From a virus: a stretch of 64,000 nt of DNA. The stretch lies in the IMG/VR virus record IMGVR_UViG_3300042393_000799. The stretch is one strand, 5' to 3'. The notes under the pieces were generated by a model. That model was given only the letters and a program-made list of their open reading frames with translations. It was not told where the DNA came from and made no database searches. Below, piece after piece: positions 1-64,000 of the stretch. The translations under genes and the position numbers were made by a program. Each line of letters opens with the position of its first letter. The first letter of the stretch is position 1.

Positions 1-8585: not shown

Positions 8586-11500
8586 TAGAATACGAACTGG
8601 AATGTCTTCAATAAGTCTTTTCCTTTTGTTGAATCTGCTTCAACATTGAATTCACTATATAGTTTTGTATACATTAAGTCCCATTCGTCTTTATCAGCTA
8701 AAGTGTTTAATTCGCTTGCATTATCTTTGATAAATTTCTTAACATCAGATCTTAAATCTTCGTTAACTTTTACCTCAAACATTTCTACTAAAGCATCTAA
8801 CGTTAATTTAGATTCTTCTACAAATTCCTCAGCATTTTCTTTATCGTCTGGTCCAACGTCTTCAACTTTGTAAGTTTCACCTTCAAATTCAAATTCCTTT
8901 TCACCATCTGCAATTGCTTTAGCTCTTGCAGCACCGAATGCATTTCCTTCAGATACTACTAATTCAAGATCTTTGTCTTTACCAGCAACAGCTGCGTCTA
9001 ATTCTGCTTCTAATTGTCTTTTCTTAGCTGTCAATGCTTTCATTTCATCTAATAATTCAGATTTTCTATCACCTTCAGCTACTTTCCAATCACCTGCTTT
9101 TTGTTGCATTTTAGTAGTAGTTTCACTCCATTCTTTTTGGATTTTATTGATTGATCTACCTTCATTAACAACAGATTCATCAATAGCATTTGGATATTTA
9201 GTATCTTTAGCTAAATCTAAAAGAGCTTTAATATCTTCTGCCTTATTTCTATTGTATTTGTCAGCATTCTTTTTATCTTTGAATATCGCAGATACTTGTT
9301 TACCGTTATCATCAATCATAATGATAATACCTTTTTTACCATAAACTCTCTCGTCTGTAACAGATATACCTTCAATAACTACTGATTCTGACATATTTGC
9401 ATCTAATACTTTTTGGAATGATTTAGCATCAGTAACTTCTTCTCCGAACAATTCAATTGTTTCGTCATCTAAATTAATATAAATTTCAGAACCTTGATGT
9501 TTCATATCTAAAATTATAGTCATGTAATCTTTACCAATTGCAGTACCACCACTAATATATTTACCAGCTTTTTCAGCCCATGTAGCAGCTTTCTTAACTA
9601 ATGAAGTTGCATAACTTCCTTTTCTTTTAGCAAAATCTAAAACATTAGAAGGTACTCTTGCTGCTTCATTGACTTTAGATTCAAATGCTTTATCTTTTTT
9701 AGGAGCTGGTAAAATATCACCAACTTCTGGTAATTTGTCATATTGTTTCATCCAGTTATCTTCTAACATCATACCGAACATTCCATGGAATCTTTTGTCT
9801 GATACTTTTGTAGGATCAGGGAAGCCTGAATTAATAACTGTATCAACTTTAATAATATAGATTTCATCAGCTTTAGGATCAAGTGCATATGTTATTAAAG
9901 TTTTATTAAAATCTTTAGCACCAAACATAGCTTCAGTTACAACTGATTCATCATACTCTTCATAATCATCATCATACTCTTCTTCCTGGTACCATGATTG
10001 ATTTGGATCACTTTCAGCTTCTTGTGTAAAATCATGCTTTTTGAAGTTAAAACGTTTTGGATCTTCAACTAAAGCTGGGAAAAGAACTTTTCCTTTAACT
10101 TTCTTTTTATCAAATGCAATATCAATACCATCTTGTCTATTAGGATTTTCAATTCCATTCATTTGAGCTAGTAATTCATAGTAATCTTTACCACCGAATT
10201 CACCATAACCGTCGTATTTCTTTTCTTCCCATTTATTACCTTTGTCATCAAACATTGTAATTGTAATGGTATTTTGTTTTTCAGAACCAATTTGATTTCC
10301 AGTATCTTGAGCCATCCATGAGAATTGACCTTCATTAACTACTGACTCATCCATGTTTTCTTTAGCAGTATCGTAAATTGTTTGTAACCATGCTTCAAAT
10401 TGACCAGGTTCACCAGATTTAGACAAATCATGATGTTCTTTTTTAAACTCTTTTACAAATGATTTAAAATCTTTTGCTTCTTGAGCCATAATATCAATAT
10501 TTGACATTGCACTTTCGTGTAACTTTGGATTTTTTATATTTTTTACAATAGTATCTAGCTTGTCATCAAAATAACCGTATACTGGTGATCCTGGAACTGC
10601 GTGATTAACTACTTCTCCGTTATGATAAATATTATAAGATCCACCTGCGTATTCTTCGCCATCTACATCTAAATCAAATGAATCTTCTTCTAGTGATTTT
10701 TTATTAACAGTAGCTTTAACACCATCTGCTTTAGAAAGAGCGCTAGCATATAATTCTGCAACTTTTTTTGTATCGTCTAATGTAAGACCTGCTGGTTTTT
10801 TAGCAGATTCTAAAAGTTCAGGATAGTATTCTTCAATAGTTTCTTGATCCATTTCATAGAAATCACTTTTAAGATATGCAAGAATGTCTTTTTTCTTACC
10901 AGTTACTTCATATGTTCCGGGTTGACCATTTGCACCTTTTACTTTGATCTTATATTTCTTGAATGCTGCTTTAGCTGCTTTGTCATCTTCTGTACTAGAA
11001 GCGTCCCATGCCATATCAAGTTCAATGGTTTCAACTTCGCTTTCATTTACAAAGGATTCAAATTTAAAATCTTGATTCTTTTGTGATTCAGCACTTACTA
11101 CAGCTAAATAACCGATTTTTGATTTAGGTACCTTTAGTTCAATGATTGCTTTTTGTTTAGCATCCCAAAGATCTTTACCTTCTACTTCAATTTTCTTGTT
11201 ATTAAAGAATGCAAAGAATAAAGTTTCGTTAACTTTATCTGCTTCTAAAGATTCTTTAATACTTAAGTCTTTTAAACTTCTAACAGGTACACCTTTTGTT
11301 TCACCATCTTCTGGATTTGAAAATGCTAATAAACCTGCAGCAATTAATCTCTTATAAAGCTCGGTTTTAACTAATTCAAAATCAATAGAATCAGATGAAT
11401 TTTCCCAAGTATCTCCTACGTATTCTGGATCAATCCAACCAATACCTCTTTTGATACTAGTTTCCATATCCTTGTAATCCGTTTCGAATTGCTTGATCTT

Positions 11501-11734
11501 TCCTTCATTGATCTCTGCGTTTGCAAGAGATAATGATTTCATTGCTGATAATTTATCAGTAAAAAATACTAAAGCCTCATTTAATGACAAAGGTTCTTTG
11601 ATATTTTTTGTAAGCGTTTCAGCTTTTATAGAGCTTTTAGTCTCTGACTTTAATAAAGCTAGTTTAACTGCTTCAGCAGTATAGCTTACTTCAGTCGTAA
11701 CTTCTTTATTATTGAAATTAATAAATGATGACAT
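8585..11734 (-). CDS. large (1049 aa) Lys/Glu-rich hypothetical protein, possibly virion-associated
   Basis: 3.15-kb uninterrupted ORF on dominant strand; no recognisable catalytic motif. Confidence 0.5.
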   Translation of the reverse strand: MSSFINFNNKEVTTEVSYTAEAVKLALLKSETKSSIKAETLTKNIKEPLSLNEALVFFTDKLSAMKSLSLANAEINEGKIKQFETDYKDMETSIKRGIGWIDPEYVGDTWENSSDSIDFELVKTELYKRLIAAGLLAFSNPEDGETKGVPVRSLKDLSIKESLEADKVNETLFFAFFNNKKIEVEGKDLWDAKQKAIIELKVPKSKIGYLAVVSAESQKNQDFKFESFVNESEVETIELDMAWDASSTEDDKAAKAAFKKYKIKVKGANGQPGTYEVTGKKKDILAYLKSDFYEMDQETIEEYYPELLESAKKPAGLTLDDTKKVAELYASALSKADGVKATVNKKSLEEDSFDLDVDGEEYAGGSYNIYHNGEVVNHAVPGSPVYGYFDDKLDTIVKNIKNPKLHESAMSNIDIMAQEAKDFKSFVKEFKKEHHDLSKSGEPGQFEAWLQTIYDTAKENMDESVVNEGQFSWMAQDTGNQIGSEKQNTITITMFDDKGNKWEEKKYDGYGEFGGKDYYELLAQMNGIENPNRQDGIDIAFDKKKVKGKVLFPALVEDPKRFNFKKHDFTQEAESDPNQSWYQEEEYDDDYEEYDESVVTEAMFGAKDFNKTLITYALDPKADEIYIIKVDTVINSGFPDPTKVSDKRFHGMFGMMLEDNWMKQYDKLPEVGDILPAPKKDKAFESKVNEAARVPSNVLDFAKRKGSYATSLVKKAATWAEKAGKYISGGTAIGKDYMTIILDMKHQGSEIYINLDDETIELFGEEVTDAKSFQKVLDANMSESVVIEGISVTDERVYGKKGIIIMIDDNGKQVSAIFKDKKNADKYNRNKAEDIKALLDLAKDTKYPNAIDESVVNEGRSINKIQKEWSETTTKMQQKAGDWKVAEGDRKSELLDEMKALTAKKRQLEAELDAAVAGKDKDLELVVSEGNAFGAARAKAIADGEKEFEFEGETYKVEDVGPDDKENAEEFVEESKLTLDALVEMFEVKVNEDLRSDVKKFIKDNASELNTLADKDEWDLMYTKLYSEFNVEADSTKGKDLLKTFQFVF

Positions 11735-11766
11735 ATGTTTGTTTGTATATTTTACTTTATATATTC

Positions 11767-12198
11767 TTATTTTTTACCAGCACCGGAACCTTTACCACTT
11801 CCGCTTCCAGAACCTGAACCACTTCCGCTTCCAGAACCTGAACCTTTACCACTTGAACGGCCAGAACCTGTACCATAAGCATATCCTGTTCCACCTATAT
11901 TTGATCCACTTCCAGTGCCCGATCCTGATCCAGATCCTGAACCACTAGTAGCATTTTTACCTGTTTTTGGTTTTTTAGGTGTAAGTTTTTTAGCTTTTGC
12001 TTCTTTAGCAATTGGTGCTACTTCTTTTACTGGTTTAGCAGCTTTAATTTTAGTAGGCTTTTTTACTGTAGGTTCTACAATAGGATCAAGTACTGAACCT
12101 CTTTTAGAATCTTCTTTCTCTTTTTTTGCAACTGCTTTAAAAATAGTTATAATAACTACTAAAGATACTAGCACTACTGCGATGATTGTTGTACTCAT
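11767..12198 (-). CDS. membrane-anchored low-complexity protein (N-terminal TM, AKP/K-rich linker, Gly-Ser repeats)
   Basis: 143-aa ORF; MSTTIIAVVLVSLVVIITIF TM; (SGSG)n tail encoded by tandem DNA repeats. Confidence 0.4.
   Translation of the reverse strand: MSTTIIAVVLVSLVVIITIFKAVAKKEKEDSKRGSVLDPIVEPTVKKPTKIKAAKPVKEVAPIAKEAKAKKLTPKKPKTGKNATSGSGSGSGSGTGSGSNIGGTGYAYGTGSGRSSGKGSGSGSGSGSGSGSGSGKGSGAGKK
11790..11850. repeat. tandem direct repeat (~27 nt x2 plus degenerate copies) encoding Gly-Ser repeats
   Basis: ccacttccgcttccagaacctgaa occurs twice in tandem. Confidence 0.6.
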
Positions 12199-12263
12199 AA
12201 TTTTGTTTTTTATTATTTTTGATTATATATTTATATTATTTATCTTCGTTTTGTTTCATAAAA

Positions 12264-12295
12264 GAAAAAAGCAGCTAAAAAGCTGCTCTTTGTTC
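12264..12295 (-). terminator. rho-independent terminator
   Basis: hairpin gcagct/agctgc (12271-12286) flanked by A-run and T-run. Confidence 0.5.
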
Positions 12296-12298
12296 TGT

Positions 12299-12502
12299 TT
12301 AAGCTGGACCACCGACTCCGAAATGGACCCAATTTGCGTAATCATCTGCTATGTCATAAAGATCATCTAAACTAATTTGGAAAATGTGATCATTTTTAAC
12401 ACTTGTAACTTCTACGGTTTTTGAATCATGCTCAGAAGCGGGAACAACTTCTGGGATAAATTCAGCCATTGTAAAACTAGATATTTTTAAAGGGTAAGGC
12501 AT
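12299..12502 (-). CDS. hypothetical small protein
   Basis: 67-aa ORF. Confidence 0.35.
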   Translation of the reverse strand: MPYPLKISSFTMAEFIPEVVPASEHDSKTVEVTSVKNDHIFQISLDDLYDIADDYANWVHFGVGGPA

Positions 12503-12533
12503 ATACTCTCTTATTATATATCTAACACGAAAT

Positions 12534-13286
12534 TTAGATGTTTTTTAGATTTTCAACCATCCAATCCAATTCTACTTGACTAGCTGCGTCTGAGATGGCA
12601 TTATCAGGATCTGGATGTGTTTCAATAAATACTCCATCATATTCAAAAATACGCGCAGCTAAAGAATATTGTTTTGCAAGTTTTCTGCTTCCACCAGTAA
12701 TACCATCACCTGACATTTGAGTTGAGTGTGTACAATCAAAGATAACTTTATCTGCAAATTGTTTCATAACATCAACACCTCTAAAATCTACAATTAATCT
12801 ATCGAAGCCAAATTGAGATCCACGTTCTGTAATCCATACTTGACATGTTGGATTTACTTCTTTGATCTTGGTAACAGCATGTTTCATTGCATCTGCAGAT
12901 AACCACTGACCTTTCTTAACGTTAATAATATCAAAGTGTTTTGCACATTCTATAAGAAGATCTGTTTGTCTACACAAGAATGCTGGAATTTGAATCACAT
13001 CTACTACATCTGATAATGGTAATGCTTGATCTGCAGTATGAATATCTGTAACAATTTTAAGACCTGGAAATTTATCTTTAACATTTCGCATGATCTGAAT
13101 ACCTTCGTCCAAACCTGGACCTCGATTAGAGTGAATTGAAGTTCTATTGGCTTTATCAAAGCTACCTTTAAGATACCAATCTTTTCCTTGCATTAAAGGA
13201 TATAGTGCATTTGCTACTTCTATGAAGTTGTCCTCGCTTTCAATGCTACAAGGACCTAGAATATATGTGTAATTTTCCATTTTCAT
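12534..13286 (-). CDS. kdsA: 3-deoxy-D-manno-octulosonate 8-phosphate (KDO8P) synthase
   Basis: conserved blocks GPCSIES, KGSFDKANRTSIHSNRGPGLDEG, ITDIH, VVDVIQIPAFLCRQTDL, NVKKGQ, ITERGSQFGFDRLIVD, FDCTHS match KdsA/DAHP-synthase family throughout. Confidence 0.88.
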   Translation of the reverse strand: MKMENYTYILGPCSIESEDNFIEVANALYPLMQGKDWYLKGSFDKANRTSIHSNRGPGLDEGIQIMRNVKDKFPGLKIVTDIHTADQALPLSDVVDVIQIPAFLCRQTDLLIECAKHFDIINVKKGQWLSADAMKHAVTKIKEVNPTCQVWITERGSQFGFDRLIVDFRGVDVMKQFADKVIFDCTHSTQMSGDGITGGSRKLAKQYSLAARIFEYDGVFIETHPDPDNAISDAASQVELDWMVENLKNI

Positions 13287-13317
13287 TTATGAGTTATATG
13301 AAAATCTTGGAAATAGT

Positions 13318-13485
13318 TTATTTTTTACGTAACATCATTTCAACAATCATGCCATGAGATTGGTAAACGGCTAAATGTTGACCATTTAGCCTTTCGCCTT
13401 TCTTAATAGATTCCACCATTGATTTAAAAAAATGCATTGGAACCTCACCTTTGTCTATGTAGTGTTTCCACTCTTGAGGATTCAT
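13318..13485 (-). CDS. small ORF (55 aa) translationally coupled to upstream gene via TAATG overlap
   Basis: ATG (rc of 13483-13485) overlaps stop of gene 13485-15305; MNPQEWKHYIDKGEVPMHFFKSMVESIKKGERLNGQHLAVYQSHGMIVEMMLRKK; not in supplied ORF track. Confidence 0.3.
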   Translation of the reverse strand: MNPQEWKHYIDKGEVPMHFFKSMVESIKKGERLNGQHLAVYQSHGMIVEMMLRKK

Positions 13486-15305
13486 TATTCTTCACCTTCT
13501 TGATTTTGAAATCTGGTAGGTACTGGATTTGAAGGTCTTCCAGTTGCACCGAATCCAATATTGAATTCGAATTTCAATAAACTTAATGTATCTAATCCAT
13601 CTGTTTTATTAACTTTAGCTTTACCTTCTTTTTTATCATACTTCCAAACTTCGTTTGTAAACATTTGAGAATCAGCAGTAGAATTATACGTATTTGCATA
13701 TATGTTACCTAAATCGTAATATGCTTCGTATTGTGCTCTCAATTTATCTTCATCGATATCTTGATTTTTCTTTTTCACGTAAGCTATTGCAGATGCAATT
13801 GATTTTTCTTTACGTGCTTTGTATTTTGGATCTTCTAGATCAAAATCATATTTCTTAGACATTGCTTTAATGTCTTCATGTGCTTTCGCCGTATCTCCAT
13901 CAAATATAGATGAATACATCTCTGTTTTGTTAGACATTTTAGTTAAATCACCTTTTATTTCTTCAGGACTAATCTTCTTACCGTCTTTACTTGTGTATTC
14001 TTTGTATTCAGTTAATTCTGTTTTATCTCCAGAAGCTGATGCTCCACCAGCATCTTTTTTAATAGATCTAGTTTCAACACTAGTCATAATTAATTGTAAT
14101 TTTCTTTGAATTTCTTCTGGTGAATCTTTTTCAAAATCAACTTTTTCTGGTGAAATAGAAACAATATCACCTAACGGAAAGTTAGAAGCGGCTGGCATAT
14201 AAACTGAATTACCTTTATTAAGTTCTCTCATATATGAAACCATTTCAACTACATCAGCTGCTCCAGTTGACATATACGGATCCTTCATCATTCTTCCAGT
14301 AATTTCCATTAATTTGTCATCATATTCTTGCTGATCTTTAATATCTTTAAGATTTTTAAAATCATCAATTATGGCTTGTTGTTCTTTGGTAGGTTCTTCA
14401 TCTGCAAATTGTTTAGCAAAACCATCTGCTAAAATATCTGCTGTACCATCTTTTAGTTTTTTTCTATTTTCTGGTGTGGTAGGAGGTGTATCAGGAAATG
14501 CAGATAATGTTTCAATATTATCAGTGTCTTTAAATGCTTTTGCAGTTAGGTCAATAATTTTATTATATTTCTCTAATACTTTTTTTGCACGTTTTGCTTC
14601 TTTTTCATTACCATAGATTTCAAGTAATCTTTCGTCGCTGGGAACATCATGTCTTGTATAGTCAGCACCGTCAATAGAAACACCATTGTCTAATTGTTTA
14701 ACTTCCATTTTGGCTTTTTTATCACCAAAGATTTTAGCTCCGGTCATTGCTTTTTTAGCAATACGTTTACTACCATCTTTTTCAATATTATCAATCCCGT
14801 AATCATTAGCAACATCAATAAGACCCTTTGGCGTAGTTTTATCACCTAATGATTTTCTATAAAGACCAGTTGAAGCAGTGTCTACATATAATTTAGTACC
14901 TCCTGCATTTTTTTTAATCCAACCAGATTCAACATATTTACCTAACAATTCTTTCTTTTCTTCAGCTGATACATTTGGATCTTGGATCTTTCTAATACCG
15001 CTTAATAATTCTTCAGCATTTGCTTTTTGTTCTGGATCTGTTATATCTTTTAATGCTTTTTCAATATTATCGGTAATTTTATTTAAACCAGATAATTTTT
15101 TATCATCTTCTGTTTCGACATCACCTCTTTTAGATGTAACACCATCTATTGTAACTTTTGTATTATCTCCGATTTTATGTTCATCTTCATAATCAGCCAT
15201 CTCTTCTTTATCTGTAAAGTCAAGCTCATTGATAGCATTTTTTGCATTCATTTTTGCCATAGCAATAGCAAAATCATTTCTGATATCGTTAAATTGTTTT
15301 TTCAT
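13485..15305 (-). CDS. large (606 aa) Lys/Asp-rich hypothetical protein
   Basis: long ORF on dominant strand. Confidence 0.5.
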   Translation of the reverse strand: MKKQFNDIRNDFAIAMAKMNAKNAINELDFTDKEEMADYEDEHKIGDNTKVTIDGVTSKRGDVETEDDKKLSGLNKITDNIEKALKDITDPEQKANAEELLSGIRKIQDPNVSAEEKKELLGKYVESGWIKKNAGGTKLYVDTASTGLYRKSLGDKTTPKGLIDVANDYGIDNIEKDGSKRIAKKAMTGAKIFGDKKAKMEVKQLDNGVSIDGADYTRHDVPSDERLLEIYGNEKEAKRAKKVLEKYNKIIDLTAKAFKDTDNIETLSAFPDTPPTTPENRKKLKDGTADILADGFAKQFADEEPTKEQQAIIDDFKNLKDIKDQQEYDDKLMEITGRMMKDPYMSTGAADVVEMVSYMRELNKGNSVYMPAASNFPLGDIVSISPEKVDFEKDSPEEIQRKLQLIMTSVETRSIKKDAGGASASGDKTELTEYKEYTSKDGKKISPEEIKGDLTKMSNKTEMYSSIFDGDTAKAHEDIKAMSKKYDFDLEDPKYKARKEKSIASAIAYVKKKNQDIDEDKLRAQYEAYYDLGNIYANTYNSTADSQMFTNEVWKYDKKEGKAKVNKTDGLDTLSLLKFEFNIGFGATGRPSNPVPTRFQNQEGEE

Positions 15306-15311
15306 ATTAAA

Positions 15312-15911
15312 TTATTTATATGCTCTGATTGTGGAAATTTGAATTCCTTCGTGTTCTTGTTCTAATGATTTTACTAATACTAAATTAGCTTCATCATCAT
15401 CGTAAAATTGTAGGTCGCTATAACCCATATTGATCAATTCTCTAAACGCTTGTTTTTTACGATCTGATATACTACCTTTAAATTTATGTACTGAATCATT
15501 TACTGCAAAAATAAGATCTTTGTCGATTCTAAATCCAACATGTTCTCTTAACCATCTATAGATCATTTCTCTATCATCTCTTGCTGTAACAATTCCAACT
15601 GCGATACGTGATTTATAAGCTTCTTTGAATATGTCTAAGTAATGTTCAATCATTTGACCAGCTTTCATAATCTCTAATGATTTAAATTCATCAAAGTTTA
15701 ATTCATGATCTGCATGTTTTTCATAACTATTAAATTCCTCTGGTGTTAATGAATAACATTCTCCGGTTTTCTTATTGCAAACCTTAATCTTAGCTGAAGA
15801 AATAACTAATGTGTCGTCAAGATCAAACACAAGAATTTTTGAACCATGATATGGTTTTCCAGCTCTGTTTACCTCATTCAGGTATTCTGTGTAATTCTTA
15901 AGGTGTTTCAT
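15312..15911 (-). CDS. HAD-superfamily hydrolase with family N-terminal motif (MKHLKNYTEYLNE)
   Basis: DxDxT motif FDLDDTL near N-terminus; 199 aa. Confidence 0.6.
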   Translation of the reverse strand: MKHLKNYTEYLNEVNRAGKPYHGSKILVFDLDDTLVISSAKIKVCNKKTGECYSLTPEEFNSYEKHADHELNFDEFKSLEIMKAGQMIEHYLDIFKEAYKSRIAVGIVTARDDREMIYRWLREHVGFRIDKDLIFAVNDSVHKFKGSISDRKKQAFRELINMGYSDLQFYDDDEANLVLVKSLEQEHEGIQISTIRAYK

Positions 15912-15941
15912 CTTTAATTATACTAAAAAATCTAATAATGT

Positions 15942-16205
15942 TTATTTATTAGATTCTTGTTTTATTTTTATAGCAGCAATTTTTATATCAATTTTTGCTA
16001 TTTCTGCTTGCATAGATAATTTTTGAGCATTAAGTGATAATATTTCAGATTTTAATGGATCCTCTTCATTTCTCATTGCTTTTGCAGTTTCAACCGCTTT
16101 AGATTTAATGTCGTTTTTCTTTGAATCTAATTCTCTAACTTTAAGATTTAGGTCAGCTACTTTTTGAGCATCCTCAAATAATTGGAAAGTTTTCAGGTGT
16201 TTCAT
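15942..16205 (-). CDS. small coiled-coil protein, family-like N-terminus MKHLKTFQLFED
   Basis: 87-aa ORF. Confidence 0.4.
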   Translation of the reverse strand: MKHLKTFQLFEDAQKVADLNLKVRELDSKKNDIKSKAVETAKAMRNEEDPLKSEILSLNAQKLSMQAEIAKIDIKIAAIKIKQESNK

Positions 16206-16497
16206 CTTTTGGTATTTCTTTTTCTATTTCTAGAGTCCATAGCCTATTATTAGGTACTACGAATTTTCTTTCATGTCCAAAAACATAAAAAGTTGTTTTA
16301 TATATATTTTGTCTAACTATTCTAGCTTTCTTAGCGCCTTTAATATAAACAATATCGTCTACATTAAAATCATTACCCCATAAAAACTGCATACCAATAA
16401 CAAGATTAGCAATCATGTCTTTGAATGTAAATGAAATTATAGCTACTGCTGTCACCCAACCCCATTCTGATATGTATTGTCCTATTAATTCTTTCAT
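16174..16497 (-). CDS. hypothetical membrane-associated protein
   Basis: 107-aa ORF with hydrophobic N-terminal segment. Confidence 0.4.
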   Translation of the reverse strand: MKELIGQYISEWGWVTAVAIISFTFKDMIANLVIGMQFLWGNDFNVDDIVYIKGAKKARIVRQNIYKTTFYVFGHERKFVVPNNRLWTLEIEKEIPKDETPENFPII

Positions 16498-16982
16498 ATT
16501 AGTCCCATTGCACTTAGATTTTGTAAAACCACTTGTTGACTTAACATTACAACTTGTGAAGCTTCGATTTTGTCCATAAATTTGGCATTATCAATTTCTT
16601 CACGCTGTAATTGTCCTTTAGGTACCACTAGATCTTTAAGTCCTATTTTAGACAGGTTATCTATTTCAACTATAAAATAATAAATAACTTTATTATACTT
16701 ATACTTTCTAGAAGTTAAAACAAATGTATGTTCATTTTTGCTTATTAAAGATTTAGGAACTTTGATACCGAACTCTTCATAAGTTTCTCTGATAGCAGCA
16801 TCTAAATGTGATTCACCTTCTTCGATGCCACCTTTAGATATACCATAACCTGTTCCTTCTTTTCTACCTCTAGATTGACCTAACAAAATTTTACCATCAA
16901 ACACAATCGCAAGACCAGCTGAATATCTAGTGTCTAGATATTTCTCGTTGATAAATTGATCATATTTTTTTAGGTGTTTCAT
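16494..16982 (-). CDS. Nudix hydrolase with family N-terminal motif (MKHLKKYDQFINE)
   Basis: Nudix box GGIEEGESHLDAAIRETYEEFG (Gx5Ex7REUxEExGU). Confidence 0.75.
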   Translation of the reverse strand: MKHLKKYDQFINEKYLDTRYSAGLAIVFDGKILLGQSRGRKEGTGYGISKGGIEEGESHLDAAIRETYEEFGIKVPKSLISKNEHTFVLTSRKYKYNKVIYYFIVEIDNLSKIGLKDLVVPKGQLQREEIDNAKFMDKIEASQVVMLSQQVVLQNLSAMGLI

Positions 16983-17272
16983 TATGCTGTAGTTTCGTCA
17001 TCTAATCTTTTAATCTCTTCTTGTATTTCAAATAATCTCCATTCGAAATCAAATAGCTCTTGACGACTTAATTTATTTTGTTTAAATGACTTTTTAGCTC
17101 TGCTGTATTCTTCAGTCAATCGCTTAAGTACTTTCTTTAGTTCACTCTTTGTTTGATTGGTGCCAATCGAATGTTGAGTATTACTCTTGTCTATTTTTAC
17201 CTCATTCGTTTTTTCAACCACGATCATCTCGAAGTCTGAAAATAGCATTAGAAACTTTTCTGTAGTGCTCAT
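16982..17272 (-). CDS. hypothetical coiled-coil protein
   Basis: 96-aa ORF, ATGA overlap with upstream gene. Confidence 0.4.
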   Translation of the reverse strand: MSTTEKFLMLFSDFEMIVVEKTNEVKIDKSNTQHSIGTNQTKSELKKVLKRLTEEYSRAKKSFKQNKLSRQELFDFEWRLFEIQEEIKRLDDETTA

Positions 17273-17307
17273 GATGTTTTTATGTTTTTAATTTAAACAC
17301 TTATAAC

Positions 17308-17700
17308 TTATATATCGAGTTTATATTTTTCTTTAACTCTTTCACTAATTGGTATGGGATCACCATTCTCATCTATTCGTACAAACTTGATATTTGTACA
17401 TAATATAATTGATTGACTGCCTGAATATACGTTATGTGCTCTGGCTTCTAAATATAGCGTAATACTCGTTCTACCGATATTTAGCATTTTACCATAAATT
17501 TTTAATAGTTGACCTTCTTTTGCAGGTTTTTTAAACTCACACTTATCAATCATTACTGTAACCATTCTTGGTGTATCACACACTTGCATTGCATATCCTG
17601 CAGCTGCAGCATCTAACCATGCTAATAGTTTTCCACCAAAAAGATTTCCATGAAAACCCAAATCTGACTTTTTGATAGGGTGTGTTGTTATATGTTCCAT
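17308..17700 (-). CDS. hotdog-fold acyl-CoA thioesterase (YciA/4HBT-like)
   Basis: GNLFGGKLLAWLD motif characteristic of YciA-type thioesterases. Confidence 0.6.
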   Translation of the reverse strand: MEHITTHPIKKSDLGFHGNLFGGKLLAWLDAAAAGYAMQVCDTPRMVTVMIDKCEFKKPAKEGQLLKIYGKMLNIGRTSITLYLEARAHNVYSGSQSIILCTNIKFVRIDENGDPIPISERVKEKYKLDI

Positions 17701-17709
17701 TTATTAGTT

Positions 17710-18603
17710 TTACTTAATTGATTTTATCCAAGATAATAAGTTTGTTTCAGGTTTCCAACCCAATTGTTTAGTTATTTTTGCAATATCTGCAACAGAACGC
17801 ATAGGTTCCTCTCTTTTTTCTAAATGTTTGATTTCACCACCAAATGCTTCAGCTACTTCAATAACTTGAGTTTCTGTGCCAGATCCAACATTATAAATTG
17901 GCATTGTGGTCTTAAATTCGGCCTGACTACTCATTATAATAGCATTGACTACATCTTTAACATAAATCCAATCTCTGGTTTGTGCACCATCACCAGTTAC
18001 AGTAATAGGTTGATAAGATTCATATTGTTGTAAGAAAATAGGCACTGCACTTCGGTATCCACCAGTAGCTCTTTGACCTTCACCAAAGACATTAAAAAAT
18101 CTTAGAGCTGTACACTTAAATTGAGGTTTATTATAACTCATCATCATGTGTTCCATTTCCAATTTAAATTCGGCATAAGGACTCATTGGACTTGGTGTAT
18201 CACTCTCTTTTAGAGGCACTTGTTCTGAATCACCATAAACTGCAGCAGTGGATGCAGCTACCATTGAAGTAGCTCCCATTTCATAAGCCCAACTCATGAC
18301 TCTTCTACTTGCAACACATATACCTGTCCAATATTTCATTGGCTCTTCTAAACTTTCAGGTACACTAATAGGTGCAGCTAAATGAAATAGAGTATCAAAT
18401 TTATAAGTTGGCAATTTACCATTAGTAATATCTATGGCTTCAATAATTAGATTTGGATGTGGCTCTAAATTGTCAATTGATCCAGTACTGAAATTATCAA
18501 GTACAGTTACAAACCATCCATTATTTAATAGTTCTTTAACTAGATGTGAACCGATAAAACCAGCTCCACCTGTAACTACAGCTTTCATACTTCTTTTTGA
18601 CAT
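17710..18603 (-). CDS. NAD-dependent sugar epimerase/dehydratase (extended SDR)
   Basis: N-terminal Rossmann motif VVTGGAGFIGSHLV; SDR-epimerase length and architecture. Confidence 0.8.
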   Translation of the reverse strand: MSKRSMKAVVTGGAGFIGSHLVKELLNNGWFVTVLDNFSTGSIDNLEPHPNLIIEAIDITNGKLPTYKFDTLFHLAAPISVPESLEEPMKYWTGICVASRRVMSWAYEMGATSMVAASTAAVYGDSEQVPLKESDTPSPMSPYAEFKLEMEHMMMSYNKPQFKCTALRFFNVFGEGQRATGGYRSAVPIFLQQYESYQPITVTGDGAQTRDWIYVKDVVNAIIMSSQAEFKTTMPIYNVGSGTETQVIEVAEAFGGEIKHLEKREEPMRSVADIAKITKQLGWKPETNLLSWIKSIK

Positions 18604-19292
18604 ATAATTTTAATATTATTTCCTGCATGATAATGATCTCCTAAAAGAGACCATTTATTTGCATCTTGTTTAACCCACCAATATATATGAGCACCTTTAC
18701 CAGCACATGGCATTGTTACATCAAATCTTTCGAATTTTTCAGTCAACTGACCATTTAGTATCTCGTTTATATTAACCCATGTACCATCTAAATAATTATC
18801 ATCGACTATTACTATAGCACCTGCACCTAATTTGGCTTCAATGGCTTCGAATTCTCGCCAACCATGTAATGCACTAGGTAAAGAATCACGTAAATCCAAA
18901 TCCCATGAATCTAAATGAACAATATCTACATGCTCATCAAACCTCTTTAAAAATTGGACGGAGTCTTCAGTAAAAAATTCTACAAATTCCAAACCTAATT
19001 CTGCAAATGCTGTTTTAGATTTAGCTATTATAATAGGATCTATATCTACGACCCACATTTTACCACCAGTTACTAAAGCTATATTAGCAAAAAAAGTACC
19101 CATCATACCATCTTGCCATGATTGACTAGCTCCAGTTTCTATAATATTAATAGGACCAATAGCTTTTACTTTACCAATTATAGCGCTAACTATAGTATCA
19201 ATTTGTCTTGCTCTTTCAGGTCGACCTCCATTGGCTTCTAGACTAGTTTTATATTGATCTGCTAATCGATTTATTATCCAAAAATTATCCAT
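18585..19292 (-). CDS. putative SAM-dependent methyltransferase (Methyltransf_24/TylF-like), tentative
   Basis: IIETGASQS Gly-rich motif followed by acidic VVDID and HLDSWD blocks. Confidence 0.35.
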   Translation of the reverse strand: MDNFWIINRLADQYKTSLEANGGRPERARQIDTIVSAIIGKVKAIGPINIIETGASQSWQDGMMGTFFANIALVTGGKMWVVDIDPIIIAKSKTAFAELGLEFVEFFTEDSVQFLKRFDEHVDIVHLDSWDLDLRDSLPSALHGWREFEAIEAKLGAGAIVIVDDNYLDGTWVNINEILNGQLTEKFERFDVTMPCAGKGAHIYWWVKQDANKWSLLGDHYHAGNNIKIICQKEV

Positions 19293-22200
19293 ACAGTTCT
19301 TTATTAATTACATTTATAACTCTGTCCGATCCAATTGTTTTAGTACATTCAAATTGTCGGTGTGTACCTTTCCATAAAGGACACCAATTCCAATCACCTT
19401 TGTCAAATGTATCCCAACCCCAACAACCATGACATACTTGATGATTGTTAATATAAATGGCATCTGCAAATTCTACATAAGGATCTGTAAAGCCACTAAT
19501 AATAATTACTTTTGCTCCAAGTGCCCAAGCGAACCAACTAAGGCCAGAGCTGATTCCAATAAACAGTTCAGCTTCATTGATAGCTCCTGCTACTAATGCA
19601 AGCTCTTCTGGTAATTGTTTAACCCCTTTTAATTGACTACCTTCTTTACTAGCATGGTACACACTAATCTCTTTACTATTACACCAGTCAATGGTTTCTT
19701 GCCATCCAGTAGGATTATTCCAATACTTGGCTTGTGCGGTACTTTGGGTAGCAATGACAATGGAGCGTTTTTTTGCAGTAGACTTGATCAAGAATTCGCG
19801 CGCTAGTTGAGGTCTTTGTTCTACGTACTCAGTACCTAAGCGATCTGAGGCGATTTTCCCCAGGGGTATTTGTCTCCAGTCATATTTATGTTCAGCACGT
19901 TTCCATGGTTCTTCCATGGTGTAAAAGACTCCGAGTGTAATTAGCGCACCCTTGTTAGGCACTGACCAGTCAATGATGTCTATGCCCTTTGAGCTATACC
20001 ATGCTTTGTCAAACAGCCAGGGTTTGTGTGTCTTCACATATAATTTGCTAAGCTTATGTGTGTCTATCACTGTGTGCAGCTGTCCCATGAAGCTCAGTGT
20101 GTCTCCAAGTGATGAGCTCGCCATTTCCACTGTCAGTTCCTGGCCTTCCAGGCTCAGACGTTCTGAATGAACTAGTTGGTCATTACTGTAAACCTTAACA
20201 GTCCACTGAGTCCACCAATTTCTTGCGGGCTTGTACCAACTTCCAGCTTGCAGGTCTGTAGCGTTCCAGACTAGATCTTGGTTATCATAAAACTCGGCCC
20301 GTAATTGACCACTTCCAGTTGACTTGATCGTTAATTTCGGACCATCTTGATACTCTAATGTCCATTCAGGTTGTTTGTGTGTCGGTGGCTTTTGAGGGCC
20401 TCGTGGGGTAGTTAAACATTGTTGGTACCATTGGATATGTTGTACAGTGAAACGTTTTAGATCGTCGTCTGGGATATTTTTTCCTTGTGCCTCGGATGAT
20501 TTGAGTGTTTTGATTAATTGGTCAACATTTCCATGGAGATCATCTGTGAATGGGACAATGTAAGGTGTAAACATGTCCTTATATTGCTCTAAGTTTCTAG
20601 AGAATGTGATTAGACCATGACCGATTGCTTCACGTAGTGCGAGTGGACTACACTCCCATGTTGAGTTAAACATAAATGCGTCACATGCACTCATAAAGAC
20701 ATCAACGTCGTTTCTCTCACCCCATATAGTAACATTACTTGGCAGCTTCTTCATAATTGGTCCCCAATATTGTTCGAAGTTTTCTGCTTGATTACCCACG
20801 AAATGAAAGTGATACTTTCCAGGAAATTGAGCTTCTACAATTCTAGCAATATCAACACCTTCTGCTTGATTCTTTCCTTGTGTCCAAAGACCTACATTTA
20901 ATATGTGAGTCTTATCGATAGCTAAACCTAATTTAGCTCTTGATTTTGCTTTATCAAATGCTGAAGGTTTTTGATTTAATATAGGATATTCTACAACTGG
21001 TTTTAAACCATCTCTATTTCCAAATGTTTCTAAATGATATGGAGTACACATCATGTACATATCTGGATCATTGATCTTATTGTTTGGATCAAACCAAATA
21101 TTGTGAGATGTTTCTACAATCTTCCATTGTTTATTGTAAAGCCATTCCATTGCACTTTGATCAATTTTATTAAATCCATCAAATGATTCTGGACATTCAT
21201 CAATATGAATAATATCTGGGTTTATTTCTAAAATCTTTGCTTTTAATCTTTCACCTCGCTCAGTGATGTCTATTGAATTTAAAAATCCTAATGAATGAAA
21301 TCTAGCACCTAATTTTTCTATAAGTTGATCTCGTTGTACATTGTAAATATCACTATATTGAGTATACTCTACTAAGTGGATTTCAAAGTCTTTTACATCT
21401 AACATAGCTTCAACTCTCTTTAAGACAAATTGAGGCATGCCTCCTGTACTTAAATGTGGTGCTAGGAATAGTAATTTAGTTTTGTTTGTCATTTCTTTGG
21501 TGTTAGGTTTCATATAGACATGGTCTACTAATAAGTCATTATACAAATCTATAACTGCATCGAATGTTTTATCCACTGTAGGATGACACTCGAATGTTGG
21601 TTTATATTCTAAGCAATGCAACTGTGGAGGAATAGCTTGAATAGTTCCATGTTCAATAATATTGTATTTCATATTACTAGAACAGAAAATATCGCAACTT
21701 CCACCAATATATTTGTATTTATAATCTTGTGAACCCTTTCTATAAGGTGCTCTTAATTTTGGATCTATTGAACTACCCAATTGAATAATATTTACATCAG
21801 TAGTTCCTGCAATGTGCAATAAACCAGAATCCATAGTAACTATAGCTCTAGCTTTATGATTCATCATCCATCTTAATTCAGCTGGATCATTTGTTGGATC
21901 ATTAAGTAAGTTAACTCCGAGTTTTATATTCAAATTCATTACTGGTTTGTCTACTGAGAATGTACCAACTTCATGAGAATCTCGACCAACTGCAACTACT
22001 GGAATACCTCTATCGTTTAATCTATCAACAAGTTCTTGCCACTTATCTTGATCCCATGTTCTACTTGCCCAAGTATAAGTTGGGTGTATTATAACATAGT
22101 TTTCAAATCCAAGATTTCTTTCACGTTCAATATACAAATCCATTTCCATTTCATCTTGAGTTAAACTAAACCCTAATGAAACTGCATGAAATTGTCTAAT

Positions 22201-22488
22201 ATCCATATTAGACGATCTAAATTCTACTTGTTCACCTCTTAAATCATATGCTTTACCAACAATTGGCATAAACGTACGATAAACCTTTATATTAGGGTCA
22301 TATCTAAGAGGGTCATCCAACTTTAGTGCTTTCGACACTAGTGGATGACCCTCGAATAAGAAAGGTTTACTAGAAAATACTATAAGCTGTGACTCACACG
22401 CTTTAGCTAACTTCCTAAGTGTAGGAATTGCTGCTATCGTGTCACCTAATGCAGGCGTATCTATACATATCGCAACTTGTTTTGACAT
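19285..22488 (-). CDS. multidomain glycosyltransferase (GT9 heptosyltransferase-like N- and C-terminal domains flanking a GT4 domain)
   Basis: N-term ICIDTPALGDTIAAIPTLRKL (GT9); middle FLAPHLSTGGMPQFV and EAIGHGLI (GT4/GT1); C-term GT9-like GISSGLSWFAWALGAKVIII. Confidence 0.75.
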   Translation of the reverse strand: MSKQVAICIDTPALGDTIAAIPTLRKLAKACESQLIVFSSKPFLFEGHPLVSKALKLDDPLRYDPNIKVYRTFMPIVGKAYDLRGEQVEFRSSNMDIRQFHAVSLGFSLTQDEMEMDLYIERERNLGFENYVIIHPTYTWASRTWDQDKWQELVDRLNDRGIPVVAVGRDSHEVGTFSVDKPVMNLNIKLGVNLLNDPTNDPAELRWMMNHKARAIVTMDSGLLHIAGTTDVNIIQLGSSIDPKLRAPYRKGSQDYKYKYIGGSCDIFCSSNMKYNIIEHGTIQAIPPQLHCLEYKPTFECHPTVDKTFDAVIDLYNDLLVDHVYMKPNTKEMTNKTKLLFLAPHLSTGGMPQFVLKRVEAMLDVKDFEIHLVEYTQYSDIYNVQRDQLIEKLGARFHSLGFLNSIDITERGERLKAKILEINPDIIHIDECPESFDGFNKIDQSAMEWLYNKQWKIVETSHNIWFDPNNKINDPDMYMMCTPYHLETFGNRDGLKPVVEYPILNQKPSAFDKAKSRAKLGLAIDKTHILNVGLWTQGKNQAEGVDIARIVEAQFPGKYHFHFVGNQAENFEQYWGPIMKKLPSNVTIWGERNDVDVFMSACDAFMFNSTWECSPLALREAIGHGLITFSRNLEQYKDMFTPYIVPFTDDLHGNVDQLIKTLKSSEAQGKNIPDDDLKRFTVQHIQWYQQCLTTPRGPQKPPTHKQPEWTLEYQDGPKLTIKSTGSGQLRAEFYDNQDLVWNATDLQAGSWYKPARNWWTQWTVKVYSNDQLVHSERLSLEGQELTVEMASSSLGDTLSFMGQLHTVIDTHKLSKLYVKTHKPWLFDKAWYSSKGIDIIDWSVPNKGALITLGVFYTMEEPWKRAEHKYDWRQIPLGKIASDRLGTEYVEQRPQLAREFLIKSTAKKRSIVIATQSTAQAKYWNNPTGWQETIDWCNSKEISVYHASKEGSQLKGVKQLPEELALVAGAINEAELFIGISSGLSWFAWALGAKVIIISGFTDPYVEFADAIYINNHQVCHGCWGWDTFDKGDWNWCPLWKGTHRQFECTKTIGSDRVINVINKELYG

Positions 22489-22491
22489 GTA

Positions 22492-22881
22492 TTAGTATGA
22501 TTCATAGGATTTCTCTTCTACGAATAAAGATCCTGTTAACAAATTGATTTTTTTCTTGACATCAGATCTATCATCATTTGTGTAATACACAGATCTTGCC
22601 AATTCAATGAAGTCTTCGCCAAATGATTCTTTGCGTTCACATTCACGAATCATATCTTCAATATTCCAAAGGGTTTTATTTACATTAAATAAATCTTCGT
22701 GTAATACTGTTAATTCACGATAGTCATCAACTTCATTATAGATGTGATCTACGACAGATGAAAGTGAATCATACTCTTTTTGAATATTTGCTAATTTTTC
22801 AGGATCAGAAATCTCTTTAAGTTTGATTTCTAAAATAGTTAACTTGTCAATAATTTCTCCGTTTGATACCTCGATTTTCAT
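22492..22881 (-). CDS. hypothetical protein
   Basis: 129-aa ORF. Confidence 0.4.
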   Translation of the reverse strand: MKIEVSNGEIIDKLTILEIKLKEISDPEKLANIQKEYDSLSSVVDHIYNEVDDYRELTVLHEDLFNVNKTLWNIEDMIRECERKESFGEDFIELARSVYYTNDDRSDVKKKINLLTGSLFVEEKSYESY

Positions 22882-23087
22882 TATTTCGCTTTTTTATCAC
22901 TGAATGGTTTTGTTAATAATTCTGCTGCGGCTGCAACAAATACTGAATCTCGTACACTTAATACTCCTGCGCCTTGAGCTGCATTAGCTGCCTGAATTAA
23001 AATATTAAGAGCTTGTACATTGGTCATAGTTTTCACTTCTTCGAAAGGTGAAACTTGTGGTTTTTCTTGTGTTGTTTGTTCTGACAT
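22881..23087 (-). CDS. hypothetical small protein
   Basis: 68-aa ORF, ATGA-type overlap. Confidence 0.3.
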   Translation of the reverse strand: MSEQTTQEKPQVSPFEEVKTMTNVQALNILIQAANAAQGAGVLSVRDSVFVAAAAELLTKPFSDKKAK

Positions 23088-23145
23088 TTTTAAATAGTTT
23101 AATACTTATACCAAATTTATACTAATAGTTTATATTGAGGATTAA

Positions 23146-24066
23146 TTATAAACTCAATAGCATTGTAATTAATTCTTGTTGTGGAAATACATCTGATTTA
23201 TCCTTTCTAACTTGACCATGCGTTAATACGCCTTTGATCTTTCCTAGATTTGCATCTTCGCTATATTCAAAAGCATTAGAACTAGTTAATTTTTGAACTA
23301 CTCCTGATTTTAAATCAATATCATGTTTATCTGATAATAATAACAATAATGCTTTAGTAGCTTTGATTTGTTCTGGTGAATATTTATGGTAATATTTAAA
23401 ACCTCTGTATTCAGAATCTAATCTTGCGACTTGTGATTCATGAACTTGAGCACCGTACCATGTGTAATATTTACCATCCTTTTCTGTTAAACATCCTGCA
23501 GAACAGATTTCTATACTAATAGAACCCTTATGCATTTTTGAAGATTTGACAGCACCTAAATGATAACCCCAATATTCATCTTTGATGGCTTGTAAAATTT
23601 TACCATCCCATTCAGATTCTTTTTCTGTCAGTGTATTAATATTTGCAGTTGAAGGAATTCCACCAATAACATAATGTGTTCCTATTCTACCACGTTGGTC
23701 CTTAGCCCATTGGTCAATTGTATCTTTTGGATTATGTCTACCAGCAGTGTGATGTAAAAATATCCATTCTTTATGTGTTACTTCTTTGATATATTCGTTA
23801 TCTGGTAAAAGATGTTGTTGAATCCATGTTGCACCAGTAGTAGCATCAGTATCGGCATCTAATTCTAGTGGATTATAATTTAAAGCTTTCCATGTTAATG
23901 GACCCACTGTACCATCTGATTTTAAACCATTTGCTTTTTGGAATTTAATAACGGCAAGTCTAGTTTCATTTCCAAATTCACCGTCTATTTTTAGATCCAA
24001 AAGTTCTTGAAGTATTCCTACCAAGTTTCCAGTTTGACCTAATTTTAAAACGTATTTACTTTGCAT
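23146..24066 (-). CDS. endolysin: peptidoglycan-binding domain + N-acetylmuramoyl-L-alanine amidase (amidase_2/PGRP)
   Basis: PG_binding_1-like LAVIKFQKANGLKSDGTVGPLTWKAL; amidase_2 block IFLHHTAGRHNPKDTIDQWAKD...THYVIGG. Confidence 0.8.
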   Translation of the reverse strand: MQSKYVLKLGQTGNLVGILQELLDLKIDGEFGNETRLAVIKFQKANGLKSDGTVGPLTWKALNYNPLELDADTDATTGATWIQQHLLPDNEYIKEVTHKEWIFLHHTAGRHNPKDTIDQWAKDQRGRIGTHYVIGGIPSTANINTLTEKESEWDGKILQAIKDEYWGYHLGAVKSSKMHKGSISIEICSAGCLTEKDGKYYTWYGAQVHESQVARLDSEYRGFKYYHKYSPEQIKATKALLLLLSDKHDIDLKSGVVQKLTSSNAFEYSEDANLGKIKGVLTHGQVRKDKSDVFPQQELITMLLSL

Positions 24067-24479
24067 AACTGTTCTGTTTTTTTATGAAATTTATCTATTA
24101 ATTTATATATTTCCTTTTTACTCGAACATACATGTCTAAAAGAAAAGACTTCCTTGACATTCTCTTTCAATATTATCTTATAAGAAATTGAAAATAGTGG
24201 TCTTTGTTTATACTTATCGATCATCGATTTAACAACACCGATTTGTTGTTTTGCTTTACCACAGTATCCATGTTGGACACTAATATATGCACTTACGTCA
24301 TATAATGGATGATCTTCTAATGAAAGGAAATAGTGCATAGACTTCAATTCATTCGCTATTAAATATAACGAATGAATTGTGTTGTGATGCTCATTAATGA
24401 CTTTGAGAAAAGTTTCTTTCTCTAAGGGCTTTGAAATATAAAGATCTTCAATATTGATCTTAAGTCTATTTGTTAGCAT
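24045..24479 (-). CDS. hypothetical protein
   Basis: 144-aa ORF. Confidence 0.4.
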   Translation of the reverse strand: MLTNRLKINIEDLYISKPLEKETFLKVINEHHNTIHSLYLIANELKSMHYFLSLEDHPLYDVSAYISVQHGYCGKAKQQIGVVKSMIDKYKQRPLFSISYKIILKENVKEVFSFRHVCSSKKEIYKLIDKFHKKTEQLCKVNTF

Positions 24480-25557
24480 TTTTATTTTTTATAAAAGCTT
24501 CCATGTCTTCTTTAGCTTTTTTAGCCATGGCTTCATTCCAAAGTTGGTCTTCACTTTTAGGTTGATCTTCATTTGTTGGTAAATGCGGTGTAGACATTTT
24601 TTGTACTATTGAACCTACTGATGTTGGATTTATATTTGCATTCTCATCATCAATTTCTAATTCAAGTATGTCTAACATATTTTCTTTTTCTGGTTTTGAC
24701 TCAATTTGACCCATTGTTAAACCATCAAATTCATCATTCGGTCCATTTGTACCTATTGGTCCTTCCCACCATGGTTTTTCTTGTTCTGAAGTTCCATCAA
24801 TAATTTCTTGAATTTCATCAGGTGTCATATCTTCAACCATATCATTCATAACTAAATCAAATGCATGATCTTCGTCTTCTAATCCATCCATTAATGTTTG
24901 ATCCCAAATCTCGTCATATAAACCAAGTTCTTCATCATTTTTCATCATCTCGGCAAGAGTTTCTCTTCTATGCTCTTTAGTAAGTTGTGTTGGATCTTCA
25001 ATATCTTCAAAATATTCTTTAGAAGGTTCTTTATCAAATCCGTGAGGCATTTCCATATTTTCGCCCAATATACCATCAGTTAATGTTTCTTGTTCATCTT
25101 CTTCTGGTTTGATATAATCAATTAATGATTTAATAAATCCTAATGCAATAAGAGGTAAAATAGCACCTGAAACAAACGCAAGAATTCTTTTTTGGTAAAT
25201 AGCATCTTCTTCTATTAAATTGAATAATTGAGACCATGTTTCGTAATTACTAATATTTTTAAATGCGTAATACATATTTCCTTGCATTTGCATTAAAGTT
25301 ATGGTAATAAAGAGAGCCCAAACCAATGTCTTATTCATTTTTTTCAAAATAACTAAAGATGCTAATGATGCCGCTGCTCCAATCTCAAATCCAATTGCAA
25401 GAGTTACCGCTAACCAATATGGATTCGATAATTCAAAGAAGTCTATTACGTGAATTGTTGAAATTACTGACACTAACGCATACAGAGTTACAAATGTGCC
25501 TATTACAAAGTTTCTTACTAATTTATCTTTCATAATTTTTGTTTTTATTTGTCCCAT
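24466..25557 (-). CDS. membrane protein (4 TM N-terminal domain, long acidic C-terminal tail); lysis-associated candidate
   Basis: hydropathy of translation; adjacent to endolysin. Confidence 0.45.
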   Translation of the reverse strand: MGQIKTKIMKDKLVRNFVIGTFVTLYALVSVISTIHVIDFFELSNPYWLAVTLAIGFEIGAAASLASLVILKKMNKTLVWALFITITLMQMQGNMYYAFKNISNYETWSQLFNLIEEDAIYQKRILAFVSGAILPLIALGFIKSLIDYIKPEEDEQETLTDGILGENMEMPHGFDKEPSKEYFEDIEDPTQLTKEHRRETLAEMMKNDEELGLYDEIWDQTLMDGLEDEDHAFDLVMNDMVEDMTPDEIQEIIDGTSEQEKPWWEGPIGTNGPNDEFDGLTMGQIESKPEKENMLDILELEIDDENANINPTSVGSIVQKMSTPHLPTNEDQPKSEDQLWNEAMAKKAKEDMEAFIKNKNANK

Positions 25558-25907
25558 TTACTCAATGGACATATCGAATGTGGTGATAATGATTTTGCAG
25601 ATATATTACATCCGCATCCTTTTACTATTTCGCCTGTTGCATTATTTTTCATAGCTTTCCTTGGATCACATGAATTACCAGTTCTCATATAACATGAATT
25701 ACAGTGTATTAAACGTGCACGACTAATCTCTTTAGTCTCTTCATCTAGTAAACCGAATACATCTTTAAACCTATTACCCCATCCAGAAAGTATTTGACTA
25801 ATTTGAGACGTTTCCTCTCTTGGTGTCTCAATACTAGCCGGAGGTGGCGTAATGTTTATCTTGTTAAGATCCTCGTTGAAATTTTGTGTTTTATCTTCGG
25901 ATGCCAT
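25545..25907 (-). CDS. Cys-rich putative zinc-binding protein
   Basis: CNSCYMRTGNSCD...GCGCN...HSICP cysteine clusters. Confidence 0.4.
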   Translation of the reverse strand: MASEDKTQNFNEDLNKINITPPPASIETPREETSQISQILSGWGNRFKDVFGLLDEETKEISRARLIHCNSCYMRTGNSCDPRKAMKNNATGEIVKGCGCNISAKSLSPHSICPLSKWDK

Positions 25908-25912
25908 AATTA

Positions 25913-26197
25913 TTATTTGCTAAGTTTTTCTATTTCTTTTTCAATTACATTTTGACGTTGAACATCTAACATTTTACGATCAGTTGCTTGGATCATTCTT
26001 TTTTCAACTTTTAAACCTTCAATTTGCAATTGCTTTGCTGTTGGTAAAGTATTGATAATTTCTTGATTTGCCTTAGCTTCTTTTTTTAATTTGCTGACTT
26101 CAGAATCAATACTACATGATTTCATGTAAGTTAACAATAATAACACTAATACAATCTTTGTACCGTGATTTTCTAGGAATTGATTAAATTTGTTCAT
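25913..26197 (-). CDS. small single-TM coiled-coil protein (holin/spanin-like candidate)
   Basis: N-terminal TM IVLVLLLLTYM then coiled coil. Confidence 0.35.
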   Translation of the reverse strand: MNKFNQFLENHGTKIVLVLLLLTYMKSCSIDSEVSKLKKEAKANQEIINTLPTAKQLQIEGLKVEKRMIQATDRKMLDVQRQNVIEKEIEKLSK

Positions 26198-26212
26198 GAT
26201 TTTATGTTTTAT

Positions 26213-27304
26213 TTATATATTTGTTTTATTTATTGTGTCAATTTTTTCGATTGTCAGTGCCTTTAAGAATTCAATGAATAGTTTAATACAAGCTTCAACA
26301 TCATCTTTATGTGCCATTTCAACTGTGGTATGCATATATTTGAGTGGAGTTGCCAAGATTGCAGTTGGTGTGTTTTCCATAAAGAAAGCCATGGTATCGT
26401 TACCCATTGAACCTACTGTTAATTGAACTGGAATCTCGTTTGTTTTTGCAACCTCTCTTAACATTTTATTAATGTCTCTGTGATTTTGTGCAGTGTATTC
26501 TAAACAAGGACCTTCTCCACCTTTATTATCTCCATCTTTTGCTTTGTCAATTTTAGGTGTATTAGTATTGTGACATACATCGTGTACTAATGCAAGATCT
26601 GCTTTTAATTCTTTAGCAATTTTCTTTGCACCATGTAATCCAACTTCTTCTTGTACTGAATTGACTACATATAAATCATAAGGTAGTTTAATACTATTCT
26701 CTTTAATAGTTCTTAGTGCTTCTGCGATAATGTAACCACCAATCTTATTATCTAATGATCTTCCAACATAATAGTCCCCAATTTCTTCTAATTGTGTATC
26801 AAACGTAATTAGATTTCCAATCTCAATACCTGCTTCAATTACTGCTTCTTTGTCAGCTAATCCACAATCAACCCATAATTCATGTTGCTCATAACCCATT
26901 TCGGTGTATGAATCTCTAGTGTGAATTGCCGGCCAACCAAAAAGACCTCTAACTTTCTTACCATCATGTGTATGAATCATTACAGTTTTAGAAGGTGCAA
27001 TCATGTTATCTGAACCACCATGTCTTTTAACTCTAATCATTCCAGTTTTTTCAATATTGGTAATGATCCATGCTATTTCATCACAATGTGCTTCAATAAC
27101 TACTTTATATGGTACACCCAATCTATGTGCTAATGACGGTTGTGATCCTTTTAGTACACCATATGTGGTTCCATATGCATCTTGTTTTAAAGTATCAGCA
27201 TATGGTCTAATGTAATCTGTCCATATTTGTTGTCCTTCGCTTTCTTGTCCTACTGGACTATACGCATTTAAATAATTGTATAAGAATTTTTTGTTTGCTT
27301 TCAT
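26213..27304 (-). CDS. M42-family aminopeptidase (glutamyl aminopeptidase/CelM-like)
   Basis: motifs HCDEIAWIIT, RSLDNKIGGYII, EEVGLHGAK typical of peptidase M42. Confidence 0.7.
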   Translation of the reverse strand: MKANKKFLYNYLNAYSPVGQESEGQQIWTDYIRPYADTLKQDAYGTTYGVLKGSQPSLAHRLGVPYKVVIEAHCDEIAWIITNIEKTGMIRVKRHGGSDNMIAPSKTVMIHTHDGKKVRGLFGWPAIHTRDSYTEMGYEQHELWVDCGLADKEAVIEAGIEIGNLITFDTQLEEIGDYYVGRSLDNKIGGYIIAEALRTIKENSIKLPYDLYVVNSVQEEVGLHGAKKIAKELKADLALVHDVCHNTNTPKIDKAKDGDNKGGEGPCLEYTAQNHRDINKMLREVAKTNEIPVQLTVGSMGNDTMAFFMENTPTAILATPLKYMHTTVEMAHKDDVEACIKLFIEFLKALTIEKIDTINKTNI

Positions 27305-28062
27305 ATATTAAATTTTTCTTTAAACATTTTTCTTCTTCTCATGAATTCTTTTGAATAGAATTCTAAATCTTTTTGTGTTAATGAGAAACATTGTGGTAAA
27401 TTATCCTCTTCGTTAGCGATCCAAATTTCTGCTCCATCTGCTTTAATACCAGTTCTATCCCAATATGCAATAAAATAAGCACCTGTTTGAATGAAATAAT
27501 CTTGGATCCAATGTTCTTGTTTTGGTTTACGTGAATTTTTGTAGTCAATGATCTTAATCAAATTATCTGTCATTTCAGATATGTTATCTACTGTACCTGC
27601 CCAACCTCCGGCTTTTGTAGTCCATAAGAATGTTTCAGCTTCTAATACTTTTTTAATTCTGTCAAAATAATCTGAACTATTAAAGTAGAATTTGTAAAAG
27701 AATTTCCAAGCTTCTGCTAAGTACAATGCTCCGTTCTCATCATCACTGAATTGGTTACACTCATCATCTTCTTTTGCCAAATCTTTAAGAATAATAAGCC
27801 TTTCGTTAGCTTCGCCAGAAGTGCCCTTATATAGCTCTATAAGTCTGTGCATAATAGTACCTCTATTCATAGATAGCGTTGAAATTCGATCAGCTTCTGC
27901 TTCACCAACTTTTTGACGCCATTTGTCCAATCCAGATTGATCTTTAGTTTGACCTAAAACTGTAGTAACAGATGGTAATTTAGCTATTACTGTATCACCT
28001 TCGGTAACTTGATAAAATCTTAGACCATCTTCATGAACTCGTACTATTTTATACTGATCCAA
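27301..28062 (-). CDS. hypothetical protein (possible PD-(D/E)xK-like motif D...E..IIDYK)
   Basis: 253-aa ORF; weak nuclease-like motif only. Confidence 0.4.
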   Translation of the reverse strand: MDQYKIVRVHEDGLRFYQVTEGDTVIAKLPSVTTVLGQTKDQSGLDKWRQKVGEAEADRISTLSMNRGTIMHRLIELYKGTSGEANERLIILKDLAKEDDECNQFSDDENGALYLAEAWKFFYKFYFNSSDYFDRIKKVLEAETFLWTTKAGGWAGTVDNISEMTDNLIKIIDYKNSRKPKQEHWIQDYFIQTGAYFIAYWDRTGIKADGAEIWIANEEDNLPQCFSLTQKDLEFYSKEFMRRRKMFKEKFNI

Positions 28063-28063
28063 A

Positions 28064-28552
28064 CTATTGTAAGATTACGTGTGTAAATTTATCCCATAAT
28101 GCAACCCAAAGATCTAGATTAACAAAGATAAATTTATAAATAAGGAATAATATTAGTCCTACAAATGCAGATTTTAAAATATTACCAAGAATAGGCAATA
28201 TTGCAAGCTCATCAAAAACTGGCCATAATATAACCAAGTATGATGCTGATTGTGGTAGTTTTTGAATCTGTGGATATACCATATCTGCTAAACCAATTTG
28301 TAACATATAGTTACCATACGTTGAAATCTTATTAAGAACATAAGCTTGTTGAATTTCACCTGAAGCACCTTGTACTTCTTCTGGTAAATTAACTACGCCA
28401 TAAATTCTTCCTAACCAGTCAACTCTCAATTGAAAATCTTTATTTAATTGATCTTTATATTGATTTGCAGTTCTACGAAAGATCCACCATATTCTGACAT
28501 CTTTGGAGAGTTCTCGCCAAAAACTAAATGTACTTAAAAATGATTTCCACAT
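28064..28552 (-). CDS. hypothetical membrane protein
   Basis: 162 aa, hydrophobic segments. Confidence 0.4.
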   Translation of the reverse strand: MWKSFLSTFSFWRELSKDVRIWWIFRRTANQYKDQLNKDFQLRVDWLGRIYGVVNLPEEVQGASGEIQQAYVLNKISTYGNYMLQIGLADMVYPQIQKLPQSASYLVILWPVFDELAILPILGNILKSAFVGLILFLIYKFIFVNLDLWVALWDKFTHVILQ

Positions 28553-28553
28553 A

Positions 28554-28838
28554 TTAATTGATTTTAGTAAATTCTTTTAATTGGTCCATGCTTTTTGTAC
28601 CTATGGTTCTGTCAATCAATTGACCATCTTCCATATACAATAATGCTGGTATTGATCTAATGCCATATTCTGCTGATAAATCTTGATGTTTATCAACGTT
28701 TACTTTAACTACTTTCACGTCAGTAATTTCAGTTTCATATTTCTCTAAAGTCTTACCTAAGACTCTACATGGTCCACACCAATCTGCGTAAAAATCTACA
28801 AGTACTCTGCCTGTTTTAATTTGTTCTTTAATTTCCAT
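28554..28838 (-). CDS. thioredoxin
   Basis: active site WCGPC (DFYADWCGPCRVL). Confidence 0.85.
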   Translation of the reverse strand: MEIKEQIKTGRVLVDFYADWCGPCRVLGKTLEKYETEITDVKVVKVNVDKHQDLSAEYGIRSIPALLYMEDGQLIDRTIGTKSMDQLKEFTKIN

Positions 28839-28841
28839 ATT

Positions 28842-29060
28842 TTAATATTGTAATGTCCATTCTGTTAATAATTCATTGTCTGTTAATCTAATAAATGTGT
28901 CCAATGACATATTAATAGCAACCTGACCTTCTATTGTTAATACCTTAGTGTATTCTACTGAATCTTCAAAAGCTTGCTCAGCATCGCCTTGATATTTTTC
29001 AGAGCTAATTTTAATAAGGTTCTCAATAGCTTCTTCTTGTATCCAAATTTGTATATTCAT
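28842..29060 (-). CDS. hypothetical small protein
   Basis: 72-aa ORF. Confidence 0.35.
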   Translation of the reverse strand: MNIQIWIQEEAIENLIKISSEKYQGDAEQAFEDSVEYTKVLTIEGQVAINMSLDTFIRLTDNELLTEWTLQY

Positions 29061-29108
29061 AACTAATGTTTAGTTTTATATGAGGTAATATTGAAATGTT
29101 TCAAAAGA

Positions 29109-29810
29109 TTAGAATATTCGTTTATTTTGTATTTTGTAAAAAGTGTCAGCATCCATAGATAAAAATTCTTTATAGTGCAAATGATGAATAAATTTACCAG
29201 ATTCATCAAACTTCAATATCTTTTGAATGATCTTACTTGAATGTGGATTTCCTCTGTCATCAATTTTATATAGATAATTTTCTGTAAGAGGTTGTTTTCT
29301 TTCATCATATTTTAAATCAGTTTCCTGTGTTATGTCACCTACTTGTTTTTTGATGTAACTTACTTTTACAAGTACTGCACCTTCCAATGGTCTTCTTTGA
29401 TATTCATATTCTGATTCATCTATTCCTTTATTGTGTTCTATTAATTCAGATTTAGTTGGAAATTTAAAAGAATTTTCTATTTTGTCAAACAATGAAAGAT
29501 CTACTAATATGTGATGTTTATTTAGAGCTGCATCATTTAATGTATTTAGATCCTGTTCGATTACATTCCAATCCACTGATTCGTTCCAATCATGTATTAA
29601 TATTAAATCAACGTCCCATGTATTAAAATCCCATAAACATCCACCAGTAAGATATGCATTATATTTTTCAAGTAAATAAGAAATTGATTCATCTTGAAAA
29701 AATCTTGTTATCTTTTCAAAAGATGGTCTTCGCCATGGAATTGTTGTAGTAACAGAACCTACTTGATAAAAAAACTTTTGACCAGATTGTGAAGTTAGAT
29801 CGAATGCCAT
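29109..29810 (-). CDS. hypothetical protein
   Basis: 233-aa ORF. Confidence 0.4.
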   Translation of the reverse strand: MAFDLTSQSGQKFFYQVGSVTTTIPWRRPSFEKITRFFQDESISYLLEKYNAYLTGGCLWDFNTWDVDLILIHDWNESVDWNVIEQDLNTLNDAALNKHHILVDLSLFDKIENSFKFPTKSELIEHNKGIDESEYEYQRRPLEGAVLVKVSYIKKQVGDITQETDLKYDERKQPLTENYLYKIDDRGNPHSSKIIQKILKFDESGKFIHHLHYKEFLSMDADTFYKIQNKRIF

Positions 29811-29841
29811 ATTTTAATATATTTTAAATATTTATCTAACT

Positions 29842-29869
29842 AAAAAAGGGCACTAAATTAGTGCCCTTG
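29842..29869 (-). terminator. rho-independent terminator
   Basis: hairpin gggcac/gtgccc (29848-29866) followed on minus strand by TTTTTT. Confidence 0.6.
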
Positions 29870-29888
29870 AGTTTGTTGTTTGTTTGAT

Positions 29889-30818
29889 TTACTTGATACC
29901 AATCATAGAAGTTGATTTATCACCTAACATTGTAGTTGGTAATTTACCGTTCCATTTATTGATCCATTCTAATTGAAGTAACATTGGTGTGATAGTTTTT
30001 TGTTTTAAACTATTTGCTTCAGCTTCAGCTCTTGCAGATGCTAACATTGCAGAGGCATTACCATTTGCAGTTGCAACTTTAATTTTAGCTTGTGCTTCTG
30101 CTGTTTTAACTTCATTTTCTGCTCTTAATGCTGATTGTACTGCGTTATTCTTAGCTTCAATTGATCTCTTGAATGTTTCAGGATAAATTAAGTTGGATGT
30201 GAATTGATTAATAACGAATCCCTCTTTAAGTAATTGTCCTTCAAGTAATCTTCGTACTTCTACTTCAAATACTGCACGATTTGAAATTAATTCGTCTGCT
30301 GTATATTTATTAGTAGCTAAACGGAATGCATCATAAACTGCTGTTTTTAAGAATCCTTCCTCGATTTCTGGAAGAGATCTACGATATTTAGCAAAAATTG
30401 CTGGTACTTTTTCTGACTTAACAGAGTAGTTCATAATAGGCGAAACACTAAATTCAGAACCATCCTTTGAGTTTACGATAAATGAATTATCAACACCAGA
30501 TTCTTTGTCTAATTTATATTCTTTGTGTTGAATATATGTTGGAAACTCATAAATTTTTGTTGAAATTGGATTATAAAATACAACTCCAGTACATGCTACA
30601 ACATCATCTACACCTTTACCACTTCCGTACAAATTAACTTTTACTCCGACATGTCCTGCGTCAATACGCTCACATGATTGAAACACTACTACTAAAGCGA
30701 TAAACGCTACTACTCCGATTAAAATTTTCTTTACCATTTTTTTAATTTTTAATTGTTGATTTAATTTTTCTTGTTCTCTTTGTTCTTGCTGGATTTCCCA
30801 GTAGCTTTTTTCTGACAT
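29889..30818 (-). CDS. SPFH/band-7 (prohibitin/HflC-like) membrane protein
   Basis: N-terminal TM + IDAGHVGVKV SPFH start + Ala/Glu-rich coiled C-terminus; alternative start at Met28 (coordinate 30737) would remove overlap with next gene. Confidence 0.7.
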   Translation of the reverse strand: MSEKSYWEIQQEQREQEKLNQQLKIKKMVKKILIGVVAFIALVVVFQSCERIDAGHVGVKVNLYGSGKGVDDVVACTGVVFYNPISTKIYEFPTYIQHKEYKLDKESGVDNSFIVNSKDGSEFSVSPIMNYSVKSEKVPAIFAKYRRSLPEIEEGFLKTAVYDAFRLATNKYTADELISNRAVFEVEVRRLLEGQLLKEGFVINQFTSNLIYPETFKRSIEAKNNAVQSALRAENEVKTAEAQAKIKVATANGNASAMLASARAEAEANSLKQKTITPMLLQLEWINKWNGKLPTTMLGDKSTSMIGIK

Positions 30819-31033
30819 TCTTCAGATTGTTTATAATTGTAAATAATTGATTTGCATCTCTCGTAGATTAATAATCCAGCAGCAAATCCTACGCTGAATA
30901 ATAAGATTGGACCTAAATATGCAAAATCTGATTTTGCACTCATAAGATTAAAAATCTGATCTCCCACTGGCAATAACGCAATAGTGATTGTCAAGATAAT
31001 TAAAATGTCCCTAAATAGATTTTTGTAGTTCAT
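30761..31033 (-). CDS. small 2-TM membrane protein upstream of SPFH gene (NfeD-like partner candidate)
   Basis: 90-aa ORF with two hydrophobic helices. Confidence 0.35.
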   Translation of the reverse strand: MNYKNLFRDILIILTITIALLPVGDQIFNLMSAKSDFAYLGPILLFSVGFAAGLLIYERCKSIIYNYKQSEECQKKATGKSSKNKENKKN

Positions 31034-31062
31034 ATGTATTGTACTTGTTAATTGTAAAAAGT

Positions 31063-31269
31063 TTATTTAACGTATTTTCTAATGATTTTGGTTTCCTTCT
31101 TGTTTATAACTAAAATGTACTTTTTGTCATATTTAGTTTTATACAATTGATACCTTTGACCATCTTTGAAATACCACTCTTTGGTGTAACTATATTCTTT
31201 GATTCTTTCCTCTGCAGGTTTACATGAAAATGAGAGGATCACCATTAAAAGTATAAGTAAGTATCTCAT
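31063..31269 (-). CDS. small lipoprotein
   Basis: signal peptide with lipobox LSFSC. Confidence 0.45.
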   Translation of the reverse strand: MRYLLILLMVILSFSCKPAEERIKEYSYTKEWYFKDGQRYQLYKTKYDKKYILVINKKETKIIRKYVK

Positions 31270-31529
31270 TATTTTTCGTTAATGATTACTTGGCCTTCCA
31301 TTACTCCAAAACCAGATTTCTCAGTAAAGTAATAAGTAGTTGCTTTGGTGGTATCTTTTTTAGTCAAGATCCAAAGACTTGCATCTTTACCTTTCCAGGT
31401 AACATTTACTACTCGTGTACCAGCTTCTAGGTTAATAACCTCTGTTCCACCAAATGATCTAGCTCTTTGATTTTCTGTACAAGATGCTAGTGAAATAGCT
31501 GCGATAGCTATAATGAATAATTTTTTCAT
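31269..31529 (-). CDS. small lipoprotein
   Basis: signal peptide with lipobox LASC. Confidence 0.5.
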   Translation of the reverse strand: MKKLFIIAIAAISLASCTENQRARSFGGTEVINLEAGTRVVNVTWKGKDASLWILTKKDTTKATTYYFTEKSGFGVMEGQVIINEK

Positions 31530-31541
31530 TTTTAATTGTTT

Positions 31542-31615
31542 TTAATTGTTATAGGGTAAATATAATACTAATATTTGACATAAAAAAATATATTTTAAAA
31601 AAGTTACGAACAATC
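31542..31615 (-). promoter_or_regulatory. repeated intergenic cassette (hairpin-less variant)
   Basis: ttaattgttatagggtaaatataatac...aaagttacgaacaatc. Confidence 0.55.
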
Positions 31616-31747
31616 ATTCTTTTTATGTTTGTCTTTGCGATAATACTTCTTTTTATTACGATAAGGTGCAGGCACTTTAAGAGCATCAAACCATTCTTGT
31701 AATGTTATGTTAATTTTTTCTAATTTGATTTTCTTAGTCTCTTTCAT
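31604..31747 (-). CDS. Lys/Arg-rich micro-ORF (47 aa) coupled to upstream gene by TAATG overlap; stop codon lies inside cassette motif A
   Basis: MKETKKIKLEKINITLQEWFDALKVPAPYRNKKKYYRKDKHKKNDCS; not in ORF track. Confidence 0.3.
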   Translation of the reverse strand: MKETKKIKLEKINITLQEWFDALKVPAPYRNKKKYYRKDKHKKNDCS

Positions 31748-32661
31748 TATGCTTGTTCTTTATAAGTTACAATTAATTCACCAATTCTGGTTAAAATTGA
31801 TCTTTGAGAGTTGTGTTCTTTTGCTTTAACATCTAAACTTCTAACTGAATTTTGCAAATGTTGTAATTGAGTCAATAAGTTTCCAACAGTTGCATCATTT
31901 ACTTTCTTCTGAGATTGTTTTGCTAAATGGAAACTAATTAAGTCCTCTAATTTCTTACGATTATCATTCATTCTTTCAATACACTTATCATATGTTGAAA
32001 TAATAGAAAGACTTGCAGATTTTTCAAAATCTTCCATTCCACTAACATAAGAACCGTCAATCTTAACAAATCTTAAACCAGAATGTGTAGGAATATCGAT
32101 TCTTGTTTTGTCAATTCCAAAACTTGCACAAACTTCAAAGAATAATTCGTTATTGTTTGGTGTAAATTTACAATTAGTTTCAAGAATATGTTTAGCATCC
32201 ATTGAGTGCAATGGTACAATATTTTTATATGCGCTTACTGGATATTCAATGATCTCGATTTCCATATTGTGAATCTCTTCAATATTTTCATAAATTGCTT
32301 TATAAGTTCTAAAGAAACGTGTAGCAAATACCTCATCCTCGATTGTGTTATAAACATCTTCGTCGAGTTCTTCATTATAAGTTTTTGACTCAACAACTTT
32401 TTCAAGAATTTTGTTATATTCTTTTAAACTGATTGTGGTCATGTTTTCTACATTATCATAACCGATTAAATTACGACTAGAACTTTTATATGTGATAGTT
32501 TCTGGTTTCTCAGAAATAGTAATAAGATCTGAACCGTTTGAAGTACCTCTTAAGGCATCTACTAATGGTTTACCGTTAACAATAAGAGCTCTATTATAGA
32601 TAGTTTTAACTACATATAAACCTGTTTGAGAATCGTAACCTACTTTAATTGAATTTTCCAT
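31747..32661 (-). CDS. hypothetical protein
   Basis: 304-aa ORF preceded by cassette. Confidence 0.45.
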   Translation of the reverse strand: MENSIKVGYDSQTGLYVVKTIYNRALIVNGKPLVDALRGTSNGSDLITISEKPETITYKSSSRNLIGYDNVENMTTISLKEYNKILEKVVESKTYNEELDEDVYNTIEDEVFATRFFRTYKAIYENIEEIHNMEIEIIEYPVSAYKNIVPLHSMDAKHILETNCKFTPNNNELFFEVCASFGIDKTRIDIPTHSGLRFVKIDGSYVSGMEDFEKSASLSIISTYDKCIERMNDNRKKLEDLISFHLAKQSQKKVNDATVGNLLTQLQHLQNSVRSLDVKAKEHNSQRSILTRIGELIVTYKEQA

Positions 32662-32673
32662 AATGATTATCTT

Positions 32674-32754
32674 TTAATTATAGAGCTAATATACACAAAA
32701 AAAGCCAAACAAAAAAATATTTGGCTAATTATTTTCATAAAGTTACGAACAATT
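32674..32754 (-). promoter_or_regulatory. repeated intergenic cassette
   Basis: ttaattatagagctaatatacac...agccaaacaaaaaaatatttggct...ttattttcataaagttacgaacaatt. Confidence 0.7.
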
Positions 32755-32765
32755 GTTTGTTAAAC

Positions 32766-32798
32766 CAAAAAGACTCATCATTCGATGAGTCTTTTTTA
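32766..32798. terminator. bidirectional hairpin terminator downstream of tRNA-Ala
   Basis: agactcatc/gatgagtct inverted repeat (32771-32792) with flanking A- and T-runs. Confidence 0.55.
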
Positions 32799-32799
32799 G

Positions 32800-32873
32800 T
32801 GGAGGTGACAGGAATCGAACCTGCGACCCTCTGCGTGCAAGGCAGATGCTCTAGCCAACTGAGCTACACCCCC
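32800..32873 (-). tRNA. tRNA-Ala-TGC: tRNA-Ala (anticodon TGC)
   Basis: rc reads GGGGGTGTAGCTCAGTTGGCTAGAGC...CTTGCAC...GGTTCGATTCC...CACCTCCA; cloverleaf with 7-bp acceptor, T-loop TTCGATT. Confidence 0.85.
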
Positions 32874-33095
32874 GTGATATTATATATCTTATTAATTTTA
32901 GCAATGTGAGAAACTAGCCTATTCCATTTAAAACTCATATTACTTCGGGATCCAACCGCTCTAGCCTCAGGTTCAGTATTAGAACCACTACTTATCGTTA
33001 TTGACTAGTGACCTTTATCTATATATTTGTCCACCACTTTAGCGTCAGAGTGAATAAGTCGTTAACGCCTACTCGAACAGTTTTTTAAGGTTTAA

Positions 33096-33269
33096 TTAGG
33101 CGTTGTTCTTCTCAGATACTTCTGTTCTAACAACTTGTGCTAAGTTTTTGATCTCTTGCATAGCTTTACGAACTCTTGTTCCAGCTGCTTTGTTTCCGTT
33201 TTCGAAGAATTTTGTTGCGTCAGCTTGAACTGCGTTTAATACTTCTTGAATTTGTGCTAATGTTTCCAT
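33096..33269 (-). CDS. Bacteroidetes-type histone H1-like DNA-binding protein (57 aa)
   Basis: translation METLAQIQEVLNAVQADATKFFENGNKAAGTRVRKAMQEIKNLAQVVRTEVSEKNNA; KFFENGNKAAGTRVRKA signature of small 'histone H1' proteins of Bacteroidota; below ORF-track size cutoff. Confidence 0.55.
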   Translation of the reverse strand: METLAQIQEVLNAVQADATKFFENGNKAAGTRVRKAMQEIKNLAQVVRTEVSEKNNA

Positions 33270-33338
33270 GTTTTATATTTGTTTATTTATTATATATGTT
33301 ATACTGGGCTGTTTTGGTTTGTTTCAATACTGTGTGAA

Positions 33339-33500
33339 TTAATCTTCTTCTAATAGTCCTATCCACAATGCAACATATATCCAGAATGTATATGGTACAA
33401 GTAAGAATATTAATCGCCATGCTATAGCTGATGTTCCAGTAGCTTTAGCAATACCACCGCAGACACCTCCGAGGTAACTGTTTGTTTTACTTCTTTTCAA
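33339..33500 (-). CDS. PspC-domain small membrane protein, apparent TTG start (no in-frame ATG)
   Basis: (L)KRSKTNSYLGGVCGGIAKATGTSAIAWRLIFLLVPYTFWIYVALWIGLLEED matches PspC core GVCGG...R..F. Confidence 0.4.
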   Translation of the reverse strand: MKRSKTNSYLGGVCGGIAKATGTSAIAWRLIFLLVPYTFWIYVALWIGLLEED

Positions 33501-33636
33501 TTTTATTGTTTTTTATTATGTTACCTTTTTCGTCCACTTCTGGTGCCTTATACATATGATATGCAATAAAACATCCTGTTATCAGCAAGTAACCAATGAT
33601 TACTTCTATTGTATTGTTTTGTATTAATCCCACCAT
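33487..33636 (-). CDS. 49-aa hydrophobic micro-ORF immediately upstream of, and out of frame with, the PspC ORF
   Basis: MVGLIQNNTIEVIIGYLLITGCFIAYHMYKAPEVDEKGNIIKNNKIEKK. Confidence 0.2.
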   Translation of the reverse strand: MVGLIQNNTIEVIIGYLLITGCFIAYHMYKAPEVDEKGNIIKNNKIEKK

Positions 33637-34400
33637 CTTTGGATATTTTCTTCCATTAACTTAAATAACAATTTGTTTGCTCTGTTGTGATTGATATGTC
33701 CAATATTCATTGCAATAACTTGTTTGTCATCTTCACGTCCATCACGACCAAATGGACCTTCACCTGCTAAAACTCTTTTATAGATCAATGGATATTTCTT
33801 AAAGAAATCATCAAAATTCTCTTCTAATAAACGAGATTCCCATGAACTCAAACCTTCTTTTCCTGGCACATCTGCAAACCAATGCTTAGTCTTATGATAG
33901 TCAGAATATTCAGAGCTATAAAAATCATCATCGATTAGTTTCATTAATCTAACACATGTCATCATAATTTCAGCATCTCGTTGGGCTCTTGTATGAATAT
34001 CTCGTTCTCCGATATATTTTGATTGAGCTTTGATTTTGTGCATCATGATTTCAAAGATATAGTGAGAATCCCAATTACGATCTTTCCAAATGATAGGAAA
34101 CCAATAAATCAAGTTCTTAATACCTGTTTTAAACATTTTATGGTAATACTTACCTTCATGATCCCACCATAATGGAATCCATTCAAGTTTTCTTACAATC
34201 CATAGTTTTTTGGCTCTCTCTTCAGCCCATTCATCAAATACGTCTAATTCTGGTTCAGATGAAGGACTTTCACAGTCTAGTATATCTGTATCGCTCATGT
34301 TACATGTTGATCCAACTGGACAACATTCGTCATCGCAATGTGATTTTGTAATAGGACAAATCATGTCGTCCTTTACTGTGTAATCTTTTTCTGCTTCCAT
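33624..34400 (-). CDS. hypothetical protein with Cys-rich N-terminus
   Basis: 258-aa ORF; CPITKSHCDDECCPVGSTC. Confidence 0.45.
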   Translation of the reverse strand: MEAEKDYTVKDDMICPITKSHCDDECCPVGSTCNMSDTDILDCESPSSEPELDVFDEWAEERAKKLWIVRKLEWIPLWWDHEGKYYHKMFKTGIKNLIYWFPIIWKDRNWDSHYIFEIMMHKIKAQSKYIGERDIHTRAQRDAEIMMTCVRLMKLIDDDFYSSEYSDYHKTKHWFADVPGKEGLSSWESRLLEENFDDFFKKYPLIYKRVLAGEGPFGRDGREDDKQVIAMNIGHINHNRANKLLFKLMEENIQRWWD

Positions 34401-34411
34401 ATTATTATAAT

Positions 34412-35140
34412 TTAAATTTTGTTAATAAAGTCAAAGTCATTTGAATATTTCTTGTTAAGTTCATTCAAGATTATCTGAGTATATGTTTTAGCACCTTCTG
34501 GTGTAGTATGTGATTTGTCAGTTGGTGAATAAAAGTCTTTGGCTTTATCTTGCCCAATCTCTTCTAAAAACACTGACAGTATTTCATTTGTATCTAGAAA
34601 ACCAACTTTAGTTTCATTTGCAATGTCTTCCATAATTCTAGCATATTCAATAGAATGTGTTCTTTTATGGTGACCATCTTCCCATGTATTTCTTGGTATT
34701 TGACTTAGAAAATATAGTTTTGCACCTCTGTCTTTTACCTTTTGTGCCAGTCTTCTTAGATATTCACCAAACGTATATACTGTATACTCAACTTTATAAT
34801 GTTCATCATATACTATTTCAAATCTATCATCTTTTCCTGGCAATGATCCTCTTGCACCAAATCCACCAAAATCTGTTCTTGATAACGGTGATCTTTCTAA
34901 TGTGCCAAAAGATGCTAACAATATATCATTTTCATCAAGTTTAGATATTATCATATCGAGTATATTTCCATTACGATTAAAGAAGTCTCGAATACCCCAA
35001 CCAATCATACATTTATTTTCACCAATACATTTAGTGGTATCTAGATATTCATTGACATATTCTGCCCAACCTATCGTATCATCGCCACAATCTTTTAGTC
35101 TGGCGCCAGATGTTGAATCTCCTATAACTACCAGTTTCAT
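34412..35140 (-). CDS. SGNH/GDSL-family hydrolase (esterase/acetylesterase)
   Basis: block I VVIGDSTS at N-terminus and block V DKSH near C-terminus. Confidence 0.65.
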   Translation of the reverse strand: MKLVVIGDSTSGARLKDCGDDTIGWAEYVNEYLDTTKCIGENKCMIGWGIRDFFNRNGNILDMIISKLDENDILLASFGTLERSPLSRTDFGGFGARGSLPGKDDRFEIVYDEHYKVEYTVYTFGEYLRRLAQKVKDRGAKLYFLSQIPRNTWEDGHHKRTHSIEYARIMEDIANETKVGFLDTNEILSVFLEEIGQDKAKDFYSPTDKSHTTPEGAKTYTQIILNELNKKYSNDFDFINKI

Positions 35141-35145
35141 ATTAA

Positions 35146-35520
35146 TTATTTTGTTTTATGATTTTCTTCTAGATATTCATATAATGATTCAAATGAATAG
35201 CATATTGGATTACCGTCTTTGTCATGTGCTCCGAATCTAACTTCACCGCTTTTGTGTTCTAGTTCCATGTTACCTTCTTCATTTATTTTATATGAATCGG
35301 ATGTTGACCAATCTTTTTGACCATATTCACTGTCATGACAAAACCAACTAAACCAATCGTAACCCTCTTCACCATATATTTCTTTAATCAACTCTGAAAT
35401 AATCTCATGATATGGATCAACAAAATTAATTAGATCTACACCATTCGTATACAATGCATTAATGGTTCTGTCTTCTTTTTGAAGGCTTAGAATTACTTTT
35501 AAAAATCTTTCGTACGTCAT
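35146..35520 (-). CDS. hypothetical protein
   Basis: 124-aa ORF. Confidence 0.4.
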   Translation of the reverse strand: MTYERFLKVILSLQKEDRTINALYTNGVDLINFVDPYHEIISELIKEIYGEEGYDWFSWFCHDSEYGQKDWSTSDSYKINEEGNMELEHKSGEVRFGAHDKDGNPICYSFESLYEYLEENHKTK

Positions 35521-35732
35521 TCTTTGTCAAATTTTTCGTAATCAATTCTACCAGTTAATTGATATGCTTGCCATAAACTAGATACTGCATCATCTATATG
35601 TTTGCCAATCTCAGATTCTATTTTTGCTACTGGATGTTGCTGTAAATGATCGTCAGCCATACACATTACGACATGTAATCTGTCTAACATTTCGTGATAA
35701 TGAAATTTATCTAATTTAGGTTTGGTACTCAT
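35517..35732 (-). CDS. hypothetical small protein
   Basis: 71-aa ORF. Confidence 0.35.
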   Translation of the reverse strand: MSTKPKLDKFHYHEMLDRLHVVMCMADDHLQQHPVAKIESEIGKHIDDAVSSLWQAYQLTGRIDYEKFDKE

Positions 35733-35735
35733 TGA

Positions 35736-35936
35736 TTATATATTTCTAGACAAAATACTAACCTCTTCCTCTTTTACTAATTCCTCAATATCACTCCAAC
35801 ATAATTGAATTTCATGTGATTCTGGACTACCTTCTTCGATTTCATCAATACATAACTGAACTAATGATTTTACATCTTCTTTAAGATGAGGATATTTGGT
35901 CATAACCAAATTTGCGAATTCTATTAAATTTGTCAT
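35736..35936 (-). CDS. hypothetical small acidic protein
   Basis: 66-aa ORF. Confidence 0.35.
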   Translation of the reverse strand: MTNLIEFANLVMTKYPHLKEDVKSLVQLCIDEIEEGSPESHEIQLCWSDIEELVKEEEVSILSRNI

Positions 35937-36361
35937 TTTTTTGTTTTTGAATTAATGTTTGCAATAATATTATCTAGTGAATGTGTAACGTTTAACATGA
36001 TTTCATCTTCCATTTCTAATCGTATTCCATTTAATTTTAAATCGAAAAAGTTTTTTAATTTAGTATTAGGTGAACCATGAAATGCTATATCGTAACTATA
36101 AACATGATTTACAATCTTAAGACTTGATTCGTCTATAATTATAAAGTAGTCACCGTTCTTAACATATCTTCTGTCTAAATGTGGACCTGAATATAATAAT
36201 TCTGAATCAGGATCATTCAAGAGTCTCATACAAATTGTTCTTGCCTTTTGTTGAGTAGGATCTAATTTTCTACTAGAATATGCAACTGGATCAAATGTTT
36301 TCTTAACTTTGATTTTTGCCTTTTGAAATCTTCTTTTGAAATAATGGAATATACGTTTCAT
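35933..36361 (-). CDS. hypothetical protein
   Basis: 142-aa ORF. Confidence 0.4.
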   Translation of the reverse strand: MKRIFHYFKRRFQKAKIKVKKTFDPVAYSSRKLDPTQQKARTICMRLLNDPDSELLYSGPHLDRRYVKNGDYFIIIDESSLKIVNHVYSYDIAFHGSPNTKLKNFFDLKLNGIRLEMEDEIMLNVTHSLDNIIANINSKTKK

Positions 36362-36366
36362 TTCTC

Positions 36367-36627
36367 TTAGTTTAGTTCCTCAATAATAAGTTCACTTTCG
36401 TGAGCACTTTGTATACTTAAACCATATTCATTAAAGATGGCTTCAAATTGACTAGGATTCATTGCTATTTGAATAGCAGCGTCTGAATGATCAGTACCAA
36501 GTTCAATTGCATCTTGTGGATCTATATTAATAAATCCTAAATAATTTTCATGGTTCTTATCGAATTGATAATCCTTTGAAATCATCTCGATGTATGCCAT
36601 TGTTGTAATTTTTGCTTGTTTAGTCAT
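36367..36627 (-). CDS. hypothetical small protein
   Basis: 86-aa ORF. Confidence 0.35.
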   Translation of the reverse strand: MTKQAKITTMAYIEMISKDYQFDKNHENYLGFINIDPQDAIELGTDHSDAAIQIAMNPSQFEAIFNEYGLSIQSAHESELIIEELN

Positions 36628-36656
36628 CTTATTTTTTAGTTATACTGTTAAATTAA

Positions 36657-37289
36657 TTATTGTTTATCTTGTAATTCCTCTAATTCTTTCTCTAATCTTG
36701 AGATGCTGCCCCAAATTGGATTTCTAGTTGGATCTATTGCTATAATTTGATCTCTCAATTCAGTTTGTCTACCTCGACTATAAAATCTATCTTCAATTGC
36801 AGATGCCAATTCTTGTAGGTGTTCTGGTGCCCAAATACTAATTCTTAAATCATAATTAGTCCACTTAGTTTTCCAATCAACAAACATAATACCGCCAGTA
36901 AGTTTCTTTGATAAATTGTGTAGTCTACGATTTCTAACTCTAACTATTGAATTATCACTACCAAATAAGTGTAAGAATCTTAAGAACCATCTTGGACACC
37001 ATTTTGGTTTGGCCTCATAATCTAATGCTAAGACTAATGGAAATAAGGCTTTATAATATTCACTATCTTCTCGCCAAACACTAGTTCCTAAGTATCGATA
37101 TTTCTCAGCAAAATTCTTTGGAAAGAAAACAGCCAAAACATCTTTGAATCTAATGTTCATGGTGTGAATCATTCCTTTAGAACGACCTTTCCAAAATATC
37201 ACGCAATACAATATCATTGTAGCAAAGTCTTTTGCCTTTTTGCTAAATGGTCTATTGTCTTTAAATTCAAATTTACTTTTCTGTTTCAT
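36657..37289 (-). CDS. hypothetical protein
   Basis: 210-aa ORF. Confidence 0.4.
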   Translation of the reverse strand: MKQKSKFEFKDNRPFSKKAKDFATMILYCVIFWKGRSKGMIHTMNIRFKDVLAVFFPKNFAEKYRYLGTSVWREDSEYYKALFPLVLALDYEAKPKWCPRWFLRFLHLFGSDNSIVRVRNRRLHNLSKKLTGGIMFVDWKTKWTNYDLRISIWAPEHLQELASAIEDRFYSRGRQTELRDQIIAIDPTRNPIWGSISRLEKELEELQDKQ

Positions 37290-37294
37290 GTTAA

Positions 37295-38002
37295 TTATAT
37301 AAAAGTTATTTCATTAGTTTCAGGATCCCAATCGAACGTTACAGGCTTATTCACATATTCATATCTTTCGTTTAAGATTGATGCGTTAAAGAAGTGAGTA
37401 CCGTTGTGGAATTTGTAACCATATCCACCGTGAATGTGTCCAAATACATGAATCTTAGGTGGTTGTTCATCTACCTTTTCTCTAAGTAATGCACATCCTA
37501 AATGTGGTTCATTATATGGAGGACCACTCACATCTAAATGATCTTGTGGAGGTCCATGTGTGATAAGAATATCAGTATCTTTAGGAATTGCTTCCCATTT
37601 TGACATTAATCCAGGACCACCCTTTGGTAAGTTAAATGCCCAACTATAGAATTCAGGTTGCCATGGACTACCATAAATAACGGTTTGTTGGTCATCTTGA
37701 TCCCATAGATCTAATCGATTATCTTGAAGATATTCAATGTTTTTATAAGAGGTATAAATCTCACTTGCCATTTCTGGGTCAGTTTCAAAGATTCTGTCAT
37801 GATTTCCTGCAATAAAAACTTTATTGCTATATTGCTCTAATCCTTCAAACCATTTACAAAATTGGTGAATATCCATTGGATTTCTACCAGAATTCATAAG
37901 GTCTCCTGCGTGGATTAATAAGTCTCCACCTGGGAGATCTTTAGGGTCGTAAGATAACTCATCGTGCTTTGTGTGAGTATCTGAAATTAATGTTATTCTC
38001 AT
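37295..38002 (-). CDS. calcineurin-like metallophosphoesterase
   Basis: motifs ISDTH, GDLMNSG, AGNHD, ITHGPP, GHIHGG. Confidence 0.78.
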   Translation of the reverse strand: MRITLISDTHTKHDELSYDPKDLPGGDLLIHAGDLMNSGRNPMDIHQFCKWFEGLEQYSNKVFIAGNHDRIFETDPEMASEIYTSYKNIEYLQDNRLDLWDQDDQQTVIYGSPWQPEFYSWAFNLPKGGPGLMSKWEAIPKDTDILITHGPPQDHLDVSGPPYNEPHLGCALLREKVDEQPPKIHVFGHIHGGYGYKFHNGTHFFNASILNERYEYVNKPVTFDWDPETNEITFI

Positions 38003-38005
38003 ATG

Positions 38006-38170
38006 TTATTGGTCTAATCTTTCTTCGATTTGTTCTATACAATCCTCTATACTACTACCACATCCTATTGTTTCATCGCAATCTTCAGTATTATTAAACA
38101 CATACTTAGATTCAGGGTGTGATGGCCAATAGTTTTCATTTTCTTCAATAAAATAGTTCTTGTAGTTCAT
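38006..38170 (-). CDS. acidic Cys-containing micro-ORF (54 aa)
   Basis: MNYKNYFIEENENYWPSHPESKYVFNNTEDCDETIGCGSSIEDCIEQIEERLDQ; stop 3 nt before next ATG; not in ORF track. Confidence 0.3.
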   Translation of the reverse strand: MNYKNYFIEENENYWPSHPESKYVFNNTEDCDETIGCGSSIEDCIEQIEERLDQ

Positions 38171-38171
38171 A

Positions 38172-38495
38172 TTAATAAGCTTTAGATTTTAAAATAGTTT
38201 CAATTTGATCGATGAAATCCCCGGCATAAGTTTTGCCACCAACATTAAATTGTGTCAATCTGGTTTCAGTATATTCTCTTGAATATGTTTTCCAATCATA
38301 AATTGTAAAAATACTATCTTCAAATTCAACAACCCATTCTACTTGAGTTTTGTCATCACCCGAAGGTGTATTATGAGTAGGTTCTCCAAGTGCTTCAATT
38401 AATTGACTATAAGTTGCACTAATGTAACCTTTAAGAGATGAGCCATTTGACTCGTTGATTGCATCTTCTTGACTAAGTACTTTAAATTTTTTCAT
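38172..38495 (-). CDS. hypothetical protein (N-terminus MKKFKVL..INE weakly family-like)
   Basis: 107-aa ORF preceded by cassette. Confidence 0.4.
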   Translation of the reverse strand: MKKFKVLSQEDAINESNGSSLKGYISATYSQLIEALGEPTHNTPSGDDKTQVEWVVEFEDSIFTIYDWKTYSREYTETRLTQFNVGGKTYAGDFIDQIETILKSKAY

Positions 38496-38507
38496 ATTGT
38501 TTATCTT

Positions 38508-38588
38508 TTAATTATAAGGCTAATATACATAAAAAAAGCCAAACAAAAAAATGTTTGACTGATTATTTTTTAAAAAGTTACGAACATT
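38508..38588 (-). promoter_or_regulatory. repeated intergenic cassette
   Basis: ttaattataaggctaatatacat...agccaaacaaaaaaatgtttgact...ttattttttaaaaagttacgaacattt. Confidence 0.65.
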
Positions 38589-38856
38589 TGCAGATTTTAA
38601 TGTTAATGTCTTTAAGGAATTCGTGTATTTTAAAAAGTGATGGTTTTGCGTTCTCATGTTCTAATGTAAACCACCAACCTTTACCTTCACTATCAGTGAT
38701 ACTTATGGTACCCGATATAAATTCATATATCCTTTCTACTGTAATATTCTGCATTACAGTTTGACCATATTGATCTTTAACATGAAGCGCATCATTGTCT
38801 TTAACTAATTTAAGACAATCTCCTTCGTAATTTATAAGTCCTAATGTATTTTTCAT
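38578..38856 (-). CDS. hypothetical small protein
   Basis: 92-aa ORF (start overlaps cassette end; true start may be internal). Confidence 0.3.
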   Translation of the reverse strand: MKNTLGLINYEGDCLKLVKDNDALHVKDQYGQTVMQNITVERIYEFISGTISITDSEGKGWWFTLEHENAKPSLFKIHEFLKDINIKICKCS

Positions 38857-38857
38857 A

Positions 38858-39334
38858 TTATTCTACGTCTTTTAATTCTGTTCTTAATCTACCAATTGCA
38901 CCTTCTAAAGTATTATAGACTGGAATGTTGTGTCGACTGCAAACTATATCTACATTTCCTTTGCGCCAAAATTCATCTGGACAACAAACAATCATTTTTT
39001 CAGATGCAGCATGCATACCAAGTTCTAATAAACTGATTGGACTCTTGGTTTCTGGAGAAAAGTACATGAAAATAATATCGCATTCATCTAACTTATTCAT
39101 TTCCCAATTTACTTGTCCACTGAATTGTGGATTAGATTCTTTTTGTTCCCATGAACTATCCCAATCATCTCTACGAGGATTGAAAAAAACCAAGTTTTGA
39201 CGATCTTTAAATAATTCAGGAATTACTGCTTGCCAATCTTCTGCTTTTCCCATTTCAATAGAACCTGCTAAAAATATTTTAACATGATGATCGTTATAAT
39301 ATGCATTTTTTGGTTCTGGTTTAATTACTTCCAT
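38858..39334 (-). CDS. nucleoside 2-deoxyribosyltransferase-like protein
   Basis: IFLAGSI...FNP...ECDIIFMYF...SLLELGMHAASEKMIVCCPD pattern of the family. Confidence 0.5.
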   Translation of the reverse strand: MEVIKPEPKNAYYNDHHVKIFLAGSIEMGKAEDWQAVIPELFKDRQNLVFFNPRRDDWDSSWEQKESNPQFSGQVNWEMNKLDECDIIFMYFSPETKSPISLLELGMHAASEKMIVCCPDEFWRKGNVDIVCSRHNIPVYNTLEGAIGRLRTELKDVE

Positions 39335-39593
39335 TTTCTTTGTGTATTGAATTTTTACAATTTCCTTTATGGGATCCCCATTGAGTATTACCCATTCCGA
39401 CTACAATATATTCACAACCTTCAAGAGTGTAGACTCTATAATTTTGATCAGAGTATTGTGAATTACTATCAAGTTCCATTCGATGCGGATTCGGTTGAGT
39501 TGAAACTTGTACATTACCTTCGCAGCTTGTAACCACAAAGGCTACAAGCGCTGCAAAGATTAATATTAATAATGTTACATTTTTTCTGTTCAT
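39321..39593 (-). CDS. small lipoprotein
   Basis: signal peptide + lipobox VTSC. Confidence 0.45.
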   Translation of the reverse strand: MNRKNVTLLILIFAALVAFVVTSCEGNVQVSTQPNPHRMELDSNSQYSDQNYRVYTLEGCEYIVVGMGNTQWGSHKGNCKNSIHKENGSN

Positions 39594-41173
39594 TATGAAT
39601 TAGTTAAACGTTCACGAATTTCTGTTAGTGTAGTTTGGTTTTCGAATTGGCCATCTTTATAGATAGTTTTTAATTTACCAGTGGCTTCATTTTCCCAAGT
39701 ACATTGATCTTCTAATAAGAAACATGTTTCGTCTCCGGCAACTCTTAATAAACCTTTTGCAGATTTCTTAATACCGTCATCAGTGATTGGATCTTTAAAG
39801 ATTTCACGACCTGTGATGATTTCTTCTGAATGTGTATAGTTACCATTCTCGTCTTTAACAGTTCTAAAATGTTCTTTAACTTCAACATAAGTTGCTTTCA
39901 TTGCAAAACCAAAAGTATCTCTAGTGTTATATTGGTATGTAAAACTTCCAACGCCTAATACAATATTTGTACTTGCGAAACCTTTTGCTTCTAATCTTGT
40001 AAAGATTTGTTCTGCACGATCTAACGTTATTGAATCTCCGTAGATTGCTCCAATATGAGAATCAAGAACTTTGTAACCTTGTTCATTGATAGTTCCACCG
40101 AATACATCCCAAAGTAATTCAATAACTCCTTTTACTTCTGGTTTGTTTAAATATTCATCGGTAGGATTAACTTCTGCTACTCCACCTAAGTAAGCAACCA
40201 CATCATTATCATGGTGCGCGTTTGTTTTAATAACACTTGCGCCGCAAATAATATCTACTGGATCACCAGAGTCGGGTCTAATAACTACCTTACCATCACG
40301 AGCTAAAATCTCTTCTTTCAAGGTAACAATATGTTCAGTACAAACTTTCCATAAGTCCCAAGTATCTGATACGATTGAAAGAATTCCTGTTGGATATGTT
40401 TCCATCAAGTTTCTAAATGTTCCAACCTCATCTTCTTTAGATCCAGCACACATAACTGAGTGTTCAGTTGCATTCACAGATCCAGCAACAAATCCAGTTT
40501 CTCCATAGAATTTACGAGCTCCAAAGATTGCTGGTAAACTGTCTGAACCTGAGAAACTTGTTAAGTGACCCAATCCTGAACTAATAGTTGCATCAATAGA
40601 ATCTAAACCTCTCATTGAAAAATCATGTGCTTGCCAATCTACGAACCAACCTTTTTCAGCATCGGTTTTTTCTTGCCATGATGTAAATAATTTACGGTAA
40701 GCATGTGCAATAGTTGCTGAAGTCATTGGTTTCCATAACAAGTTAGAAATAATTGTTTCTAAGTAGTTTGTAATCCAATAGAAATCTGGATGTGTATTGT
40801 AAATTGTCAATACAGGAACTCTCATTGGTACTAAAGAACCTTCTTCGATTGTTTTTACCACGATTGGTAAATAACCTAAATCATGTAATGCTTCAAAGTG
40901 ACTAACATCATAGTCAGTATTTAAGTACATTGACAATTCACGTTTCATTTCGCCGCAAACTTCATCTTTAGGTTTGCTAAAGAAATCTTTGTCAAATGCT
41001 TCGTGAATTTGTTTGATTACCATTTGTTGTCCAAATGATACTAATTGGTCGCATCCTTTAGGAGCATACTTATTACTTCTAGGTGTGAAGTTTGAATAAA
41101 CCAACGTTGTTCCTTTTGGATATTGTTGGTGATGTCCTGTTTTGTAACCGTCTGTTAAAAATAATGGGTTCAT
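39593..41173 (-). CDS. nadV: nicotinamide phosphoribosyltransferase-family enzyme (NadV/NAMPT, or the Namat variant)
   Basis: N-terminal signature LFLTDGYKTGHHQQYP and full-length (526 aa) similarity pattern to NAMPT. Confidence 0.82.
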   Translation of the reverse strand: MNPLFLTDGYKTGHHQQYPKGTTLVYSNFTPRSNKYAPKGCDQLVSFGQQMVIKQIHEAFDKDFFSKPKDEVCGEMKRELSMYLNTDYDVSHFEALHDLGYLPIVVKTIEEGSLVPMRVPVLTIYNTHPDFYWITNYLETIISNLLWKPMTSATIAHAYRKLFTSWQEKTDAEKGWFVDWQAHDFSMRGLDSIDATISSGLGHLTSFSGSDSLPAIFGARKFYGETGFVAGSVNATEHSVMCAGSKEDEVGTFRNLMETYPTGILSIVSDTWDLWKVCTEHIVTLKEEILARDGKVVIRPDSGDPVDIICGASVIKTNAHHDNDVVAYLGGVAEVNPTDEYLNKPEVKGVIELLWDVFGGTINEQGYKVLDSHIGAIYGDSITLDRAEQIFTRLEAKGFASTNIVLGVGSFTYQYNTRDTFGFAMKATYVEVKEHFRTVKDENGNYTHSEEIITGREIFKDPITDDGIKKSAKGLLRVAGDETCFLLEDQCTWENEATGKLKTIYKDGQFENQTTLTEIRERLTNS

Positions 41174-41186
41174 ATATTAATTGTTT

Positions 41187-41267
41187 TTAATTATAGAGTA
41201 AATATACATAAAAAACCTGACATAAAAAAATATCAGGTGATTTATTTTAAAAAAGTTATTAACAATC
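41187..41267 (-). promoter_or_regulatory. repeated intergenic cassette
   Basis: ttaattatagagtaaatatacat...acctgacataaaaaaatatcaggt...ttattttaaaaaagttattaacaatct. Confidence 0.65.
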
Positions 41268-41717
41268 TACAAGATTTGCTAAAACACTCTTAACTATACC
41301 GATTTCTGCACGACCTTGGTATCTTTTGTTAAATTCGCCAATAGTTTTACCTTGTAATGCTTGTGGATTTGTAACTATTCCACTAAATTCTTGCATAATT
41401 TCTGTAAGAGCATCTACAATTTCTTGAGGTTCCATTTGTGCTGGCATATATCTTCTTAAGATTGCACACTCTTCTGATTCTTTTTTAGACAATTCTGGTC
41501 TATTTGCCAAATCATACATTTTAATGGATTCCTCACGTTGCTTGATTCCTTTATTAATTATTTTAATAACCTCTTCATTCGTTGCAACCCAAGTTCCATT
41601 TCCCTTTTCAGCATTCGTGATTGCTGCTTTAATACTATTAAGTGCCATTTTGGCTACTTCGTCTTTTGCTTTCATTGCAGTTATAAAGTCTGCATTTATT
41701 TGTTCTCTAATTATCAT
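41259..41717 (-). CDS. YqeY/GatB-domain protein
   Basis: REQINADFITAMKAKD...LRRYMP pattern of YqeY family. Confidence 0.6.
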   Translation of the reverse strand: MIIREQINADFITAMKAKDEVAKMALNSIKAAITNAEKGNGTWVATNEEVIKIINKGIKQREESIKMYDLANRPELSKKESEECAILRRYMPAQMEPQEIVDALTEIMQEFSGIVTNPQALQGKTIGEFNKRYQGRAEIGIVKSVLANLVDC

Positions 41718-42552
41718 TGTCTATGTTTTTAGTTGGGTTTATTAATCCTTTAATGAACCATCTGTCTTGTGTAAATGTTGGAGTTTCTACAACTTGCCAT
41801 TTGTTTCTCATTACAATTTGAGTAGGGTCTATTACATGTGTTTCACCATCATTAATAAACTCTTTGGTTTTTACAAGTACTGGAACTTCCACCTTTGCAA
41901 TTACTGCACCTCGTTTTAGACGAAAATCATAGTCATTCCAATTGATTCCTTTTTGGAAGATCAATTCTTGCATGTCACTTGTTTTTTTACCATGTAATTC
42001 TTTAGTACTATAAAGACTTTGAGCAACTGAAGAAATTGAATTTCTTACAGCGTCTTGTTGTCTCCAGATAAAATAGTTTTCTACCTCATCAATAAATGGA
42101 ATTTGAAATGCTCTTGCGTCGAATTCAGCCATTTTGAATTTTTCAATATGTTCCGGTTCTAAAAAGATCATGCTATTTTTCATGTATCTCATTAACCTAA
42201 GTTTATTGAATTCTGCAGTGGCCATAGAAGCAGCAACTGATACCATTTTTTGTAGGTTGTTGTCAAACCAAGCGTGAGTTCCTAGGTCATCAAAGTCTGT
42301 TAGAACTAAACTAATCTCATCTGATTGTACATAACCAAATTTAGCACCTTGAATGTTTTTACATAAATATGCAGTAGTTGCATTCATGTCTTCAATAAGT
42401 CCTTGGTCAAATGGTCTCTCTAATCCTTTCGTATAGGTGTGAAAGGCTTTTCCGTCAATACGGATAATTGTAAATGTTCTCCTTGGGAGTTTGATTCTAG
42501 TTCTATCTTCGTAGAACTCTTTCATGCGATCGCCTAATGCATCGTTTTTCAT
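41707..42552 (-). CDS. Thg1-like 3'-5' nucleotidyltransferase (tRNA-His guanylyltransferase family)
   Basis: family motifs RIDGKAFHTYTKGL and GYVQSDEISLVL (cf. Thg1 RLDGRNFH / AYGQSDEYSF). Confidence 0.75.
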   Translation of the reverse strand: MKNDALGDRMKEFYEDRTRIKLPRRTFTIIRIDGKAFHTYTKGLERPFDQGLIEDMNATTAYLCKNIQGAKFGYVQSDEISLVLTDFDDLGTHAWFDNNLQKMVSVAASMATAEFNKLRLMRYMKNSMIFLEPEHIEKFKMAEFDARAFQIPFIDEVENYFIWRQQDAVRNSISSVAQSLYSTKELHGKKTSDMQELIFQKGINWNDYDFRLKRGAVIAKVEVPVLVKTKEFINDGETHVIDPTQIVMRNKWQVVETPTFTQDRWFIKGLINPTKNIDNDN

Positions 42553-42629
42553 AATATATGTTATTGTGCAACCGTCGTTAGTTGGATGCTGGTTATAAGT
42601 ATTATATTAAATACTTTTATTTTGTTTCA

Positions 42630-43205
42630 CTATTTTAAAGTGATTTGCAAAGTTGCTTGATATGCCGAATGTTTAAATGGATCCCCTTCAGTTTCTCTAG
42701 AAGCTCCGGCAAATAATTCTCTTGCTCTTTCAATACCATGATATTTCATGATTAGTGTTGCTGCAGATGGAACTGTTATAGGCATCTTTTCTCCATGCTC
42801 TTCGATAATTTTATCAACTTCAATTTTGATTTGTTCAACAAAGGTTGGTTTCAATCTATCCAAAGACTCTTCTAACATTTCAGAGAAGCATGTACCACCA
42901 TTATAGAATTGTCCCATAAATGAAAGGCTTCCGTCGCTATTTCTAGTAACATTCATAAAGTATTCTGAATCTTCAGATTCTACATGATCGATAACTCTAT
43001 AAAGTTTCTCTCCATAGATAAAATACTCTTCCTTTTGACTGTTTCTTTTATTAGAGTACTCGTCAAAAGCATCCATAAAATCTTCTTGCCAATCCTCGCC
43101 TAATTCAACATCAAATCGTTTTGCAATACTTCTACAAGTCTCTTCTAAACTTTTCTCAATTTTGACTGGATATAATTTTCCGGTATGAAATTCTGTTCTA
43201 CTCAT
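42630..43205 (-). CDS. hypothetical protein
   Basis: 191-aa ORF. Confidence 0.4.
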   Translation of the reverse strand: MSRTEFHTGKLYPVKIEKSLEETCRSIAKRFDVELGEDWQEDFMDAFDEYSNKRNSQKEEYFIYGEKLYRVIDHVESEDSEYFMNVTRNSDGSLSFMGQFYNGGTCFSEMLEESLDRLKPTFVEQIKIEVDKIIEEHGEKMPITVPSAATLIMKYHGIERARELFAGASRETEGDPFKHSAYQATLQITLK

Positions 43206-43357
43206 CTTCGTCTTTATTAAAATCCGTTATTTTTACTAAAATATAAAATGGAACTATAATTGCATAAAATTCCCATTGGTACCAGCTGATATTTGCAAAT
43301 GCTGATAGAGCAAATCCTAAATATGATGGTGCTAATAATTCTACTAATCTTTTCATA

Positions 43358-43642
43358 TTAAATTACTTTAAATTCTGTTCTACTAATTCTTTCAGTGCTT
43401 CCTCCGTGTTCAGTTGCAAGTCTTCTATCTAATGCTTCAATAAAATACTGTTGTGCTCTATTGTCTGGTCTAGTATCTGGATCGATAAATCTTAAAAACA
43501 TATCAACTTGCTCTGGTCTATAACCTCTCATGAATTTTTGATTGAATATTTCAAAGTTTGTTAAAATTTTAATATATCCATGTTCAAATAAATATTGAAC
43601 TGCAGCATCTACTAATCTTGTAGTTTTACCTGATTGTCTCAT
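43358..43642 (-). CDS. mini P-loop protein (Walker A at residues 4-9)
   Basis: MRQSGKTTRLVD; stop codon immediately upstream in frame so start is genuine. Confidence 0.35.
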   Translation of the reverse strand: MRQSGKTTRLVDAAVQYLFEHGYIKILTNFEIFNQKFMRGYRPEQVDMFLRFIDPDTRPDNRAQQYFIEALDRRLATEHGGSTERISRTEFKVI

Positions 43643-44138
43643 TTCTTAATTGATTTTTTACAAGAGTTAATGCTTGTCCTAAAAGATTTAAACCTAACCA
43701 ATATGATGGATCATCAATTCCTTCGGCATTTTCATCAAGACCAATTCCCCAAATATTATCTAATGGAGAAGCCTCTACAAAGATACGATCACCAGTATTT
43801 AACATTTCTTCTCTTAATCCAGCATTTTGTCTGAATTTTGCCAAGTTTCCTTCATAAACAATTGCCAAACAATTTTTATCCCAAGTTGCTTTATCAAAGT
43901 TTTGGATTTGTCTACCATATTTCTTTTGCTCTCTTGGATTCGTTTCCTCCATAATCAAACTTGCTACAATATCATCTCCAAATAATAATGCCTTTTGATG
44001 CATCATATATTGTTCACATGAATTATATTCAATCTTGTCAATTGTCATTGGAGCTTTATGCCATTGTGAGTAAATTCCATTCCAGAAAAATACATGTTTA
44101 TCTGTTACTTTCATATTATTTGTTTTTAAATTGTTCAA
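43626..44138 (-). CDS. NADAR-domain protein (YbiA-like ADP-ribose/N-glycosidase superfamily)
   Basis: FFW...SQW...EYNSCEQYMMHQKALLF...GRQIQNFD..W...KF.QN..L...LLNTG...VEASP.DNIWGIG. Confidence 0.75.
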   Translation of the reverse strand: MNNLKTNNMKVTDKHVFFWNGIYSQWHKAPMTIDKIEYNSCEQYMMHQKALLFGDDIVASLIMEETNPREQKKYGRQIQNFDKATWDKNCLAIVYEGNLAKFRQNAGLREEMLNTGDRIFVEASPLDNIWGIGLDENAEGIDDPSYWLGLNLLGQALTLVKNQLRNETIR

Positions 44139-44328
44139 GATTTTTTACCTTTTCTCTGAAACTTTCTAAAACTTCATATTCGGTTGTTTGTTTTAATAAT
44201 GAAATGGCTTTTTCTAAAGCATTGTCCTTTTCTATATTAACAACTACTTCATTATCAATTGAAGCTTTAAATGAAACTAATTTAGAACCTTTTCCTAAAA
44301 TTATTCCTTCTGGTGAAGATTGTGACAT
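44116..44328 (-). CDS. hypothetical small protein
   Basis: 70-aa ORF. Confidence 0.3.
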   Translation of the reverse strand: MSQSSPEGIILGKGSKLVSFKASIDNEVVVNIEKDNALEKAISLLKQTTEYEVLESFREKVKNLEQFKNK

Positions 44329-44331
44329 ATT

Positions 44332-44826
44332 CTATTTGTTTAAAATTCTTATTGCTCTATTTGTGCATTCTTTAGTTAATCCATAACCAATATCGATACA
44401 ATCTGGATGATTAATATTGGTCGATGTTTGTACAAAGTTCATTCGTTGACTCTTTAACATATCCGTGTCATCATCAAGAATAACGTAATTAGTTATTTCA
44501 GGTTGTCTATCGAGAATTGACTGTATTTCATCTCCACGAACCATTTCTGGGCCACCTTCTAAATCATGGTTCCATCTAAGATCTGGTGTAATTCCAATTA
44601 TTTCTCCAGGATATTGACGTTGTTTCCACATTCTATGTAGTCTTTCCAATCCCATGTGTCTCCATGAAGAACTAATAACTAATTTTGCTCCGGTTTCATC
44701 AATGATTCTACCTAGATTTTCTACAAATTCAGGATGGAATATTCCACCGAAATCATCATGTCCTTGAGGAATTACATTTAATACACCGTCAAAATCTAGA
44801 AAAATAACCTTCATCTTATTTAACAA
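44332..44826 (-). CDS. HAD-superfamily phosphatase of the RNA-repair-associated (HAD_SAK/PNKP-like) type
   Basis: VIFLDFDGVLN at N-terminus; small single-domain HAD. Confidence 0.5.
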   Translation of the reverse strand: MLNKMKVIFLDFDGVLNVIPQGHDDFGGIFHPEFVENLGRIIDETGAKLVISSSWRHMGLERLHRMWKQRQYPGEIIGITPDLRWNHDLEGGPEMVRGDEIQSILDRQPEITNYVILDDDTDMLKSQRMNFVQTSTNINHPDCIDIGYGLTKECTNRAIRILNK

Positions 44827-45029
44827 CTACCGAATCTATAAGATTGAAATCCGCCTTCTTCGCTTGGATGAAATCCTAATTCATCTAATCTTTTCGTGTC
44901 CTCTTCGGATACATCTTCTTCGTCAATGTGACAAACATAAAGAACATCATGTTCGCAATGAGTAGGCCATTTTTGTTCAGGATCCATGTATTTAGCTAAT
45001 ATGATTAGCGCTTCTATTAAATCTTTCAT
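44820..45029 (-). CDS. hypothetical small protein
   Basis: 69-aa ORF. Confidence 0.3.
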   Translation of the reverse strand: MKDLIEALIILAKYMDPEQKWPTHCEHDVLYVCHIDEEDVSEEDTKRLDELGFHPSEEGGFQSYRFGSC

Positions 45030-45032
45030 TTC

Positions 45033-45596
45033 TTATGGTTTATAAATTACTACCGACACTTTCATGTCTTTTAATTCTGTTTGAATAATCCTTTTAATTC
45101 TATTCCAATCTCCACCTGCTAATCCTGCTCCAATCTTTGGCAATCCAATATGTTTACCTTCAAATTGAAAATTGATCTTACGCATACAAAGAGTTAATGC
45201 CTCATAATCTAAAGGTTTTGAAACTCCATCGGTATGATTCTTACCATATCTGAATTGAGTGTATGAATTTACAACTGATAATTCAGGTTCATTCCTTTTA
45301 TTATCGGCGTCTTCTAAAGACCAGATTGTATTTTGACCAATGACGAATGTTTGCCAATCGATACATCCGAGCTTTTCAATGGTTGCTCCCCAAGTTTCCA
45401 TTTCAAAACGGTCAACTCCAAACGCTTTTGCCATTTGCGGTGCTATTCCAGCTCCCATATTTGACAAGCAATTACAACCATGTGTAATTACATCAAACTT
45501 TCCCTGTTTTGCTAGTGCAATTAAATCACCTTCTATTTCTTGATAATTTGTATCAACATCTATCATCGATTTCATAAATTTGTTTAATTCTCCCAT
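45033..45596 (-). CDS. Macro-domain (ADP-ribose-binding/processing) protein
   Basis: ITHGCNCLSNMGAGIA and GLPKIGAGLAGG blocks. Confidence 0.65.
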   Translation of the reverse strand: MGELNKFMKSMIDVDTNYQEIEGDLIALAKQGKFDVITHGCNCLSNMGAGIAPQMAKAFGVDRFEMETWGATIEKLGCIDWQTFVIGQNTIWSLEDADNKRNEPELSVVNSYTQFRYGKNHTDGVSKPLDYEALTLCMRKINFQFEGKHIGLPKIGAGLAGGDWNRIKRIIQTELKDMKVSVVIYKP

Positions 45597-46093
45597 TATG
45601 CTAGTCTAAATCGTTTTAAAAATTCTCTTAAGAAAATGATCTGATCTGCTTCCTTTTCTGTTTCAGCAAATTTCATCTTCCATTCATAATAATCCATTTC
45701 GATTGGTGTTGTACCATCTATATAATATGGACCAACATAATCAGGCCAGTGGGTTTTGTCAAATGCTCTGTCATCAACTAAGAAAACTACAGCTGTCATT
45801 TGATCACCCAAATCTGGCTCATGAAATTCTCCAACTTTAATACCTCGATCTGTTAATTCAAAATAGTTTTGCTGAAGAGTTCCTAATCTCATGCTACTGT
45901 CATTAGTAGTTCCACCATTTAAAATAATAAATGTTTTGTCTATTTTCGCCCATTCTTGGTATTCTGGAGTATTAAAGAAGTCAAGTCCATATTCTACAAC
46001 AGCATGTCCAAATTGGATACCTTGTTGGATTGGGCTTAAATTATAAGGCACCAATCCATACATTCGATATTCTCTATTGTAAATAGATTCCAT
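45596..46093 (-). CDS. possible PTH2-like (peptidyl-tRNA hydrolase 2 / DUF2000-like) protein, tentative
   Basis: LVPYNLSPIQQGIQFGHAVV resembles PTH2 GKIAAQxxHA core. Confidence 0.3.
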   Translation of the reverse strand: MESIYNREYRMYGLVPYNLSPIQQGIQFGHAVVEYGLDFFNTPEYQEWAKIDKTFIILNGGTTNDSSMRLGTLQQNYFELTDRGIKVGEFHEPDLGDQMTAVVFLVDDRAFDKTHWPDYVGPYYIDGTTPIEMDYYEWKMKFAETEKEADQIIFLREFLKRFRLA

Positions 46094-46228
46094 TACTCTG
46101 CTTCCTCGTTTTCAGATTCTTCTACTTCAACTTCTCTTAATTCATATCTTGAACCTAAGATTGGATCGTGTACTAGTACAATAACTTCTTGTACTTGCTT
46201 TTCTACTGCTTTTGCTTTTTTAGCCATC

Positions 46229-46444
46229 TTATATTAAATTTAATTGTGTTAGTTCTTCAATGGCAGCATCGAATGCTTCTTGCCATGTTCTGTATAAATA
46301 CCAATCTCTTACTTCAATTTTTTCATAGTTACCAAAGTGTTCATATTTGTATATGTCAAATGCAAACTTTGGAGCACTTGTACGGTCTACTTCTATTTCT
46401 ATAACGTAACCATGCTGTGTAAATAAAGAATCTATTGTATACAT
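46229..46444 (-). CDS. hypothetical small protein
   Basis: 71-aa ORF. Confidence 0.3.
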   Translation of the reverse strand: MYTIDSLFTQHGYVIEIEVDRTSAPKFAFDIYKYEHFGNYEKIEVRDWYLYRTWQEAFDAAIEELTQLNLI

Positions 46445-47376
46445 TATATTACTTTAAATGCAGTTGTGTTTGTTTTTACATCATATTCATTATCAGCAAT
46501 ATCTCTATGAGAATTTGTTGTGTAAATACGTTCGAAATATTTGTTTAGCTCTGTAAAACCAGCACTAAATATTCCATGAGTAACTACTAAATAAATTTTA
46601 GCACTTGGTCTGCTTGCTTTAATAGCTTTAGCTAATTCAATAAAAGTTCTACCACCATCACAAATATCATCAATGATTACATATTTCATATCATCATTAA
46701 CTGAGTTAGGGTCTCCGATAGATCCTGGTAAGTTTGGTACTTCTGTTTTAAGAATGTTACCAGTTCTCATATCTCTAACTTTGTTTGCCGTAACAATATT
46801 TTGGATTTGAAACTTCTTAGCAACATCAAAGATTTTCTTGTATGCACCAGCATCTGGGCTTACTAAACAAATTCTTTCTTGAGCATCTCTCTTATTATCA
46901 ATATCTGTAAGTGCATATTTAACTACTGTATGATTATCTGTTTTCTCATAGTTATTTAAACATGCTTCTAAAACATCTGAATGTGGATCCAATGTAATTA
47001 CTGTTATGAAGTTTAAAGAGTTAATGATTGGACAAATAACTTGTTTCAAATAGTTAACACCACCGTCAACAAATTTACGATCTGAACGAGCTCCCATGAA
47101 GTATGGAACGTAAAGTGCGATTTCTCGATTTGGTTTAATATTTCTGATTGCTGCTGTTGCACAAATAATTAATTCTAAGTCCTTAAAACTATTTAAACGT
47201 GAACTGATTTTTACAGCATCTTCATATATCATTAAGTCATTCCAATCAATAAGGTCTACTGTTTGTTGACCATCTGGAAATTGACTAATTTTGTATTTAA
47301 TGTCTGATTTTTCTGGATTAACTAAGTCTAATGTTATCATCTTTAAGTTGTTTTTAATTATATGTAAATATACCAA
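46444..47376 (-). CDS. prs: ribose-phosphate pyrophosphokinase-family enzyme (Prs, or the ADPR-pyrophosphokinase Adps variant)
   Basis: PYFMGARSDRK, TLDPHS, VSPDAGAYKK, PRTase motif VIIDDICDGGRTF. Confidence 0.8.
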   Translation of the reverse strand: MVYLHIIKNNLKMITLDLVNPEKSDIKYKISQFPDGQQTVDLIDWNDLMIYEDAVKISSRLNSFKDLELIICATAAIRNIKPNREIALYVPYFMGARSDRKFVDGGVNYLKQVICPIINSLNFITVITLDPHSDVLEACLNNYEKTDNHTVVKYALTDIDNKRDAQERICLVSPDAGAYKKIFDVAKKFQIQNIVTANKVRDMRTGNILKTEVPNLPGSIGDPNSVNDDMKYVIIDDICDGGRTFIELAKAIKASRPSAKIYLVVTHGIFSAGFTELNKYFERIYTTNSHRDIADNEYDVKTNTTAFKVI

Positions 47377-47434
47377 AAAGTTTTGACATAAAAAAATATA
47401 TGTGTGATTATTTTATCAAAACTTGTTAACAATT
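47354..47434 (-). promoter_or_regulatory. repeated intergenic cassette (weak hairpin variant)
   Basis: ttaattatatgtaaatatacc...ttgacataaaaaaatatatgtgtga...ttattttatcaaaacttgttaacaatt. Confidence 0.55.
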
Positions 47435-47820
47435 ATACGCCCAGTGATTTGAGTACCATTAGGTGTATCTTCTGTTGCCCAATCTATAAGATTACCTTTC
47501 ATAATTTCTTCACATATCTCTCTTGCAATTCCAGCTTTATACATGTCTAGTGCAAAATTCCCGCTAGTAGATGCATTACCAGATCCACTTGTAGAAAAAT
47601 CAGTGCCATACATCATTTCCATATTAGACATGTTTCTGGTGCTTCTGATTTGTATAGGATTTCCTATTTTAGTATCGTAAACAAATGCCTTTCCAGTTTC
47701 ATTTTTAGGCTTTCTTTTATAGAATAAAGAAAATGGAAATAATAAGTATAATATCTCTTTCCAATCAAAATTCTTTAGGTTCTGATCCATTCGATCGCAC
47801 CATTCATTAAATCTTTTCAT
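47416..47820 (-). CDS. hypothetical protein
   Basis: 134-aa ORF (start overlaps cassette; may be shorter). Confidence 0.35.
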   Translation of the reverse strand: MKRFNEWCDRMDQNLKNFDWKEILYLLFPFSLFYKRKPKNETGKAFVYDTKIGNPIQIRSTRNMSNMEMMYGTDFSTSGSGNASTSGNFALDMYKAGIAREICEEIMKGNLIDWATEDTPNGTQITGRIIVNKF

Positions 47821-48254
47821 TAGCTTCTGTATCTTAATTCATTTTGACGATAAACACTTAACACAGATCCTTGTCCATGTGTAATTGCAAATTGATAACC
47901 ATAATAATCATAGATCATTGATGAGAAATTCTCTGTTAAACCATCTAATGGCTCAATTTCAGTTCCATAAGTACTTGCTAATTCCCACATTAAATTCATT
48001 AGATGTAGAGGTCTATCTGAATAAGTATTATAATGTTTCTGATCAGATCTCTCTTGCTTAACAAAAATATCAATCATTAAATAATCAAATGTCGAGTCAT
48101 CACAAACACCATATCGTTCTAATAATTTGTTTGCTCTTTCCATTTGGATTCTGTCCTTTTCTGCAAGTTTTTTAAAGTAATCTTCCATACTTTTTTGACC
48201 AGGTAGACTTTTCATCCATTCTAATCCTTGTTTAAGAGTTTCGTTTGCGTTCAT
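47820..48254 (-). CDS. hypothetical protein
   Basis: 144-aa ORF. Confidence 0.4.
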   Translation of the reverse strand: MNANETLKQGLEWMKSLPGQKSMEDYFKKLAEKDRIQMERANKLLERYGVCDDSTFDYLMIDIFVKQERSDQKHYNTYSDRPLHLMNLMWELASTYGTEIEPLDGLTENFSSMIYDYYGYQFAITHGQGSVLSVYRQNELRYRS

Positions 48255-48257
48255 AAT

Positions 48258-48491
48258 TTATACTTTAAAAAGGTGACATGCATTAACTGATCGTCTACGT
48301 AATTCTGGTTTAAAAGATTCTGTGATTTCTCCCCAAAGACCTCTGCGCTCTTCAACATTAGTTAAAGTTGCTTTTAGTTCATTAATCTTTTCAACTGTTC
48401 CTACGACTATTGTAACATGTCCATTACTTTGTTGTGAATATCCGTAACGTTGTCCAATTTCAATTGGATTTCCTAGTGCATCTGTTGTCAT
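48258..48491 (-). CDS. hypothetical small protein (start moved to Met48 of track ORF 48258-48632 to remove 137-nt overlap)
   Basis: ATG at 48489-48491 lies 4 nt after stop of gene 48496-49035. Confidence 0.3.
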   Translation of the reverse strand: MTTDALGNPIEIGQRYGYSQQSNGHVTIVVGTVEKINELKATLTNVEERRGLWGEITESFKPELRRRSVNACHLFKV

Positions 48492-48495
48492 AATT

Positions 48496-49035
48496 TTATT
48501 TGTTATCGTTTCTAGTCCATTCAATTCTAGGACAATATTTATTATATGACGCTTTAACGAAAGATACAAGGATTGAATCTTGTTTTGGTTTAGGATTCCA
48601 GATTCTATAACCATTTTCGTCATATTTAACACCTCGATTTTCCCATTTCTCTACCAGAACTTTGAATAACTCAATACCTCCAACTATAATTCCAACAGCC
48701 CATCCAATACCACCTACAGTTAACATAAACATGAAAAAAGAATCTTTAGTTGGAATTACCCAAATTAAACCAACATAAGATAACATGCATATAATCATGC
48801 CTAAAATAAACCAGATTAAGAATCCGAATCCTGCTCTTTCTCCGGTTGAATTCTTATCGTTTGTATTTGTTAATTCCATTAAAATAATTGGAAGTGCAAG
48901 AATCGAATATGGAATTATAAGAATCCACATTAAGATTAATTTCCAAAAGTATGGACATAATGATTCTGGCATGTTTTGAGTTGCATAGAACCATCTGTAC
49001 AACCTTGATGTTTTTGAATTGATATTTAATTTCAT
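48496..49035 (-). CDS. multi-pass membrane protein
   Basis: 179 aa, several hydrophobic helices. Confidence 0.4.
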   Translation of the reverse strand: MKLNINSKTSRLYRWFYATQNMPESLCPYFWKLILMWILIIPYSILALPIILMELTNTNDKNSTGERAGFGFLIWFILGMIICMLSYVGLIWVIPTKDSFFMFMLTVGGIGWAVGIIVGGIELFKVLVEKWENRGVKYDENGYRIWNPKPKQDSILVSFVKASYNKYCPRIEWTRNDNK

Positions 49036-49039
49036 AATT

Positions 49040-49450
49040 TTATTTGTTAATGATTACTGTGAATTTTTTATCTGAGCCTAAGATTAAATCATCAACATAA
49101 GCTTGTGCTGCTTCAGTAGATTCAAAGTTAACACCGAAAGATTGTTTATATCCTAAACGTATTTCAACATGTGCTCTACTACAAACTTTTTTATTTACAT
49201 CATCTACTCGGTACCATTTGTAATCATCAAAATATGAAGATTGTTTTCGGTTCCATGGTCGGTATTCATTTCCATCATCGTCAATATATTCATTCCAACC
49301 TGCAGGAATTGCTTCAGTCATTCCGTATTTAATTCCCATGAATGATTTTTCTTTTGCTGGAATTTCAGGAAACCATCGGTAACTTGATTCTCTTTCGCCA
49401 GTTAATGTAATTGAATCTACTTTGTCCAATTCGAAATAGTGTTTTTTCAT
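49040..49450 (-). CDS. hypothetical protein
   Basis: 136-aa ORF. Confidence 0.4.
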   Translation of the reverse strand: MKKHYFELDKVDSITLTGERESSYRWFPEIPAKEKSFMGIKYGMTEAIPAGWNEYIDDDGNEYRPWNRKQSSYFDDYKWYRVDDVNKKVCSRAHVEIRLGYKQSFGVNFESTEAAQAYVDDLILGSDKKFTVIINK

Positions 49451-49542
49451 CTTTATTTTTTATTTTTAAATTGTTCTATAATACAAAATCTTATAAATAA
49501 ACCTACTGCAATTCCAATCAGGCCAAATACAATTTCTCTCAT

Positions 49543-50088
49543 TTATTTTTCTTTACGGGGTTCAACAAATAATTCTTGTAATGTACAGAATAACTCATAG
49601 TTAGGGTCTGTAACATCTCCAAACCATCCAAGTTCTTGAATGAAGTCTGAGTTTTCTTTCTTATACATTTCAAACATTCTACTTCCAGTCATTTTGGAAT
49701 ATTGAACGTTTGCAATACGGTCACATAGTTTTACGAATGTTGCACCTGGAGTTTGACGAATTCCTTTGTAATAAGTTGTGTTTGCACGTTCTTTACGTGT
49801 TTTACCTTTCTCATTAGAAACTGCATAAATAATATCGGCAGCTTCTTGTCCTAATTGATCTTTTACATCGTTATAAGAAACACGAGTATCTTCAATAAGG
49901 TCATGTCCCCAAGCTGCCAAAAGCACCGATCCTCTAAATGAAGTTTCTCCATCATTTGTATCAGGTATTGCTTTAATAAATTCTTGAGCAACATTTGAAA
50001 CCATTCTCAAATGAAATTCATAAGGAAGATACGTATCATACATGTGATTTGTATCTTTATGTTGTTTTAAAATCCAATCTATTTTCAT
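49543..50088 (-). CDS. HD-domain hydrolase of the RelA/SpoT (small alarmone hydrolase, MESH1-like) type
   Basis: AAWGHDLIEDT matches the HDxxED metal-binding motif of Rel/Spo hydrolase domains; 181 aa single-domain. Confidence 0.55.
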   Translation of the reverse strand: MKIDWILKQHKDTNHMYDTYLPYEFHLRMVSNVAQEFIKAIPDTNDGETSFRGSVLLAAWGHDLIEDTRVSYNDVKDQLGQEAADIIYAVSNEKGKTRKERANTTYYKGIRQTPGATFVKLCDRIANVQYSKMTGSRMFEMYKKENSDFIQELGWFGDVTDPNYELFCTLQELFVEPRKEK

Positions 50089-50089
50089 C

Positions 50090-50335
50090 TTAATAGGTAT
50101 TAGTGATTTGTCTTGTTAATATCTCTGAATCGCCTTCTTGTGATTCGATTCCTAGTGAGATTGATTTACCATAAGCTCTTACTCTAATTTCATCTTCATT
50201 TTCGTCGAAGTAGAATCTTACGAAACCTGCACCAGTTGCCTTTTCATTATAACCAACCATATCTTTGTGTTGGATTGCTGCTGAGAATATGATTGCACAT
50301 CCATCAACAATTACGTATTTTGCTGGATTTAACAT
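50090..50335 (-). CDS. hypothetical small protein
   Basis: 81-aa ORF. Confidence 0.35.
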   Translation of the reverse strand: MLNPAKYVIVDGCAIIFSAAIQHKDMVGYNEKATGAGFVRFYFDENEDEIRVRAYGKSISLGIESQEGDSEILTRQITNTY

Positions 50336-50339
50336 AATC

Positions 50340-50606
50340 TTAGTTAATAAAGTGTTTTAGATAAATTGCTTGCTGTCTGATACCGAATTCTCTTGTAAGA
50401 ATATTAGATGCTATTTGGTCTTTCATAAAAAGATCCAAACCAATGATCATTTTGCCAGCTTCAAATTTTCTTAAGCGACCTTGAATCATTCCTTCTTCAT
50501 CTGCAAGTTTATTGATAATAAATGCAAGTTGCTCCTGTGTTTCAGCTTGATTAACCAGTTGCCATGTTTCTAATTCTGTCATATTGTTTTGTTTTTGTTT
50601 TTCCAA
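50340..50606 (-). CDS. hypothetical small protein
   Basis: 88-aa ORF. Confidence 0.35.
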   Translation of the reverse strand: MEKQKQNNMTELETWQLVNQAETQEQLAFIINKLADEEGMIQGRLRKFEAGKMIIGLDLFMKDQIASNILTREFGIRQQAIYLKHFIN

Positions 50607-50854
50607 CCACCAAGTGGCATTATTTCTTCGTGAGTTCCTAACGGATGTTTTTCATTAACGTCTTCTTCTCTACCAGAAGCAATACCCATGATTTTGATAT
50701 TTTGATTTCCAGCGATAATTTTAGTTTTTTCAATTGCCTCATTGGTATCTTCAGCCATTACACATGTAACGAAGTCTTTATATTTGCTAAATGCAGGATT
50801 TTTGTGTTCCTCATCATAGTAATGTAAATAGTAAACTGTTATTGGCTTTTTCAT
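50579..50854 (-). CDS. hypothetical small protein
   Basis: 91-aa ORF. Confidence 0.35.
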   Translation of the reverse strand: MKKPITVYYLHYYDEEHKNPAFSKYKDFVTCVMAEDTNEAIEKTKIIAGNQNIKIMGIASGREEDVNEKHPLGTHEEIMPLGGWKNKNKTI

Positions 50855-50896
50855 CTTATCTTACCTTTGGTTTGAGACATTTTTTATATGCTACTT

Positions 50897-51133
50897 TTAC
50901 TTTTTAGTTTCAAGATAGAATTTTTTCTTCATCTCTTCTTGATTTTCAGGTGTCCATGAAATTATAAAATCTCTCAAAACTTGTTCGTCAAGACTATAAA
51001 TATAAGTCTTATCATATGGTAATTTAAGTCCTTGCATTAAAGTTTCAAATTCAAGAATAAGATTAGCTTTAGTGTTTAAACTTTTTAGAAGTTCACGTTC
51101 GTTCGGTGTTAGATTTTTTTCGTTGTTTGACAT
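50897..51133 (-). CDS. hypothetical small protein
   Basis: 78-aa ORF. Confidence 0.35.
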   Translation of the reverse strand: MSNNEKNLTPNERELLKSLNTKANLILEFETLMQGLKLPYDKTYIYSLDEQVLRDFIISWTPENQEEMKKKFYLETKK

Positions 51134-51144
51134 GATTGTTGGTT

Positions 51145-51492
51145 TTATACGGTTTTATAAGATTTTACAGTGTTTCTGTAATTTACTACGGCACGAGCAA
51201 GAAGCTCTAGACGATAATTTGGATTGTGTATTAAGATACGTTTGTTGATTTTAAAATCTCTTTCAGCCCATTCAACCCATATGCTTTCTTTTTTAACTGG
51301 ATTTAATTGGTAAATTGAAAATAAGGTTTTACCATTTCTCCAACATTTAGTTGTTGTCTTACGTCTGATGTAACCACTCTCGTAACTTAAATAATCACAG
51401 TTAGTAATAGGATCATGAAAACAAATTGTACCATTATCGGCTTGACGTTGACTTGTTACTTCGATTACTTTAAGTGTTGCTAATTTATTCAT
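51145..51492 (-). CDS. hypothetical protein
   Basis: 115-aa ORF. Confidence 0.4.
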   Translation of the reverse strand: MNKLATLKVIEVTSQRQADNGTICFHDPITNCDYLSYESGYIRRKTTTKCWRNGKTLFSIYQLNPVKKESIWVEWAERDFKINKRILIHNPNYRLELLARAVVNYRNTVKSYKTV

Positions 51493-51513
51493 GTTTTATA
51501 TTTTAAATTTATA

Positions 51514-51741
51514 TTAAAGTCCGGTTTCTCTTCTAAAATCGTAATCTTCTTTTTCAGCCTCAGAATAAACATTAAGATTTAAGTATCGCCCTTCTGAAAG
51601 CTTACTAGTTGAGGTACGAGTTTCTTCGTGATCCCAATTGAAACAAAAATCATACTCTTCTTGAGTCAAATACACTTTAGTATCCATGATCTCTTGGTAC
51701 TGTTTGTACTCTTGTTCTGCTAAATAATTGTCTTCTGTCAT
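51514..51741 (-). CDS. hypothetical small acidic protein
   Basis: 75-aa ORF preceded by cassette. Confidence 0.35.
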   Translation of the reverse strand: MTEDNYLAEQEYKQYQEIMDTKVYLTQEEYDFCFNWDHEETRTSTSKLSEGRYLNLNVYSEAEKEDYDFRRETGL

Positions 51742-51753
51742 CTTTGTTTGTTT

Positions 51754-51824
51754 TTAATTATAAGGCTAATATACAACTAATATTTGATATAAAAAAATAT
51801 ATTAAGATAAAGTTATTAACAATT
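51754..51824 (-). promoter_or_regulatory. repeated intergenic cassette (hairpin-less variant)
   Basis: ttaattataaggctaatatacaac...aaagttattaacaatt. Confidence 0.55.
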
Positions 51825-52146
51825 CAGCTTTTTTTGCTTTAATATGTTTACAATCACCTCGGTGGAAGCTTTTTGATGGACATGTACAATTCCAAGATCC
51901 ATTAGTATCTGAAACTGTATAATTTACACCAACTTTAGAACCATTTACCTGCCATTCTTTTTTAGGTGACTCTGGTCGAGTTTCTTTTTTAGGTATATTA
52001 ACTGCTGCCTCAAACTTAATTTGCTCTCTAGTAGTACCTTCTGCTACACGATGCCAACCTGGACATACATATGTACCAGATATGGTCTTAACTATGCCAA
52101 AAACATCACCGTAAAAAGCACTGCGAGGAAATGTATAAATTTTCAT
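51802..52146 (-). CDS. SWIM-type zinc-finger protein
   Basis: C-terminal WNCTCPSKSFHRGDCKHI = CxCx(n)CxH. Confidence 0.45.
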   Translation of the reverse strand: MKIYTFPRSAFYGDVFGIVKTISGTYVCPGWHRVAEGTTREQIKFEAAVNIPKKETRPESPKKEWQVNGSKVGVNYTVSDTNGSWNCTCPSKSFHRGDCKHIKAKKAELLITLS

Positions 52147-52148
52147 GG

Positions 52149-52373
52149 TTATCGTTCTAAGATTACAAATTCACCAAATGCATTATCAAAAACTTCTAAA
52201 AGGTGTTCATAGTCACCTGACATCATATCAGCAATAAGTGAAGCACCTCTGTCCTTCCAACCCAATTGAGTTGCAAATCGTTTAGCATATGCCATAAGAG
52301 CAAATGCATTACCATCAGGTCCTGTTAAATCTATAATAATTGGTCCGTTTTTCTCTTGTTTTTCTCTGATCAT
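52149..52373 (-). CDS. hypothetical small protein
   Basis: 74-aa ORF preceded by cassette. Confidence 0.35.
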   Translation of the reverse strand: MIREKQEKNGPIIIDLTGPDGNAFALMAYAKRFATQLGWKDRGASLIADMMSGDYEHLLEVFDNAFGEFVILER

Positions 52374-52385
52374 TTTGTTTATCTT

Positions 52386-52466
52386 TTAATTACTAAGCTA
52401 ATATACGAAAAAAAGCCCAAACTAAAAAATTTGGGCTTAATTATTTTCATAAAGTTACGAACAATT
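52386..52466 (-). promoter_or_regulatory. repeated intergenic cassette
   Basis: ttaattactaagctaatatacg...agcccaaactaaaaaatttgggct...ttattttcataaagttacgaacaattt (hairpin identical to copy at 8531-8556). Confidence 0.7.
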
Positions 52467-52726
52467 TACATTCTAAGTTTAAATTCCTTTAAATATTGAC
52501 ATTTTTCGTACTCTTCTTGCTTTTCAAAGTATTTGATCATTTCATCTATTTGATGTTCTGTAGGTTCTTGGTCAGTTTCTATAAAAAATTCAGGAATTAA
52601 ATCTTCTGGAAAATCACCACCTTGGTGTACAGTGATAAAACATATACATGTTATTATTTGCATAAGCGTTACATTACCACTTATGATTTCGTAACTATTT
52701 TCGATAGCTTTACCTCTGTTTCTCAT
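52466..52726 (-). CDS. hypothetical small protein
   Basis: 86-aa ORF. Confidence 0.35.
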   Translation of the reverse strand: MRNRGKAIENSYEIISGNVTLMQIITCICFITVHQGGDFPEDLIPEFFIETDQEPTEHQIDEMIKYFEKQEEYEKCQYLKEFKLRM

Positions 52727-52729
52727 ATT

Positions 52730-53374
52730 TTACCAATTTTTCTTGTAATGCACATCATCAACCCATGAGAATAAACGTGTCTCTTCAACATCATGCAAGA
52801 TAATAGTCTTATCAGTTACTTTGTCATTATAGAAATATTCATAATTAAATAAAGCGACATCCAGATCCATTTTTTCAATAATCTTATTATTGAATGTTTT
52901 ACATCCATGAGCCCATGTAATTCTATCATAAACACTAAGACATTCATTTATGATTCTACTTTGAGGTGTAGATCCATAAACTGTACAATCAATAAGAGTA
53001 TTGTGTTCTTGAGTTGGTTTCATACCTGCAAAGAATGTATGTTCTTCTGAGAGTTGATCCAATATTATATCAAATGGTCTAATTGGTTTTGCATCTATAT
53101 CACAATAAATACCTCCAAAATCTCTAAGTAATAATAACCTAACTCTATCGGCAATAAAAGCCCATTTATAAATTTCAGGTTCTTTTACATAGTTTTGTAA
53201 AAATGGATCATCTTTGTACAAATCATTGAAAATATCATCATGACTCCATAACTTATATTCCCAATCTGGATGCATTGCTTGCATCTCTTCTCCAAATCTT
53301 TTGCACCAATCTGGTACTTCTTTATAGCCAATCCAAACTTGATGTAGTTTCTTTGGTATTTTATTTACTGTCAT
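52730..53374 (-). CDS. DxD glycosyltransferase (GT32/OCH1-like 'Gly_transf_sug')
   Basis: KIPKKLHQVWIG N-terminal motif and CDIDAKP DxD motif. Confidence 0.55.
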   Translation of the reverse strand: MTVNKIPKKLHQVWIGYKEVPDWCKRFGEEMQAMHPDWEYKLWSHDDIFNDLYKDDPFLQNYVKEPEIYKWAFIADRVRLLLLRDFGGIYCDIDAKPIRPFDIILDQLSEEHTFFAGMKPTQEHNTLIDCTVYGSTPQSRIINECLSVYDRITWAHGCKTFNNKIIEKMDLDVALFNYEYFYNDKVTDKTIILHDVEETRLFSWVDDVHYKKNW

Positions 53375-53379
53375 TAATT

Positions 53380-53595
53380 TTATTTATTTTTAGACCAAAC
53401 TAGTTTTGCATCCACGTGTACGTTTATGACATTAGGATTCTTATTTAGGATTGCATTAATATATGCTGTTGGATTTTTAACCTTGTCATATGCTTTGGTT
53501 TCACCATTAGACAATTCTACAATTACTGTTGAACCACCTGGAGTTAGACTTAAATTGTTTGTTCTAAACTCGTCACTTACGTAATATCCGCTCAT
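53380..53595 (-). CDS. hypothetical small protein
   Basis: 71-aa ORF. Confidence 0.3.
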   Translation of the reverse strand: MSGYYVSDEFRTNNLSLTPGGSTVIVELSNGETKAYDKVKNPTAYINAILNKNPNVINVHVDAKLVWSKNK

Positions 53596-53597
53596 AA

Positions 53598-54185
53598 TTA
53601 TTTTATATATTTAAATAGATTTAATACCTCTGGGCACTCAAATCTTTCTGGGTGCCATTGAACTGCAATGATTTTAAGTGCTTCGTCTTCTATAGCTTCT
53701 GGAATCCAACCACCATCAAAAGACATATGTGTCACTTTAAAATTATCTGCAATAATTGAGCACCATTGATGATGCCTAGAATTAACTTCAAACATTACAT
53801 CGTCTAAGTTTTTGATGTAATGAAATTGTGATTCTCTTTCACTATGATCTTCATCATCTGAGAATTCATCACTTTGATGATATTCTACTATTCTGTCTTT
53901 TAGATCTTCTACCTTGCCACCAAAATAGTGATTCAATATTTGCATGCCACGACAAACACCAATGATTGGTTGTTTGGCATCAATTGCCATTTTTATCCAA
54001 TTAAGTTCACGCGTATCTCGATCTACATTTATACCAATATCTGCACCACCGCAAAGTATAAGAGGAGCATCGATCCTTTTGTATCTAAGATCTATCATAA
54101 CAGGTTCATAACCCTTTGATATAATCCAATCAATATATGCCTTTCCTTCTATTTCACCTTTCGGTGGTGCAACAAATACCTTCAA
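53598..54185 (-). CDS. class I glutamine amidotransferase-like / peptidase C26 (gamma-glutamyl hydrolase-type)
   Basis: catalytic-Cys motif GVCRGMQ and IAVQWHPE. Confidence 0.7.
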   Translation of the reverse strand: MKVFVAPPKGEIEGKAYIDWIISKGYEPVMIDLRYKRIDAPLILCGGADIGINVDRDTRELNWIKMAIDAKQPIIGVCRGMQILNHYFGGKVEDLKDRIVEYHQSDEFSDDEDHSERESQFHYIKNLDDVMFEVNSRHHQWCSIIADNFKVTHMSFDGGWIPEAIEDEALKIIAVQWHPERFECPEVLNLFKYIK

Positions 54186-54192
54186 ACCTTTT

Positions 54193-54423
54193 TTATTTTT
54201 TTATAACAACTTGTCTAATTCTATCAAACACTTTTTCTAAATCTTCAATTGAATCTACTGACCATGAATTTGTTTTTAAAACAAAAAAGCAATCACCATC
54301 TCTGTCGATACCTAGTGAACTTTTCGCTTCTACTTCCAAGAATTCATATTCATCGTCAGATAAACAGTTTGCATCTTGTGAAAATCTAAACTTTGCCTCT
54401 TCTAAAATTAATCCTTGTTCCAT
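54193..54423 (-). CDS. hypothetical small protein
   Basis: 76-aa ORF. Confidence 0.3.
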   Translation of the reverse strand: MEQGLILEEAKFRFSQDANCLSDDEYEFLEVEAKSSLGIDRDGDCFFVLKTNSWSVDSIEDLEKVFDRIRQVVIKK

Positions 54424-54434
54424 ATTAATTATAT

Positions 54435-54653
54435 TTAAATTTTACCAAATTCAGTTGTATTATTGCCACATTTTTTGCAATAATATTTGTATCCATAGAC
54501 AATTGTACTTTTATTTCCAGCCTTAATATCATTGACATAATATTCTTCACGATCTTGGTTACAATAGCCTCCTTTTTTACATTTAGGAAGAGATTGCATA
54601 TAATTCCAAAAGTCTTCTTGTAGAAACTTAATAAATCTCAACAATTTTTTCAT
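54435..54653 (-). CDS. small zinc-ribbon-like protein
   Basis: CKKGGYC ... CKKCGNN cysteine pairs. Confidence 0.35.
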   Translation of the reverse strand: MKKLLRFIKFLQEDFWNYMQSLPKCKKGGYCNQDREEYYVNDIKAGNKSTIVYGYKYYCKKCGNNTTEFGKI

Positions 54654-54664
54654 ATTGTTTATAT

Positions 54665-55957
54665 TTAAAAATCTCTTTTTGTTTCGTAAATAGCTTTTAT
54701 AGTTGGAAATCTCAAACTAGTTCCACCGTTTTGGTTGTGAGTTTCTTCGAAATATTGAACAGTGACTTGTTTGCCGATAATATCATTAGGATTGTTGTAA
54801 TAATGACGTCTCTGTTCATGATTAAAACCACTACCAACTTGAACACGATATCCTTTATGTTCAATAATAATATTTTTCAACATTAATTCAGAAACTTCTG
54901 AACCATCAACAATAACTCGCTGTATATCGTTTTCAACATCTACAACAATATACTCTGCATCATGAAATGATTTTACTTTAAGAACCTCATCAGATCTCTT
55001 ACCTTTGTAAGTTGTATTCTTACGTAACATAAGTCCTTCCCATCCTTCATTTTTGGAATGCTCTAATAAACTAGCAAACATATCGTCTGCACATATGAAT
55101 TGATCTAAGACTGAAATACCTACTAAATCATTTGGAACAATGCTTTCAATGTTTGCAATACGTTGACCAAATTTAGTAGTTGAAACTTTAGATTCAAATT
55201 CTTTGATTGTTAAGTGGTCAAAGATATAATAATGTGGTTTCTCAATTGTGTAATCTTTACGCTTGATCTCTTTCATAATACTTGTGAAATCTTCGTTTCC
55301 ATTTGCATCTACAATACAAATCTCACCATCTAATACTGTATTAATAAGACCAAGTTGTCTAATTGAAGGTTTAAGATTATCAAGTGTTAAGAATTCATTT
55401 CCTACACGAGAATAAAATCTAGGTTCACCTTGTCCATCGATAATACATACACATCGACATCCATCTAATTTACGACTAACAAACCAACCATCTGACCATT
55501 TAACTTTCTTTTGAGTTTTTTCATCATATGCTTTTGCTAATGCAACATCAAATGTAGGAATTAAATTAGGGATTGCAGTATTAATCATGGATGCTGTAGC
55601 TCTTGTTTTAAGATTACGATCAATGATATTAAAGATTAGCTCCTCGGATTCAGGATATGTGCCAACAAACGCATTGACTGCTTGAATAGCGGAGTGGCCA
55701 GTAATATAACGAATACTAAGGTCATCGAGCAAACTAAAAAGATCGTTATACACGTTTTCTGAAGCAACCAAGTCGCTACGTTTTTTACAAGTTTCTGAAG
55801 TAACATAATATTGTTTAAAAGTATTGTATGTATACTCGAGTACTTTACGAATTGCTGGATTATTAGCATACGCCTTTAATACATTCAATTTGTCAGTATT
55901 ACTATTTGTAGAATTTTGAGCATCTACGAACTCTTGTATTTGTTTTAAATCTTGCAT
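54665..55957 (-). CDS. ATP-dependent DNA ligase
   Basis: nucleotidyltransferase motif I KLDGCR, motif III DGEICIVD, motif IV EGLMLRK, motif V LKVK. Confidence 0.75.
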   Translation of the reverse strand: MQDLKQIQEFVDAQNSTNSNTDKLNVLKAYANNPAIRKVLEYTYNTFKQYYVTSETCKKRSDLVASENVYNDLFSLLDDLSIRYITGHSAIQAVNAFVGTYPESEELIFNIIDRNLKTRATASMINTAIPNLIPTFDVALAKAYDEKTQKKVKWSDGWFVSRKLDGCRCVCIIDGQGEPRFYSRVGNEFLTLDNLKPSIRQLGLINTVLDGEICIVDANGNEDFTSIMKEIKRKDYTIEKPHYYIFDHLTIKEFESKVSTTKFGQRIANIESIVPNDLVGISVLDQFICADDMFASLLEHSKNEGWEGLMLRKNTTYKGKRSDEVLKVKSFHDAEYIVVDVENDIQRVIVDGSEVSELMLKNIIIEHKGYRVQVGSGFNHEQRRHYYNNPNDIIGKQVTVQYFEETHNQNGGTSLRFPTIKAIYETKRDF

Positions 55958-56112
55958 TATACTTCTGTTTTATCTTCGATTACTAAATATTTTTGACCAC
56001 CTTCTAATTCTTTAACTGTACCACTTTCAATAAGTGTTTTAACATAATTAGGATTTTCTTTGTTTAAAAATGCCAACATTTGAATTGTAGGCTCCATGTA
56101 AATTACTTTCAT
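55957..56112 (-). CDS. micro-ORF (51 aa) upstream of and TAATG-coupled to the ligase gene
   Basis: MKVIYMEPTIQMLAFLNKENPNYVKTLIESGTVKELEGGQKYLVIEDKTEV; not in ORF track. Confidence 0.3.
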   Translation of the reverse strand: MKVIYMEPTIQMLAFLNKENPNYVKTLIESGTVKELEGGQKYLVIEDKTEV

Positions 56113-56138
56113 ATTATACGTTTGATTTGTTATAGTGT

Positions 56139-56615
56139 TTATTTTCTAATGATTTTAATATCGCATTTAGTATATGTTTCTTCCCAACCTCCAGGTCTCT
56201 TAGCTCTAAATCCTGATTTATTTAATAAATTATCTTCATATCGCATTAACCAACACACACCGCTATAATTTTCAATAGTTTTTTCTACTTCCGTTTCAGA
56301 TGTACATTTAATCAATGATTCAAAATATTCTGCTAGTGGTGTTGAATGTTCCCATAAAAGAAGTGATTTACCATTTTCATCTTTACCTAAAATATTTCTC
56401 TTTGTCCATAACAATTCAAATGGATCTTGATTAATTTTTTGACATGCTAAGAAAACAGCTTCAGAAACCATAGTTACTTTTTGATCTGTCATTTTTTTAA
56501 GAGTATCTTTTAAAGCTTCTTTTAATTTCTTCTTTATATAAAGATCATTTGTTGAATTATATTGTTGAATAAAAAGCCAAACAATGGGTTTAAATGCTAT
56601 ATCTTGTTCTGTCAT
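56139..56615 (-). CDS. hypothetical protein (start corrected to MTEQD; track ORF extended through the cassette)
   Basis: ATG at 56613-56615 sits ~17 nt downstream of the TATAATTAAAA box as at other cassettes. Confidence 0.4.
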   Translation of the reverse strand: MTEQDIAFKPIVWLFIQQYNSTNDLYIKKKLKEALKDTLKKMTDQKVTMVSEAVFLACQKINQDPFELLWTKRNILGKDENGKSLLLWEHSTPLAEYFESLIKCTSETEVEKTIENYSGVCWLMRYEDNLLNKSGFRAKRPGGWEETYTKCDIKIIRK

Positions 56616-56628
56616 ATCTGTTTGTTTT

Positions 56629-56710
56629 TTAATTATAGAGCTAATATACACAAAAAAAGCCAAACAAAAAAATGTTTGGCTAATTATTTTCGTAAAAGTT
56701 ACGAACAATT
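56629..56710 (-). promoter_or_regulatory. repeated intergenic cassette
   Basis: ttaattatagagctaatatacac...agccaaacaaaaaaatgtttggct...ttattttcgtaaaagttacgaacaatt. Confidence 0.7.
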
Positions 56711-57310
56711 TTATGCGATGTCAGTTGACTCTATTAAGGTATATGTGAATGAATTTCCATGAATTGCTTTGGCTTTATTAATAAGTGCCATAAATTCTTT
56801 GAAATCCTTTATTCTTTTAAATACTTGACAACCTTCTGACCAATTTTCTACATAAGCTGATTCAGTTTTAGGATTAGATCTATGACCATTGATTCCAAAA
56901 ATACCTTCTTGAATAATGGTTTCATCAAATGTCATATCCTTATTCTTATCACGGTAAACTTTAACAGGTTTAACTTGACGCATTGCTTCATATTTACCTT
57001 GATGTAAACCAACTGCCCACATTCCTCTATATTGACTAGGAACTACTCTTGCAACTCCATTTGGATTGTGAAATTCCTTTACAGCTTTTGTTCCAGGATC
57101 TGTTGTAATTGCCCATTGATAGAATTTCCAAACTCCACCTTCTTTAAAAGATAAAGTCATATAGTCATCAAATACGTTAGTTACTTTGTCTGCAATTGCA
57201 GCTGCGTTACTTCTAACTCCAACGATATTAACATCAAAGTCTTTTGCACCTTCAAACCAAACGTATTTTTTTGCTTTTACAGCTTTTTCTATTTGTTCTC
57301 TAGTGTACAT
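56711..57310 (-). CDS. YkuD (L,D-transpeptidase)-fold protein, putative peptidoglycan-active enzyme
   Basis: GINGHRSNPKTESAYVENWSEGCQVF = H...S.GC catalytic motif. Confidence 0.4.
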   Translation of the reverse strand: MYTREQIEKAVKAKKYVWFEGAKDFDVNIVGVRSNAAAIADKVTNVFDDYMTLSFKEGGVWKFYQWAITTDPGTKAVKEFHNPNGVARVVPSQYRGMWAVGLHQGKYEAMRQVKPVKVYRDKNKDMTFDETIIQEGIFGINGHRSNPKTESAYVENWSEGCQVFKRIKDFKEFMALINKAKAIHGNSFTYTLIESTDIA

Positions 57311-57312
57311 AA

Positions 57313-57618
57313 TTAATTTTCTGTTTTTTCAGTTTCATCTGCTGTAGCTTCAGCGATTTGTTTTTTAACAGCAGTAAATTTGTCTACTGAAGATAATCCT
57401 AAACCACCAAATGCTAATAAAGCCACTGCATTGATTAAAGTACCTGAGTGTTGTAGATTTACTGGAAGAAATAAAGTAACACATAATGATAGTGCACATA
57501 TAATTCCAACAAATCTTTTAGATGATGGATTACCATGTTCATCCTGAAATAATTTCGCTAACCAATTAATAAATTTCATAATATCGTATATATTTTTACG
57601 CATTATAGCGTTATACAA
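57313..57618 (-). CDS. small 2-TM membrane protein (holin-like candidate)
   Basis: 101 aa; two hydrophobic helices, charged C-terminus; immediately upstream of YkuD-fold gene. Confidence 0.4.
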   Translation of the reverse strand: MYNAIMRKNIYDIMKFINWLAKLFQDEHGNPSSKRFVGIICALSLCVTLFLPVNLQHSGTLINAVALLAFGGLGLSSVDKFTAVKKQIAEATADETEKTEN

Positions 57619-57643
57619 TATATATCAGATTGGTAGCTTGAAA

Positions 57644-58675
57644 TTAGTGTGCTTTTTCGCCTTCTTCAGAATCTTTTGCCATTAAAGCTTCAACAATACC
57701 AATTACAGCTAATAACATGGCAACATTTGATATAATTGATGCTACTGTACCTAAACCTGGCACTGCATGTAATAAAGCATGTTTTGCAGCTCCTTTAACT
57801 TTAACTTCAGCAATAATTCCAATAATACCTGCAAGTGCAATAAACTCAAATGGTCCTGGTGCTCCTGCTAATTCAGTAGCATAATATGATAATTTACCTA
57901 GAGTTCCTTTAGCAACTTTTTCAGCAGCTTGTTTAACTTTATCTAATAAATTAAACGGTGGAATATGGTGCATTTTATGAGCGATTGCAGATACAAATGG
58001 AATACCAGCTGCATGTTCATCGCTTTCTTGTACCAATTCTCTGAAATCAATATCGCCATTAATAATAGCTTCATTTATAGAATCTAATATTGCAATTTCA
58101 AAAGCTTCTTTAACATCTTCACTTGCAGCCTGTTGAGCTGCAGTTGCAGTATCTTTAACAAATCCACTAGTAATCCATCCAACTGTTGCAGATACAACCT
58201 GTTTACCTTGTTTAACTTCTTTTAATAAAAGATTTTTACTTTCTTCTGATTTCTTTTCAATAGCTGCAGAAATTTCTTTAGCCTTAGCTTGTACACCTGA
58301 TTGATATGCAGCTTTTGCAGCAGTCCATGCGGTGTCAACCCATTCTTTTAATTTCTCAACTATAAGTTTAATAATAGAAGCAATTTTACCACCTAATTTG
58401 ATGATAACTTCTTGTGATTTTGATAATGCTTGTTTACCTTTTTCTTTTGCAACCTCTACAGCAGCATCAAATTTAGCTTTCATTTTGCTAATTAGGTTCT
58501 CTTCATTCAGATTATCAAAACCTTCATCAAATATACCAAACTCAACTATAAATAGAGCTTCATTCATAATTGGTTTAATTTCTTCGAACTGTTCAAGTAC
58601 ATTAACTATTACTTGTCGTCTAGATTCTACTAATCTTTTATTAGCAATGAACCCTTCATAACTTTTTAATTTCAT
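57644..58675 (-). CDS. protein with family-like N-terminus (MKLKSYEGFIANK), Ala/Lys-rich helical body and C-terminal hydrophobic segments
   Basis: 343-aa ORF. Confidence 0.45.
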   Translation of the reverse strand: MKLKSYEGFIANKRLVESRRQVIVNVLEQFEEIKPIMNEALFIVEFGIFDEGFDNLNEENLISKMKAKFDAAVEVAKEKGKQALSKSQEVIIKLGGKIASIIKLIVEKLKEWVDTAWTAAKAAYQSGVQAKAKEISAAIEKKSEESKNLLLKEVKQGKQVVSATVGWITSGFVKDTATAAQQAASEDVKEAFEIAILDSINEAIINGDIDFRELVQESDEHAAGIPFVSAIAHKMHHIPPFNLLDKVKQAAEKVAKGTLGKLSYYATELAGAPGPFEFIALAGIIGIIAEVKVKGAAKHALLHAVPGLGTVASIISNVAMLLAVIGIVEALMAKDSEEGEKAH

Positions 58676-58742
58676 AACTGTCTTATTTTTAAGTATATTC
58701 TATATATTCCTCTAAATATATAATTATAAAAAAGTATGAAAT

Positions 58743-59189
58743 ATGAGTACAAGACCATTTGCATATAATCCCAGTGGGAATATATCAGGAACACAACAAT
58801 TTGGATCATTAACTGTAGGAACACCTACTGATAGTTTTGAGTCCACATCATTAAAATGGTGGAACGGTCCAGAAGAAGATCTAAATTATATTATTGCTCA
58901 ACCAGATCCAGAAGGTTTGCACATAGGTGCAGATGGTGATACCGCTTATTTAGGTTTCGTAAGATCTTCTATAAAAACAGAAGCTTCATTTCTTTTACTA
59001 GTAAATAAAGTATTTGATCAAAGTTTTTTAACAGGCGATACCGCAAAAGTTTGGTTAAACGATAATGGATATTGGACTTCTTGGGGATTAACTCCAAATG
59101 AAGAAACCGAATTATTTAATGCGATCATCACTTCAAACAACGAATACATCTCTCTTGACGAAGGCGTATACTTAGCTTATAACATCTAA
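58743..59189 (+). CDS. hypothetical protein (plus strand)
   Basis: 148-aa ORF directly upstream of the beta-helix repeat gene. Confidence 0.4.
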   Translation: MSTRPFAYNPSGNISGTQQFGSLTVGTPTDSFESTSLKWWNGPEEDLNYIIAQPDPEGLHIGADGDTAYLGFVRSSIKTEASFLLLVNKVFDQSFLTGDTAKVWLNDNGYWTSWGLTPNEETELFNAIITSNNEYISLDEGVYLAYNI

Positions 59190-59211
59190 ACAAAAAATAA
59201 ATTTAACAAAA

Positions 59212-61842
59212 ATGTCATTAACTCCAAAAACAATAGGTCAATTAAATCCAATTGATCAAGTTACAGCTACTACATTATTTTTAGCTGAAAAAAATGGTGC
59301 TACAGTTCATGTACCATATTCTGAAATTGCAGGTGTAAACTACACAGAACTAACTTATGCTGAATTAACAGGATTAATATCAGTTGTTGGTTTAGTACCG
59401 GGTAACTTCTATATGATAACAGATTTCCAAACATGCTATGATCAACCTAATTTTGACTGGAATGGTAATGCTATCAGTAATGAAAACACATATAAAGTTG
59501 GTAATATTGAGTCATTAATGGTTTTGGCTTTAGCTGCAGATAGAATTTCATCAACAACTTATTCACCAGAATATCCTAAAGACAAAATTCAATATGACGT
59601 TACTTGGAATCAAACTGAGTTTACTAATAGTGGTGCTAAAGGTAGAATTACAGAAAGAATCGATGAAAGAAATAATAGAGCTGATTATGATTTTAGAAAT
59701 GTACAATTTATAAGACATGAAGCTTTAATGGCAGATTCTTATTATGAAGGTACTGTTAGTGTTGGAGAACCTTTTTTCGTGTATAATCCTGAAACACAAG
59801 AACAATTAATCGGACCTGATGGACCAATAATGCATGCAACAGTAACCGGAACTAATACTAGTTTTACAAATAGTTTCTATGTTGGTGATTATCTTGCTGT
59901 TTTTAACACAAATAATATCGGTTGTCATAACTTCTATGAAGTTGTTGGAATTGAAAATGATACAACAATGACTGTTGCTGGTATTTCATATGGTTGGGAA
60001 TATAACGCTACATATTCTAAAGGTTGGACAAAAGGTCTTAGAAGTCCATTTAAATGTAATGCACCATCTTTGCGTTTCAATTCTGAACAATTTTATACGT
60101 TTAATGATAACGATAGTAATAATACTTATTTAGGTGATAATAGAGACTATAATTCTTTTATTTTATCAAATAATGTTTTCTTAGACGGTACATATAATGA
60201 TAATTATTTTGGTGCTAATGTACAAAATAATACATTTGATGATGATATGGACGGTAACAGAATAGGTCTTTATTTCCAAAATAATATCATGACTGATGAT
60301 TTTGATAGAAACACCATTGGAAATTATTTTACAAATAACTGGATTGATTGTGATATGGCTAGAAATCAAATTGGTGATGGCTTTGAACATAATACTTTAG
60401 CTGATAATGATGGTTATGATTTTAGTAATAATGTTATACGAAATAATTTTAAATATAATTTCGTAACTATGTCAAACGGTGAGTTCATGAAAAATATCAT
60501 CAATGATGATTTTCAAAGAAACATAATAGACGATACATTTATAGCTAACACTATTGATTTTGATTTCGGTAATAACATTTGCCATGATACGTTTGAAAAC
60601 AATAGAATTGGAAATGCATTTAGAGAAAATAAAATCACAAACAATTTCGGTGATAATGTAATTGGTAATTATTTTATAGCTAATATATTAGAAGGTGGTG
60701 ATAATAACACCATCGGTAATAATTTTCAAAATAATACAATTGGATATGATTTTAGATTCAATACAATTGGTCATAATTTTACCAATAACACTATTGCATC
60801 AGACTTTGGATTTGGTTATGGTGAATCAAGAGGAAATGTAATTGGTAATTTCTTTACTGGTAATAACATTGGTGAATATTTTTATAGTAATCATATCGCT
60901 GATAACTTTAGTACTAATAATATCGGTCATTGGTTTCAAAATAATAAAGTTGATGTTGTTGGTTTATCTGGTGTGAATTTTAAAGAAAAACTTAATTCTA
61001 TAGCTACAGTTTCAATAAACATAGGAGAATCTACATATACTGATGGTGTTTATAATGTATACCAAACTGCTAACTATTCTGGTAGTGAAGGTACTGGTGC
61101 ACAATTTACAATTACAGTTTCTGGTGGCTCAATCACTAATATTGAAATAACTAATGGAGGTAACTTATATAATGTTTACAATATAATCGGAATTTCAATG
61201 GATCAAATTCCTGGAAGTACGCAAGATCTAAGTTTAGTTGTTAATACTCTTACAGCAATGCCTTTAGTTTATGAAACAATAAATTCTACTATTTTAAGAG
61301 GATTTGATACAATTGAAGGTAATGTTCCTATGATTAGTGTATTAAGCATGAGCGCAGGAGGAAATGGAGTTTATATTTCAAAAGACTATAAAGGACCTTT
61401 TGTTTTAGATGAAGGTGGAAACAACGGTGGAGGTGGAAACACTGGATCAGGTTCTTGGTACTTCTATACTGCTGAAGGAGCATTCACAGTTGGACCTCCT
61501 ACATCAGACGGTCAAGCGATATTTACAGATAATAACTCAGGTTCTGGAACTCTTTCAACATTTAATCCAAATAATAATACAGGAATTGACTATCTTAACT
61601 TTTGCTTAAAAGACAGCGCAGGTACTGATTATACAACTCAATTCACTGCTTTACAAAATAACGGTGGAACTATATCAGTTACACAAAATGGTAATACAGC
61701 AACTTACACTCTTATGTCAAACATGGCGTATGTTAATGCAGGTCCAGGTTTTATAAGTATTAACACTGCTGCAGCAACTCAAACTGTAACAGCAGCTTCA
61801 TCATTTGTATATGGTGATCCAATATCAATATCTTTTAGTTAA
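59212..61842 (+). CDS. repeat-rich (beta-helix-type) fibre/receptor-binding-like protein
   Basis: 876 aa; ~25 tandem 11-12-residue repeats of form N-x-I-G-N-x-F-x-x-N (e.g. DRNTIGNYFTNNWID, ENNRIGNAFRENKITNNFGDNVIGNYF); Gly/Asn/Thr-rich C-terminus. Confidence 0.55.
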   Translation: MSLTPKTIGQLNPIDQVTATTLFLAEKNGATVHVPYSEIAGVNYTELTYAELTGLISVVGLVPGNFYMITDFQTCYDQPNFDWNGNAISNENTYKVGNIESLMVLALAADRISSTTYSPEYPKDKIQYDVTWNQTEFTNSGAKGRITERIDERNNRADYDFRNVQFIRHEALMADSYYEGTVSVGEPFFVYNPETQEQLIGPDGPIMHATVTGTNTSFTNSFYVGDYLAVFNTNNIGCHNFYEVVGIENDTTMTVAGISYGWEYNATYSKGWTKGLRSPFKCNAPSLRFNSEQFYTFNDNDSNNTYLGDNRDYNSFILSNNVFLDGTYNDNYFGANVQNNTFDDDMDGNRIGLYFQNNIMTDDFDRNTIGNYFTNNWIDCDMARNQIGDGFEHNTLADNDGYDFSNNVIRNNFKYNFVTMSNGEFMKNIINDDFQRNIIDDTFIANTIDFDFGNNICHDTFENNRIGNAFRENKITNNFGDNVIGNYFIANILEGGDNNTIGNNFQNNTIGYDFRFNTIGHNFTNNTIASDFGFGYGESRGNVIGNFFTGNNIGEYFYSNHIADNFSTNNIGHWFQNNKVDVVGLSGVNFKEKLNSIATVSINIGESTYTDGVYNVYQTANYSGSEGTGAQFTITVSGGSITNIEITNGGNLYNVYNIIGISMDQIPGSTQDLSLVVNTLTAMPLVYETINSTILRGFDTIEGNVPMISVLSMSAGGNGVYISKDYKGPFVLDEGGNNGGGGNTGSGSWYFYTAEGAFTVGPPTSDGQAIFTDNNSGSGTLSTFNPNNNTGIDYLNFCLKDSAGTDYTTQFTALQNNGGTISVTQNGNTATYTLMSNMAYVNAGPGFISINTAAATQTVTAASSFVYGDPISISFS

Positions 61843-61860
61843 TCTAAAACTGATGAAACG

Positions 61861-61889
61861 AAAAAAGCCGCAAATTGCGGCTTTTTTTA
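61861..61889. terminator. bidirectional rho-independent terminator between convergent + gene and minus-strand tRNA/GT25 unit
   Basis: aaaaaa-gccgcaa-a-ttgcggc-ttttttt. Confidence 0.7.
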
Positions 61890-61891
61890 TG

Positions 61892-61965
61892 TAGTCAATG
61901 TAAGACTCGAACTTACGACCTCCTCGGTATCAGCGAGGCGCTCTAACCAACTGAGCTAAATGACT
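61892..61965 (-). tRNA. tRNA-Ile-GAT: tRNA-Ile (anticodon GAT)
   Basis: rc AGTCATTTAGCTCAGTTGGTTAGAGCGCCTCGCTGATACCGAGGAGGTCGTAAGTTCGAGTCTTACATTGACTA; one U-U mismatch in acceptor stem. Confidence 0.75.
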
Positions 61966-61969
61966 ATGG

Positions 61970-62662
61970 TTATCTTGATGAAAATTTTCTTTGTAAGTCC
62001 AATGTTTCGAAAAATGGATTTAATCTAACGTATGTACTATTTGATCTTTGAATATCTGTAGCATTTTCACATAAACATGCATCTGCTGGAAATATACCTT
62101 TTTTATTTATAAAATTTAAGATTTCTTGGGCACCTTTGGGTGTTATTATATATCCATATGCGCCTCTAAAAGTGCTTCCAGTTACAGACTTATCTCCATA
62201 AAATTTACTAATAGGGTGTTTTTTAACTCCACTAGTATAAAGTTTGATAGCATCATTATAAGCTTTAAAGTGTTCATGTTCTGTAACAGCACCTGAATTA
62301 TTAAAGGGTAAATATGCATCTAAATGACATGCATTTTCTATTAAGTGTAGTATTTCTCTAGGATCTCTAACTAAAACAGCATCTTGTTCAAGAATTAAAA
62401 AAGGTTGATCTTGTTTAGAGCACTCGTCCCATAATAAATAATGACTTGCTAAACAACCGATAGTACCATCGGTCCAATCTTCCATATTAACATATGCTGA
62501 GGGTTTTGCATTATAAGATTTTAAAACTTCAATGCCTTTTCTGCCTACAACTCCATCAAATAATTCATAGTCGATATCGAATTTGTTCAAAGACTTTATG
62601 GTATCTTTTACCATGGTCTCTGAGAATTCATTGCCCTTTAGATAAATTATATGTGTTTTCAT
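61970..62662 (-). CDS. family GT25 glycosyltransferase (LPS core glycosyltransferase-like)
   Basis: HIIYLKGNEFSE...YELFDGVVGRKG...GTIGCLASHYLLW...FLILEQDAVLVRD pattern of GT25. Confidence 0.65.
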   Translation of the reverse strand: MKTHIIYLKGNEFSETMVKDTIKSLNKFDIDYELFDGVVGRKGIEVLKSYNAKPSAYVNMEDWTDGTIGCLASHYLLWDECSKQDQPFLILEQDAVLVRDPREILHLIENACHLDAYLPFNNSGAVTEHEHFKAYNDAIKLYTSGVKKHPISKFYGDKSVTGSTFRGAYGYIITPKGAQEILNFINKKGIFPADACLCENATDIQRSNSTYVRLNPFFETLDLQRKFSSR

Positions 62663-62904
62663 TTGTTGTAATATTTATATATGTATCTAATAAAGCTGGC
62701 TAGTTAAATGAATAAAATAACAGGATGCTGATTTGCTTTTTCCAATAAAAGTTTTTAAATTTGCTGGAAGCATCCTTTATATTTTAAAAATACGGAATAC
62801 AGTTTGTTTGAGTAAAAGTCAAAGTTTGTAAATTTGCTGTATGTATTCCAATATGGTCAGGTTTCTGTTTTTGCTTACCAGTGTGTTTACCAATTTCACC
62901 ACTC

Positions 62905-62975
62905 CTCAATTTTTCATAGTTAATTTGTTGAGGAGGTAGGACTCGAACCTACAATGTACCGGTTCTGATTGCTTT
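62905..62975 (-). other. tRNA-like 3' fragment (T-arm + acceptor-like strand) with no complete cloverleaf
   Basis: rc ...GTAGGTTCGAGTCCTACCTCCTCA followed by a hairpin using the same CTCCTCA; no D/anticodon arms found. Confidence 0.3.
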
Positions 62976-63062
62976 TTAATTGCTGTAAGAAACCTTTAAT
63001 ATTTTAAAGAACTTTGTTATTTGATAATTATACTTGATCAATTAAAAAAGTTTCATTTTTTG

Positions 63063-63147
63063 CGGAAGATGAAGGATTCGAACCTTCGGGACCGTGAAGT
63101 CCACAACTTTAGCAAAGTTGCACAATAGACCACTCTGACAATCTTCC
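63063..63147 (-). tRNA. tRNA-Ser-GCT: tRNA-Ser (anticodon GCT), type II with long variable arm
   Basis: rc GGAAGATTG...CAACTTTGCTAAAGTTG...GAAGGTTCGAATCCTTCATCTTCCG. Confidence 0.8.
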
Positions 63148-63154
63148 AATTTTG

Positions 63155-63228
63155 GGTGATTAATGGGATTCGAACCCATGCTATCAGTACCACAAACTGA
63201 CGTGCTAACCGCTAACACTATAACCACC
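63155..63228 (-). tRNA. tRNA-His-GTG: tRNA-His (anticodon GTG) with genome-encoded G-1
   Basis: rc G-GTGGTTATAGTG...TCAGTTTGTGGTACTGA...ATGGGTTCGAATCCCATTAATCACC; 8-bp acceptor including G-1:C73. Confidence 0.8.
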
Positions 63229-63292
63229 ATGTATATGTTCATTATTTTCATGTGTTCATTGGCAATGAACATTCATTTATAATGAACACTAG

Positions 63293-63372
63293 TACCCAGG
63301 GAGAGACTCGAACTCTCAAGCTTTCGCCACGGTTTCTAAGACCGCCGTGTCTACCAATTCCACCACCCAGGC
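63293..63372 (-). tRNA. tRNA-Leu-TAG: tRNA-Leu (anticodon TAG), type II
   Basis: rc GCCTGGGTGGTGGAATTGGTAGACAC...GGCGGTCTTAGAAACCGT...GAGAGTTCGAGTCTCTCCCTGGGTA; acceptor stem uses three G-U pairs. Confidence 0.7.
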
Positions 63373-63467
63373 ATAAAGCCGATCCCGTAGATCGGCAGCT
63401 CAACTTAAGGTATCGAGTTTGCGAGAATAAATCTCTGACCAGGACATGTACCCTTTGTGCACCGTCG

Positions 63468-63542
63468 TACTTTCTACAGGGTTCGAACCTGTGACCTCCT
63501 CGGTGTAAACGAGGCGCTCTGAACCAACTGAGCTAAGAAAGC
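63468..63542 (-). tRNA. tRNA-Val-TAC: tRNA-Val (anticodon TAC)
   Basis: rc GCTTTCTTAGCTCAGTTGGTTCAGAGCGCCTCGTTTACACCGAGGAGGTCACAGGTTCGAACCCTGTAGAAAGTA. Confidence 0.8.
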
Positions 63543-63707
63543 GTGGAGCTTCACTTTACCATAACCTATAGCCATATTGGACTATAACTTTACTCTACGA
63601 CAGCTTTTAACTGAGAGATCGCAGTATTATGAGTGAAGCATATTCAGTAAACTTCTTTTTGTATCAATAAACCTTATTAGTTTATTGTAACAATTTTTAG
63701 TTTATTG

Positions 63708-64000: not shown

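Follow-up and report, generated by a model that had tools for sequence, protein, structure and literature searches.

The locus and its phage

The window analysed here is a 64-kb stretch of a probable phage genome of ~240 kb, of which ~70 ORFs were scanned with Pfam. Its genes are densely packed on one strand and include a phage-type ATP DNA ligase, NAMPT, PRPP synthase and seven tRNAs; neither a capsid nor a terminase gene was found in the 64 kb. Close relatives were found on contigs of 225 to 240 kb as well as on IMG/VR viral contigs, and cassettes homologous to the glycosyltransferase (GT) cassette of the window were found inside T4-like structural modules. This indirect but consistent evidence suggests that the window is DNA of a large, uncultured myovirus-like phage (~240 kb), which probably infects a marine member of the Flavobacteriia. 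An accessory region rich in sugar genes holds kdsA (12534 to 13286, minus strand) and the cassette, defined as DUF6165, a tri-modular GT, a methyltransferase and a UDP-sugar 4-epimerase. The sequence-only reading had placed the GT, methyltransferase and epimerase (SDR) genes downstream of kdsA on the same strand; all are on the minus strand, but by transcription they lie upstream.

The phage KdsA is intact and under selection

The 250-aa kdsA product is a metal-dependent Kdo-8-phosphate synthase. It matched NCBIfam NF003543 (3-deoxy-8-phosphooctulonate synthase) with 287.5 bits (cutoff 242) and Pfam DAHP_synth_1 with an E-value of 4e-52, and it aligned end to end with the Aquifex aeolicus enzyme KDO8PS (PDB 1fwn; E 1e-64, 49% identity), bearing out the whole-length match reported earlier. 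The metal ligands Cys11/His185/Glu222/Asp233 (Aquifex numbering), the KANRS motif and the PEP/A5P-binding Lys/Arg residues were all present in the alignment and invariant in seven phage homologues, which speaks against a catalytically dead enzyme, and dN/dS against four phage homologues was 0.09 to 0.12, indicating strong purifying selection. Given the NF003543 and 1fwn matches, the conserved ligands and the low dN/dS, we conclude that KdsA is intact and under selection, and these sequence features support a catalytically competent protein. The few flavobacterial KdsA proteins compared (39 to 45% identity) were no closer to it than Aquifex KdsA (49%); together with phage homologues it forms a separate clade, whose members are 79 to 88% identical and occupy two unrelated genome contexts. 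As the sequence-only reading held, kdsA is rare cargo in phages, yet phage and giant-virus kdsA genes have already been published.

Beyond kdsA lies a small conserved ORF of 67 aa (12299 to 12502, minus strand), also present after kdsA in the related loci L004 and L031, followed by a terminator-like hairpin (12291 to 12266; 11 pairs and a T-run) that may end the transcription unit containing kdsA. The next gene (11767 to 12198, minus strand) encodes a 143-aa protein with an N-terminal membrane helix by hydropathy, a Lys-rich linker and a long (Ser-Gly)n tail. Its position and architecture are the same in L004 and L031, while the ortholog in L012, a relative without kdsA, has no SG repeats. It is the sole G/S/T-rich ORF of the window and could, speculatively, be a candidate glycan acceptor.

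The cassette GT combines three modules

The 1067-aa GT called earlier (19285 to 22488, minus strand) proved to be real and to consist of a GT9-like, a GT4 and a TibC/Aah-type module, with no membrane segment detected by hydropathy. Module 1 (aa 1 to 330; 21499 to 22488, minus strand) is a GT9-like GT-B domain with its own Cys4 cluster; matches to Glyco_transf_9 and to heptosyltransferase I, its weak best match, were below cutoff, and BLASTP relates it to module 3 by homology (E 3e-5). The motif LGD (D16), T137/T139/R143, DSG..H and C265/C269/C292/C301 were invariant in 28 homologues. Module 2 (aa ~336 to 695; 20404 to 21483, minus strand) is a retaining GT4 glycosyltransferase (Glycos_transf_1, 32 bits, cutoff 26.4), whose fold resembles BshA, MshA and WaaG; in its EX7E motif, E612 was invariant in the 28 homologues and E620 was read from the window sequence. 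Together with E612, the catalytic motifs of modules 1 and 3 were invariant down to 48% identity.

Module 3 (aa 698 to 1067; 19288 to 20397, minus strand) resembles the protein O-heptosyltransferases TibC and Aah (BAHT; TIGR04414, PDB 4rap and 4rb4) in combining a beta-barrel, a GT-B fold and a Cys4 iron finger. Its TIGR04414 score was only just above the cutoff (208.8 versus 200 bits), while TibC (4rap) was matched by sequence with an E-value of 2e-31 at ~26% identity and was also the best structural match of the predicted fold (AlphaFold pLDDT ~90; Foldseek E 2e-22, target TM-score 0.77). The catalytic Asp110, Thr226 and Lys230 (beta-phosphate contacts), the sugar-binding Trp305 and the iron-finger cysteines C339/342/358/370 are kept, and a Ser occupies the position of TibC Pro300, as in Aah. 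In contrast to TibC, the module has lost the beta-hairpin thumb on which the dodecamer depends, and another residue stands in place of Arg286, an adenine contact; unlike both TibC and Aah, it follows a GT4 and a second GT9-like module within one phage protein. By these similarities it would be protein O-heptosyltransferase-like; because the BAHT score is marginal, identity is ~26%, and Arg286 and the thumb are missing, the donor, perhaps ADP-heptose, and the acceptor class are both extrapolations. LPS heptosyltransferase models scored 26 to 51 bits on the 1067-aa protein, all far from their cutoffs of 135 to 467.

The remaining cassette genes are also on the minus strand. DUF6165 (22492 to 22881, 129 aa; PF19662 E 2e-16) is tightly packed with the GT gene, its stop being followed after 4 nt by the GT start codon, and it adjoins or is near the GT gene in L004 to L012 and in 15 of 80 IMG/VR loci; its predicted model is a five-helix bundle that matched no other structure significantly. 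The ORF at 18585 to 19292 (235 aa), a possible methyltransferase in the sequence-only reading, scored just under the cutoff for Spermine_synth, a class-I methyltransferase fold (22.8 versus 22.9 bits), but in relatives its slot is filled by FkbM, Methyltransf_24 or Methyltransf_25 genes (FkbM directly after the GT gene in 29 of 80 IMG/VR loci). We weakly call it a probable class-I methyltransferase from this borderline score and its position. The SDR (17710 to 18603, 297 aa), correctly recognized from the start, matched Pfam Epimerase (E 3e-49) with GxxGxxG and YxxxK intact. It is an extended SDR of the UDP-sugar 4-epimerase or UXS-like type, its best PDB matches being UDP-GlcNAc/UDP-hexose 4-epimerases (6dnt, 6wjb, 4zrm) and UDP-GlcA decarboxylases, and it fell below the cutoffs for galE (169 versus 262) and heptose epimerase (109 versus 275). 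Between cassette and kdsA, an ORF of 199 aa (15312 to 15911, minus strand) encodes a HAD-superfamily phosphatase, in which FDLDDT represents the DxDxT motif and a DDD motif follows further on. It matched phrog_415 (PNK-phosphatase type; E 2e-12), had no match in PDB or NCBIfam, and is kept in relatives with and without kdsA; it is a candidate sugar-phosphate phosphatase, possibly a KdsC or GmhB analogue.

Relatives of the cassette lie among virion genes

The GT family is large, with members on at least 545 IMG/VR viral contigs and in >1300 protein clusters. In locus L008, the gp21/gp23/gp13 genes flank the cassette on one side and the tail sheath gene on the other, and in L092 it accompanies genes for a neck protein, TerL and sheath. 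Among 89 loci examined, 11 had a T4-type sheath gene within the fetched flank, and a few had neck, terminase or capsid genes. Collagen-like ORFs were present within 10 kb of the cassette in 42 of the 89 loci (29 of 60 clusters at 90% identity), compared to none in 235 kb of control loci. These are giant genes of the (Gly-Thr-Ser)n type with G-T-S, G-T-N or G-S-S triplets (X is Thr/Ser in 88%, Y is Ser in 60%), and, being so rich in Thr and Ser, their products are ideally suited to O-glycosylation.

In the window's own clade (L004 to 6, L009, L007/10/11, L012, L040, L041), no collagen-like or structural gene was found within 10 kb of the cassette. There it neighbors an endolysin-type amidase gene, joined in some relatives by genes for a PAP2 lipid phosphatase and a GlmS-like enzyme; such company would be in keeping with envelope chemistry and counts against a role on the virion. 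The window does hold a fibre-like pair further right on the plus strand (58743 to 61842), encoding a 148-aa protein (58743 to 59189) and an 876-aa nonapeptide-repeat beta-solenoid (59212 to 61842), the N-terminus of which is similar (E 5e-11) to a protein annotated as tail fibre in Clostridium phage phiCT453A. Homologues of the two genes were found within 10 kb of GT4-BAHT genes at 14 and 9 distant loci, respectively, and the pair is a candidate for virion fibres and acceptors. Convergent with it is a GT25 glycosyltransferase gene (61970 to 62662, minus strand; Glyco_transf_25 E 2e-22), of a mostly LPS-associated family, and a GT32-like glycosyltransferase with a DXD sugar-binding region lies at 52730 to 53374 (minus strand; Gly_transf_sug E 6e-12); both had been called correctly from the sequence.

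kdsA is separable from the cassette

The relative L012 retains the cassette and synteny and lacks kdsA, while in L031, which retains kdsA, the 5.7 kb immediately upstream of the 4HBT gene, the site of the cassette in the window, hold no cassette. None of 80 IMG/VR cassette loci had kdsA within 10 kb. Furthermore, an 80%-identical kdsA occurs in an unrelated phage neighborhood (L033), among PglF/PglD/DegT-like (bacillosamine-type sugar), GT2, HAD phosphatase and nucleotidyltransferase genes. Based on these four observations, we conclude that kdsA is a mobile accessory gene, evolutionarily separable from the GT cassette.

The Pfam scan of the ~70 ORFs of the 64-kb window found no kdsB, kdsC or kdsD, which had been thought of as possible companions elsewhere in the phage genome, nor a Kdo-transferase (GT30/GT99/GT107) or any lipid-carrier, flippase, polymerase or ligase gene; heptose pathway genes were likewise not found in the window. 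To our knowledge, no GT family present in the window uses CMP-Kdo, and kdsA is therefore not tied to any phage glycan here. Kdo in bacteria is overwhelmingly a sugar of LPS and capsule, and for kdsA alone, host LPS or capsule is a live option as the use of its product.

Two neighboring functions

We propose, with a probability of about one half, that two separable things lie side by side: an active auxiliary metabolic gene, kdsA, and a cassette that glycosylates proteins, most likely the phage's own fibre or virion proteins. The analysis shows the identity of the domains, the conservation of catalytic residues, purifying selection, and how the genes are distributed and what surrounds them. In the infected cell, the phage-adapted KdsA would convert arabinose-5-phosphate and PEP into additional Kdo-8-phosphate, from which the HAD phosphatase close by may remove the phosphate; enzymes from outside the window, either KdsB and WaaA of the host or others encoded elsewhere by the phage, would have to activate the sugar to CMP-Kdo and transfer it. 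The cassette products would work in the cytoplasm as a soluble machine, attaching a short and probably methylated oligosaccharide to Ser/Thr residues of proteins before or during virion assembly, with the TibC-like module placing the first sugar and the GT4 and GT9-like modules extending the glycan. Acceptor, donor sugars and this order of action, like the host, are what we infer from the evidence above. Because of the BAHT module and the fibre/virion gene neighbors, O-glycosylation of virion fibres is the best reading of the cassette genes. The sequence-only reading had mentioned glycosylation of the phage's own virion as an alternative, which is now the better-supported one for the cassette and does not cover kdsA.

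Its preferred interpretation was that kdsA, the SDR, the methyltransferase and all the GTs jointly remodel host LPS core or capsule, for superinfection exclusion or for outer-membrane upkeep during a long infection. Kdo is indeed the hallmark sugar of the LPS inner core and the acceptor of heptosyltransferase I, the GT25 gene fits, PAP2, GlmS-like and UDP-glucose dehydrogenase genes occur near the cassette in some related phages, and no terminator-like hairpin outside coding sequence separates cassette and kdsA. Phage LPS and kdsA genes have also been interpreted as serving surface modification (PMC5332604; PMC12801897). However, kdsA and cassette co-occur only in this sub-lineage, the protein-heptosyltransferase model passes where those for LPS fail, the Kdo partners and the flippase, polymerase and ligase genes are absent from the window, and in other lineages the cassette is surrounded by genes for capsid, neck, sheath and Ser/Thr-rich fibres. 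We therefore consider a single LPS/capsule set doubtful, although the gene calls and the competent KdsA of that interpretation stand. It is less likely still that kdsA only boosts flux in the essential Kdo/LPS pathway of the host, for example to offset host shut-off, with its neighbors marking an insertion hotspot. The synthase step alone is encoded in the window, and a mobile accessory gene for one committed step follows typical auxiliary metabolic gene logic, but kdsA adjoins sugar-nucleotide/glycan genes in both independent contexts, in L033 it overlaps the start of the PglF-like gene, and cyanophage S-SCSM2R carries it together with kdsB near a glycosyltransferase gene; these neighbors argue for a phage-specified glycan use. 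Hypermodification of phage DNA, with Kdo, heptose or other glycans on 5-hydroxymethylcytosine (5hmC) as a shield against restriction, appears very improbable. Phage GTs can add Kdo and heptose to 5hmC from host sugar pools (bioRxiv 10.1101/2023.12.21.572611), L033 has a C5 cytosine DNA methyltransferase gene 8 kb downstream of kdsA, and the TibC authors liken the substrate grip of the iron finger to zinc-finger DNA binding. Nevertheless, the scanned ORFs of the window (64 kb of ~240 kb) yielded no C5-methyltransferase, TET/5mYOX or dCMP hydroxymethylase, the characterized DNA GTs are single-domain GT-A or T4 beta-GT-like enzymes and not GT9/BAHT fusions (10.1101/2023.12.21.572611), and such a system is not expected beside Ser/Thr-rich fibre genes.

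Comparison with known systems

The window shares a viral Kdo-8-phosphate synthase among GT and sugar-modifying genes with Synechococcus phage S-SCSM2R (KdsA 43% identical), the environmental viral genome TARA_ERS478052_N000008, and the giant viruses CroV and Fadolivirus. The Kdo steps encoded differ, from the synthase and an unassigned HAD phosphatase in the 64-kb window, through kdsA and kdsB in S-SCSM2R, to the whole pathway in CroV. In giant viruses, Kdo pathway genes cluster with GTs and sugar methyltransferases although the hosts lack LPS (PMC9614988).

The T4-like cyanophages P-SSM2 and S-SCSM1 are, like the window phage, large aquatic myoviruses with many GTs, NDP-sugar epimerases and methyltransferases in accessory regions; their LPS/cell-wall clusters, read as host surface modification, have so far not been linked to BAHT-type enzymes or Ser/Thr-rich fibre genes. 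Clusters for glycan hypermodification of DNA (Pyle et al. 2024) also combine phage GTs and sugar-activating genes, and use Kdo and heptose among other sugars, but they need a 5hmC route and single-domain DNA GTs, and the window showed neither.

Glycosylation of collagen-like or fibril proteins is known from giant viruses (Mimivirus) and from the Bacillus BclA exosporium. For mycobacteriophages, phage-encoded virion glycosylation is described by Freeman et al. 2023, as cited in PMC12619734. The cassette resembles these systems in pairing virus-encoded cytoplasmic GTs beside structural genes with Ser/Thr-rich or collagen-like proteins, here as putative acceptors. It differs in its enzymes, which are GT9/BAHT and GT4 fusions with FkbM methyltransferases, and in the Gram-negative aquatic hosts of the cassette phages. 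TibC and Aah each have an autotransporter partner, which the phage GT lacks; its likely partners would be the (Gly-Thr-Ser)n collagen-like and solenoid fibres.

An intact, phage-adapted Kdo-8-phosphate synthase

The kdsA gene (12534-13286, minus strand) encodes a 250-aa protein that was identified as Kdo-8-phosphate synthase with NF003543, the NCBIfam equivalog model for 3-deoxy-8-phosphooctulonate synthase (287.5 bits, cutoff 242); the score with the alternative model TIGR01362 (271.8 bits) was under the cutoff of 314. The Aquifex aeolicus enzyme 1fwn aligned over the full length of the protein (E 1e-64), and this end-to-end alignment, together with the NF003543 match, bore out the full-length KdsA match reported in the sequence-only reading. 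That reading had also considered a catalytically dead enzyme, for which we found no sign at the sequence level, all metal and substrate residues being intact. The ligands of the metal-dependent class, Cys11, His185, Glu222 and Asp233 in Aquifex numbering, correspond to C13, H187, E222 and D233, and the phosphate-binding Lys and Arg residues are also present. The KANRS motif, which discriminates KDO8PS from DAH7PS, reads KANRT. Across 11 aligned KdsA sequences (the alignment took in seven phage homologues, three flavobacterial enzymes and that of Aquifex), the C/H/E/D metal ligands and K-A-N-R were invariant, as were the phosphate-binding Lys and Arg residues. The dN/dS of 0.09 to 0.12 (Nei-Gojobori, against four phage homologues) points to purifying selection on kdsA, which argues that the encoded protein is probably functional.

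In the alignment, phage KdsA was 49% identical to the Aquifex enzyme versus 39 to 45% to the flavobacterial ones. Recent capture of kdsA from the host was therefore rejected, since the phage enzyme is no closer to flavobacterial KdsA than to Aquifex. We also rejected a host call from KdsA: a GTDB pattern scan returned Flavobacteriaceae only, but it used exact-peptide seeds and the alignment identities disagree with it. A KdsA 38% identical to that of the window was found on a 233,595-bp contig of a Flavobacteriales MAG (L030, PAHN01000007.1); this contig has a size like that of jumbo-phage contigs, and may come from a phage that ended up in a bacterial bin, or may simply be a host contig.

kdsA is a mobile accessory gene

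Every gene that the sequence-only reading named is on the minus strand. The 1067-aa glycosyltransferase (19285-22488), the methyltransferase (18585-19292) and the SDR (17710-18603), which had been placed downstream of kdsA, are thus upstream of it by transcription; with a DUF6165 gene they make up the cassette considered here. In the related locus L012, whose glycosyltransferase is 54% identical, kdsA is missing and the synteny of the window is otherwise kept (amidase, DUF6165, glycosyltransferase, methyltransferase, SDR, 4HBT, NUDIX, HAD). Another relative, L031, has kept kdsA (87%) and the HAD/4HBT synteny; the 5.7 kb immediately upstream of its 4HBT gene, where the cassette sits in the window, do not contain it. 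Among the 80 fetched IMG/VR loci with the glycosyltransferase, none had kdsA within 10 kb of it. Four IMG/VR contigs carry a kdsA 79 to 81% identical to that of the window and have nothing else of the neighborhood in common with it. In this second context (L033, 10001-20207; also L034, L036, and L037), nrdA and nrdB directly precede kdsA, which overlaps the start of a PglF/PseB-like 4,6-dehydratase gene; genes for a PglD-like acetyltransferase, a DegT aminotransferase and a GT2 follow, and after these a HAD phosphatase, a nucleotidyltransferase, an SDR and a C5 DNA methyltransferase. The kdsA of cyanophage S-SCSM2R forms a pair with kdsB. Because of the L012/L031 split, its absence near the glycosyltransferase in all 80 loci and the unrelated context of the L033 type, we conclude that kdsA is an accessory gene that is mobile and not bound to the big glycosyltransferase. 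Its phage-adapted clade passes from one phage genome to another and has more than once settled among sugar-nucleotide genes. Phage kdsA in itself is not new, as viral copies have been published from an environmental T4-like genome, a cyanophage and giant viruses (PMC5332604, PMC12801897, PMC9614988).

The search for kdsB, kdsC, or kdsD proposed in the sequence-only reading came back empty among the approximately 70 Pfam-scanned ORFs of the 64-kb window; these ORFs also gave no Kdo transferase, heptose pathway, flippase or ligase by Pfam, nor any SIS/CBS isomerase, Hydrolase_3 or CTP_transf_3 match in the test for a CMP-Kdo pathway. The sole candidate partner of kdsA in the Kdo pathway within the window is a HAD phosphatase (15312-15911) two genes upstream of it, with an intact DxDxT motif, which also occurs in relatives without kdsA. 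PDB sequence searches gave no match for this phosphatase or for the methyltransferase.

After kdsA and a 67-aa ORF follows the gene for a small protein (11767-12198, minus strand) with a membrane anchor, a Lys-rich part and a long (Ser-Gly)n tail, the sole G/S/T-rich protein of the window. Counterparts lie at 21938-22453 in L004 (the lineage with an 82%-identical glycosyltransferase), 11129-11602 in L031 and 20692-20949 in L012. The positional ortholog in L012, which has no kdsA, retains the membrane helix and the Lys-rich part and has no SG repeats; this apparent co-absence is suggestive, if anecdotal. A sigma-70 promoter scan found sites no more numerous than in shuffled sequence, Bacteroidota promoters being outside its coverage.

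The large glycosyltransferase ends in a TibC-like module

The 1067-aa glycosyltransferase was confirmed, as were the GT32-like and GT25 genes of the sequence-only reading. It has no membrane segment and consists of three modules. Module 1 (residues 1 to 330) is a GT9-like GT-B with an LGD catalytic motif and an invariant Cys4 cluster. Module 2 (residues ~336 to 695) is a GT4 (Pfam Glycos_transf_1, 32.0 bits against 26.4) whose fold resembles BshA, MshA, and WaaG; the first Glu of its EX7E motif, E612, is invariant in 28 homologues and the second, E620, was read from the window sequence. Module 3 (residues 698 to 1067) passed TIGR04414, the curated model of autotransporter strand-loop-strand O-heptosyltransferases, by a narrow margin (208.8 bits, cutoff 200, residues 730 to 1063) and matched the TibC sequence with an E value of 2e-31. 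The N- and C-terminal modules are mutually homologous, and the catalytic motifs of modules 1 and 3, like E612, are invariant in the 28 homologues, down to 48% identity. In the AlphaFold model (mean pLDDT 78, ~90 for the C-terminal module), strands at 708 to 777 form an N-terminal beta-barrel ahead of the GT-B fold, and the best PDB match of the model was TibC (Foldseek E 2e-22, target TM-score 0.77).

The TibC structure paper (PMC4358343) defines family features against which we checked module 3. The catalytic base Asp110 and the donor-binding Thr226, Lys230 and Trp305 of TibC correspond to D796, T917, K921, and W985, all invariant in the 28 homologues, and the Cys4 iron-finger (Cys339/342/358/370) to C1019, C1022, C1036 and C1048, likewise invariant. 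At position 300, module 3 has a Ser, as in Aah. In contrast, Arg286, which contacts adenine and gives TibC its ADP-sugar specificity, was unaligned by HMMER owing to an insertion in TibC, and its equivalent is Val in an ungapped manual register against the homologue consensus. Because Arg286 is not conserved, the donor nucleotide is uncertain. The beta-hairpin thumb of TibC (Phe265/Val266), which builds its dodecameric ring, is likewise missing: the window protein has a nine-residue deletion there, and the consensus sequence of the 28 homologues has no extra residues at that point.

The SDR proved, as proposed, to be an intact extended SDR with cofactor and catalytic motifs kept. It scored under the cutoffs for GalE (TIGR01179, 169.5 bits against 262.3) and HldD (TIGR02197, 108.9 against 274.6), and its closest relatives are UDP-HexNAc/hexose 4-epimerases and UXS (UDP-GlcA decarboxylases). 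These scores and the best structural relatives ruled out HldD, the ADP-heptose epimerase. The methyltransferase assignment held in part: the class-I match was only borderline, but the same slot holds FkbM or other methyltransferases in relatives. DUF6165 gave a good AlphaFold model (pLDDT 85), with no significant match in a Foldseek search of the PDB. Just upstream of the cassette lies an Amidase_2 + PG_binding_1 gene (23146-24066, minus strand), whose position next to DUF6165 and the glycosyltransferase is shared by most relatives in the clade of the window; a glucosaminidase gene (7000-7587, minus strand) encodes a second peptidoglycan hydrolase. The L004 lineage has an extra cytidylyltransferase-like gene (L004 16776-17174, 132 aa), as well as genes for a 305-aa unknown protein and an Endonuclease_NS between SDR and 4HBT, none of which the window has. 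Candidate identities for the cytidylyltransferase-like protein are a sugar-1-P nucleotidyltransferase (HldC-like) and the NMNAT of the NAD salvage set.

The cassette recurs beside repeat-rich and fiber-type genes

The full glycosyltransferase has more than 1300 homologous clusters in metagenomes, and relatives were found on at least 545 IMG/VR contigs. The TibC/Aah-type (BAHT) module alone gave 1139 clusters at 50% identity, mostly C-terminal in proteins of 600 to 2000 aa. The fused GT4-BAHT pair, corresponding to modules 2 and 3, was present in all 80 fetched IMG/VR loci; a GT9-like module was fused to it or just upstream in 53, an FkbM methyltransferase followed directly in 29, and DUF6165 was nearby in 15. 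Hundreds of viral contigs carry a cassette with the TibC-type glycosyltransferase as its constant core. To our knowledge, TibC-type protein glycosyltransferases have so far come from enterobacterial adhesin systems only. Members of the BAHT family heptosylate Ser in a beta-helix of an autotransporter encoded next to them, whereas neither the window nor related loci contain an autotransporter; the neighbors are (GTS)n collagen-like, solenoid, and LamG fiber-type genes.

We scanned the flanks for collagen-like ORFs, taken as those with at least 10 consecutive G-X-Y triplets. Such ORFs were found in 42 of 89 loci (29 of 60 clusters at 90% BAHT identity, 8 of 19 at 70%), mostly directly downstream of the glycosyltransferase and convergent with it, whereas 235 kb of control loci, retrieved for other purposes, contained none. 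They are not ordinary collagens. Across 4416 triplets, Thr made up 73% and Ser 15% of X positions, and Ser 60% and Asn 23% of Y positions. The ORFs, which reach 3087 aa, thus consist of (G-T-S)n, (G-T-N)n, and (G-S-S)n arrays, a composition that would suit dense O-glycosylation. The GTNGTS units also hold N-G-T sequons. Giant ORFs of this kind adjoin GT4-BAHT genes, for example, in four loci (L074, 12860-22123; L049, 13623-22034; L083, 12946-19512; L092, 1578-6152). By Pfam, a lectin-like Laminin_G_3 protein and a collagen-repeat protein flank the glycosyltransferase in locus L060, and in L092 a collagen-repeat protein, a neck protein, TerL and a sheath gene lie near it; a T4-type tail sheath gene was within the fetched flank of 11 of the 89 loci. 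The cassette repeatedly adjoins huge Gly-Thr-Ser repeat proteins and tail or neck genes.

In the window, the GT25 gene (61970-62662, minus strand) converges on the sole plus-strand genes, a pair at 58743-61842 encoding proteins of 148 and 876 aa. The 876-aa protein contains about 25 nonapeptides N-x-I-G-x-x-F-x-x and has an N-terminus resembling an annotated tail fiber. At most 10 kb from GT4-BAHT genes, 14 distant loci have a homologue of the 148-aa protein and 9 have one of the 876-aa protein. The 148-aa protein shares its N-terminal domain with LamG-type proteins of other phages, which begin with it and sometimes hold several copies.

Candidate roles of the sugar genes

The neighborhoods and the identity of the C-terminal module favor a putative cytoplasmic O-glycosylation of fiber or virion proteins. 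Our best explanation combines kdsA as a phage auxiliary metabolic gene with a cassette that glycosylates these proteins, and we give it a probability of about one in two. Confidence is limited because in the clade of the window itself the 10 kb around the cassette hold no collagen-like or structural gene, because module 3 has a marginal BAHT score and lacks two features of the family, and because kdsA cannot be connected to the cassette, since we know of no glycosyltransferase family of the window that uses CMP-Kdo. A coordinated remodeling of host LPS or capsule by all the sugar genes appears unlikely. PAP2, GlmS-like, and UGDH genes near the cassette in some relatives would fit envelope chemistry as well, but the 1067-aa protein, which has the GT9 fold (Pfam GT9, 62.6 bits), scored far under the cutoffs of the GT9 models for WaaC, WaaF, and WaaQ (TIGR02193, 50.7 bits against 185.3; TIGR02195, 25.9 against 134.6; TIGR02201, 29.0 against 170.2) and is therefore no LPS heptosyltransferase equivalog. 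That kdsA acts as a stand-alone flux booster seems to us quite improbable, and we consider it very improbable that the sugar genes serve DNA hypermodification. Hypermodification with Kdo or heptose is documented in other phages (bioRxiv 10.1101/2023.12.21.572611) and the L033-type kdsA context includes a C5 DNA methyltransferase, but the scanned ORFs of the 64-kb window contained no 5hmC route (C5-methyltransferase with TET/5mYOX, or dCMP hydroxymethylase).

If these enzymes act on virion fibers, virion glycosylation would be a common trait of large aquatic phages with Gram-negative hosts, beyond mycobacteriophages. It would matter for adsorption, for how readily virions stick to marine polysaccharide particles, and for whether grazers and host defenses recognize them, and would advise caution against reading every phage "LPS gene" as host-surface remodeling. 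A more far-reaching proposal, tentative and as a whole rather doubtful, is that GT4-BAHT fusions, often with GT9-like, FkbM, and DUF6165 partners, constitute a widespread undescribed protein O-glycosylation system of large aquatic phages. This system would coat giant (Gly-Thr-Ser)n and other virion fibers with methylated oligosaccharides, into which the mobile kdsA of the window's lineage would feed Kdo, giving an LPS-like virion sugar coat. The literature searched contained no description of phage BAHT-type glycosyltransferases or of the (GTS)n association, an absence that is provisional given incomplete coverage.

Phage context and probable host

No capsid or terminase gene is present in the window, whose genes are densely packed on one strand; its content is nonetheless typical of a large phage's accessory arm. 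Several metagenomes contain identical or near-identical segments, an 82%-identical glycosyltransferase lies in the same gene order on ENA contigs of 225 to 240 kb, and both kdsA and the glycosyltransferase have IMG/VR relatives. Distant cassette homologues sit in T4-like morphogenesis modules (gp21 protease, gp23, gp13, neck, T4-type TerL, and tail sheath). Among deposited phages, megablast of 12000-23000 gave no match, so that a close cultured relative is lacking; tblastn of the whole glycosyltransferase against these phages gave partial matches only. The "moraphage" description (PMC12619734) was considered for the window's lineage and set aside, no link having been established. Because relatives encode CHU_C proteins (type-IX-secretion sorting, T9SS) and the GC content of the window is low (31%), we infer a Bacteroidota host, probably of the Flavobacteriia.

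The window also encodes a phage ATP-dependent DNA ligase, PD-(D/E)XK proteins, and seven tRNAs (Ala, Ile, Ser, His, Leu, Val, and Lys; 32799-32873, 61891-61965 and 63062-63781), with Thg1-like and YqeY-like genes at 41259-42552. The Thg1-like enzyme, a tRNA-His guanylyltransferase, suggests maturation of tRNA-His by the phage itself. Phage-type NAMPT and PRPP synthase (phrog_448 and phrog_619, with more than 2000 phage records) are encoded along with NADAR, a nucleoside 2-deoxyribosyltransferase-like protein, HAD_SAK_2 and NUDIX (38858-47376 and 16494-16982), an NAD/ADP-ribose and repair block that may serve NAD salvage and counter-defense against NAD-depleting or ADP-ribosylating systems. Finally, a 1049-aa protein (8585-11734, minus strand), acidic, Cys-free and with no Pfam or PHROG match, carries five E-S-V-V-[N/T/I]-E-[G/A] motifs, kept in its 724-aa ortholog in L012; it looks like a head-internal polyprotein that would be cut by a T4-type prohead protease (hydrophobic-x-Glu | Ala/Gly).

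Follow-up and report, generated by a model that had tools for sequence, protein, structure and literature searches.

A candidate T4-type capsid targeting tag on a Nudix hydrolase, a HAD phosphatase, and other proteins of uncultured phages

Tagged genes in the window

The window (i.e., the whole 64,000-nucleotide stretch of viral DNA analyzed here) encodes a HAD-superfamily phosphatase and a Nudix hydrolase that begin with a similar leader peptide, referred to below as the tag. Both open reading frames (ORFs) lie where the initial annotation had placed them, with the FDLDDTL motif and the Nudix box (GGIEEGESHLDAAIRETYEEFG) that it had reported. It had also assigned the shared N terminus to a single small gene between the two enzymes and to a 343-aa gene elsewhere. 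Two genes, not one, occupy the interval between the enzymes: the 87-aa gene, whose synteny is kept in a 260,917-bp relative, has the MK..K.F..F half of the motif but misses (L/I)NE, and the other gene does not have the motif. The 343-aa protein carries a variant of the motif that is one residue shorter, with [LIV]-x-E at residues 15-17. The motif itself is thus real, although the four carriers listed initially compare with 14 in the window. The relevant features are as follows.

162..1112 (-): 316-aa protein with a leader-like start (MKHIRTYEDYNDR), Glu13 absent
1121..2692 (-): 523-aa leader protein (MKKIKLFEEFVSE)
3757..4059 (-): 100-aa leader protein (MKKIKLFEQFLAE), 78% identical to L071 61-363
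4062..4865 (-): 267-aa protein (MKIVKLFDDYLDM), Asp replacing Glu13
4880..5221 (-): 113-aa leader protein (MKHTKLFEEFINE)
5424..5762 (-): 112-aa leader protein (MKHTKLFEEFLNE)
5769..6098 (-): 109-aa leader protein (MKHIKLFEQFLNE), 81% identity to proteins of the IMG/VR contigs L054 and L038 (234-236 kb)
6113..6691 (-): 192-aa leader protein (MKRVKLFEEFLNE)
6694..6966 (-): 90-aa protein with a degenerate leader (MKYAKPFEAFANK)
7684..8487 (-): 267-aa leader protein (MKKLKSFDQFLNE), 43% identical to L071 2095-2934, which is also leader bearing
15312..15911 (-): HAD-superfamily phosphatase, 199 aa, leader MKHLKNYTEYLNE, contains FDLDDTL
15873..15911 (-): leader of the HAD protein, 13 codons
15942..16205 (-): 87-aa protein with half a leader (MKHLKTFQLFEDA), i.e., the aromatic pair without [LI]-x-E at residues 11-13
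16174-16497: 107-aa MscS-beta-domain-like gene, motif absent
16494..16982 (-): Nudix hydrolase, 162 aa, leader MKHLKKYDQFINE, Pfam NUDIX E value of 1.3e-12
16944..16982 (-): leader of the Nudix protein, 13 codons
57644..58675 (-): 343-aa protein, leader variant MKLKSYEGFIANKRLVE, cleavage predicted before SRR

Ten of these carriers form a tandem cluster at 162-8487, and a 15th, a P-loop kinase, is encoded just left of the window (L008 9482-10210), giving at least 15 carriers in 74 kb. Glu13 is absent from four carriers (162-1112, 4062-4865, 6694-6966, and 15942-16205). Homologs of two tagged proteins lie close to portal genes on other contigs: the C-terminal residues 428-521 of the 523-aa protein are homologous to a 213-aa leader protein whose gene directly follows the portal gene in L157, L159, and L210, and homologs of the 343-aa protein (MKNLLTYEDFMLVE/SRR and MKRILSYEEYMIFE/AQR; slashes mark cut sites here and below) are encoded 3-4 kb upstream of the portal gene (L225, L288, and L235).

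Recurrence and conservation of the tag

The pattern ^MK.{1,3}[KR].[FYW]..[FYW] was matched by 14 of the 110 non-overlapping ORFs in the window, against a chance level of 0.05 on average and 2 at most (2,000 per-protein shuffles). The core [FYW][EDQTG].[FYW][LIVA].E occurred nine times at N termini; the remainder of the 19,902 residues contained it just twice. The recurrence of the tag in the window is far above chance. Its 13-residue consensus reads M-K-x-[ILV]-K-x-[FY]-x-x-[FY]-[ILV]-N-E.

The codons for Leu, Phe, Asn, and Glu differ among the copies, and the 40 nt 5' of the tagged ORFs are unrelated between copies; therefore, as read from these alignments, the conservation is at the protein level and not in a DNA element. 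The same observations bear on the idea that the peptide is functionless and that the tagged genes begin alike for a reason at the nucleic-acid level, be it enhancement of translation initiation or a stretch of homology used in cassette shuffling. Recombination between common 5' ends would yield tandem, highly variable clusters such as the 10 carriers at 162-8487 and the 12 found in contig L036. In addition to the differing codons and unrelated upstream DNA, however, the substitutions are conservative (F/Y, I/L/V, and E/D), and K5, Y7, Y10, N12, and E13 hardly vary among 81 orthologs of the HAD protein, in contrast to the unconstrained positions 6, 8, and 9 (hypervariable, 2.2-2.8 bits). We regard a nucleic-acid origin as exceedingly improbable; cassette shuffling may well occur, as a consequence of the common tag.

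The Nudix and HAD enzymes

The product of 16494-16982 belongs to the Nudix hydrolase superfamily by both sequence and predicted fold. It matches PF00293 at 48.3 bits (cut-off, 21.1), the residues of the Nudix box (G51...E57...R65 E66...E69 E70...G72) are invariant in 55 homologs and fit the superfamily pattern GX5EX7REUXEEXGU, and its AlphaFold2 model (pLDDT, 92.8) is similar to many Nudix structures at a Foldseek probability of 1.0. The modeled fold begins at residue 17, with residues 1-20 at a pLDDT of 71-76, which places the tag outside the Nudix fold in this model. Cleavage after Glu13 is predicted to leave a 149-aa enzyme starting with KYLDTR. None of the NCBIfam subfamilies was reached (16-29 bits against cut-offs of 103-449), and Foldseek gave equal TM scores of ~0.6 to Ap4A hydrolases, RppH, NudC, Dcp2, and NadM. 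Neither by equivalog cut-off nor by closest fold does the protein fit RppH, NudC, ADPRase/NadM, Ap4A hydrolase, or MutT. The best PDB sequence match is Dcp2 (2e-5). The only matching protein in the two T4 stretches compared is NudE (e.1), at a weak 5.4e-4, and the Nudix domain is matched at 9.4e-8 by the portal family PHROG 15528.

The product of 15312-15911 is placed in the HAD phosphatase superfamily by its four catalytic motifs (D30-L-D32-D-T34, i.e., DxDxT; T109; K152/K153; and D171-D173), which are invariant in 35 homologs. Support at the family level is weaker: no Pfam family scored above its cut-off, and searches by PDB sequence, Foldseek, and hhalign against T4 PseT yielded no subfamily assignment. 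Two weak and conflicting leads emerged, namely, PHROG 415, which is annotated "polynucleotide kinase" (1.7e-12), and KDO-8-P phosphatases, the best Foldseek neighbors of the structural model (TM, 0.34; E, 5e-3; model pLDDT, 75.6). Likeness to T4 PseT is confined to HAD motif I (hhalign probability, 33%). The combination of a tagged AAA_33 kinase and the tagged HAD protein as a split polynucleotide kinase was set aside as speculation, with PseT matching only the P loop and motif I. Cleavage after Glu13 would leave a 186-aa enzyme with the new start VNRAGKPYHGSK.

Distribution of the tag in IMG/VR

Searching IMG/VR with a degenerate DNA pattern for the tag matched >120 stretches. These contained 231 unique tagged ORFs, which fell into 127 families when the first 16 residues were removed before grouping. 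In an alignment of 113 representatives, conservation was found in the tag only; as far as such alignments tell, the tag is common to proteins whose mature parts are unrelated. Many of the tagged proteins are small and have no recognizable domain, and the others include nicotinamide mononucleotide adenylyltransferase (NMNAT)-like, kinase, ATP-grasp, GNAT, and Acb1-like proteins with conserved catalytic motifs. The Acb1-type 2H phosphoesterase, on a related contig (L047 2337-2882; 28.5 bits against a cut-off of 27), points indirectly toward an anti-defense theme.

Among 120 Nudix orthologs, 56 have an N-terminal extension of at least 15 residues, which contains the motif in 49, and the 63 tagless orthologs start at M-LETRY, directly at the core. 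One tagless ortholog is encoded beside ribonucleotide reductase and DNA polymerase genes, and its contig includes T4-like head genes as well. The leader is present in all 120 best homologs of the HAD protein; a tagless ortholog occurs in L030, a phage with many tagged genes. Homologs of both enzymes in the huge phages of Al-Shayeb et al. are also tagless. Judged by these comparisons, the tag is a removable add-on module, gained and lost among orthologs, and it is dispensable for the enzymes because tagless orthologs are common. DNA and protein searches with the two enzymes against 50,697 phage records returned only the tagless huge-phage homologs and no close cultured relative. The tag sequence strings appeared in no paper in a literature search, and we found no isolate or virion proteome with the tag.

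Linkage to T4-type head genes

ORFs at the tag loci match T4 gp20 (down to 1e-36), gp21 (~1e-9, phmmer), and gp23 (~1e-10), and Pfam searches of the lineage contigs identified Portal_T4, Peptidase_S77 (PF03420), Gp23, gp2, gp15, and Gp44_lid. By these homologies the lineage has a T4-type head module together with T4-type replication genes, as expected of far-T4 phages of Bacteroidota. A portal of this type is encoded by >800 IMG/VR stretches. The capsid protein of the lineage is closest to those of LR756500, Lak phages, and Tenacibaculum phages. Nearly every gene is tagged in the interval between the portal, protease, and capsid genes (i.e., the slot of T4 gp67/gp68), and some of the contigs encoding gp21-family proteases also carry tagged genes (L058 with L174 and L052 with L176).

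The window is tied to these contigs by orthologs that are 50-88% identical. It contains no head genes, and its T4-type homologs are limited to gp30 ligase, Tk.4, and the weak NudE match. The portal of the 260,917-bp relative was absent among the 120 portal matches listed, and a search of IMG/VR with the window Nudix protein for its own head module returned only two distant loci. P0170, on a 259,130-bp contig and considered as a route to that module, belongs to a different phage. The isolate with the nearest capsid protein, Tenacibaculum phage PTm1, was a possible proteome source, but its head module does not have the tag; Flavobacterium phage immuto has a thioesterase in common but encodes DNA polymerase A and DnaB and is not T4-like.

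Capsid proteins of the lineage begin M(A)NLINE/AEI (M-A-N-L-I-N-E/A-E-I). The cut-site profiles are F-[IVL]-N-E/[AS] for the tags and L-I-N-E/[AS]-E for the capsid protein, a common consensus at the sequence level that is partly imposed by the regular expressions with which the tags and capsid N termini were gathered. In T4, ipII and ipIII start MKTYQEFIAE/A, ipI starts MKTFKEF...ITE/A, and the gp23 cut site is FLTE/AEIGG. The first 10 residues of the T4 signal are enough for targeting; residues 4 and 7 direct targeting, residues 8 and 10 govern processing, and Asp at position 10 blocks cleavage while targeting is kept (PMC9026906). At the spacing of T4 Y4/F7/I8/E10, the Nudix protein has Y7, F10, I11, and E13 and the HAD protein has Y7, Y10, L11, and E13; the Asp of the 4062-4865 protein sits at the position equivalent to D10. 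The proposal of the initial annotation that the motif is a capsid-targeting sequence is therefore upheld, short of proof, by the match to the T4 residues, the linkage to head genes, the common cut site, and the modularity of the tag. A counterpart of the T4 capsid targeting sequence is the strongly supported reading of these sequences.

The tag might instead be a peptide signal unrelated to the capsid, such as a degron, a handle for regulators or chaperones, or an address for another site in the infected cell. The link between tag and packaging is a sequence analogy only, tagged genes occur in several parts of the genome, and a search for a promoter common to them was negative: neither the late-promoter signal TATAAATA nor any 7-mer was meaningfully enriched upstream of the 231 tagged ORFs relative to 2,478 other ORFs. 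We nevertheless consider such a signal very unlikely, given the concentration of the tag in the portal-protease-capsid interval, the cut-site consensus that it has in common with the capsid protein N terminus, and its match to the T4 residues for targeting and processing. The peptide, read directly, is not hydrophobic and is therefore not a Sec or lipoprotein signal.

A different question is whether a tag that directs proteins to the prohead core and is cut there marks enzymes for delivery. The carriers could be core or scaffold accessories of head assembly, broken down or retained rather than delivered as active enzymes. The most conserved tagged proteins occupy the slot of T4 gp67/gp68, core proteins that are cut into fragments, and the many small tagged proteins of no recognizable domain would suit such a role. 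However, the catalytic motifs are intact in the Nudix, HAD, NMNAT-like, kinase, ATP-grasp, GNAT, and Acb1-like proteins, it is not evident what an enzyme would do inside the prohead, and T4 proteins bearing the signal, foreign enzymes included, are delivered into the cell (PMC9026906). A purely structural role for the carriers seems quite improbable.

Proposed route and role of the tagged enzymes

These observations suggest that the window comes from a T4-related ("far-T4") phage infecting Bacteroidota, that the tag is the T4-type capsid targeting sequence of its lineage, and that the Nudix and HAD enzymes probably enter the prohead, lose the tag by cleavage after Glu13, and are injected. During head assembly, the tag would dock proteins onto the portal-nucleated scaffolding core, probably as a short amphipathic helix. 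After shell closure, the gp21-type serine protease (Peptidase_S77) would cut behind the Glu of [ILV]-x-E and remove the tag, and the same protease would trim the 5-7-residue M-A-N-L-I-N-E peptide off the capsid protein. The mature proteins would remain alongside the DNA in the filled head and be delivered with it into the host, so that the Nudix (149 aa) and HAD (186 aa) enzymes could act pre-made, before phage gene expression. We infer the docking, cleavage, virion presence, and ejection, as well as the identity of the hydrolyzed substrates.

The initial annotation had suggested that the injected enzymes degrade host second messengers or NAD-derived signals. Nothing specific favors this: the Nudix subfamily is unassignable, and the leads for the HAD protein are weak and conflicting. 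As metabolic helpers outside any counter-defense role, the Nudix protein would be a NudE/ADP-ribose-type pyrophosphatase serving phage NAD salvage and the HAD protein a KDO-8-phosphate phosphatase acting with a nearby KdsA homolog. The window encodes NAMPT (39593-41173), a PRPP-synthetase-like protein (46444-47340), a homolog of T4 Tk.4 (45033-45596; 1.5e-18), and a KdsA homolog (DAHP_synth_1; 12534-13286), in addition to the weak match of the Nudix protein to NudE (5e-4) and the KDO-8-P phosphatases that are the best structural neighbors of the HAD model. Conversely, the likeness to KdsC is weak by the TM score, E value, and pLDDT given above, the Nudix protein lies below every subfamily cut-off, and the tag kept by all 120 closest HAD orthologs is left unexplained. 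We find this metabolic assignment doubtful; it concerns function only and is compatible with packaging.

More broadly, and tentatively, one 13-residue tag may load dozens of proteins per genome in T4-related phages of aquatic Bacteroidota, which are abundant and uncultured. Cargo would comprise Nudix and HAD enzymes, a zeta-toxin-like P-loop kinase, an NMNAT-like nucleotidyltransferase, ATP-grasp ligases, a GNAT protein, and an Acb1-type anti-CBASS phosphodiesterase. The tag would be switched on or off between close orthologs, so that the same enzyme is either injected ready-made or expressed after infection.

Implications

To establish which proteins a phage injects, purified virions normally have to be analyzed by mass spectrometry, which is impossible for uncultured phages. 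If the tag works like the T4 signal, a sequence rule would list what is injected by the phages behind thousands of environmental contigs, and a complete injected proteome, a reservoir of first-strike anti-defense factors, would become readable from metagenomic sequence. Because the tagged set holds enzymes acting on nucleotides, NAD, and RNA ends together with one Acb1-like protein, it provides a shortlist of candidate first-strike counter-defense factors. The presence or absence of the tag among orthologs represents a natural experiment on when delivery of a pre-made enzyme pays. The T4 signal, which to date is known from T-even phages, would be extended to a distant branch in which the capsid propeptide has shrunk to 5-7 residues.

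Comparison with known systems

The closest parallel is the signal of the T4 internal proteins (IPs). Like that signal, the tag is a short N-terminal propeptide on otherwise unrelated proteins with the layout M-K...aromatic-x-x-aromatic-[IL]-x-E, homologs of the protease that cuts the T4 signal are encoded on the lineage contigs, and the carrier genes are variable and clustered, as are those of the IPs. Both are modular, the T4 signal being sufficient for packaging foreign enzymes. Unlike the 10-residue T4 signal, the tag has 13 residues, with three additional ones behind MK, and Asn is strongly preferred at P2. T4 has three IPs, whereas at least 15 carriers, recognizable enzymes included, lie within 74 kb here. 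The host phylum here is Bacteroidota, and packaging is predicted from sequence.

T4 Alt, an ADP-ribosyltransferase, parallels the course predicted for the tagged enzymes: it is built into the core of the prohead, processed by gp21, and leaves the head together with the DNA (PMC9026906, PMC5694885). It differs in having a 7-residue propeptide that is not of the IP type and a C terminus that is also trimmed, and it is unrelated to the Nudix and HAD proteins. T4 NudE and PseT, unlike the window enzymes, have no targeting signal. In the giant phages phiKZ, 201phi2-1, and SPN3US, whose ejection proteins bear propeptides, many head-internal proteins are cut after Glu by a T4-related prohead protease, and diverged paralogs keep their N termini (PMC5694885). 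Their propeptides, in contrast, mostly exceed 100 residues and end in an A/S-x-E motif, they have no short universal tag, and their hosts are Proteobacteria.

For phage Nudix, Macro, and ART domains, packaging has been predicted on the basis of fusion to MuF, portal, or protease domains or of late-gene context (Iyer et al. 2022, PMC9503650). The present reading agrees with that work in proposing that Nudix enzymes of phages are carried by the virion and act as infection begins. Whereas the earlier predictions depend on fusion or gene neighborhood, the candidate described here is a standalone enzyme with a putative cleavable tag that is switched on and off among orthologs.

A shared N-terminal tag in the window

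As the initial annotation had claimed, a HAD-superfamily phosphatase and a Nudix hydrolase share an N-terminal motif (here, the tag; ~13 residues, with a predicted cut after Glu13): both ORFs were located, and both starts match. Instead of the single small motif-bearing gene placed between them, we found two, one carrying half the motif and the other lacking it, and the motif assigned to a 343-aa gene is present as a shorter variant.

Genes of the window carrying the tag, with one intervening gene
15312-15911, minus strand: HAD phosphatase (HAD), 199 aa, start MKHLKNYTEYLNE, FDLDDTL present
Between HAD and Nudix, minus strand: 87-aa gene, start MKHLKTFQLFEDA (half motif)
16174-16497: MscS beta-domain membrane protein, 107 aa (PF00924, 8e-6), without the motif
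16494-16982, minus strand: Nudix hydrolase (Nudix), 162 aa, start MKHLKKYDQFINE, full Nudix box (Pfam NUDIX, 1.3e-12)
57644-58675, minus strand: 343-aa gene, shorter tag variant MKLKSYEGFIANKRLVE

The MscS-like gene overlaps both of its neighbors (the tagged 87-aa gene and Nudix), and this synteny is kept in relatives. The window has a G+C content of 31.7%, and its minus strand holds almost all genes.

The tag is far more common in the window than first reported. The pattern MK.{1,3}[KR].[FYW]..[FYW] starts 14 of the 110 non-overlapping window ORFs, 10 of them in a tandem block at 162-8487, and shuffled window proteins gave a mean of 0.05 matches (maximum, 2). Across the 19,902 residues of window proteins, the seven-residue core of the tag occurs nine times at N-termini and twice elsewhere. 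The next gene to the left, on a metagenomic contig extending the window (L008 9482-10210), is also tagged and encodes a 242-aa Zeta_toxin/AAA_33 P-loop kinase (start MKYIKLFEEFVSE), with which the block runs on beyond the window. The mature parts of the ten tagged genes of the block are unrelated, and a tagless glucosaminidase (7000-7587, PF01832) interrupts it. In makeup, this stretch is reminiscent of the variable internal-protein loci found in T-even phages. In one tagged gene (4062-4865), the tag ends in Asp (MKIVKLFDDYLD) and is directly followed by a Met, at which a metagenome gene caller started the counterpart (L008 4723-5490), losing the tag; some tags may therefore be missed when genes are annotated automatically.

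The tag is an add-on module conserved as a peptide

Conservation of the tag acts on the peptide. Its Leu codons differ between copies (TTA, CTA, CTT, CTG, and TTG), as do those for Phe, Asn, and Glu, and the 40 nt upstream of the copies bear no relation to one another. Among 81 equal-length HAD orthologues, five positions hardly vary (K5, Y7, Y10, N12, and E13), two remain aliphatic (4 and 11), and three (6, 8, and 9) have an entropy of 2.2 to 2.8 bits. This pattern of fixed and free positions fits a short helix of which one face is recognized by something.

The tag is also an add-on module. The nearest deposited phage homologues (LR756500 for HAD and LR756504 for Nudix) are tagless, their starts lying only a few residues ahead of the catalytic core. 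Among the best 120 Nudix relatives (52 to 98% identical), 56 are extended by 15 residues or more, 49 of these with the motif, whereas in 63 the protein opens at the first strand itself, with M-LETRY or M-ELK-x-KY. The tag is kept in all of the best 120 HAD relatives (77 to 96% identical); more distant HAD orthologues on contigs of the lineage described below have a degenerate tag (MDIKNYNELNE; L103) or none (MLKEKYTTDKILIFDIDD; L030, a locus that carries many tagged genes). In the AlphaFold model of Nudix (pLDDT 92.8), the fold begins at residue 17, and residues 1 to 20 have lower confidence. One 274-aa Nudix relative (P0062) has the tag, an extra segment of ~100 residues, and then the Nudix core.

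Tagged genes define a T4-related lineage

When IMG/VR was searched with a degenerate DNA version of the tag, >120 stretches matched, on contigs of 4 to 246 kb with 25 to 44% G+C. The tagged ORFs of these loci, 231 of them unique, often stand in tandem (12 in L036) and form 127 families after tag removal. ORFs in the tagged loci match T4 gp20 (to 1e-36), gp21 (about 1e-9), and gp23 (about 1e-10). The gp21 match is the N-terminal part of a 585- to 694-aa protein (e.g., L133 6054-8138, L066 3834-5915, and L306 11750-13597), probably a protease-scaffold fusion; a comparable protein of Tenacibaculum phage PTm1 is annotated "prohead core scaffolding protein and protease." Head genes are ordered gp55-like, gp4-like, one more gene (gp2-like wherever Pfam annotation exists), portal, (tagged gene), protease, (tagged gene), and capsid protein. 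Precomputed Pfam matches on two further contigs include Portal_T4, Peptidase_S77, Gp23, Phage_T4_gp2, T4-gp15, Gp44_lid, a DnaB-type helicase, and DNA polymerase B, and >800 IMG/VR stretches encode this type of portal. By capsid protein, the closest relatives are the 462-kb LR756500 phage (48%) and then Lak megaphages of Prevotella (37%), with other huge phages and Tenacibaculum phages (29 to 34%) also near. The lineage is a branch of the T4 superfamily associated with Bacteroidota; comparable marine "far-T4" genomes with predicted Bacteroidetes hosts were described by Tominaga et al. (PMC7198788).

No head genes were found within the 64-kb window, which the following features tentatively connect to this lineage. 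Orthologues of its proteins on tag-bearing contigs are 50 to 88% identical, and a 148.8-kb contig has a syntenic block (thioesterase - 96 aa - Nudix - MscS-like ... HAD - 606 aa). Homologues of the 343-aa protein sit 3 to 4 kb upstream of the portal at three loci, and the C-terminus of a 523-aa tagged window protein is homologous to the tagged product of the gene that immediately follows the portal. The window has homologues of T4 gp30 ligase and Tk.4. A 76,601-bp contig (JGI 3300059473), from a sample that also contains window-phage contigs, bears Portal_T4, Peptidase_S77, and Gp23 together with a tagless Nudix orthologue (61% identical) beside RNR and DNA polymerase B. Finally, a 98%-identical Nudix lies in the same local gene order on a 260,917-bp ENA contig.

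Near the tagless Nudix, the 76,601-bp contig also encodes an Hc1 histone-like protein and a 70-aa protein matching Acb2_Tad1_hairpin, a family of anti-CBASS/anti-Thoeris sponges. Close to where the window ends on the right (62663-64000), within a few kilobases, several assemblies made independently are broken, a possible sign of a genome terminus or of a repeat; the end of the 260,917-bp relative would fall near window coordinate 57.6 kb.

The tag as a putative capsid address

T4 ipII and ipIII start MKTYQEFIAE↓A, and ipI starts MKTFKEF...ITE↓A (arrows, cuts; for the lineage described here, predicted cuts). IPIII residues 1 to 10 suffice for packaging; targeting resides in residues 4 and 7 and processing in residues 8 and 10, where Asp at position 10 prevents cleavage yet leaves targeting intact (reviewed in PMC9026906). 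In the window tag, Y/F7, F/Y10, I/L11, and E13 correspond to these four residues with identical spacing, each lying three positions further on. Among the 60 distinct N-termini listed from the portal-protease and protease-capsid intervals of head-module loci, all but ~5 start with the tag or a recognizable variant (e.g., MKIIKTFEDFISE↓DALRAGEDSK). In T4, the same interval encodes the core proteins gp67 and gp68.

Capsid proteins in the lineage start M(A)NLINE↓AEI (L133 4123-5517, L066 6130-7482, L302 25025-26677, and ~100 other loci) or MYLINE↓QEI, and the T4 gp23 cut site is FLTE↓AEIGG. Whereas gp23 has a 65-residue propeptide, that of the lineage has apparently shrunk to 5 to 7 residues with the same [IL]-N-E end. 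A variant, MANLINS (9 loci), is without the Glu. The cut-site profiles of tags (F95%-[I/V/L]-N69%-E↓[A/S]) and capsid proteins (L77%-I91%-N-E↓[A/S]-E) agree, P1 and P2 being partly imposed by the search patterns. These similarities suggest that the tag is probably a capsid address, its best explanation.

Possible roles of the enzymes and other cargo

The initial annotation proposed that, if the motif targets the capsid, the two enzymes are injected and could degrade host second messengers or NAD-derived signals, a putative anti-defense function. HAD matches PHROG 415 (1.7e-12), with all four catalytic motifs invariant in 35 homologues, and no Pfam family scored above its cutoff; its model is mediocre (pLDDT 75.6), with KDO-8-P phosphatases as best Foldseek neighbors (E 5e-3, TM 0.34). 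In Nudix, the box is complete and the fold is modeled with confidence. All NCBIfam subfamily matches were far under cutoffs, the best match among PDB sequences was Dcp2 (2e-5), T4 NudE matched at 5e-4, and Foldseek gave a TM of ~0.6 alike for Ap4A hydrolases, RppH, NudC, Dcp2, and NadM. A KdsA homologue (DAHP_synth_1, 12534-13286) lies 2 kb from HAD; given this gene and those for NAMPT and a PRPP-synthetase-like protein, ordinary metabolic roles for Nudix and HAD are conceivable, though less likely than not.

Further genes of the window
38858-39334: nucleoside 2-deoxyribosyltransferase-like protein
39593-41173: NAMPT (PF04095 and NAMPT_N)
41259-41717: YqeY
41707-42552: Thg1 (tRNA-His guanylyltransferase family)
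44332-44814: HAD_SAK_2 domain ("Swiss Army Knife" RNA repair HAD)
45033-45596: T4 Tk.4 homologue (A1pp-phosphatase motif, 1.5e-18)
46444-47340: PRPP-synthetase-like protein

More suggestive is the census of cargo across the lineage. Most of the 113 tagged family representatives have no Pfam domain; annotated cargo includes RimK and other ATP-grasp enzymes, GNAT, a cytidylyltransferase/NMNAT-like protein, the Zeta_toxin/AAA_33 kinase, and a 2H phosphoesterase. The last (L047 2337-2882, MKAVKLFEEFILE↓KKGDSYEYGCAMLYF; also L100 3460-4008, L021 3747-4295, and L112 8460-9008) matches Pfam Acb1 at 28.5 bits (cutoff, 27), with the same score for 2_5_RNA_ligase2. Acb1 is an anti-CBASS nuclease, and its T4 gene, 57B, adjoins ipI. 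NAMPT, the PRPP-synthetase-like protein, the Tk.4 homologue, and the nucleoside 2-deoxyribosyltransferase-like protein make up a group of NAD and nucleotide genes. No NMNAT was found in the 64-kb window; tagged NMNAT-like proteins occur on related contigs (L041 6396-6992 and L022 7917-8522). The RNA-repair-type genes Thg1, HAD_SAK_2, and YqeY, together with the tagged kinase and tagged HAD, hint at a possible tRNA-repair theme; the similarity of the latter two to T4 Pnk is confined to single motifs.

Surface-polysaccharide genes surround HAD and Nudix (12534-13286, 17308-22488, and 61970-62662), comprising the KdsA homologue, a 4HBT thioesterase, an NAD-dependent epimerase, a methyltransferase matching an FkbM-annotated gene of a Microcystis phage, a 1067-aa GT9+GT1 glycosyltransferase, and GT25.

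Comparison with known systems

The tag sequence had no match in the literature searched for it. The principle of a short cleavable N-terminal address common to diverse injected proteins is known from T4 (PMC3012670 and PMC9026906), and phage Nudix domains have been proposed to be virion-borne from fusions to MuF, portal, or protease (Iyer et al., PMC9503650). The present case differs in lineage and host phylum, in how the tag is built (13 residues, with Asn at P2), in the number and diversity of carriers, which include standalone housekeeping-type enzymes, and in the presence or absence of the tag among close orthologues.

Follow-up and report, generated by a model that had tools for sequence, protein, structure and literature searches.

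A conserved 57-residue Hc1-domain protein of an uncultured jumbo phage, its tRNA setting and a linked small-RNA module

The Lys/Ala-rich C-terminal half of Hc1 is the part of this protein that resembles eukaryotic H1. In two reports on the chlamydial protein (PMC2848022, PMC3469542), its N-terminus is described as a dimerisation domain and its Lys-rich C-terminus as the portion that binds DNA; the chlamydial gene hctA is regulated by the sRNA IhtA (PMC3469542). To judge by the title of Pedersen 1994, as cited in PMC12619734, the full-length protein has also been reported to bind RNA besides DNA. Jumbo phages from freshwater were already reported in 2025 to carry genes of the same family (PF07432; Perez-Hernandez et al., PMC12619734), and for the moraphages of that study, which live in freshwater, Bacteroidota hosts have been predicted. 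The Synechococcus phage S-SRM01 encodes a "histone H1" (QPX48246.1) which goes unmentioned in its genome paper. For the short PF07432 form of the Bacteroidota, no experimental work was found in the literature, and "nucleoid protein" is therefore an inherited label for this form.

Here we describe a PF07432 gene, hc1, in a 64,000-nucleotide stretch of viral DNA (the window; IMG/VR record IMGVR_UViG_3300042393_000799). The features discussed below are collected in Table 1. The open reading frame and peptide given in a first-pass annotation, made from the letters alone, agree exactly with our translation, and a profile search of the kind suggested there returned a significant, full-length match to the Hc1 family in Pfam (82.2 bits, E=2.3e-23, profile positions 1-56 of 57, with a gathering threshold of 23.5 bits). 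We found 858 homologs in a collection of 5.8 billion proteins, and the homologs of the product amount to 2,540 clusters at 50% identity. Among the phage copies dN/dS is 0.06-0.26, and the gene is under purifying selection; compared with the sister contig L001 it shows three synonymous and no non-synonymous differences, in flanking DNA that is 92-96% identical. The only circumstance that would suit a chance or mis-called reading frame is its length of 57 codons, which lies under the usual cut-offs; such an origin has a negligible probability and is ruled out by the Pfam match, the hundreds of homologs and a dN/dS far below 1.

The gene had also been described as unannotated and absent from the ORF track. 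It is indeed missing from that track, probably as an artefact of the length threshold, since the mechanical ORF lister has a default minimum of 60 residues and the product has 57. Public gene callers do annotate it: 193 blocks of the assembly collection contain the exact protein as a called gene with PF07432 attached, and the longest contig that bears it, ERZ27272104 k141_203066, has 260,917 bp. In PHROGs, no family was found for the protein (best E=0.11). We take hc1 to be a real and conserved gene, carried by a jumbo phage that is uncultured, rich in AT and approximately 260 kb in size.

It is virtually certain that the product is an Hc1-domain protein; its likeness to the chlamydial protein extends over the N-terminal part. 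Against the NCBIfam equivalog of chlamydial HctA (NF051889) it scores 26 bits, over model positions 5-53 of 121 only, and thereby fails the equivalog cut-off of 100 bits. The chain stops at residue 57, so that the Lys/Ala-rich C-terminal tail of Hc1 is absent, and with eight Lys and Arg residues against seven Asp and Glu residues it has a net charge of +1 and a pI of 8.1. The PF07432 relative P0144 does carry a Lys/Ala-rich tail, and this and other tailed members show that the Hc1 domain can occur with or without such an extension, which the window protein lacks. Alignment of 52 homologs revealed 15 invariant columns, including A28-A29-G30-T31-R32, R34 and K35. The family-invariant set of D17, K20, N26, AAGTR at positions 28-32, R34, K35, K41, A44, Q45 and R48 is present in its entirety in the hc1 product and also holds across 133 unique viral and cellular sequences; the eight-residue block AAGTRVRK is invariant in phages and bacteria alike. 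Basic residues are conserved at seven positions, including the invariant R32, R34, K35, K41 and R48, and R34, K41, R48 and K55 form a ridge with i+7 spacing.

The AlphaFold2 model of the monomer is a two-helix hairpin (helices 2-24 and 27-56, pLDDT 96.9). Conserved hydrophobic residues cover approximately 120 degrees of the first helix and 180 degrees of the second, and an isolated hairpin would bury less than this; with only the monomer modelled, the wide hydrophobic arc may be taken as indirect support for dimers. Neither the linker-histone family (PF00538) nor a histone-fold family of Pfam matched the product at E<=1, and the predicted model, with its two helices, has neither a winged-helix nor a three-helix histone fold. 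A sequence search of solved structures returned nothing related (best E=5.8). Foldseek searches of the PDB with the model yielded generic helical hairpins (best E=0.73), with no winged-helix protein among the neighbours; designed homo-oligomeric hairpins rank first among these, without reaching significance. Consequently, no function can be transferred from structure.

The first-pass annotation had proposed that the phage copy might compact or mark DNA, and a DNA-compaction role was likewise put forward for the moraphage proteins (PMC12619734). Under this explanation the protein would coat or condense phage or host DNA in the manner of chlamydial Hc1 or eukaryotic H1, for packaging, genome marking or host shut-off. 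Its membership in the Hc1 family and its seven conserved basic positions would suit such a role, as would genomes of 240-640 kb, in which a need for DNA management is plausible. We nevertheless consider it unlikely, and the earlier proposal is not upheld: the DNA-binding Lys-rich C-terminus is missing and is separable in the tailed relatives, a net charge of a mere +1 remains, the predicted helical hairpin resembles neither a linker histone nor a histone fold, and the gene lies in a region of tRNA and DNA-metabolism genes, away from those for head formation or packaging.

We favour instead, with a probability of roughly 60%, the explanation that the hc1 product is a small dimeric adaptor and not a histone-like condenser of DNA. 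Two copies of the hairpin would associate in a small helical bundle, in the manner of residues 2-57 in chlamydial Hc1, and the invariant basic ridge (R32, R34, K35, K41, R48) would then be presented twice. The protein would be produced in quantity along with the phage tRNAs, would supplement or replace the host's own short Hc1-domain protein, and would have no more than a modest affinity for a polyanionic partner, nucleic acid being one example. Dimerisation is, in our estimation, probable, and direct binding to nucleic acid, in whatever mode, is conceivable but somewhat doubtful; both dimerisation and the absence of strong DNA binding are extrapolated from a single chlamydial protein. The invariant AAGTRVRK block could equally mark a specific site for nucleic-acid binding, and the tight linkage of hc1 to a tRNA-like RNA in relatives, described below, hints at an RNA-related role beyond that of a generic adaptor.

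The nearest cellular relatives of the product are short proteins of 57-60 residues, and about 76 of the 80 best are from Bacteroidota, including Pedobacter, Sphingobacterium, Mucilaginibacter and members of the Cytophagales. The earlier description of a histone-H1-like protein of the Bacteroidetes type is supported as to family and nearest cellular relatives, its "nucleoid protein" label being inherited. The viral copies form a phage-resident branch that, on pairwise identities over the 57-residue alignment rather than a full phylogeny, clusters apart from the cellular sequences. The window protein is at best 61% identical to a cellular protein and 73-100% identical to those of other viral contigs; the median best identity of the viral copies is 94% to another viral copy versus 56% to a cellular one, and a single sequence among 62 is equally close to both. 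A recent host origin, for which hc1 should group inside the cellular sequences, is not borne out by these pairwise identities. Viral and cellular homologs have the same invariant core and similar median lengths (60 and 59 residues, respectively), and the median net charge is +1 in the viral versus +3 in the cellular set.

These comparisons bear on another explanation, by analogy with antagonists of nucleoid proteins, in which the phage product would act as a dominant-negative mimic and disable a host Hc1-family protein through mixed dimers. The window protein does consist of the reportedly dimerising domain, phage and cellular copies agree in the invariant interface-like residues, so that mixed dimers are plausible, and some cellular members bear DNA-binding tails that a mimic could uncouple. 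Its nearest cellular homologs, like the bulk of the PF07432 family, are, however, themselves tail-less proteins of 57-60 residues, beside which the phage copy is hardly "defective". We regard the mimic as very improbable.

The promoter-like element of hc1 ends 28 nt short of the ATG and starts just past the stop codon of an upstream ORF with a PspC domain. The sequence TTGAAAC-N17-TATAA occurs with the same spacing, 35-67 nt upstream of hc1, at 24 of 43 unique AT-rich viral loci, compared with none of 75 cellular copies and a background of 0.019 per 120 nt; 31 of the 75 cellular homologs are preceded by TAnnTTTG. By consensus match, the phage copies carry a candidate phage-type promoter that is absent from the cellular ones. 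In the window, the same promoter-like motif precedes hc1, the small-RNA module and a gene for a Thg1-like tRNA-repair protein. Among the approximately 50 window proteins scanned, no phage sigma factor, RNA polymerase or Ro60/TROVE protein was found. The A-rich leader of hc1 is in keeping with those of the other window genes, in which positions -16 to -3 are 50-67% A and GGAG or GAGG stands upstream of two of 78 genes, versus 3.6 expected at random.

Table 1. Positions of the putative hc1 transcription unit and of the small-RNA module in the window
Feature	Coordinates	Strand	Basis or remark
hc1 coding sequence, 57 codons plus TAA, ATG start	33096..33269	(-)	Stand-alone domain of the Hc1 N-terminal type (PF07432)
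Promoter-like element: TTGAAAC (33327-33321), 17 nt, TATAAC (33303-33298)	33298..33327	(-)	Exact match to TTGAAAC-N17-TATAA
A-rich 5' leader CATATATAATAAATAAACAAATATAAAAC, without Shine-Dalgarno	33270..33297	(-)	Sequence
Untranslated spacer of 222 nt, hc1 to tRNA-Ala	32874..33095	(-)	No terminator-like site
tRNA-Ala (UGC), directly downstream of hc1	32799..32873	(-)	ARAGORN; Rfam tRNA, 71.5 bits
Intrinsic-terminator-like hairpin AGCCAAA...TTTGGCT, then T-run	32693..32726	(-)	Terminator scan
Small-RNA module, cluster	62719..63056	(-)	30 kb from hc1 here; directly 3' of hc1 in relatives
Module promoter-like element ATGAAAC-N17-TATAA	63056-63028	(-)	
Unit A, tRNA-like domain with closed acceptor arm	62994-62858	(-)	
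Unit B of the small-RNA module	62851-62791	(-)	
Unit C of the small-RNA module	62778-62719	(-)	

Because the spacer between hc1 and the tRNA-Ala gene is devoid of terminator-like sites, the two are likely to share one transcript. The spacer itself is kept only in the sister contig L001 (89%), and a non-coding RNA at this position was rejected on account of this restricted conservation, a folding z-score of +0.18 and the lack of matches in Rfam or to the covariance model R1 introduced below. The hairpin that follows the tRNA is the single terminator-like site between positions 32600 and 33700 (0.3 expected) and probably ends the unit. Among unique AT-rich viral loci, 19 of 40 have a tRNA on the same strand as hc1 and no more than 1 kb away from it; among cellular loci the count is three of 75. 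Read from the sequence, the unit thus appears to run from promoter through hc1 and tRNA-Ala to terminator, and the phage copies sit in tRNA islands; this arrangement is a new observation, as are the separate clustering of the phage copies and their promoter-like motif.

It had further been suggested that the gene points to the host phylum. The Bacteroidota affinity of the nearest cellular relatives and the A-rich leaders without Shine-Dalgarno sequences fit this suggestion, and a Bacteroidota host is plausible for the window phage. On the other hand, the phage copies cluster together, and the -7 boxes typical of Bacteroidota (TAnnTTTG) are depleted, with one occurrence in 8.3 kb of non-coding window DNA; this runs against expectation, and the motif cannot be used to back such a host. 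PF07432 is likewise encoded by a Synechococcus phage and by contigs of marine phages whose leaders are of the Shine-Dalgarno type. None of 50,697 phage records matched in a megablast search with 8 kb around hc1, and the DNA ligase of the window is at most 31% identical to that of any isolate, so that there is no cultured relative to lend a host or a function. The nucleotide-sugar epimerase of the window has 7,218 homolog matches, and ten NCBI-sourced homologs looked up by cluster were annotated only as "hypothetical protein". Among isolated and curated phages, the hc1 family is almost confined to genomes of 240-640 kb, and the gene is maintained in a large group of jumbo phages sampled from fresh waters around the world.

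The small-RNA module comprises units with a 7-bp terminal stem and the motif (U/A)U(A/C)CAGCAA, one copy of which has a complete tRNA-like domain. It is 78-81% identical in nucleotide sequence to the DNA just 3' of hc1 in contigs L003 and L005-L012/L017, and its consensus fold is supported by compensatory changes; a covariance model, R1, scores 74.6 and 69.5 bits in the window module. The module contains no ORF of more than 41 residues, and no Rfam family reached its threshold there. For the element at 62755-63010, an ordinary or intron-containing tRNA or a tmRNA was rejected, ARAGORN having found none, also in relaxed and tmRNA mode. Its single-sequence folding z-score of -0.86 is not significant, the permuted-tmRNA family of Rfam gave 13.6 bits, and no Y-RNA family was listed. 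Membership in the Dictyostelium Class I RNAs was likewise rejected (22-30 bits against a gathering score of 41.5), the resemblance being taken as a coincidence of architecture. This hc1-linked module with a tRNA-like domain is undescribed and is a more novel lead than hc1 itself.

Its placement raises the possibility that the Hc1-domain protein partners the phage tRNAs or the tRNA-like RNA, as a binder, chaperone or protector, or that this RNA regulates hc1, as IhtA regulates hctA (PMC3469542). Among 31 true copies of unit A in viral contigs, 26 have a same-strand hc1 located 12-645 nt upstream, compared with none of 74 chance matches, and in divergent relatives the R1 units begin approximately 10-15 nt past the hc1 stop codon. 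The tRNA-island placement, the promoter-like motif common to hc1, the module and the Thg1-like gene, and the RNA binding reported in the title cited above for full-length Hc1 would all agree with an RNA-related role. The linkage may, however, reflect inherited synteny in one lineage or a tendency of tRNA islands to gather small accessory genes. Adjacency is also dispensable, since 30 kb separate hc1 from the module in the window and its closest relatives; other hc1-bearing phage groups are devoid of the module, and the RNA binding of Hc1 has been attributed to the tail which is missing here. We thus consider this explanation quite unlikely, and the same low expectation attaches to the proposition that, in this jumbo-phage lineage, the Hc1-domain protein belongs to a single functional unit together with the structured small RNAs encoded after it, be it an RNA-protein pair or an RNA-regulated gene. 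Were it true, the widespread tail-less "histone H1" proteins of phages, and perhaps their Bacteroidota counterparts, would be factors associated with RNA or tRNA and not chromatin proteins, expressed from a phage-specific promoter class common to tRNAs and a Thg1-like tRNA-repair enzyme.

The value of hc1 is mainly corrective. "Histone H1" labels have spread through phage papers and annotations and invite ideas of phage chromatin, and the label overstates what is known of the product; since the phage proteins hold only the reportedly dimerising domain, and neither the DNA-binding one nor the H1-like part, claims of DNA compaction need direct evidence. Its conservation, together with the phage-type promoter and the tRNA neighbours, indicates that hc1 is clearly useful to the phage. 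A protein of 57 residues is simple to synthesise and assay, and the RNA module provides a concrete, testable hypothesis on the role of short Hc1-domain proteins.

Among known systems, the moraphages (PMC12619734) share with the window phage the phage-encoded Hc1-family genes and genomes of 200-300 kb; the window is compatible with them in habitat, genome size and PF07432, and the markers MCP, TerL and PolB do not lie within it. S-SRM01 is similar in its "histone H1" of the Hc1 family and its genome of 200-300 kb, and differs in its cyanobacterial host, in a protein that is 52% identical to that of the window and in the lack of the RNA module. Neither the moraphage nor the S-SRM01 source noted the restriction to the dimerisation domain, the promoter, or the tRNA and RNA-module context. 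Hc1/HctA of Chlamydia trachomatis (approximately 125 residues) has a homologous N-terminal alpha-helical domain, including the GNKAA..R.R core; unlike it, the window protein has no Lys/Ala-rich DNA/RNA-binding C-terminal half and is not linked to a developmental cycle. With the eukaryotic linker histones H1/H5 it shares the inherited name alone, being a predicted two-helix hairpin without basic tails or a match to their family. Truncated H-NS proteins (H-NST), which antagonise H-NS, offer a functional analogy only: they too are the stand-alone oligomerisation domain of a two-domain nucleoid family on a mobile element. Their sequence and fold are unrelated, and for Hc1 the tail-less form also predominates in cells, which argues against a simple truncated antagonist. 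The true cellular counterparts are the short "histone H1" proteins of Bacteroidota such as Pedobacter, which match the window protein in length, single-domain architecture and invariant residues, and differ from it in being at most 61% identical, more basic, in many cases preceded by TAnnTTTG promoter boxes and without tRNA neighbours.

The hc1 gene exists exactly as the first-pass annotation described it, a minus-strand ORF (33096-33269) that runs over 57 codons from an ATG start to a TAA stop codon and codes for the peptide METLAQIQEVLNAVQADATKFFENGNKAAGTRVRKAMQEIKNLAQVVRTEVSEKNNA. A profile search, proposed there as a check, gives an end-to-end match to the Hc1 family of Pfam (PF07432; 82.2 bits against a cut-off of 23.5, E=2.3e-23). 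Homologs number 858 in a collection of 5.8 billion proteins, at least 580 related stretches occur in IMG/VR viral contigs, and an exhaustive HMM search with the family yielded 2,540 clusters at 50% identity. The alignment contains 15 invariant columns (A28, A29, G30, T31, R32, R34 and K35 among them), and dN/dS among the phage copies is 0.06-0.26. Between the window and its sister contig, L001, the gene shows three synonymous and no replacement differences, within flanking DNA that is 92-96% identical. The profile match, the homologs and the dN/dS values refute the reading of hc1 as a chance ORF. The gene had been called unannotated, which is true of the ORF track, where its absence is most easily explained by a length threshold, the default of the mechanical ORF list being 60 aa; the exact protein, however, is present in public gene calls, already tagged PF07432 (193 assembly-collection blocks, contigs of up to 260,917 bp).

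The description "histone-H1-like" likewise stands as regards membership in PF07432, but the tail, the winged helix and the histone fold are all missing. The equivalog model of chlamydial HctA matches the hc1 product at positions 5-53 of 121 only, with 26 bits against a cut-off of 100, and the product therefore represents the N-terminal domain of Hc1 alone. An Hc1(2-57) fragment, according to a 1996 abstract by Pedersen, reportedly dimerised and was alpha-helical, without binding nucleic acids. Some family members carry Lys/Ala-rich tails, such as P0144, which ends in ...PKAAKKAAPAAAKKAAPAAAKKAAPAKKK; the tail is therefore a separable module, absent from the hc1 product. The latter ends at residue 57 and has 8 Lys and Arg versus 7 Asp and Glu residues, a net charge of +1 and a pI of 8.1; the median net charge is +1 for viral and +3 for cellular homologs. 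In PMC2848022 and PMC3469542, dimerisation is assigned to the N-terminus of Hc1 and DNA binding to its Lys-rich C-terminus.

AlphaFold2, supplied with a 52-sequence alignment, predicts with very high confidence a two-helix hairpin (helices 2-24 and 27-56, turn at G25-N26, pLDDT 96.9). No sequence relative was found in the PDB, and the hairpin model has no significant structural neighbor (best E = 0.73); the top matches, below significance, are designed homo-oligomeric hairpins, ribosomal uL29 and the coiled-coil arm of a synthetase. Neither the winged helix of linker histone H1 nor a histone fold appears among the structural matches, and Pfam gives no such match at E<=1. The conserved hydrophobic residues make up an arc that spans roughly 120 degrees on helix 1 and roughly 180 degrees on helix 2 of the model, wider than a lone hairpin would bury and consistent with dimerisation into a bundle. 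R34, K41, R48 and K55 line up at i+7 spacing as a basic ridge. In the best-supported reading, the hc1 product is a stand-alone hairpin of the Hc1 N-terminal type that most probably dimerises; it would be expressed from a phage-type promoter along with a tRNA, would duplicate or supplement the uncharacterised function of host-type short Hc1-domain proteins, and would not condense DNA in the manner of a histone. True compaction of DNA, the role first suggested for it, is less favored and in our view unlikely, given the missing tail, the near-neutral charge and a fold unlike that of histones. A tail-less protein might also serve as a dominant-negative mimic, a reading that is weakened because most cellular homologs lack the tail as well, and that we consider very improbable.

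The best 80 cellular matches are short proteins with 48-61% identity to the hc1 product, about 76 of them from Bacteroidota. Phage Hc1 sequences have a median best identity of 94% with other viral copies and of 56% with cellular ones, and a single viral sequence among 62 is as close to cellular as to viral homologs; hc1 is therefore a long-term phage resident and not a recent capture. In a curated phage collection the gene occurs in 21 records, almost all of 240-640 kb, from Lak megaphages, huge uncultured phages and cyanophage S-SRM01; PHROGs contains no family for its product. A second hc1-bearing group consists of marine viral contigs of up to ~64 kb, with a GC-rich conserved candidate hairpin and a Shine-Dalgarno-like AAGGAAG upstream, and shows that hc1 is also present in phages of hosts that use Shine-Dalgarno sequences. 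The occurrence on these contigs and in a cyanophage means that the gene is restricted neither to jumbo phages nor to one host phylum. About 110 nt upstream of hc1, the viral contigs of a higher-G+C group (see table) exhibit a near-invariant element, CCCCCC(C)ACAGGGAGGCACAGGGTTATCAGGTGCCTC, with a Shine-Dalgarno-like AAAGGAAGAG; the element could be a conserved leader hairpin or a regulatory site. Phage hc1 as such was already known: PF07432 genes were published in 2025 for the moraphages, freshwater jumbo phages (PMC12619734), that of S-SRM01 is annotated "histone H1", and the exact protein is in public databases. New here are the evidence for a distinct phage group of Hc1 under purifying selection, the correction of the "histone" label at the domain level, and a putative phage-specific promoter motif with a candidate hc1/tRNA-Ala operon.

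The DNA flanking hc1 is unalignable across the AT-rich relatives. The motif [A/T]TGAAA[C/T]-N17-TATAA lies 35-67 nt before the hc1 ATG in 24 of 43 unique AT-rich viral upstream regions, versus a background of 0.019 per 120 nt. It precedes none of 75 cellular hc1 genes, 31 of which show the Bacteroidota -7 box TAnnTTTG. The window contains nine copies with at most one mismatch (2.1 expected; none of 100 shuffles reached nine), eight of them on the coding strand, and by a stricter pattern four of five coding-strand matches fall in non-coding DNA. Copies precede hc1, the RNA-module cluster and the Thg1-like gene, which is directly downstream of its copy. The motif has the look of a -35/-10 pair of the sigma-70 type, not of a Bacteroidota promoter; the roughly 50 window proteins scanned included neither a sigma factor nor an RNA polymerase. 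The order of motif, spacer, tRNA-Ala and hairpin (see table) makes a unit of promoter, hc1, tRNA-Ala and terminator likely. Of 40 unique AT-rich viral loci, 19 have a tRNA on the hc1 strand no more than 1 kb from the gene; of 75 cellular loci, 3 do.

Directly upstream of the putative hc1 promoter is a 53-codon PspC-domain ORF with a TTG start (33342-33500, minus strand; PF04024, E=1.1e-12, 48 bits against a cut-off of 25), missing from public gene calls on the same DNA. Just downstream of the hc1-tRNA unit, strains with identical Hc1 differ (contig L161 6529-7107, window 31747-32661, contigs L162/L163): L161 encodes a 192-aa methyltransferase (PF13489), the window a 304-aa ORF without recognisable family, and the others carry neither, which suggests a hot spot of gene exchange at this position.

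Coordinates of features in the window and in related contigs
Feature	Position	Strand	Remark
Envelope-sugar genes	12534-13286, 17710-18603, 19285-22488, 52730-53374	-	
NAD-salvage-like set	39593-41173, 46444-47376, 16494-16982	-	NAMPT, PRPP-synthetase-like phosphoribosyltransferase, NUDIX hydrolase
hc1 promoter-like motif	33327-33321, 33303-33298	-	TTGAAAC, 17 nt, TATAAC
Exact TTGAAAC-N17-TATAA	33327-33299, 29104-29076	-	
One-mismatch motif copies	63056-63028, 42630-42602, 37323-37295, 26241-26213, 12259-12231, 3524-3496	-	
Spacer, hc1 to tRNA-Ala	32874-33095	-	222 nt, no sign of structure
tRNA-Ala(UGC)	32873-32799	-	
Terminator-like hairpin	32726-32703		Only one in the neighborhood
Unit A	62994-62858	-	tRNA-like domain: T-arm, D-arm, anticodon-type stem
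Unit B	62851-62791	-	
Unit C	62778-62719	-	
Module in other loci	L003 5412-5665; L006 5411-5659; L008/L017 5183-5386; L043 5368-5510		
Higher-G+C hc1 group	L034, L035, L039, L045, L053, L054, L056-L062, L064, L068, L071-L073, L075-L079		

The window has a G+C content of 31-32% (31.7% overall), is coded almost wholly on the minus strand and contains seven tRNAs. Its proteins, of kinds that are typical for large phages, include an ATP-dependent DNA ligase, a PD-(D/E)XK exonuclease, NUDIX and PRPP-synthetase-like proteins (DNA and nucleotide metabolism), endolysin-like and glucosaminidase proteins (cell-wall lysis), and SPFH and Thg1-like proteins. The envelope-sugar products, namely a KDO8P-synthase-family protein (DAHP_synth_1, E=4e-52), a nucleotide-sugar epimerase, a 1,067-aa fusion of a GT9 heptosyltransferase-type module with GT1, and a DXD glycosyltransferase, suggest that the phage remodels the surface of a diderm host, either its LPS or a different glycan. 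NAMPT, the PRPP-synthetase-like protein and the NUDIX hydrolase look like a phage NAD salvage set, as reported in other jumbo phages. The Thg1-like protein (41707-42552, minus strand; PF04446, E=2e-29) belongs to the tRNA-His guanylyltransferase/3'-5' polymerase family and could have a part in repairing the 5' ends of tRNAs. No known phage record matches the 8 kb around hc1 at the DNA level, and the DNA ligase is at most 31% identical to that of any isolate; metagenomic contigs 68-261 kb long carry identical or near-identical DNA, and the contigs with relatives measure 234-256 kb. The window therefore derives from an uncultured jumbo phage, and it fits the published picture of freshwater moraphages (PMC12619734).

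Evidence for the host phylum is mixed. In favor of Bacteroidota, the phylum to which hc1 had been taken to point, the nearest cellular homologs of the gene come from this phylum. Shine-Dalgarno sequences are essentially absent (2 of 78 minus-strand genes, 3.6 expected at random), and the leaders of these genes are 50-67% A and poor in G from -16 to -3. Such leaders match translation initiation in Bacteroidota. The LPS-type genes imply a diderm host, and PMC12619734 predicts Bacteroidota hosts for the moraphages, which are similar phages. Against this, or neutral, are further observations: TAnnTTTG is depleted in the non-coding DNA of the window (1 in 8.3 kb, or 0.12/kb, versus 0.70/kb in coding DNA), the promoter-like motif is of sigma-70 appearance, and a cyanophage also has hc1. 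The leader and TAnnTTTG signals differ in the direction that they indicate, and hc1 alone does not establish the host.

The most consistently conserved neighbor of phage hc1 is a candidate small-RNA module. Window 62761-63006 (minus strand), located 30 kb from hc1 and next to the main tRNA cluster, shares 78-81% identity with the DNA right after hc1 in loci L003-L012 and L017. This region contains no ORF longer than 41 aa, matches no Rfam family at threshold and gives no tRNA or tmRNA call in ARAGORN, even at relaxed settings. A nine-sequence alignment folds into a tRNA opened at the anticodon loop and closed at the acceptor arm, in the order anticodon-stem 3' strand, variable region, invariant T-arm (GTAGG/TTCGAGT/CCTAC), acceptor 3' strand, loop, acceptor 5' strand, D-arm and anticodon-stem 5' strand. 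The acceptor stem, the anticodon stem and the D-stem each show compensatory changes (for the D-stem, five sequences with C-G and four with U-A), and in L008 and L017 a 5-bp hairpin with a GAAA cap replaces the acceptor arm. By design, a terminal stem of 7 bp precedes (T/A)T(A/C)CAGCAA; unit A encloses the complete tRNA-like domain, and two shorter modules of the same design (units B and C) follow in tandem. The B and C stems are paired in 77 of 77 cells, with double changes in three of seven pairs; the pairing figure is partly circular because the units were chosen for perfect stems. A covariance model trained on 11 B and C units recognised, at 36-48 bits, another seven copies that had not been used for training. 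These come from divergent relatives and share the strand of hc1, and several of them start ~10-15 nt after the hc1 stop codon; the model had no match in cellular loci or S-SRM01.

When all viral contigs were queried by the unit-A signature and not by hc1, 31 matches had the tRNA-like core, and hc1 lies on the same strand 12-645 nt upstream of 26 of these (within 23 nt in 15). Where enough upstream sequence was available, hc1 was present at 24 of 27 loci; it was near none of the 74 signature matches without the core, which presumably arose by chance. In the present phage the adjacency has been lost, and a promoter-like ATGAAAC-N17-TATAA precedes the module cluster. The linkage could be inherited synteny. 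Together with the proximity of hc1 to tRNA islands, it hints at an RNA- or tRNA-associated role for the product, which we judge decidedly improbable as an alternative to the dimerising hairpin of host-type function. The spacer between hc1 and tRNA-Ala shares four collinear 7-8-mers (GTTCGAGT, AGTGGTG, AACCTGA and TGGAATA, each alone at chance level) with unit A and the start of unit B (compared over 62700-63061, minus strand), and may be a decayed remnant of the module.

The link of hc1 to an undescribed tRNA-like small-RNA module is new here, and the module, which on sequence grounds may represent a new family of phage non-coding RNA, is worth its own follow-up. Sub-threshold Rfam matches to the Dictyostelium Class I RNAs (RF01414) occur at 62721-62775, 62793-62848 and 62858-62994 (minus strand), with 29.6, 21.9 and 24.7 bits, respectively. 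Class I RNAs have the same design, a short terminal stem with a CCUUACAGCAA motif, and the architecture is strikingly alike; all three scores are below the gathering score of 41.5, and the resemblance is treated as convergence or coincidence. The layout also recalls the tRNA mimics found within the Y-RNA-like (YrlA) RNAs of bacteria, as well as the stable small RNAs of the T4 tRNA region.

Follow-up and report, generated by a model that had tools for sequence, protein, structure and literature searches.

The locus raises the question of whether a Nampt-like and a Prs-like gene, carried by a viral DNA of 64,000 nucleotides (the whole stretch analysed, here called the window), rebuild NAD+ from ADP-ribose and nicotinamide or serve the canonical salvage through PRPP. 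The former pathway, NARP1, was published in 2024 (Osterman et al.) and has been reported in about 4% of phages. In the proposed mechanism a host defence of the SIR2, TIR or SEFIR type would cut NAD+ into ADP-ribose and nicotinamide, Adps would use ATP to place a pyrophosphate onto C1'' of ADP-ribose, giving ADPR-PP, and Namat would then swap this pyrophosphate for nicotinamide. Since NAD+ would be regenerated directly by Namat, an NMNAT would not be needed.

The gene pair of the window very probably encodes NARP1. This reading relies on the clamp motif, the loop and the clade of Namat, on the ligand residues, the PP loop, the C-terminal loss and the sub-threshold Prs scores of Adps, and on the strict linkage of the two genes. 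A preliminary description made from the sequence had preferred the ADPR-based route to salvage by Prs, NadV and NMNAT, and this preference is supported, as every sequence discriminator derived from the literature favours NARP1. The pathway itself is already described; what sets this locus apart is solely the separation of Adps and Namat by 13 genes.

Family assignment of the two enzymes

The two genes are the following.

46444-47340, minus strand: Adps (ADP-ribose pyrophosphokinase, Prs-like), 298 aa, ATG at 47340
39593-41173, minus strand: Namat (nicotinamide ADP-ribose transferase, Nampt-like), 526 aa

The ORF at 39593-41173 is real and contains the quoted peptide LFLTDGYKTGHH, so the full-length NAMPT-family gene claimed earlier could be confirmed; Pfam recognised NAPRTase and NAMPT_N in it. 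Its best PDB matches were the crystal structures of SPbetaL1 Namat (9w5x/9w5w, 485 bits), while true Nampt structures scored 207 bits (Xcc Nampt) and 174-177 bits (mammalian Nampt). Namat enzymes alone carry the SCH selectivity-clamp motif GS-X-Phi1-X-Phi2-X-Phi3-TRD with aromatic X residues (PMC12774641). The window protein has GSFTYQYNTRD at G409-D419, identical to SPbetaL1 (390-400) and FADO, whereas KVP40-type Nampt has GGGLLQxxxRD at this position and lacks the Namat motif. The SCL loop of a Namat is expected to have Arg, Lys or Tyr as its third residue with a stacking residue beside it; the loop found here, TPRSNK35Y36, follows the pattern of FADO (TPRSNKY) and Bas63 (K42-W). The catalytic core, which in SPbetaL1 Namat consists of D13, Y15, F189, R192, D215, H245, R306 and D308, is kept as D8, Y10, F185, R188, D211, H238, R299 and D301. 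The Namat clade was separated from the KVP40-type Nampt in 100 of 100 neighbour-joining bootstraps (against three phage Nampt), and tblastn against phages gave two apparent score groups among 45 sampled records, Namat-type with 301-498 bits and Nampt-type with 138-211 bits. Identity was 35-49% to validated Namat and 27-28% to KVP40-type Nampt, and clade-specific insertions were found at 316-338 and 436-453.

In the case of the Prs-like gene the description of a Prs-family ORF at 46444-47376 stood as regards the reading frame, the minus strand, the peptide PYFMGARSDRK and the Pfam domains (Pribosyltran and Pribosyl_synth), but not as regards the start: translation most likely begins at the ATG at 47340 and not at the listed TTG at 47376. 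The TTG-started extension overlaps the conserved promoter-like cassette upstream; the exact 298-aa protein occurs in a public protein collection (P0001), and the ATG start was also called on a Logan contig.

Adps was aligned with the Adps of ICP1, Bas63, Bas60, SPbetaL1 and FADO and with E. coli Prs. In the ICP1 structures ADPR and ATP are contacted by F18, R87, F92, H121, D161, K185, D212, D213, the PP loop 215-220 and F221 (PMC13586617). These contacts are kept in the alignment as F21, R85, F90, H120, D163, K187, D224, D225, C227-T232 and F233, and I226 also agrees with the ICP1 ligand residues; where ICP1 has F223, the window protein has E235, a difference shared with Bas63 and Bas60. These two enzymes also have the same PP loop, DDICDGGRTF, which in the window Adps is preceded by a clade-specific insertion of about 11 residues. 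DPHSDV stands in place of the DLHAEQ of Prs, and the beta-hairpin reads KVRDMRTGNI. What defines the Adps family, according to the published description, is the loss of the C-terminal alpha11-alpha12 module; the module is missing here too, the alignment stopping about 25 residues short of the Prs C-terminus, and no helix of the LAEAIRRI type was found in the window Adps. The protein fell below the threshold of all 11 NCBIfam Prs models, the best score being 76.9 bits with TIGR01251 (cut-off 113). Validated or operon-linked Adps score 96-138 on this model and E. coli Prs scores 423, with 423-533 over the Prs models. Adps was split from Prs in 100 of 100 bootstraps, a clade test weaker than the published one since its outgroup contained gammaproteobacterial Prs only; identity to validated Adps was 31-38%. 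Family assignment and signature residues are established by these comparisons, and the corresponding enzymatic activities are predicted from them.

Genes between and beside the pair

An interval of 13 co-oriented ORFs (41259-46444, minus strand) separates Adps from Namat. From the Adps side these are:

ORF of 71 aa
46093-46227: ORF of 44 aa, kept in relatives
45596-46093, minus strand: PTH2-like (AlphaFold2 model, pLDDT 90, and Foldseek)
45033-45596, minus strand: Macro-domain protein, candidate Adpp (ADPR-1''-phosphate phosphatase)
ORF of 69 aa
44332-44826, minus strand: HAD_SAK_2
ORF of 70 aa
43626-44138, minus strand: NADAR-domain protein, N-glycosidase family (PF08719, 9.8e-49; TIGR02464, 9.6e-42)
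ORFs of 94, 52 and 191 aa
41707-42552, minus strand: Thg1-like
41259-41717, minus strand: YqeY

NADAR and Macro had been named as the genes between the pair; both are present, but as two of 13. Apart from these two, most of the intervening genes appear to serve tRNA-related functions or RNA repair, and the gene content of the interval differs among relatives. The related claim that the intervening genes handle ADP-ribose for the pathway was partly supported, by Macro as a homologue of a validated Adpp; any link of NADAR to NARP1 is hypothetical.

The Macro protein matched the validated Adpp of Vibrio phage Gary over its full length (residues 21-186, 30% identity, E 4e-17 in BLASTP) and phrog_335 'phosphatase' at 3e-43. 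Macro orthologues stand in the order Adps-Macro-Namat in four relatives (L035, L062, L064 and L070). The homology suggests a NARP1-AP variant, in which Macro would turn the ADPR-1''-phosphate produced by aRES-type defences into usable ADPR. The protein also matched Poa1p (E 4e-4 as a single sequence, 7e-5 with a profile of relatives, the profile matching TARG1 as well) and resembles ADP-ribosyl hydrolases of the TARG1 and DarG types to the same degree. Since Poa1p-like and TARG1- or DarG-like activities are inseparable by sequence, its Adpp role stays a candidate one.

It is possible, though unlikely, that Macro and NADAR are not pathway feeders and act against ADP-ribosylating toxins, DarT-type DNA ADP-ribosylation being reversed by DarG-like Macro domains and NADAR. 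The C-terminus of Macro matches the DarG antitoxin model (2e-8) and TARG1 is among its matches; NADAR is a family of ADP-ribosyl-guanine hydrolases, and NCBIfam also has a NADAR anti-phage model. This is opposed by the full-length homology of Macro to a validated Adpp and by the three-gene operons of the relatives, an arrangement shown to act as NARP1-AP.

One further gene may belong to the system as an accessory gene.

38858-39334, minus strand: nucleoside 2-deoxyribosyltransferase-like (NDT-like), candidate accessory gene (PF15891, Pfam 1.4e-35)

It lies two genes downstream of Namat, ahead of the next terminator. A gene of this type occurs at most three genes from Adps and Namat, or between them, in 37 of 65 related architectures, with Adps-NDT-Namat trios in the relatives L073 and L074, while NADAR is near or within the interval in 6/65. 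The best PDB match of the NDT-like protein is an uncharacterised structure, 4mcj, and no paper tying the PF15891 family to NARP1 was found in the literature searched. As a speculation which we consider rather improbable, the Adps-Namat interval of this phage lineage could be a collecting point for 'feeder' enzymes widening NARP1 recycling, a role that Adpp and RyDEP are already known to play. The chief candidate may be the PF15891 NDT-like N-glycosidase, followed by NADAR and the HAD phosphatases. Enzymes of this kind could set ADPR or nicotinamide free, the source being either N-linked ADPR conjugates or non-canonical products of NAD+ breakdown. The variable genes in and beside the interval (Adpp-like Macro, NDT-like N-glycosidase, NADAR, HAD phosphatases) provide a shortlist of accessory enzyme candidates. 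The leads worth following are the split Adps/Namat architecture and the NDT-like gene recurring beside or inside related operons.

NMNAT, linkage and upstream cassettes

In canonical salvage the Prs-like enzyme would form PRPP, the Nampt-like enzyme NMN, and an NMNAT, of the host NadD/NadR type or encoded by the phage outside the window, NAD+, as in a NARP2-like system or general metabolic boosting. The Pfam and NCBIfam names, Prs-like and NAPRTase/Nampt, agree with this, and Namat enzymes, e.g. that of SPbetaL1, keep PRPP-to-NMN activity in vitro, so that the window enzyme may have some PRPP-dependent activity too. We nevertheless regard this route as very unlikely. The adenine clamp, missing in KVP40-type Nampt, is present and the protein belongs to the Namat clade; the Prs-like protein stays under all Prs cut-offs and combines the PP loop specific to Adps with the loss of the C-terminal module; in the published test of SPbetaL1 Adps for Prs activity, the control reaction with ribose-phosphate gave no product; and NARP1 and NARP2 were never found together in one phage by Osterman et al. 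The earlier statement that no NMNAT is recognisable in the window is borne out within the scope of a Pfam scan and a motif search. There was no CTP_transf_like/NMNAT match among the scanned ORFs of at least 125 aa, the second scan leaving out the 876-aa ORF at 59212-61842 and the 129-aa plus-strand ORF at 54137-54526, and the (H/T)xGH-type NMNAT motif was absent from the six-frame ORFs of the window. The window is probably part of a much larger genome (related contigs have 117-288 kb), and an NMNAT may lie elsewhere in it. NARP3 consists of a PnuC-like transporter plus a NadR-like enzyme (PMC13464706), and no such Pfam matches were obtained among the window ORFs scanned. A stand-alone NUDIX gene is located at 16494-16982.

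The linkage expected for NARP1 is established in the relatives. Adps and Namat were linked in all 71 related viral loci holding both, with 0-22 genes between them: adjacent in 14, one gene apart in another 14, and more than 10 genes apart in 8. Where a related locus has only one of the two genes, it either stops at the edge of its contig or has a flank missing. The operational rule of Osterman et al. asks for a Namat homologue no more than 10 genes away from Adps; the published rule would thus miss the window pair with its 13 intervening ORFs. Since 8/71 loci lie beyond this distance, NARP1 is probably more common in large environmental phages than surveys indicate. The routine labels 'ribose-phosphate pyrophosphokinase' and 'nicotinate phosphoribosyltransferase' would likewise miss the NARP1 of this window.

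Both genes had been said to stand behind their own cassette, and indeed a 70-nt repeat lies directly upstream of each start codon.

47351-47420, minus strand: Adps upstream cassette, a T-rich degenerate hairpin, then a promoter-like element; direct-repeat family D1/D4
41185-41254, minus strand: Namat upstream cassette, a terminator-like hairpin (41215-41238), a T run, then a promoter-like element as at Adps

A third copy of the repeat (38506-38575) likewise directly precedes a start codon. The promoter-like element of the Adps cassette is TATATTTAC-N3-TATAATTAAAAACAA, about 10 nt before the ATG, and its 12-mer has 17 copies in the window vs 6.4 expected; taken as a whole, promoter-like sites show no enrichment in the region (37 found vs 52 expected). 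Promoters and terminators were assigned solely by consensus match. Adps would head one predicted transcription unit, which also carries Macro, and Namat the next. Since both units open with the same promoter-like cassette, their co-regulation is suggested. That the two are independent genes, chance neighbours in a variable accessory region whose 13-gene split reflects lost coupling, is most improbable: the 13 genes, mostly of tRNA or RNA-repair type, the terminator-like hairpin and the separate promoter-like element in between would fit it, but the orthologues are direct or close neighbours in most relatives, none of the 71 two-gene loci is unlinked, one upstream cassette type is common to Adps and Namat, and Adps has no known use in the absence of Namat.

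Comparison with known systems

The NARP1 systems of Bas63, SPbetaL1, FADO and ICP1 (Osterman et al. 2024; PMC12774641, PMC13586617) have both enzyme families and all signature residues in common with the window; there too Adps comes first, on one strand, and without an NMNAT. The described systems are two-gene operons, whereas the pair of the window is split by 13 genes together with a terminator-like hairpin and a further promoter-like element. NARP2 of Vibrio phage KVP40 (Nampt and a bifunctional NMNAT/Nudix) shares a Nampt-fold, nicotinamide-using enzyme with the window, whose stand-alone NUDIX gene is a further point of resemblance; but the search of the window for an NMNAT domain gave no match, and its Nampt-like protein is in the Namat clade with the adenine clamp.

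The NARP1-AP of Vibrio phage Gary (Adps-Adpp-Namat; bioRxiv 10.64898/2026.01.28.702374) likewise has an Adpp between Adps and Namat, to which the Poa1p/TARG1-class Macro of the window is homologous. The window Macro, the fourth gene downstream of Adps, falls outside the 'within two genes' rule of that paper, but the four relatives named above comply with it and have the exact three-gene layout. With the RyDEP-extended NARP1 of mycobacteriophage DyoEdafos (bioRxiv 10.64898/2026.05.28.727677) the comparison is one of principle. No RyR-domain (PF02026) match was found among the window ORFs scanned; RyDEP is inserted in DyoEdafos, whereas Macro, NADAR, HAD, PTH2-like, Thg1-like and YqeY are inserted here. 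What the two share is the insertion of an extra enzyme in the NARP1 locus.

Assignment of the gene pair

With about 31% G+C the window is AT-rich, and nearly all of its genes lie on the minus strand. In the preliminary description a NAMPT/NadV-family gene and a Prs-family gene had been placed at 39593-41173 and 46444-47376, respectively. ORFs of 526 aa and 310 aa with the quoted peptides were found at these positions, while the start, the strand and the gene count had to be corrected. Pfam recognized NAPRTase and NAMPT_N in the former, Pribosyltran and Pribosyl_synth in the latter. The true start of the Prs-like gene is most likely the ATG at 47340, since the resulting 298-aa protein matches an entry of the public protein collection (P0001) letter for letter, a Logan contig likewise has the gene called as 298 aa, and the stretch added by the TTG start overlaps with an upstream element that is conserved.

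NARP1 (Adps + Namat) and NARP2 (Nampt + NMNAT) were defined by Osterman et al. (bioRxiv 10.1101/2024.02.11.579819). An ADP-ribose (ADPR)-based route had already been suggested for the pair in the window, and its reading as NARP1 is supported, at the level of sequence, by the signature residues of Namat and Adps, the clade splits and the linkage in relatives.

The ICP1 Adps was solved by Liu et al. with ADPR/ATP and with its products, and the contacting residues were named (PMC13586617). These positions were transferred to the ICP1 sequence from GenBank, and the ICP1, Bas63, Bas60, SPbetaL1 and FADO Adps were aligned with E. coli Prs, all from annotated records. Every contact residue is kept in the window Adps (F21, R85, F90, H120, D163, K187, D224, D225, I226, C227-T232 and F233 in the 298-aa numbering), K187 aligning with the catalytic Lys of ICP1. 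The pyrophosphate-site (PP) loop reads DDICDGGRTF, as in Bas63 and Bas60, versus DDMIDTGGTL in Prs; DLHAEQ of Prs is replaced by DPHSDV, and the hairpin is KVRDMRTGNI instead of DKRRPRANV. The loss of the C-terminal alpha11-alpha12 module of Prs defines Adps (PMC13586617), and the Prs C-terminal helices are missing from the window protein in the alignment. A lineage-specific insertion of about 11 residues, at about residues 204-218 ahead of the PP loop, is common to the window Adps and cyanophage Lbo-JY46.

The window Adps remained under the threshold of all eleven NCBIfam Prs models, its best score being 76.9 bits on TIGR01251 (cut-off 113), where the comparator Adps reached 96-138 bits and E. 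coli Prs 423. In pairwise BLAST the score was 70 bits with SPbetaL1 Adps and 51-63 bits with Prs; because the validated Adps are very divergent, being equally far from each other, this comparison alone does not decide between Adps and Prs. A PDB sequence search returned Prs only, at 50 bits or less, from a set without the ICP1 Adps structures. Adps and Prs were split in 100 of 100 bootstraps, against a narrow Prs outgroup which was drawn from a genome-contig scan with E. coli Prs and was gammaproteobacterial only. Bootstrap support was obtained by explicit split counting; the Biopython clade-support on a re-rooted tree (45% for the Adps clade) was misleading and was dropped.

In case of the 526-aa protein, the top PDB match was the SPbetaL1 Namat (9w5x/9w5w, 485 bits), versus Xanthomonas Nampt (207) and mammalian Nampt (174-177). 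The SPbetaL1 structure was solved by Lan et al., who described a selectivity clamp consisting of the helix motif GS-X-Phi-X-Phi-X-Phi-TRD and a variable loop with Arg/Lys/Tyr third (PMC12774641). The window Namat carries the motif G409-SFTYQYNTRD-419, the same as SPbetaL1 and FADO, versus GGGLLQxxxRD in KVP40-type phage Nampt; its clamp loop, TPRSNK35-Y36, has a Lys followed by an aromatic residue, as for Bas63 (PMC12774641). The Nampt-like catalytic core is intact. Two score groups appear among 45 sampled GenBank phage records, a Namat-type one at 301-498 bits (of the ICP1, Staphylococcus K-like, Felixounavirus and mycobacteriophage kind) and a Nampt-type one at 138-211 bits (KVP40-like, GAP32, Slopekvirus), and all 100 bootstrap trees separated Namat from Nampt. 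Compared with the validated enzymes, the window Namat has lineage-specific insertions at residues 316-338 and 436-453.

Linkage and predicted transcription units

Two IMG/VR scans yielded 82 loci (numbered with an L below) encoding relatives, 71 of which hold both Adps and Namat. The two genes are linked in all 71, and Adps almost always comes first. No gene separates them in 14 loci, one gene in 14, two in 9, and more than 10 (up to 22) in 8. The exact Adps-Macro-Namat layout occurs in L035, L062, L064 and L070; Adps-NDT-like-Namat, where NDT-like denotes a PF15891 nucleoside 2-deoxyribosyltransferase-like gene, in L073 and L074, and with one extra ORF in L039, L042, L045 and L084. Expanded layouts resembling the window were seen in L003/L026, L004, L012, L013, L016 and L020. 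The published operational rule places Namat within 10 genes of Adps (bioRxiv 10.1101/2024.02.11.579819), while 13 genes intervene in the window. Since the spacing among relatives runs from 0 to 22, the window lies at the expanded end of a continuum and is not a chance neighbourhood.

Each of the two genes had been described as standing behind its own cassette, and a copy of a 70-nt repeat was indeed located upstream of both (47351-47420 and 41185-41254), a third copy lying at 38506-38575. On the coding strand every copy consists of an A/T-rich hairpin, then a T run; two of them score as terminator-like (41238-41215 and 38560-38537). The hairpin is followed 3' by GTATATTTAC-N3-TATAATTAAAAACAA (also given as TATATTTAC-N3-TATAATTAAAAACAA), with the start codon about 10 nt further on; the class is also denoted TATAATTAAAAA. 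Seventeen copies of the 12-mer core were counted in the window, mainly upstream of minus-strand genes, whereas 6.4 were expected and 100 shuffles all gave fewer than 17; generic sigma-70-like sites showed no enrichment in the region. Further 12-mer sites lie at 6979, 8501, 15911, 32671, 36633, 51751, 56626 and 58686.

The cassette is probably a phage-specific terminator plus promoter unit. By consensus matching, Adps would head a predicted transcription unit reaching down to the hairpin at 41215-41238, and Namat the next, comprising Namat, a 90-aa ORF, the NDT-like gene and a 92-aa ORF and ending at 38537-38560; one promoter class would drive both.

Genes between Adps and Namat

Thirteen co-oriented ORFs separate Adps and Namat in the window.

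ORFs between Adps and Namat, in the direction of reading
46229-46444, minus strand, 71 aa, unannotated
46093-46227, minus strand, 44 aa, kept in relatives
45596-46093, minus strand, PTH2-like hydrolase
45033-45596, minus strand, Macro
44820-45029, minus strand, 69 aa, unannotated
44332-44826, minus strand, HAD_SAK_2
44116-44328, minus strand, 70 aa, unannotated
43626-44138, minus strand, NADAR
43358-43642, minus strand, 94 aa, unannotated
43198-43356, minus strand, 52 aa, unannotated
42630-43205, minus strand, 191 aa, unannotated
41707-42552, minus strand, Thg1-like
41259-41717, minus strand, YqeY

The view that the intervening genes handle ADP-ribose is partly supported, Macro being a homologue of an experimentally validated Adpp (ADPR-1''-phosphate phosphatase); NADAR, although a confident family call (Pfam, NCBIfam), has no demonstrated NARP1 link, and most of the other genes appear to be of tRNA/RNA-repair type. 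The full length of the Macro protein could be aligned with Vibrio phage Gary Adpp, taken from the supplementary table of its paper (30% identity, E 4e-17), and shares with it H-x-CNC, MG-GIAP and GLP-IG-GLAGGDW. It belongs to phrog_335 'phosphatase', and a profile of its relatives matched BT1257, SCO6735, Poa1p (7e-5) and TARG1 in the PDB. These matches assign it to the Poa1p/TARG1/DarG class, where phosphatase and ADP-ribosyl-hydrolase activity are inseparable by sequence. The chances that it has the Adpp role are about equal either way, and the window plausibly carries the form extended by Adpp, NARP1-AP.

The conserved 165-aa protein at 45596-46093 has no Pfam match and its gene adjoins Macro in 16 related architectures; its predicted fold (pLDDT 90) matches the peptidyl-tRNA hydrolase 2 structures 2zv3, 3erj and 1q7s, and PHROGs labels it 'hydrolase'. 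Together with the Thg1-like, YqeY and HAD_SAK_2 genes, it suggests that the interval is mostly about tRNA/RNA repair, not NAD+. Of the seven tRNA genes of the phage, six belong to or adjoin a cluster at 61.9-63.8 kb; the seven include tRNA-His(GTG) at 63154-63227 (minus strand), in the same phage as the gene for the Thg1-like tRNA-His guanylyltransferase.

In ten relatives (L023, L036, L040, L046, L050, L071, L072, L075, L077, L083) a 145-aa protein of cluster c38 is encoded between Adps and Namat. By eye it has a DxDGT-like motif (YDFDGTVYDY), which makes it a putative HAD-type phosphatase that might stand in for the Macro phosphatase.

Other NAD+ routes, neighbouring genes and published NARP1

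The absence of NMNAT from the window, claimed previously, was borne out within the scanned ORFs. No CTP_transf_like/NMNAT match was obtained with Pfam in nearly all window ORFs of at least 125 aa, the limit applied outside the locus (the second scan omitted the 876-aa ORF at 59212-61842 and the 129-aa plus-strand ORF at 54137-54526), and the search for nucleotidyltransferase motifs in six-frame ORFs revealed no NMNAT. As the window covers just a portion of a genome that is probably much larger (related contigs span 117-288 kb, those of L006, L008 and L009 being 234-236 kb), the absence holds for its scanned ORFs only. NARP3 (PnuC + NadR) was rejected, the scanned ORFs having no matching PnuC transporter or NadR-type domains, and so was the other published accessory-enzyme extension, RyDEP, with no matching domain in them. 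The sole related match was a stand-alone NUDIX protein (162 aa, 16494-16982, minus strand), which has no NMNAT domain, unlike KVP40 NatV; a 4HBT thioesterase gene lies nearby (17308-17700, minus strand).

The commonest neighbour of Adps/Namat in this lineage is the PF15891 NDT-like protein, encoded at 38858-39334 (minus strand) in the window. Among 65 distinct architectures, 16 have it between the two genes and 37 have it either there or at most three genes away; relatives carrying it include L039, L041, L042, L044, L045, L049, L073-L075 and L084. Its best PDB match, 4mcj, is an uncharacterised structure, and its kept LLELG motif resembles what we take to be the catalytic-Glu motif of NDT enzymes. 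In the literature searched, no paper tying PF15891 or deoxyribosyltransferase-like genes to NARP1 was found.

Calcineurin-like metallophosphoesterases also recur near Adps/Namat, in the window (37295-38002, minus strand) and in L034, L024, L041, L057, L076 and L078; they fall into cluster c8 and the family of the window protein. The sugar/envelope genes of the window (12534-13286, 17710-18603, 19285-22488, 52730-53374 and 61970-62662) include a DAHP/KDO8P-synthase family member, an NAD-dependent epimerase/dehydratase, a 1067-aa GT9 + GT1 protein, a DXD glycosyltransferase and a GT25 glycosyltransferase.

When the 7.8-kb region was compared with GenBank phages by megablast, a single 52-nt match was obtained, and the nearest GenBank phage by protein was the Leptolyngbya cyanophage Lbo-JY46 (L001; Adps 44%). 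By both comparisons, the phage lineage is without a close sequenced relative. A 78%-identical Adps (P0103), whose contig was assigned to a Dolichospermum MAG, gives a hint on the host. The host hints differ: for Adps the closest phage in GenBank is a cyanophage, whereas the nearest GenBank relatives of Macro are in Cellulophaga phages.

The literature already contains the NARP1 pathway, the two structures and two variants with an accessory enzyme. The window differs from published NARP1 in its two predicted transcription units with one promoter class, 13 genes apart, and in its accessory gene set, the PF15891 NDT-like gene being the most frequent neighbour in the lineage.
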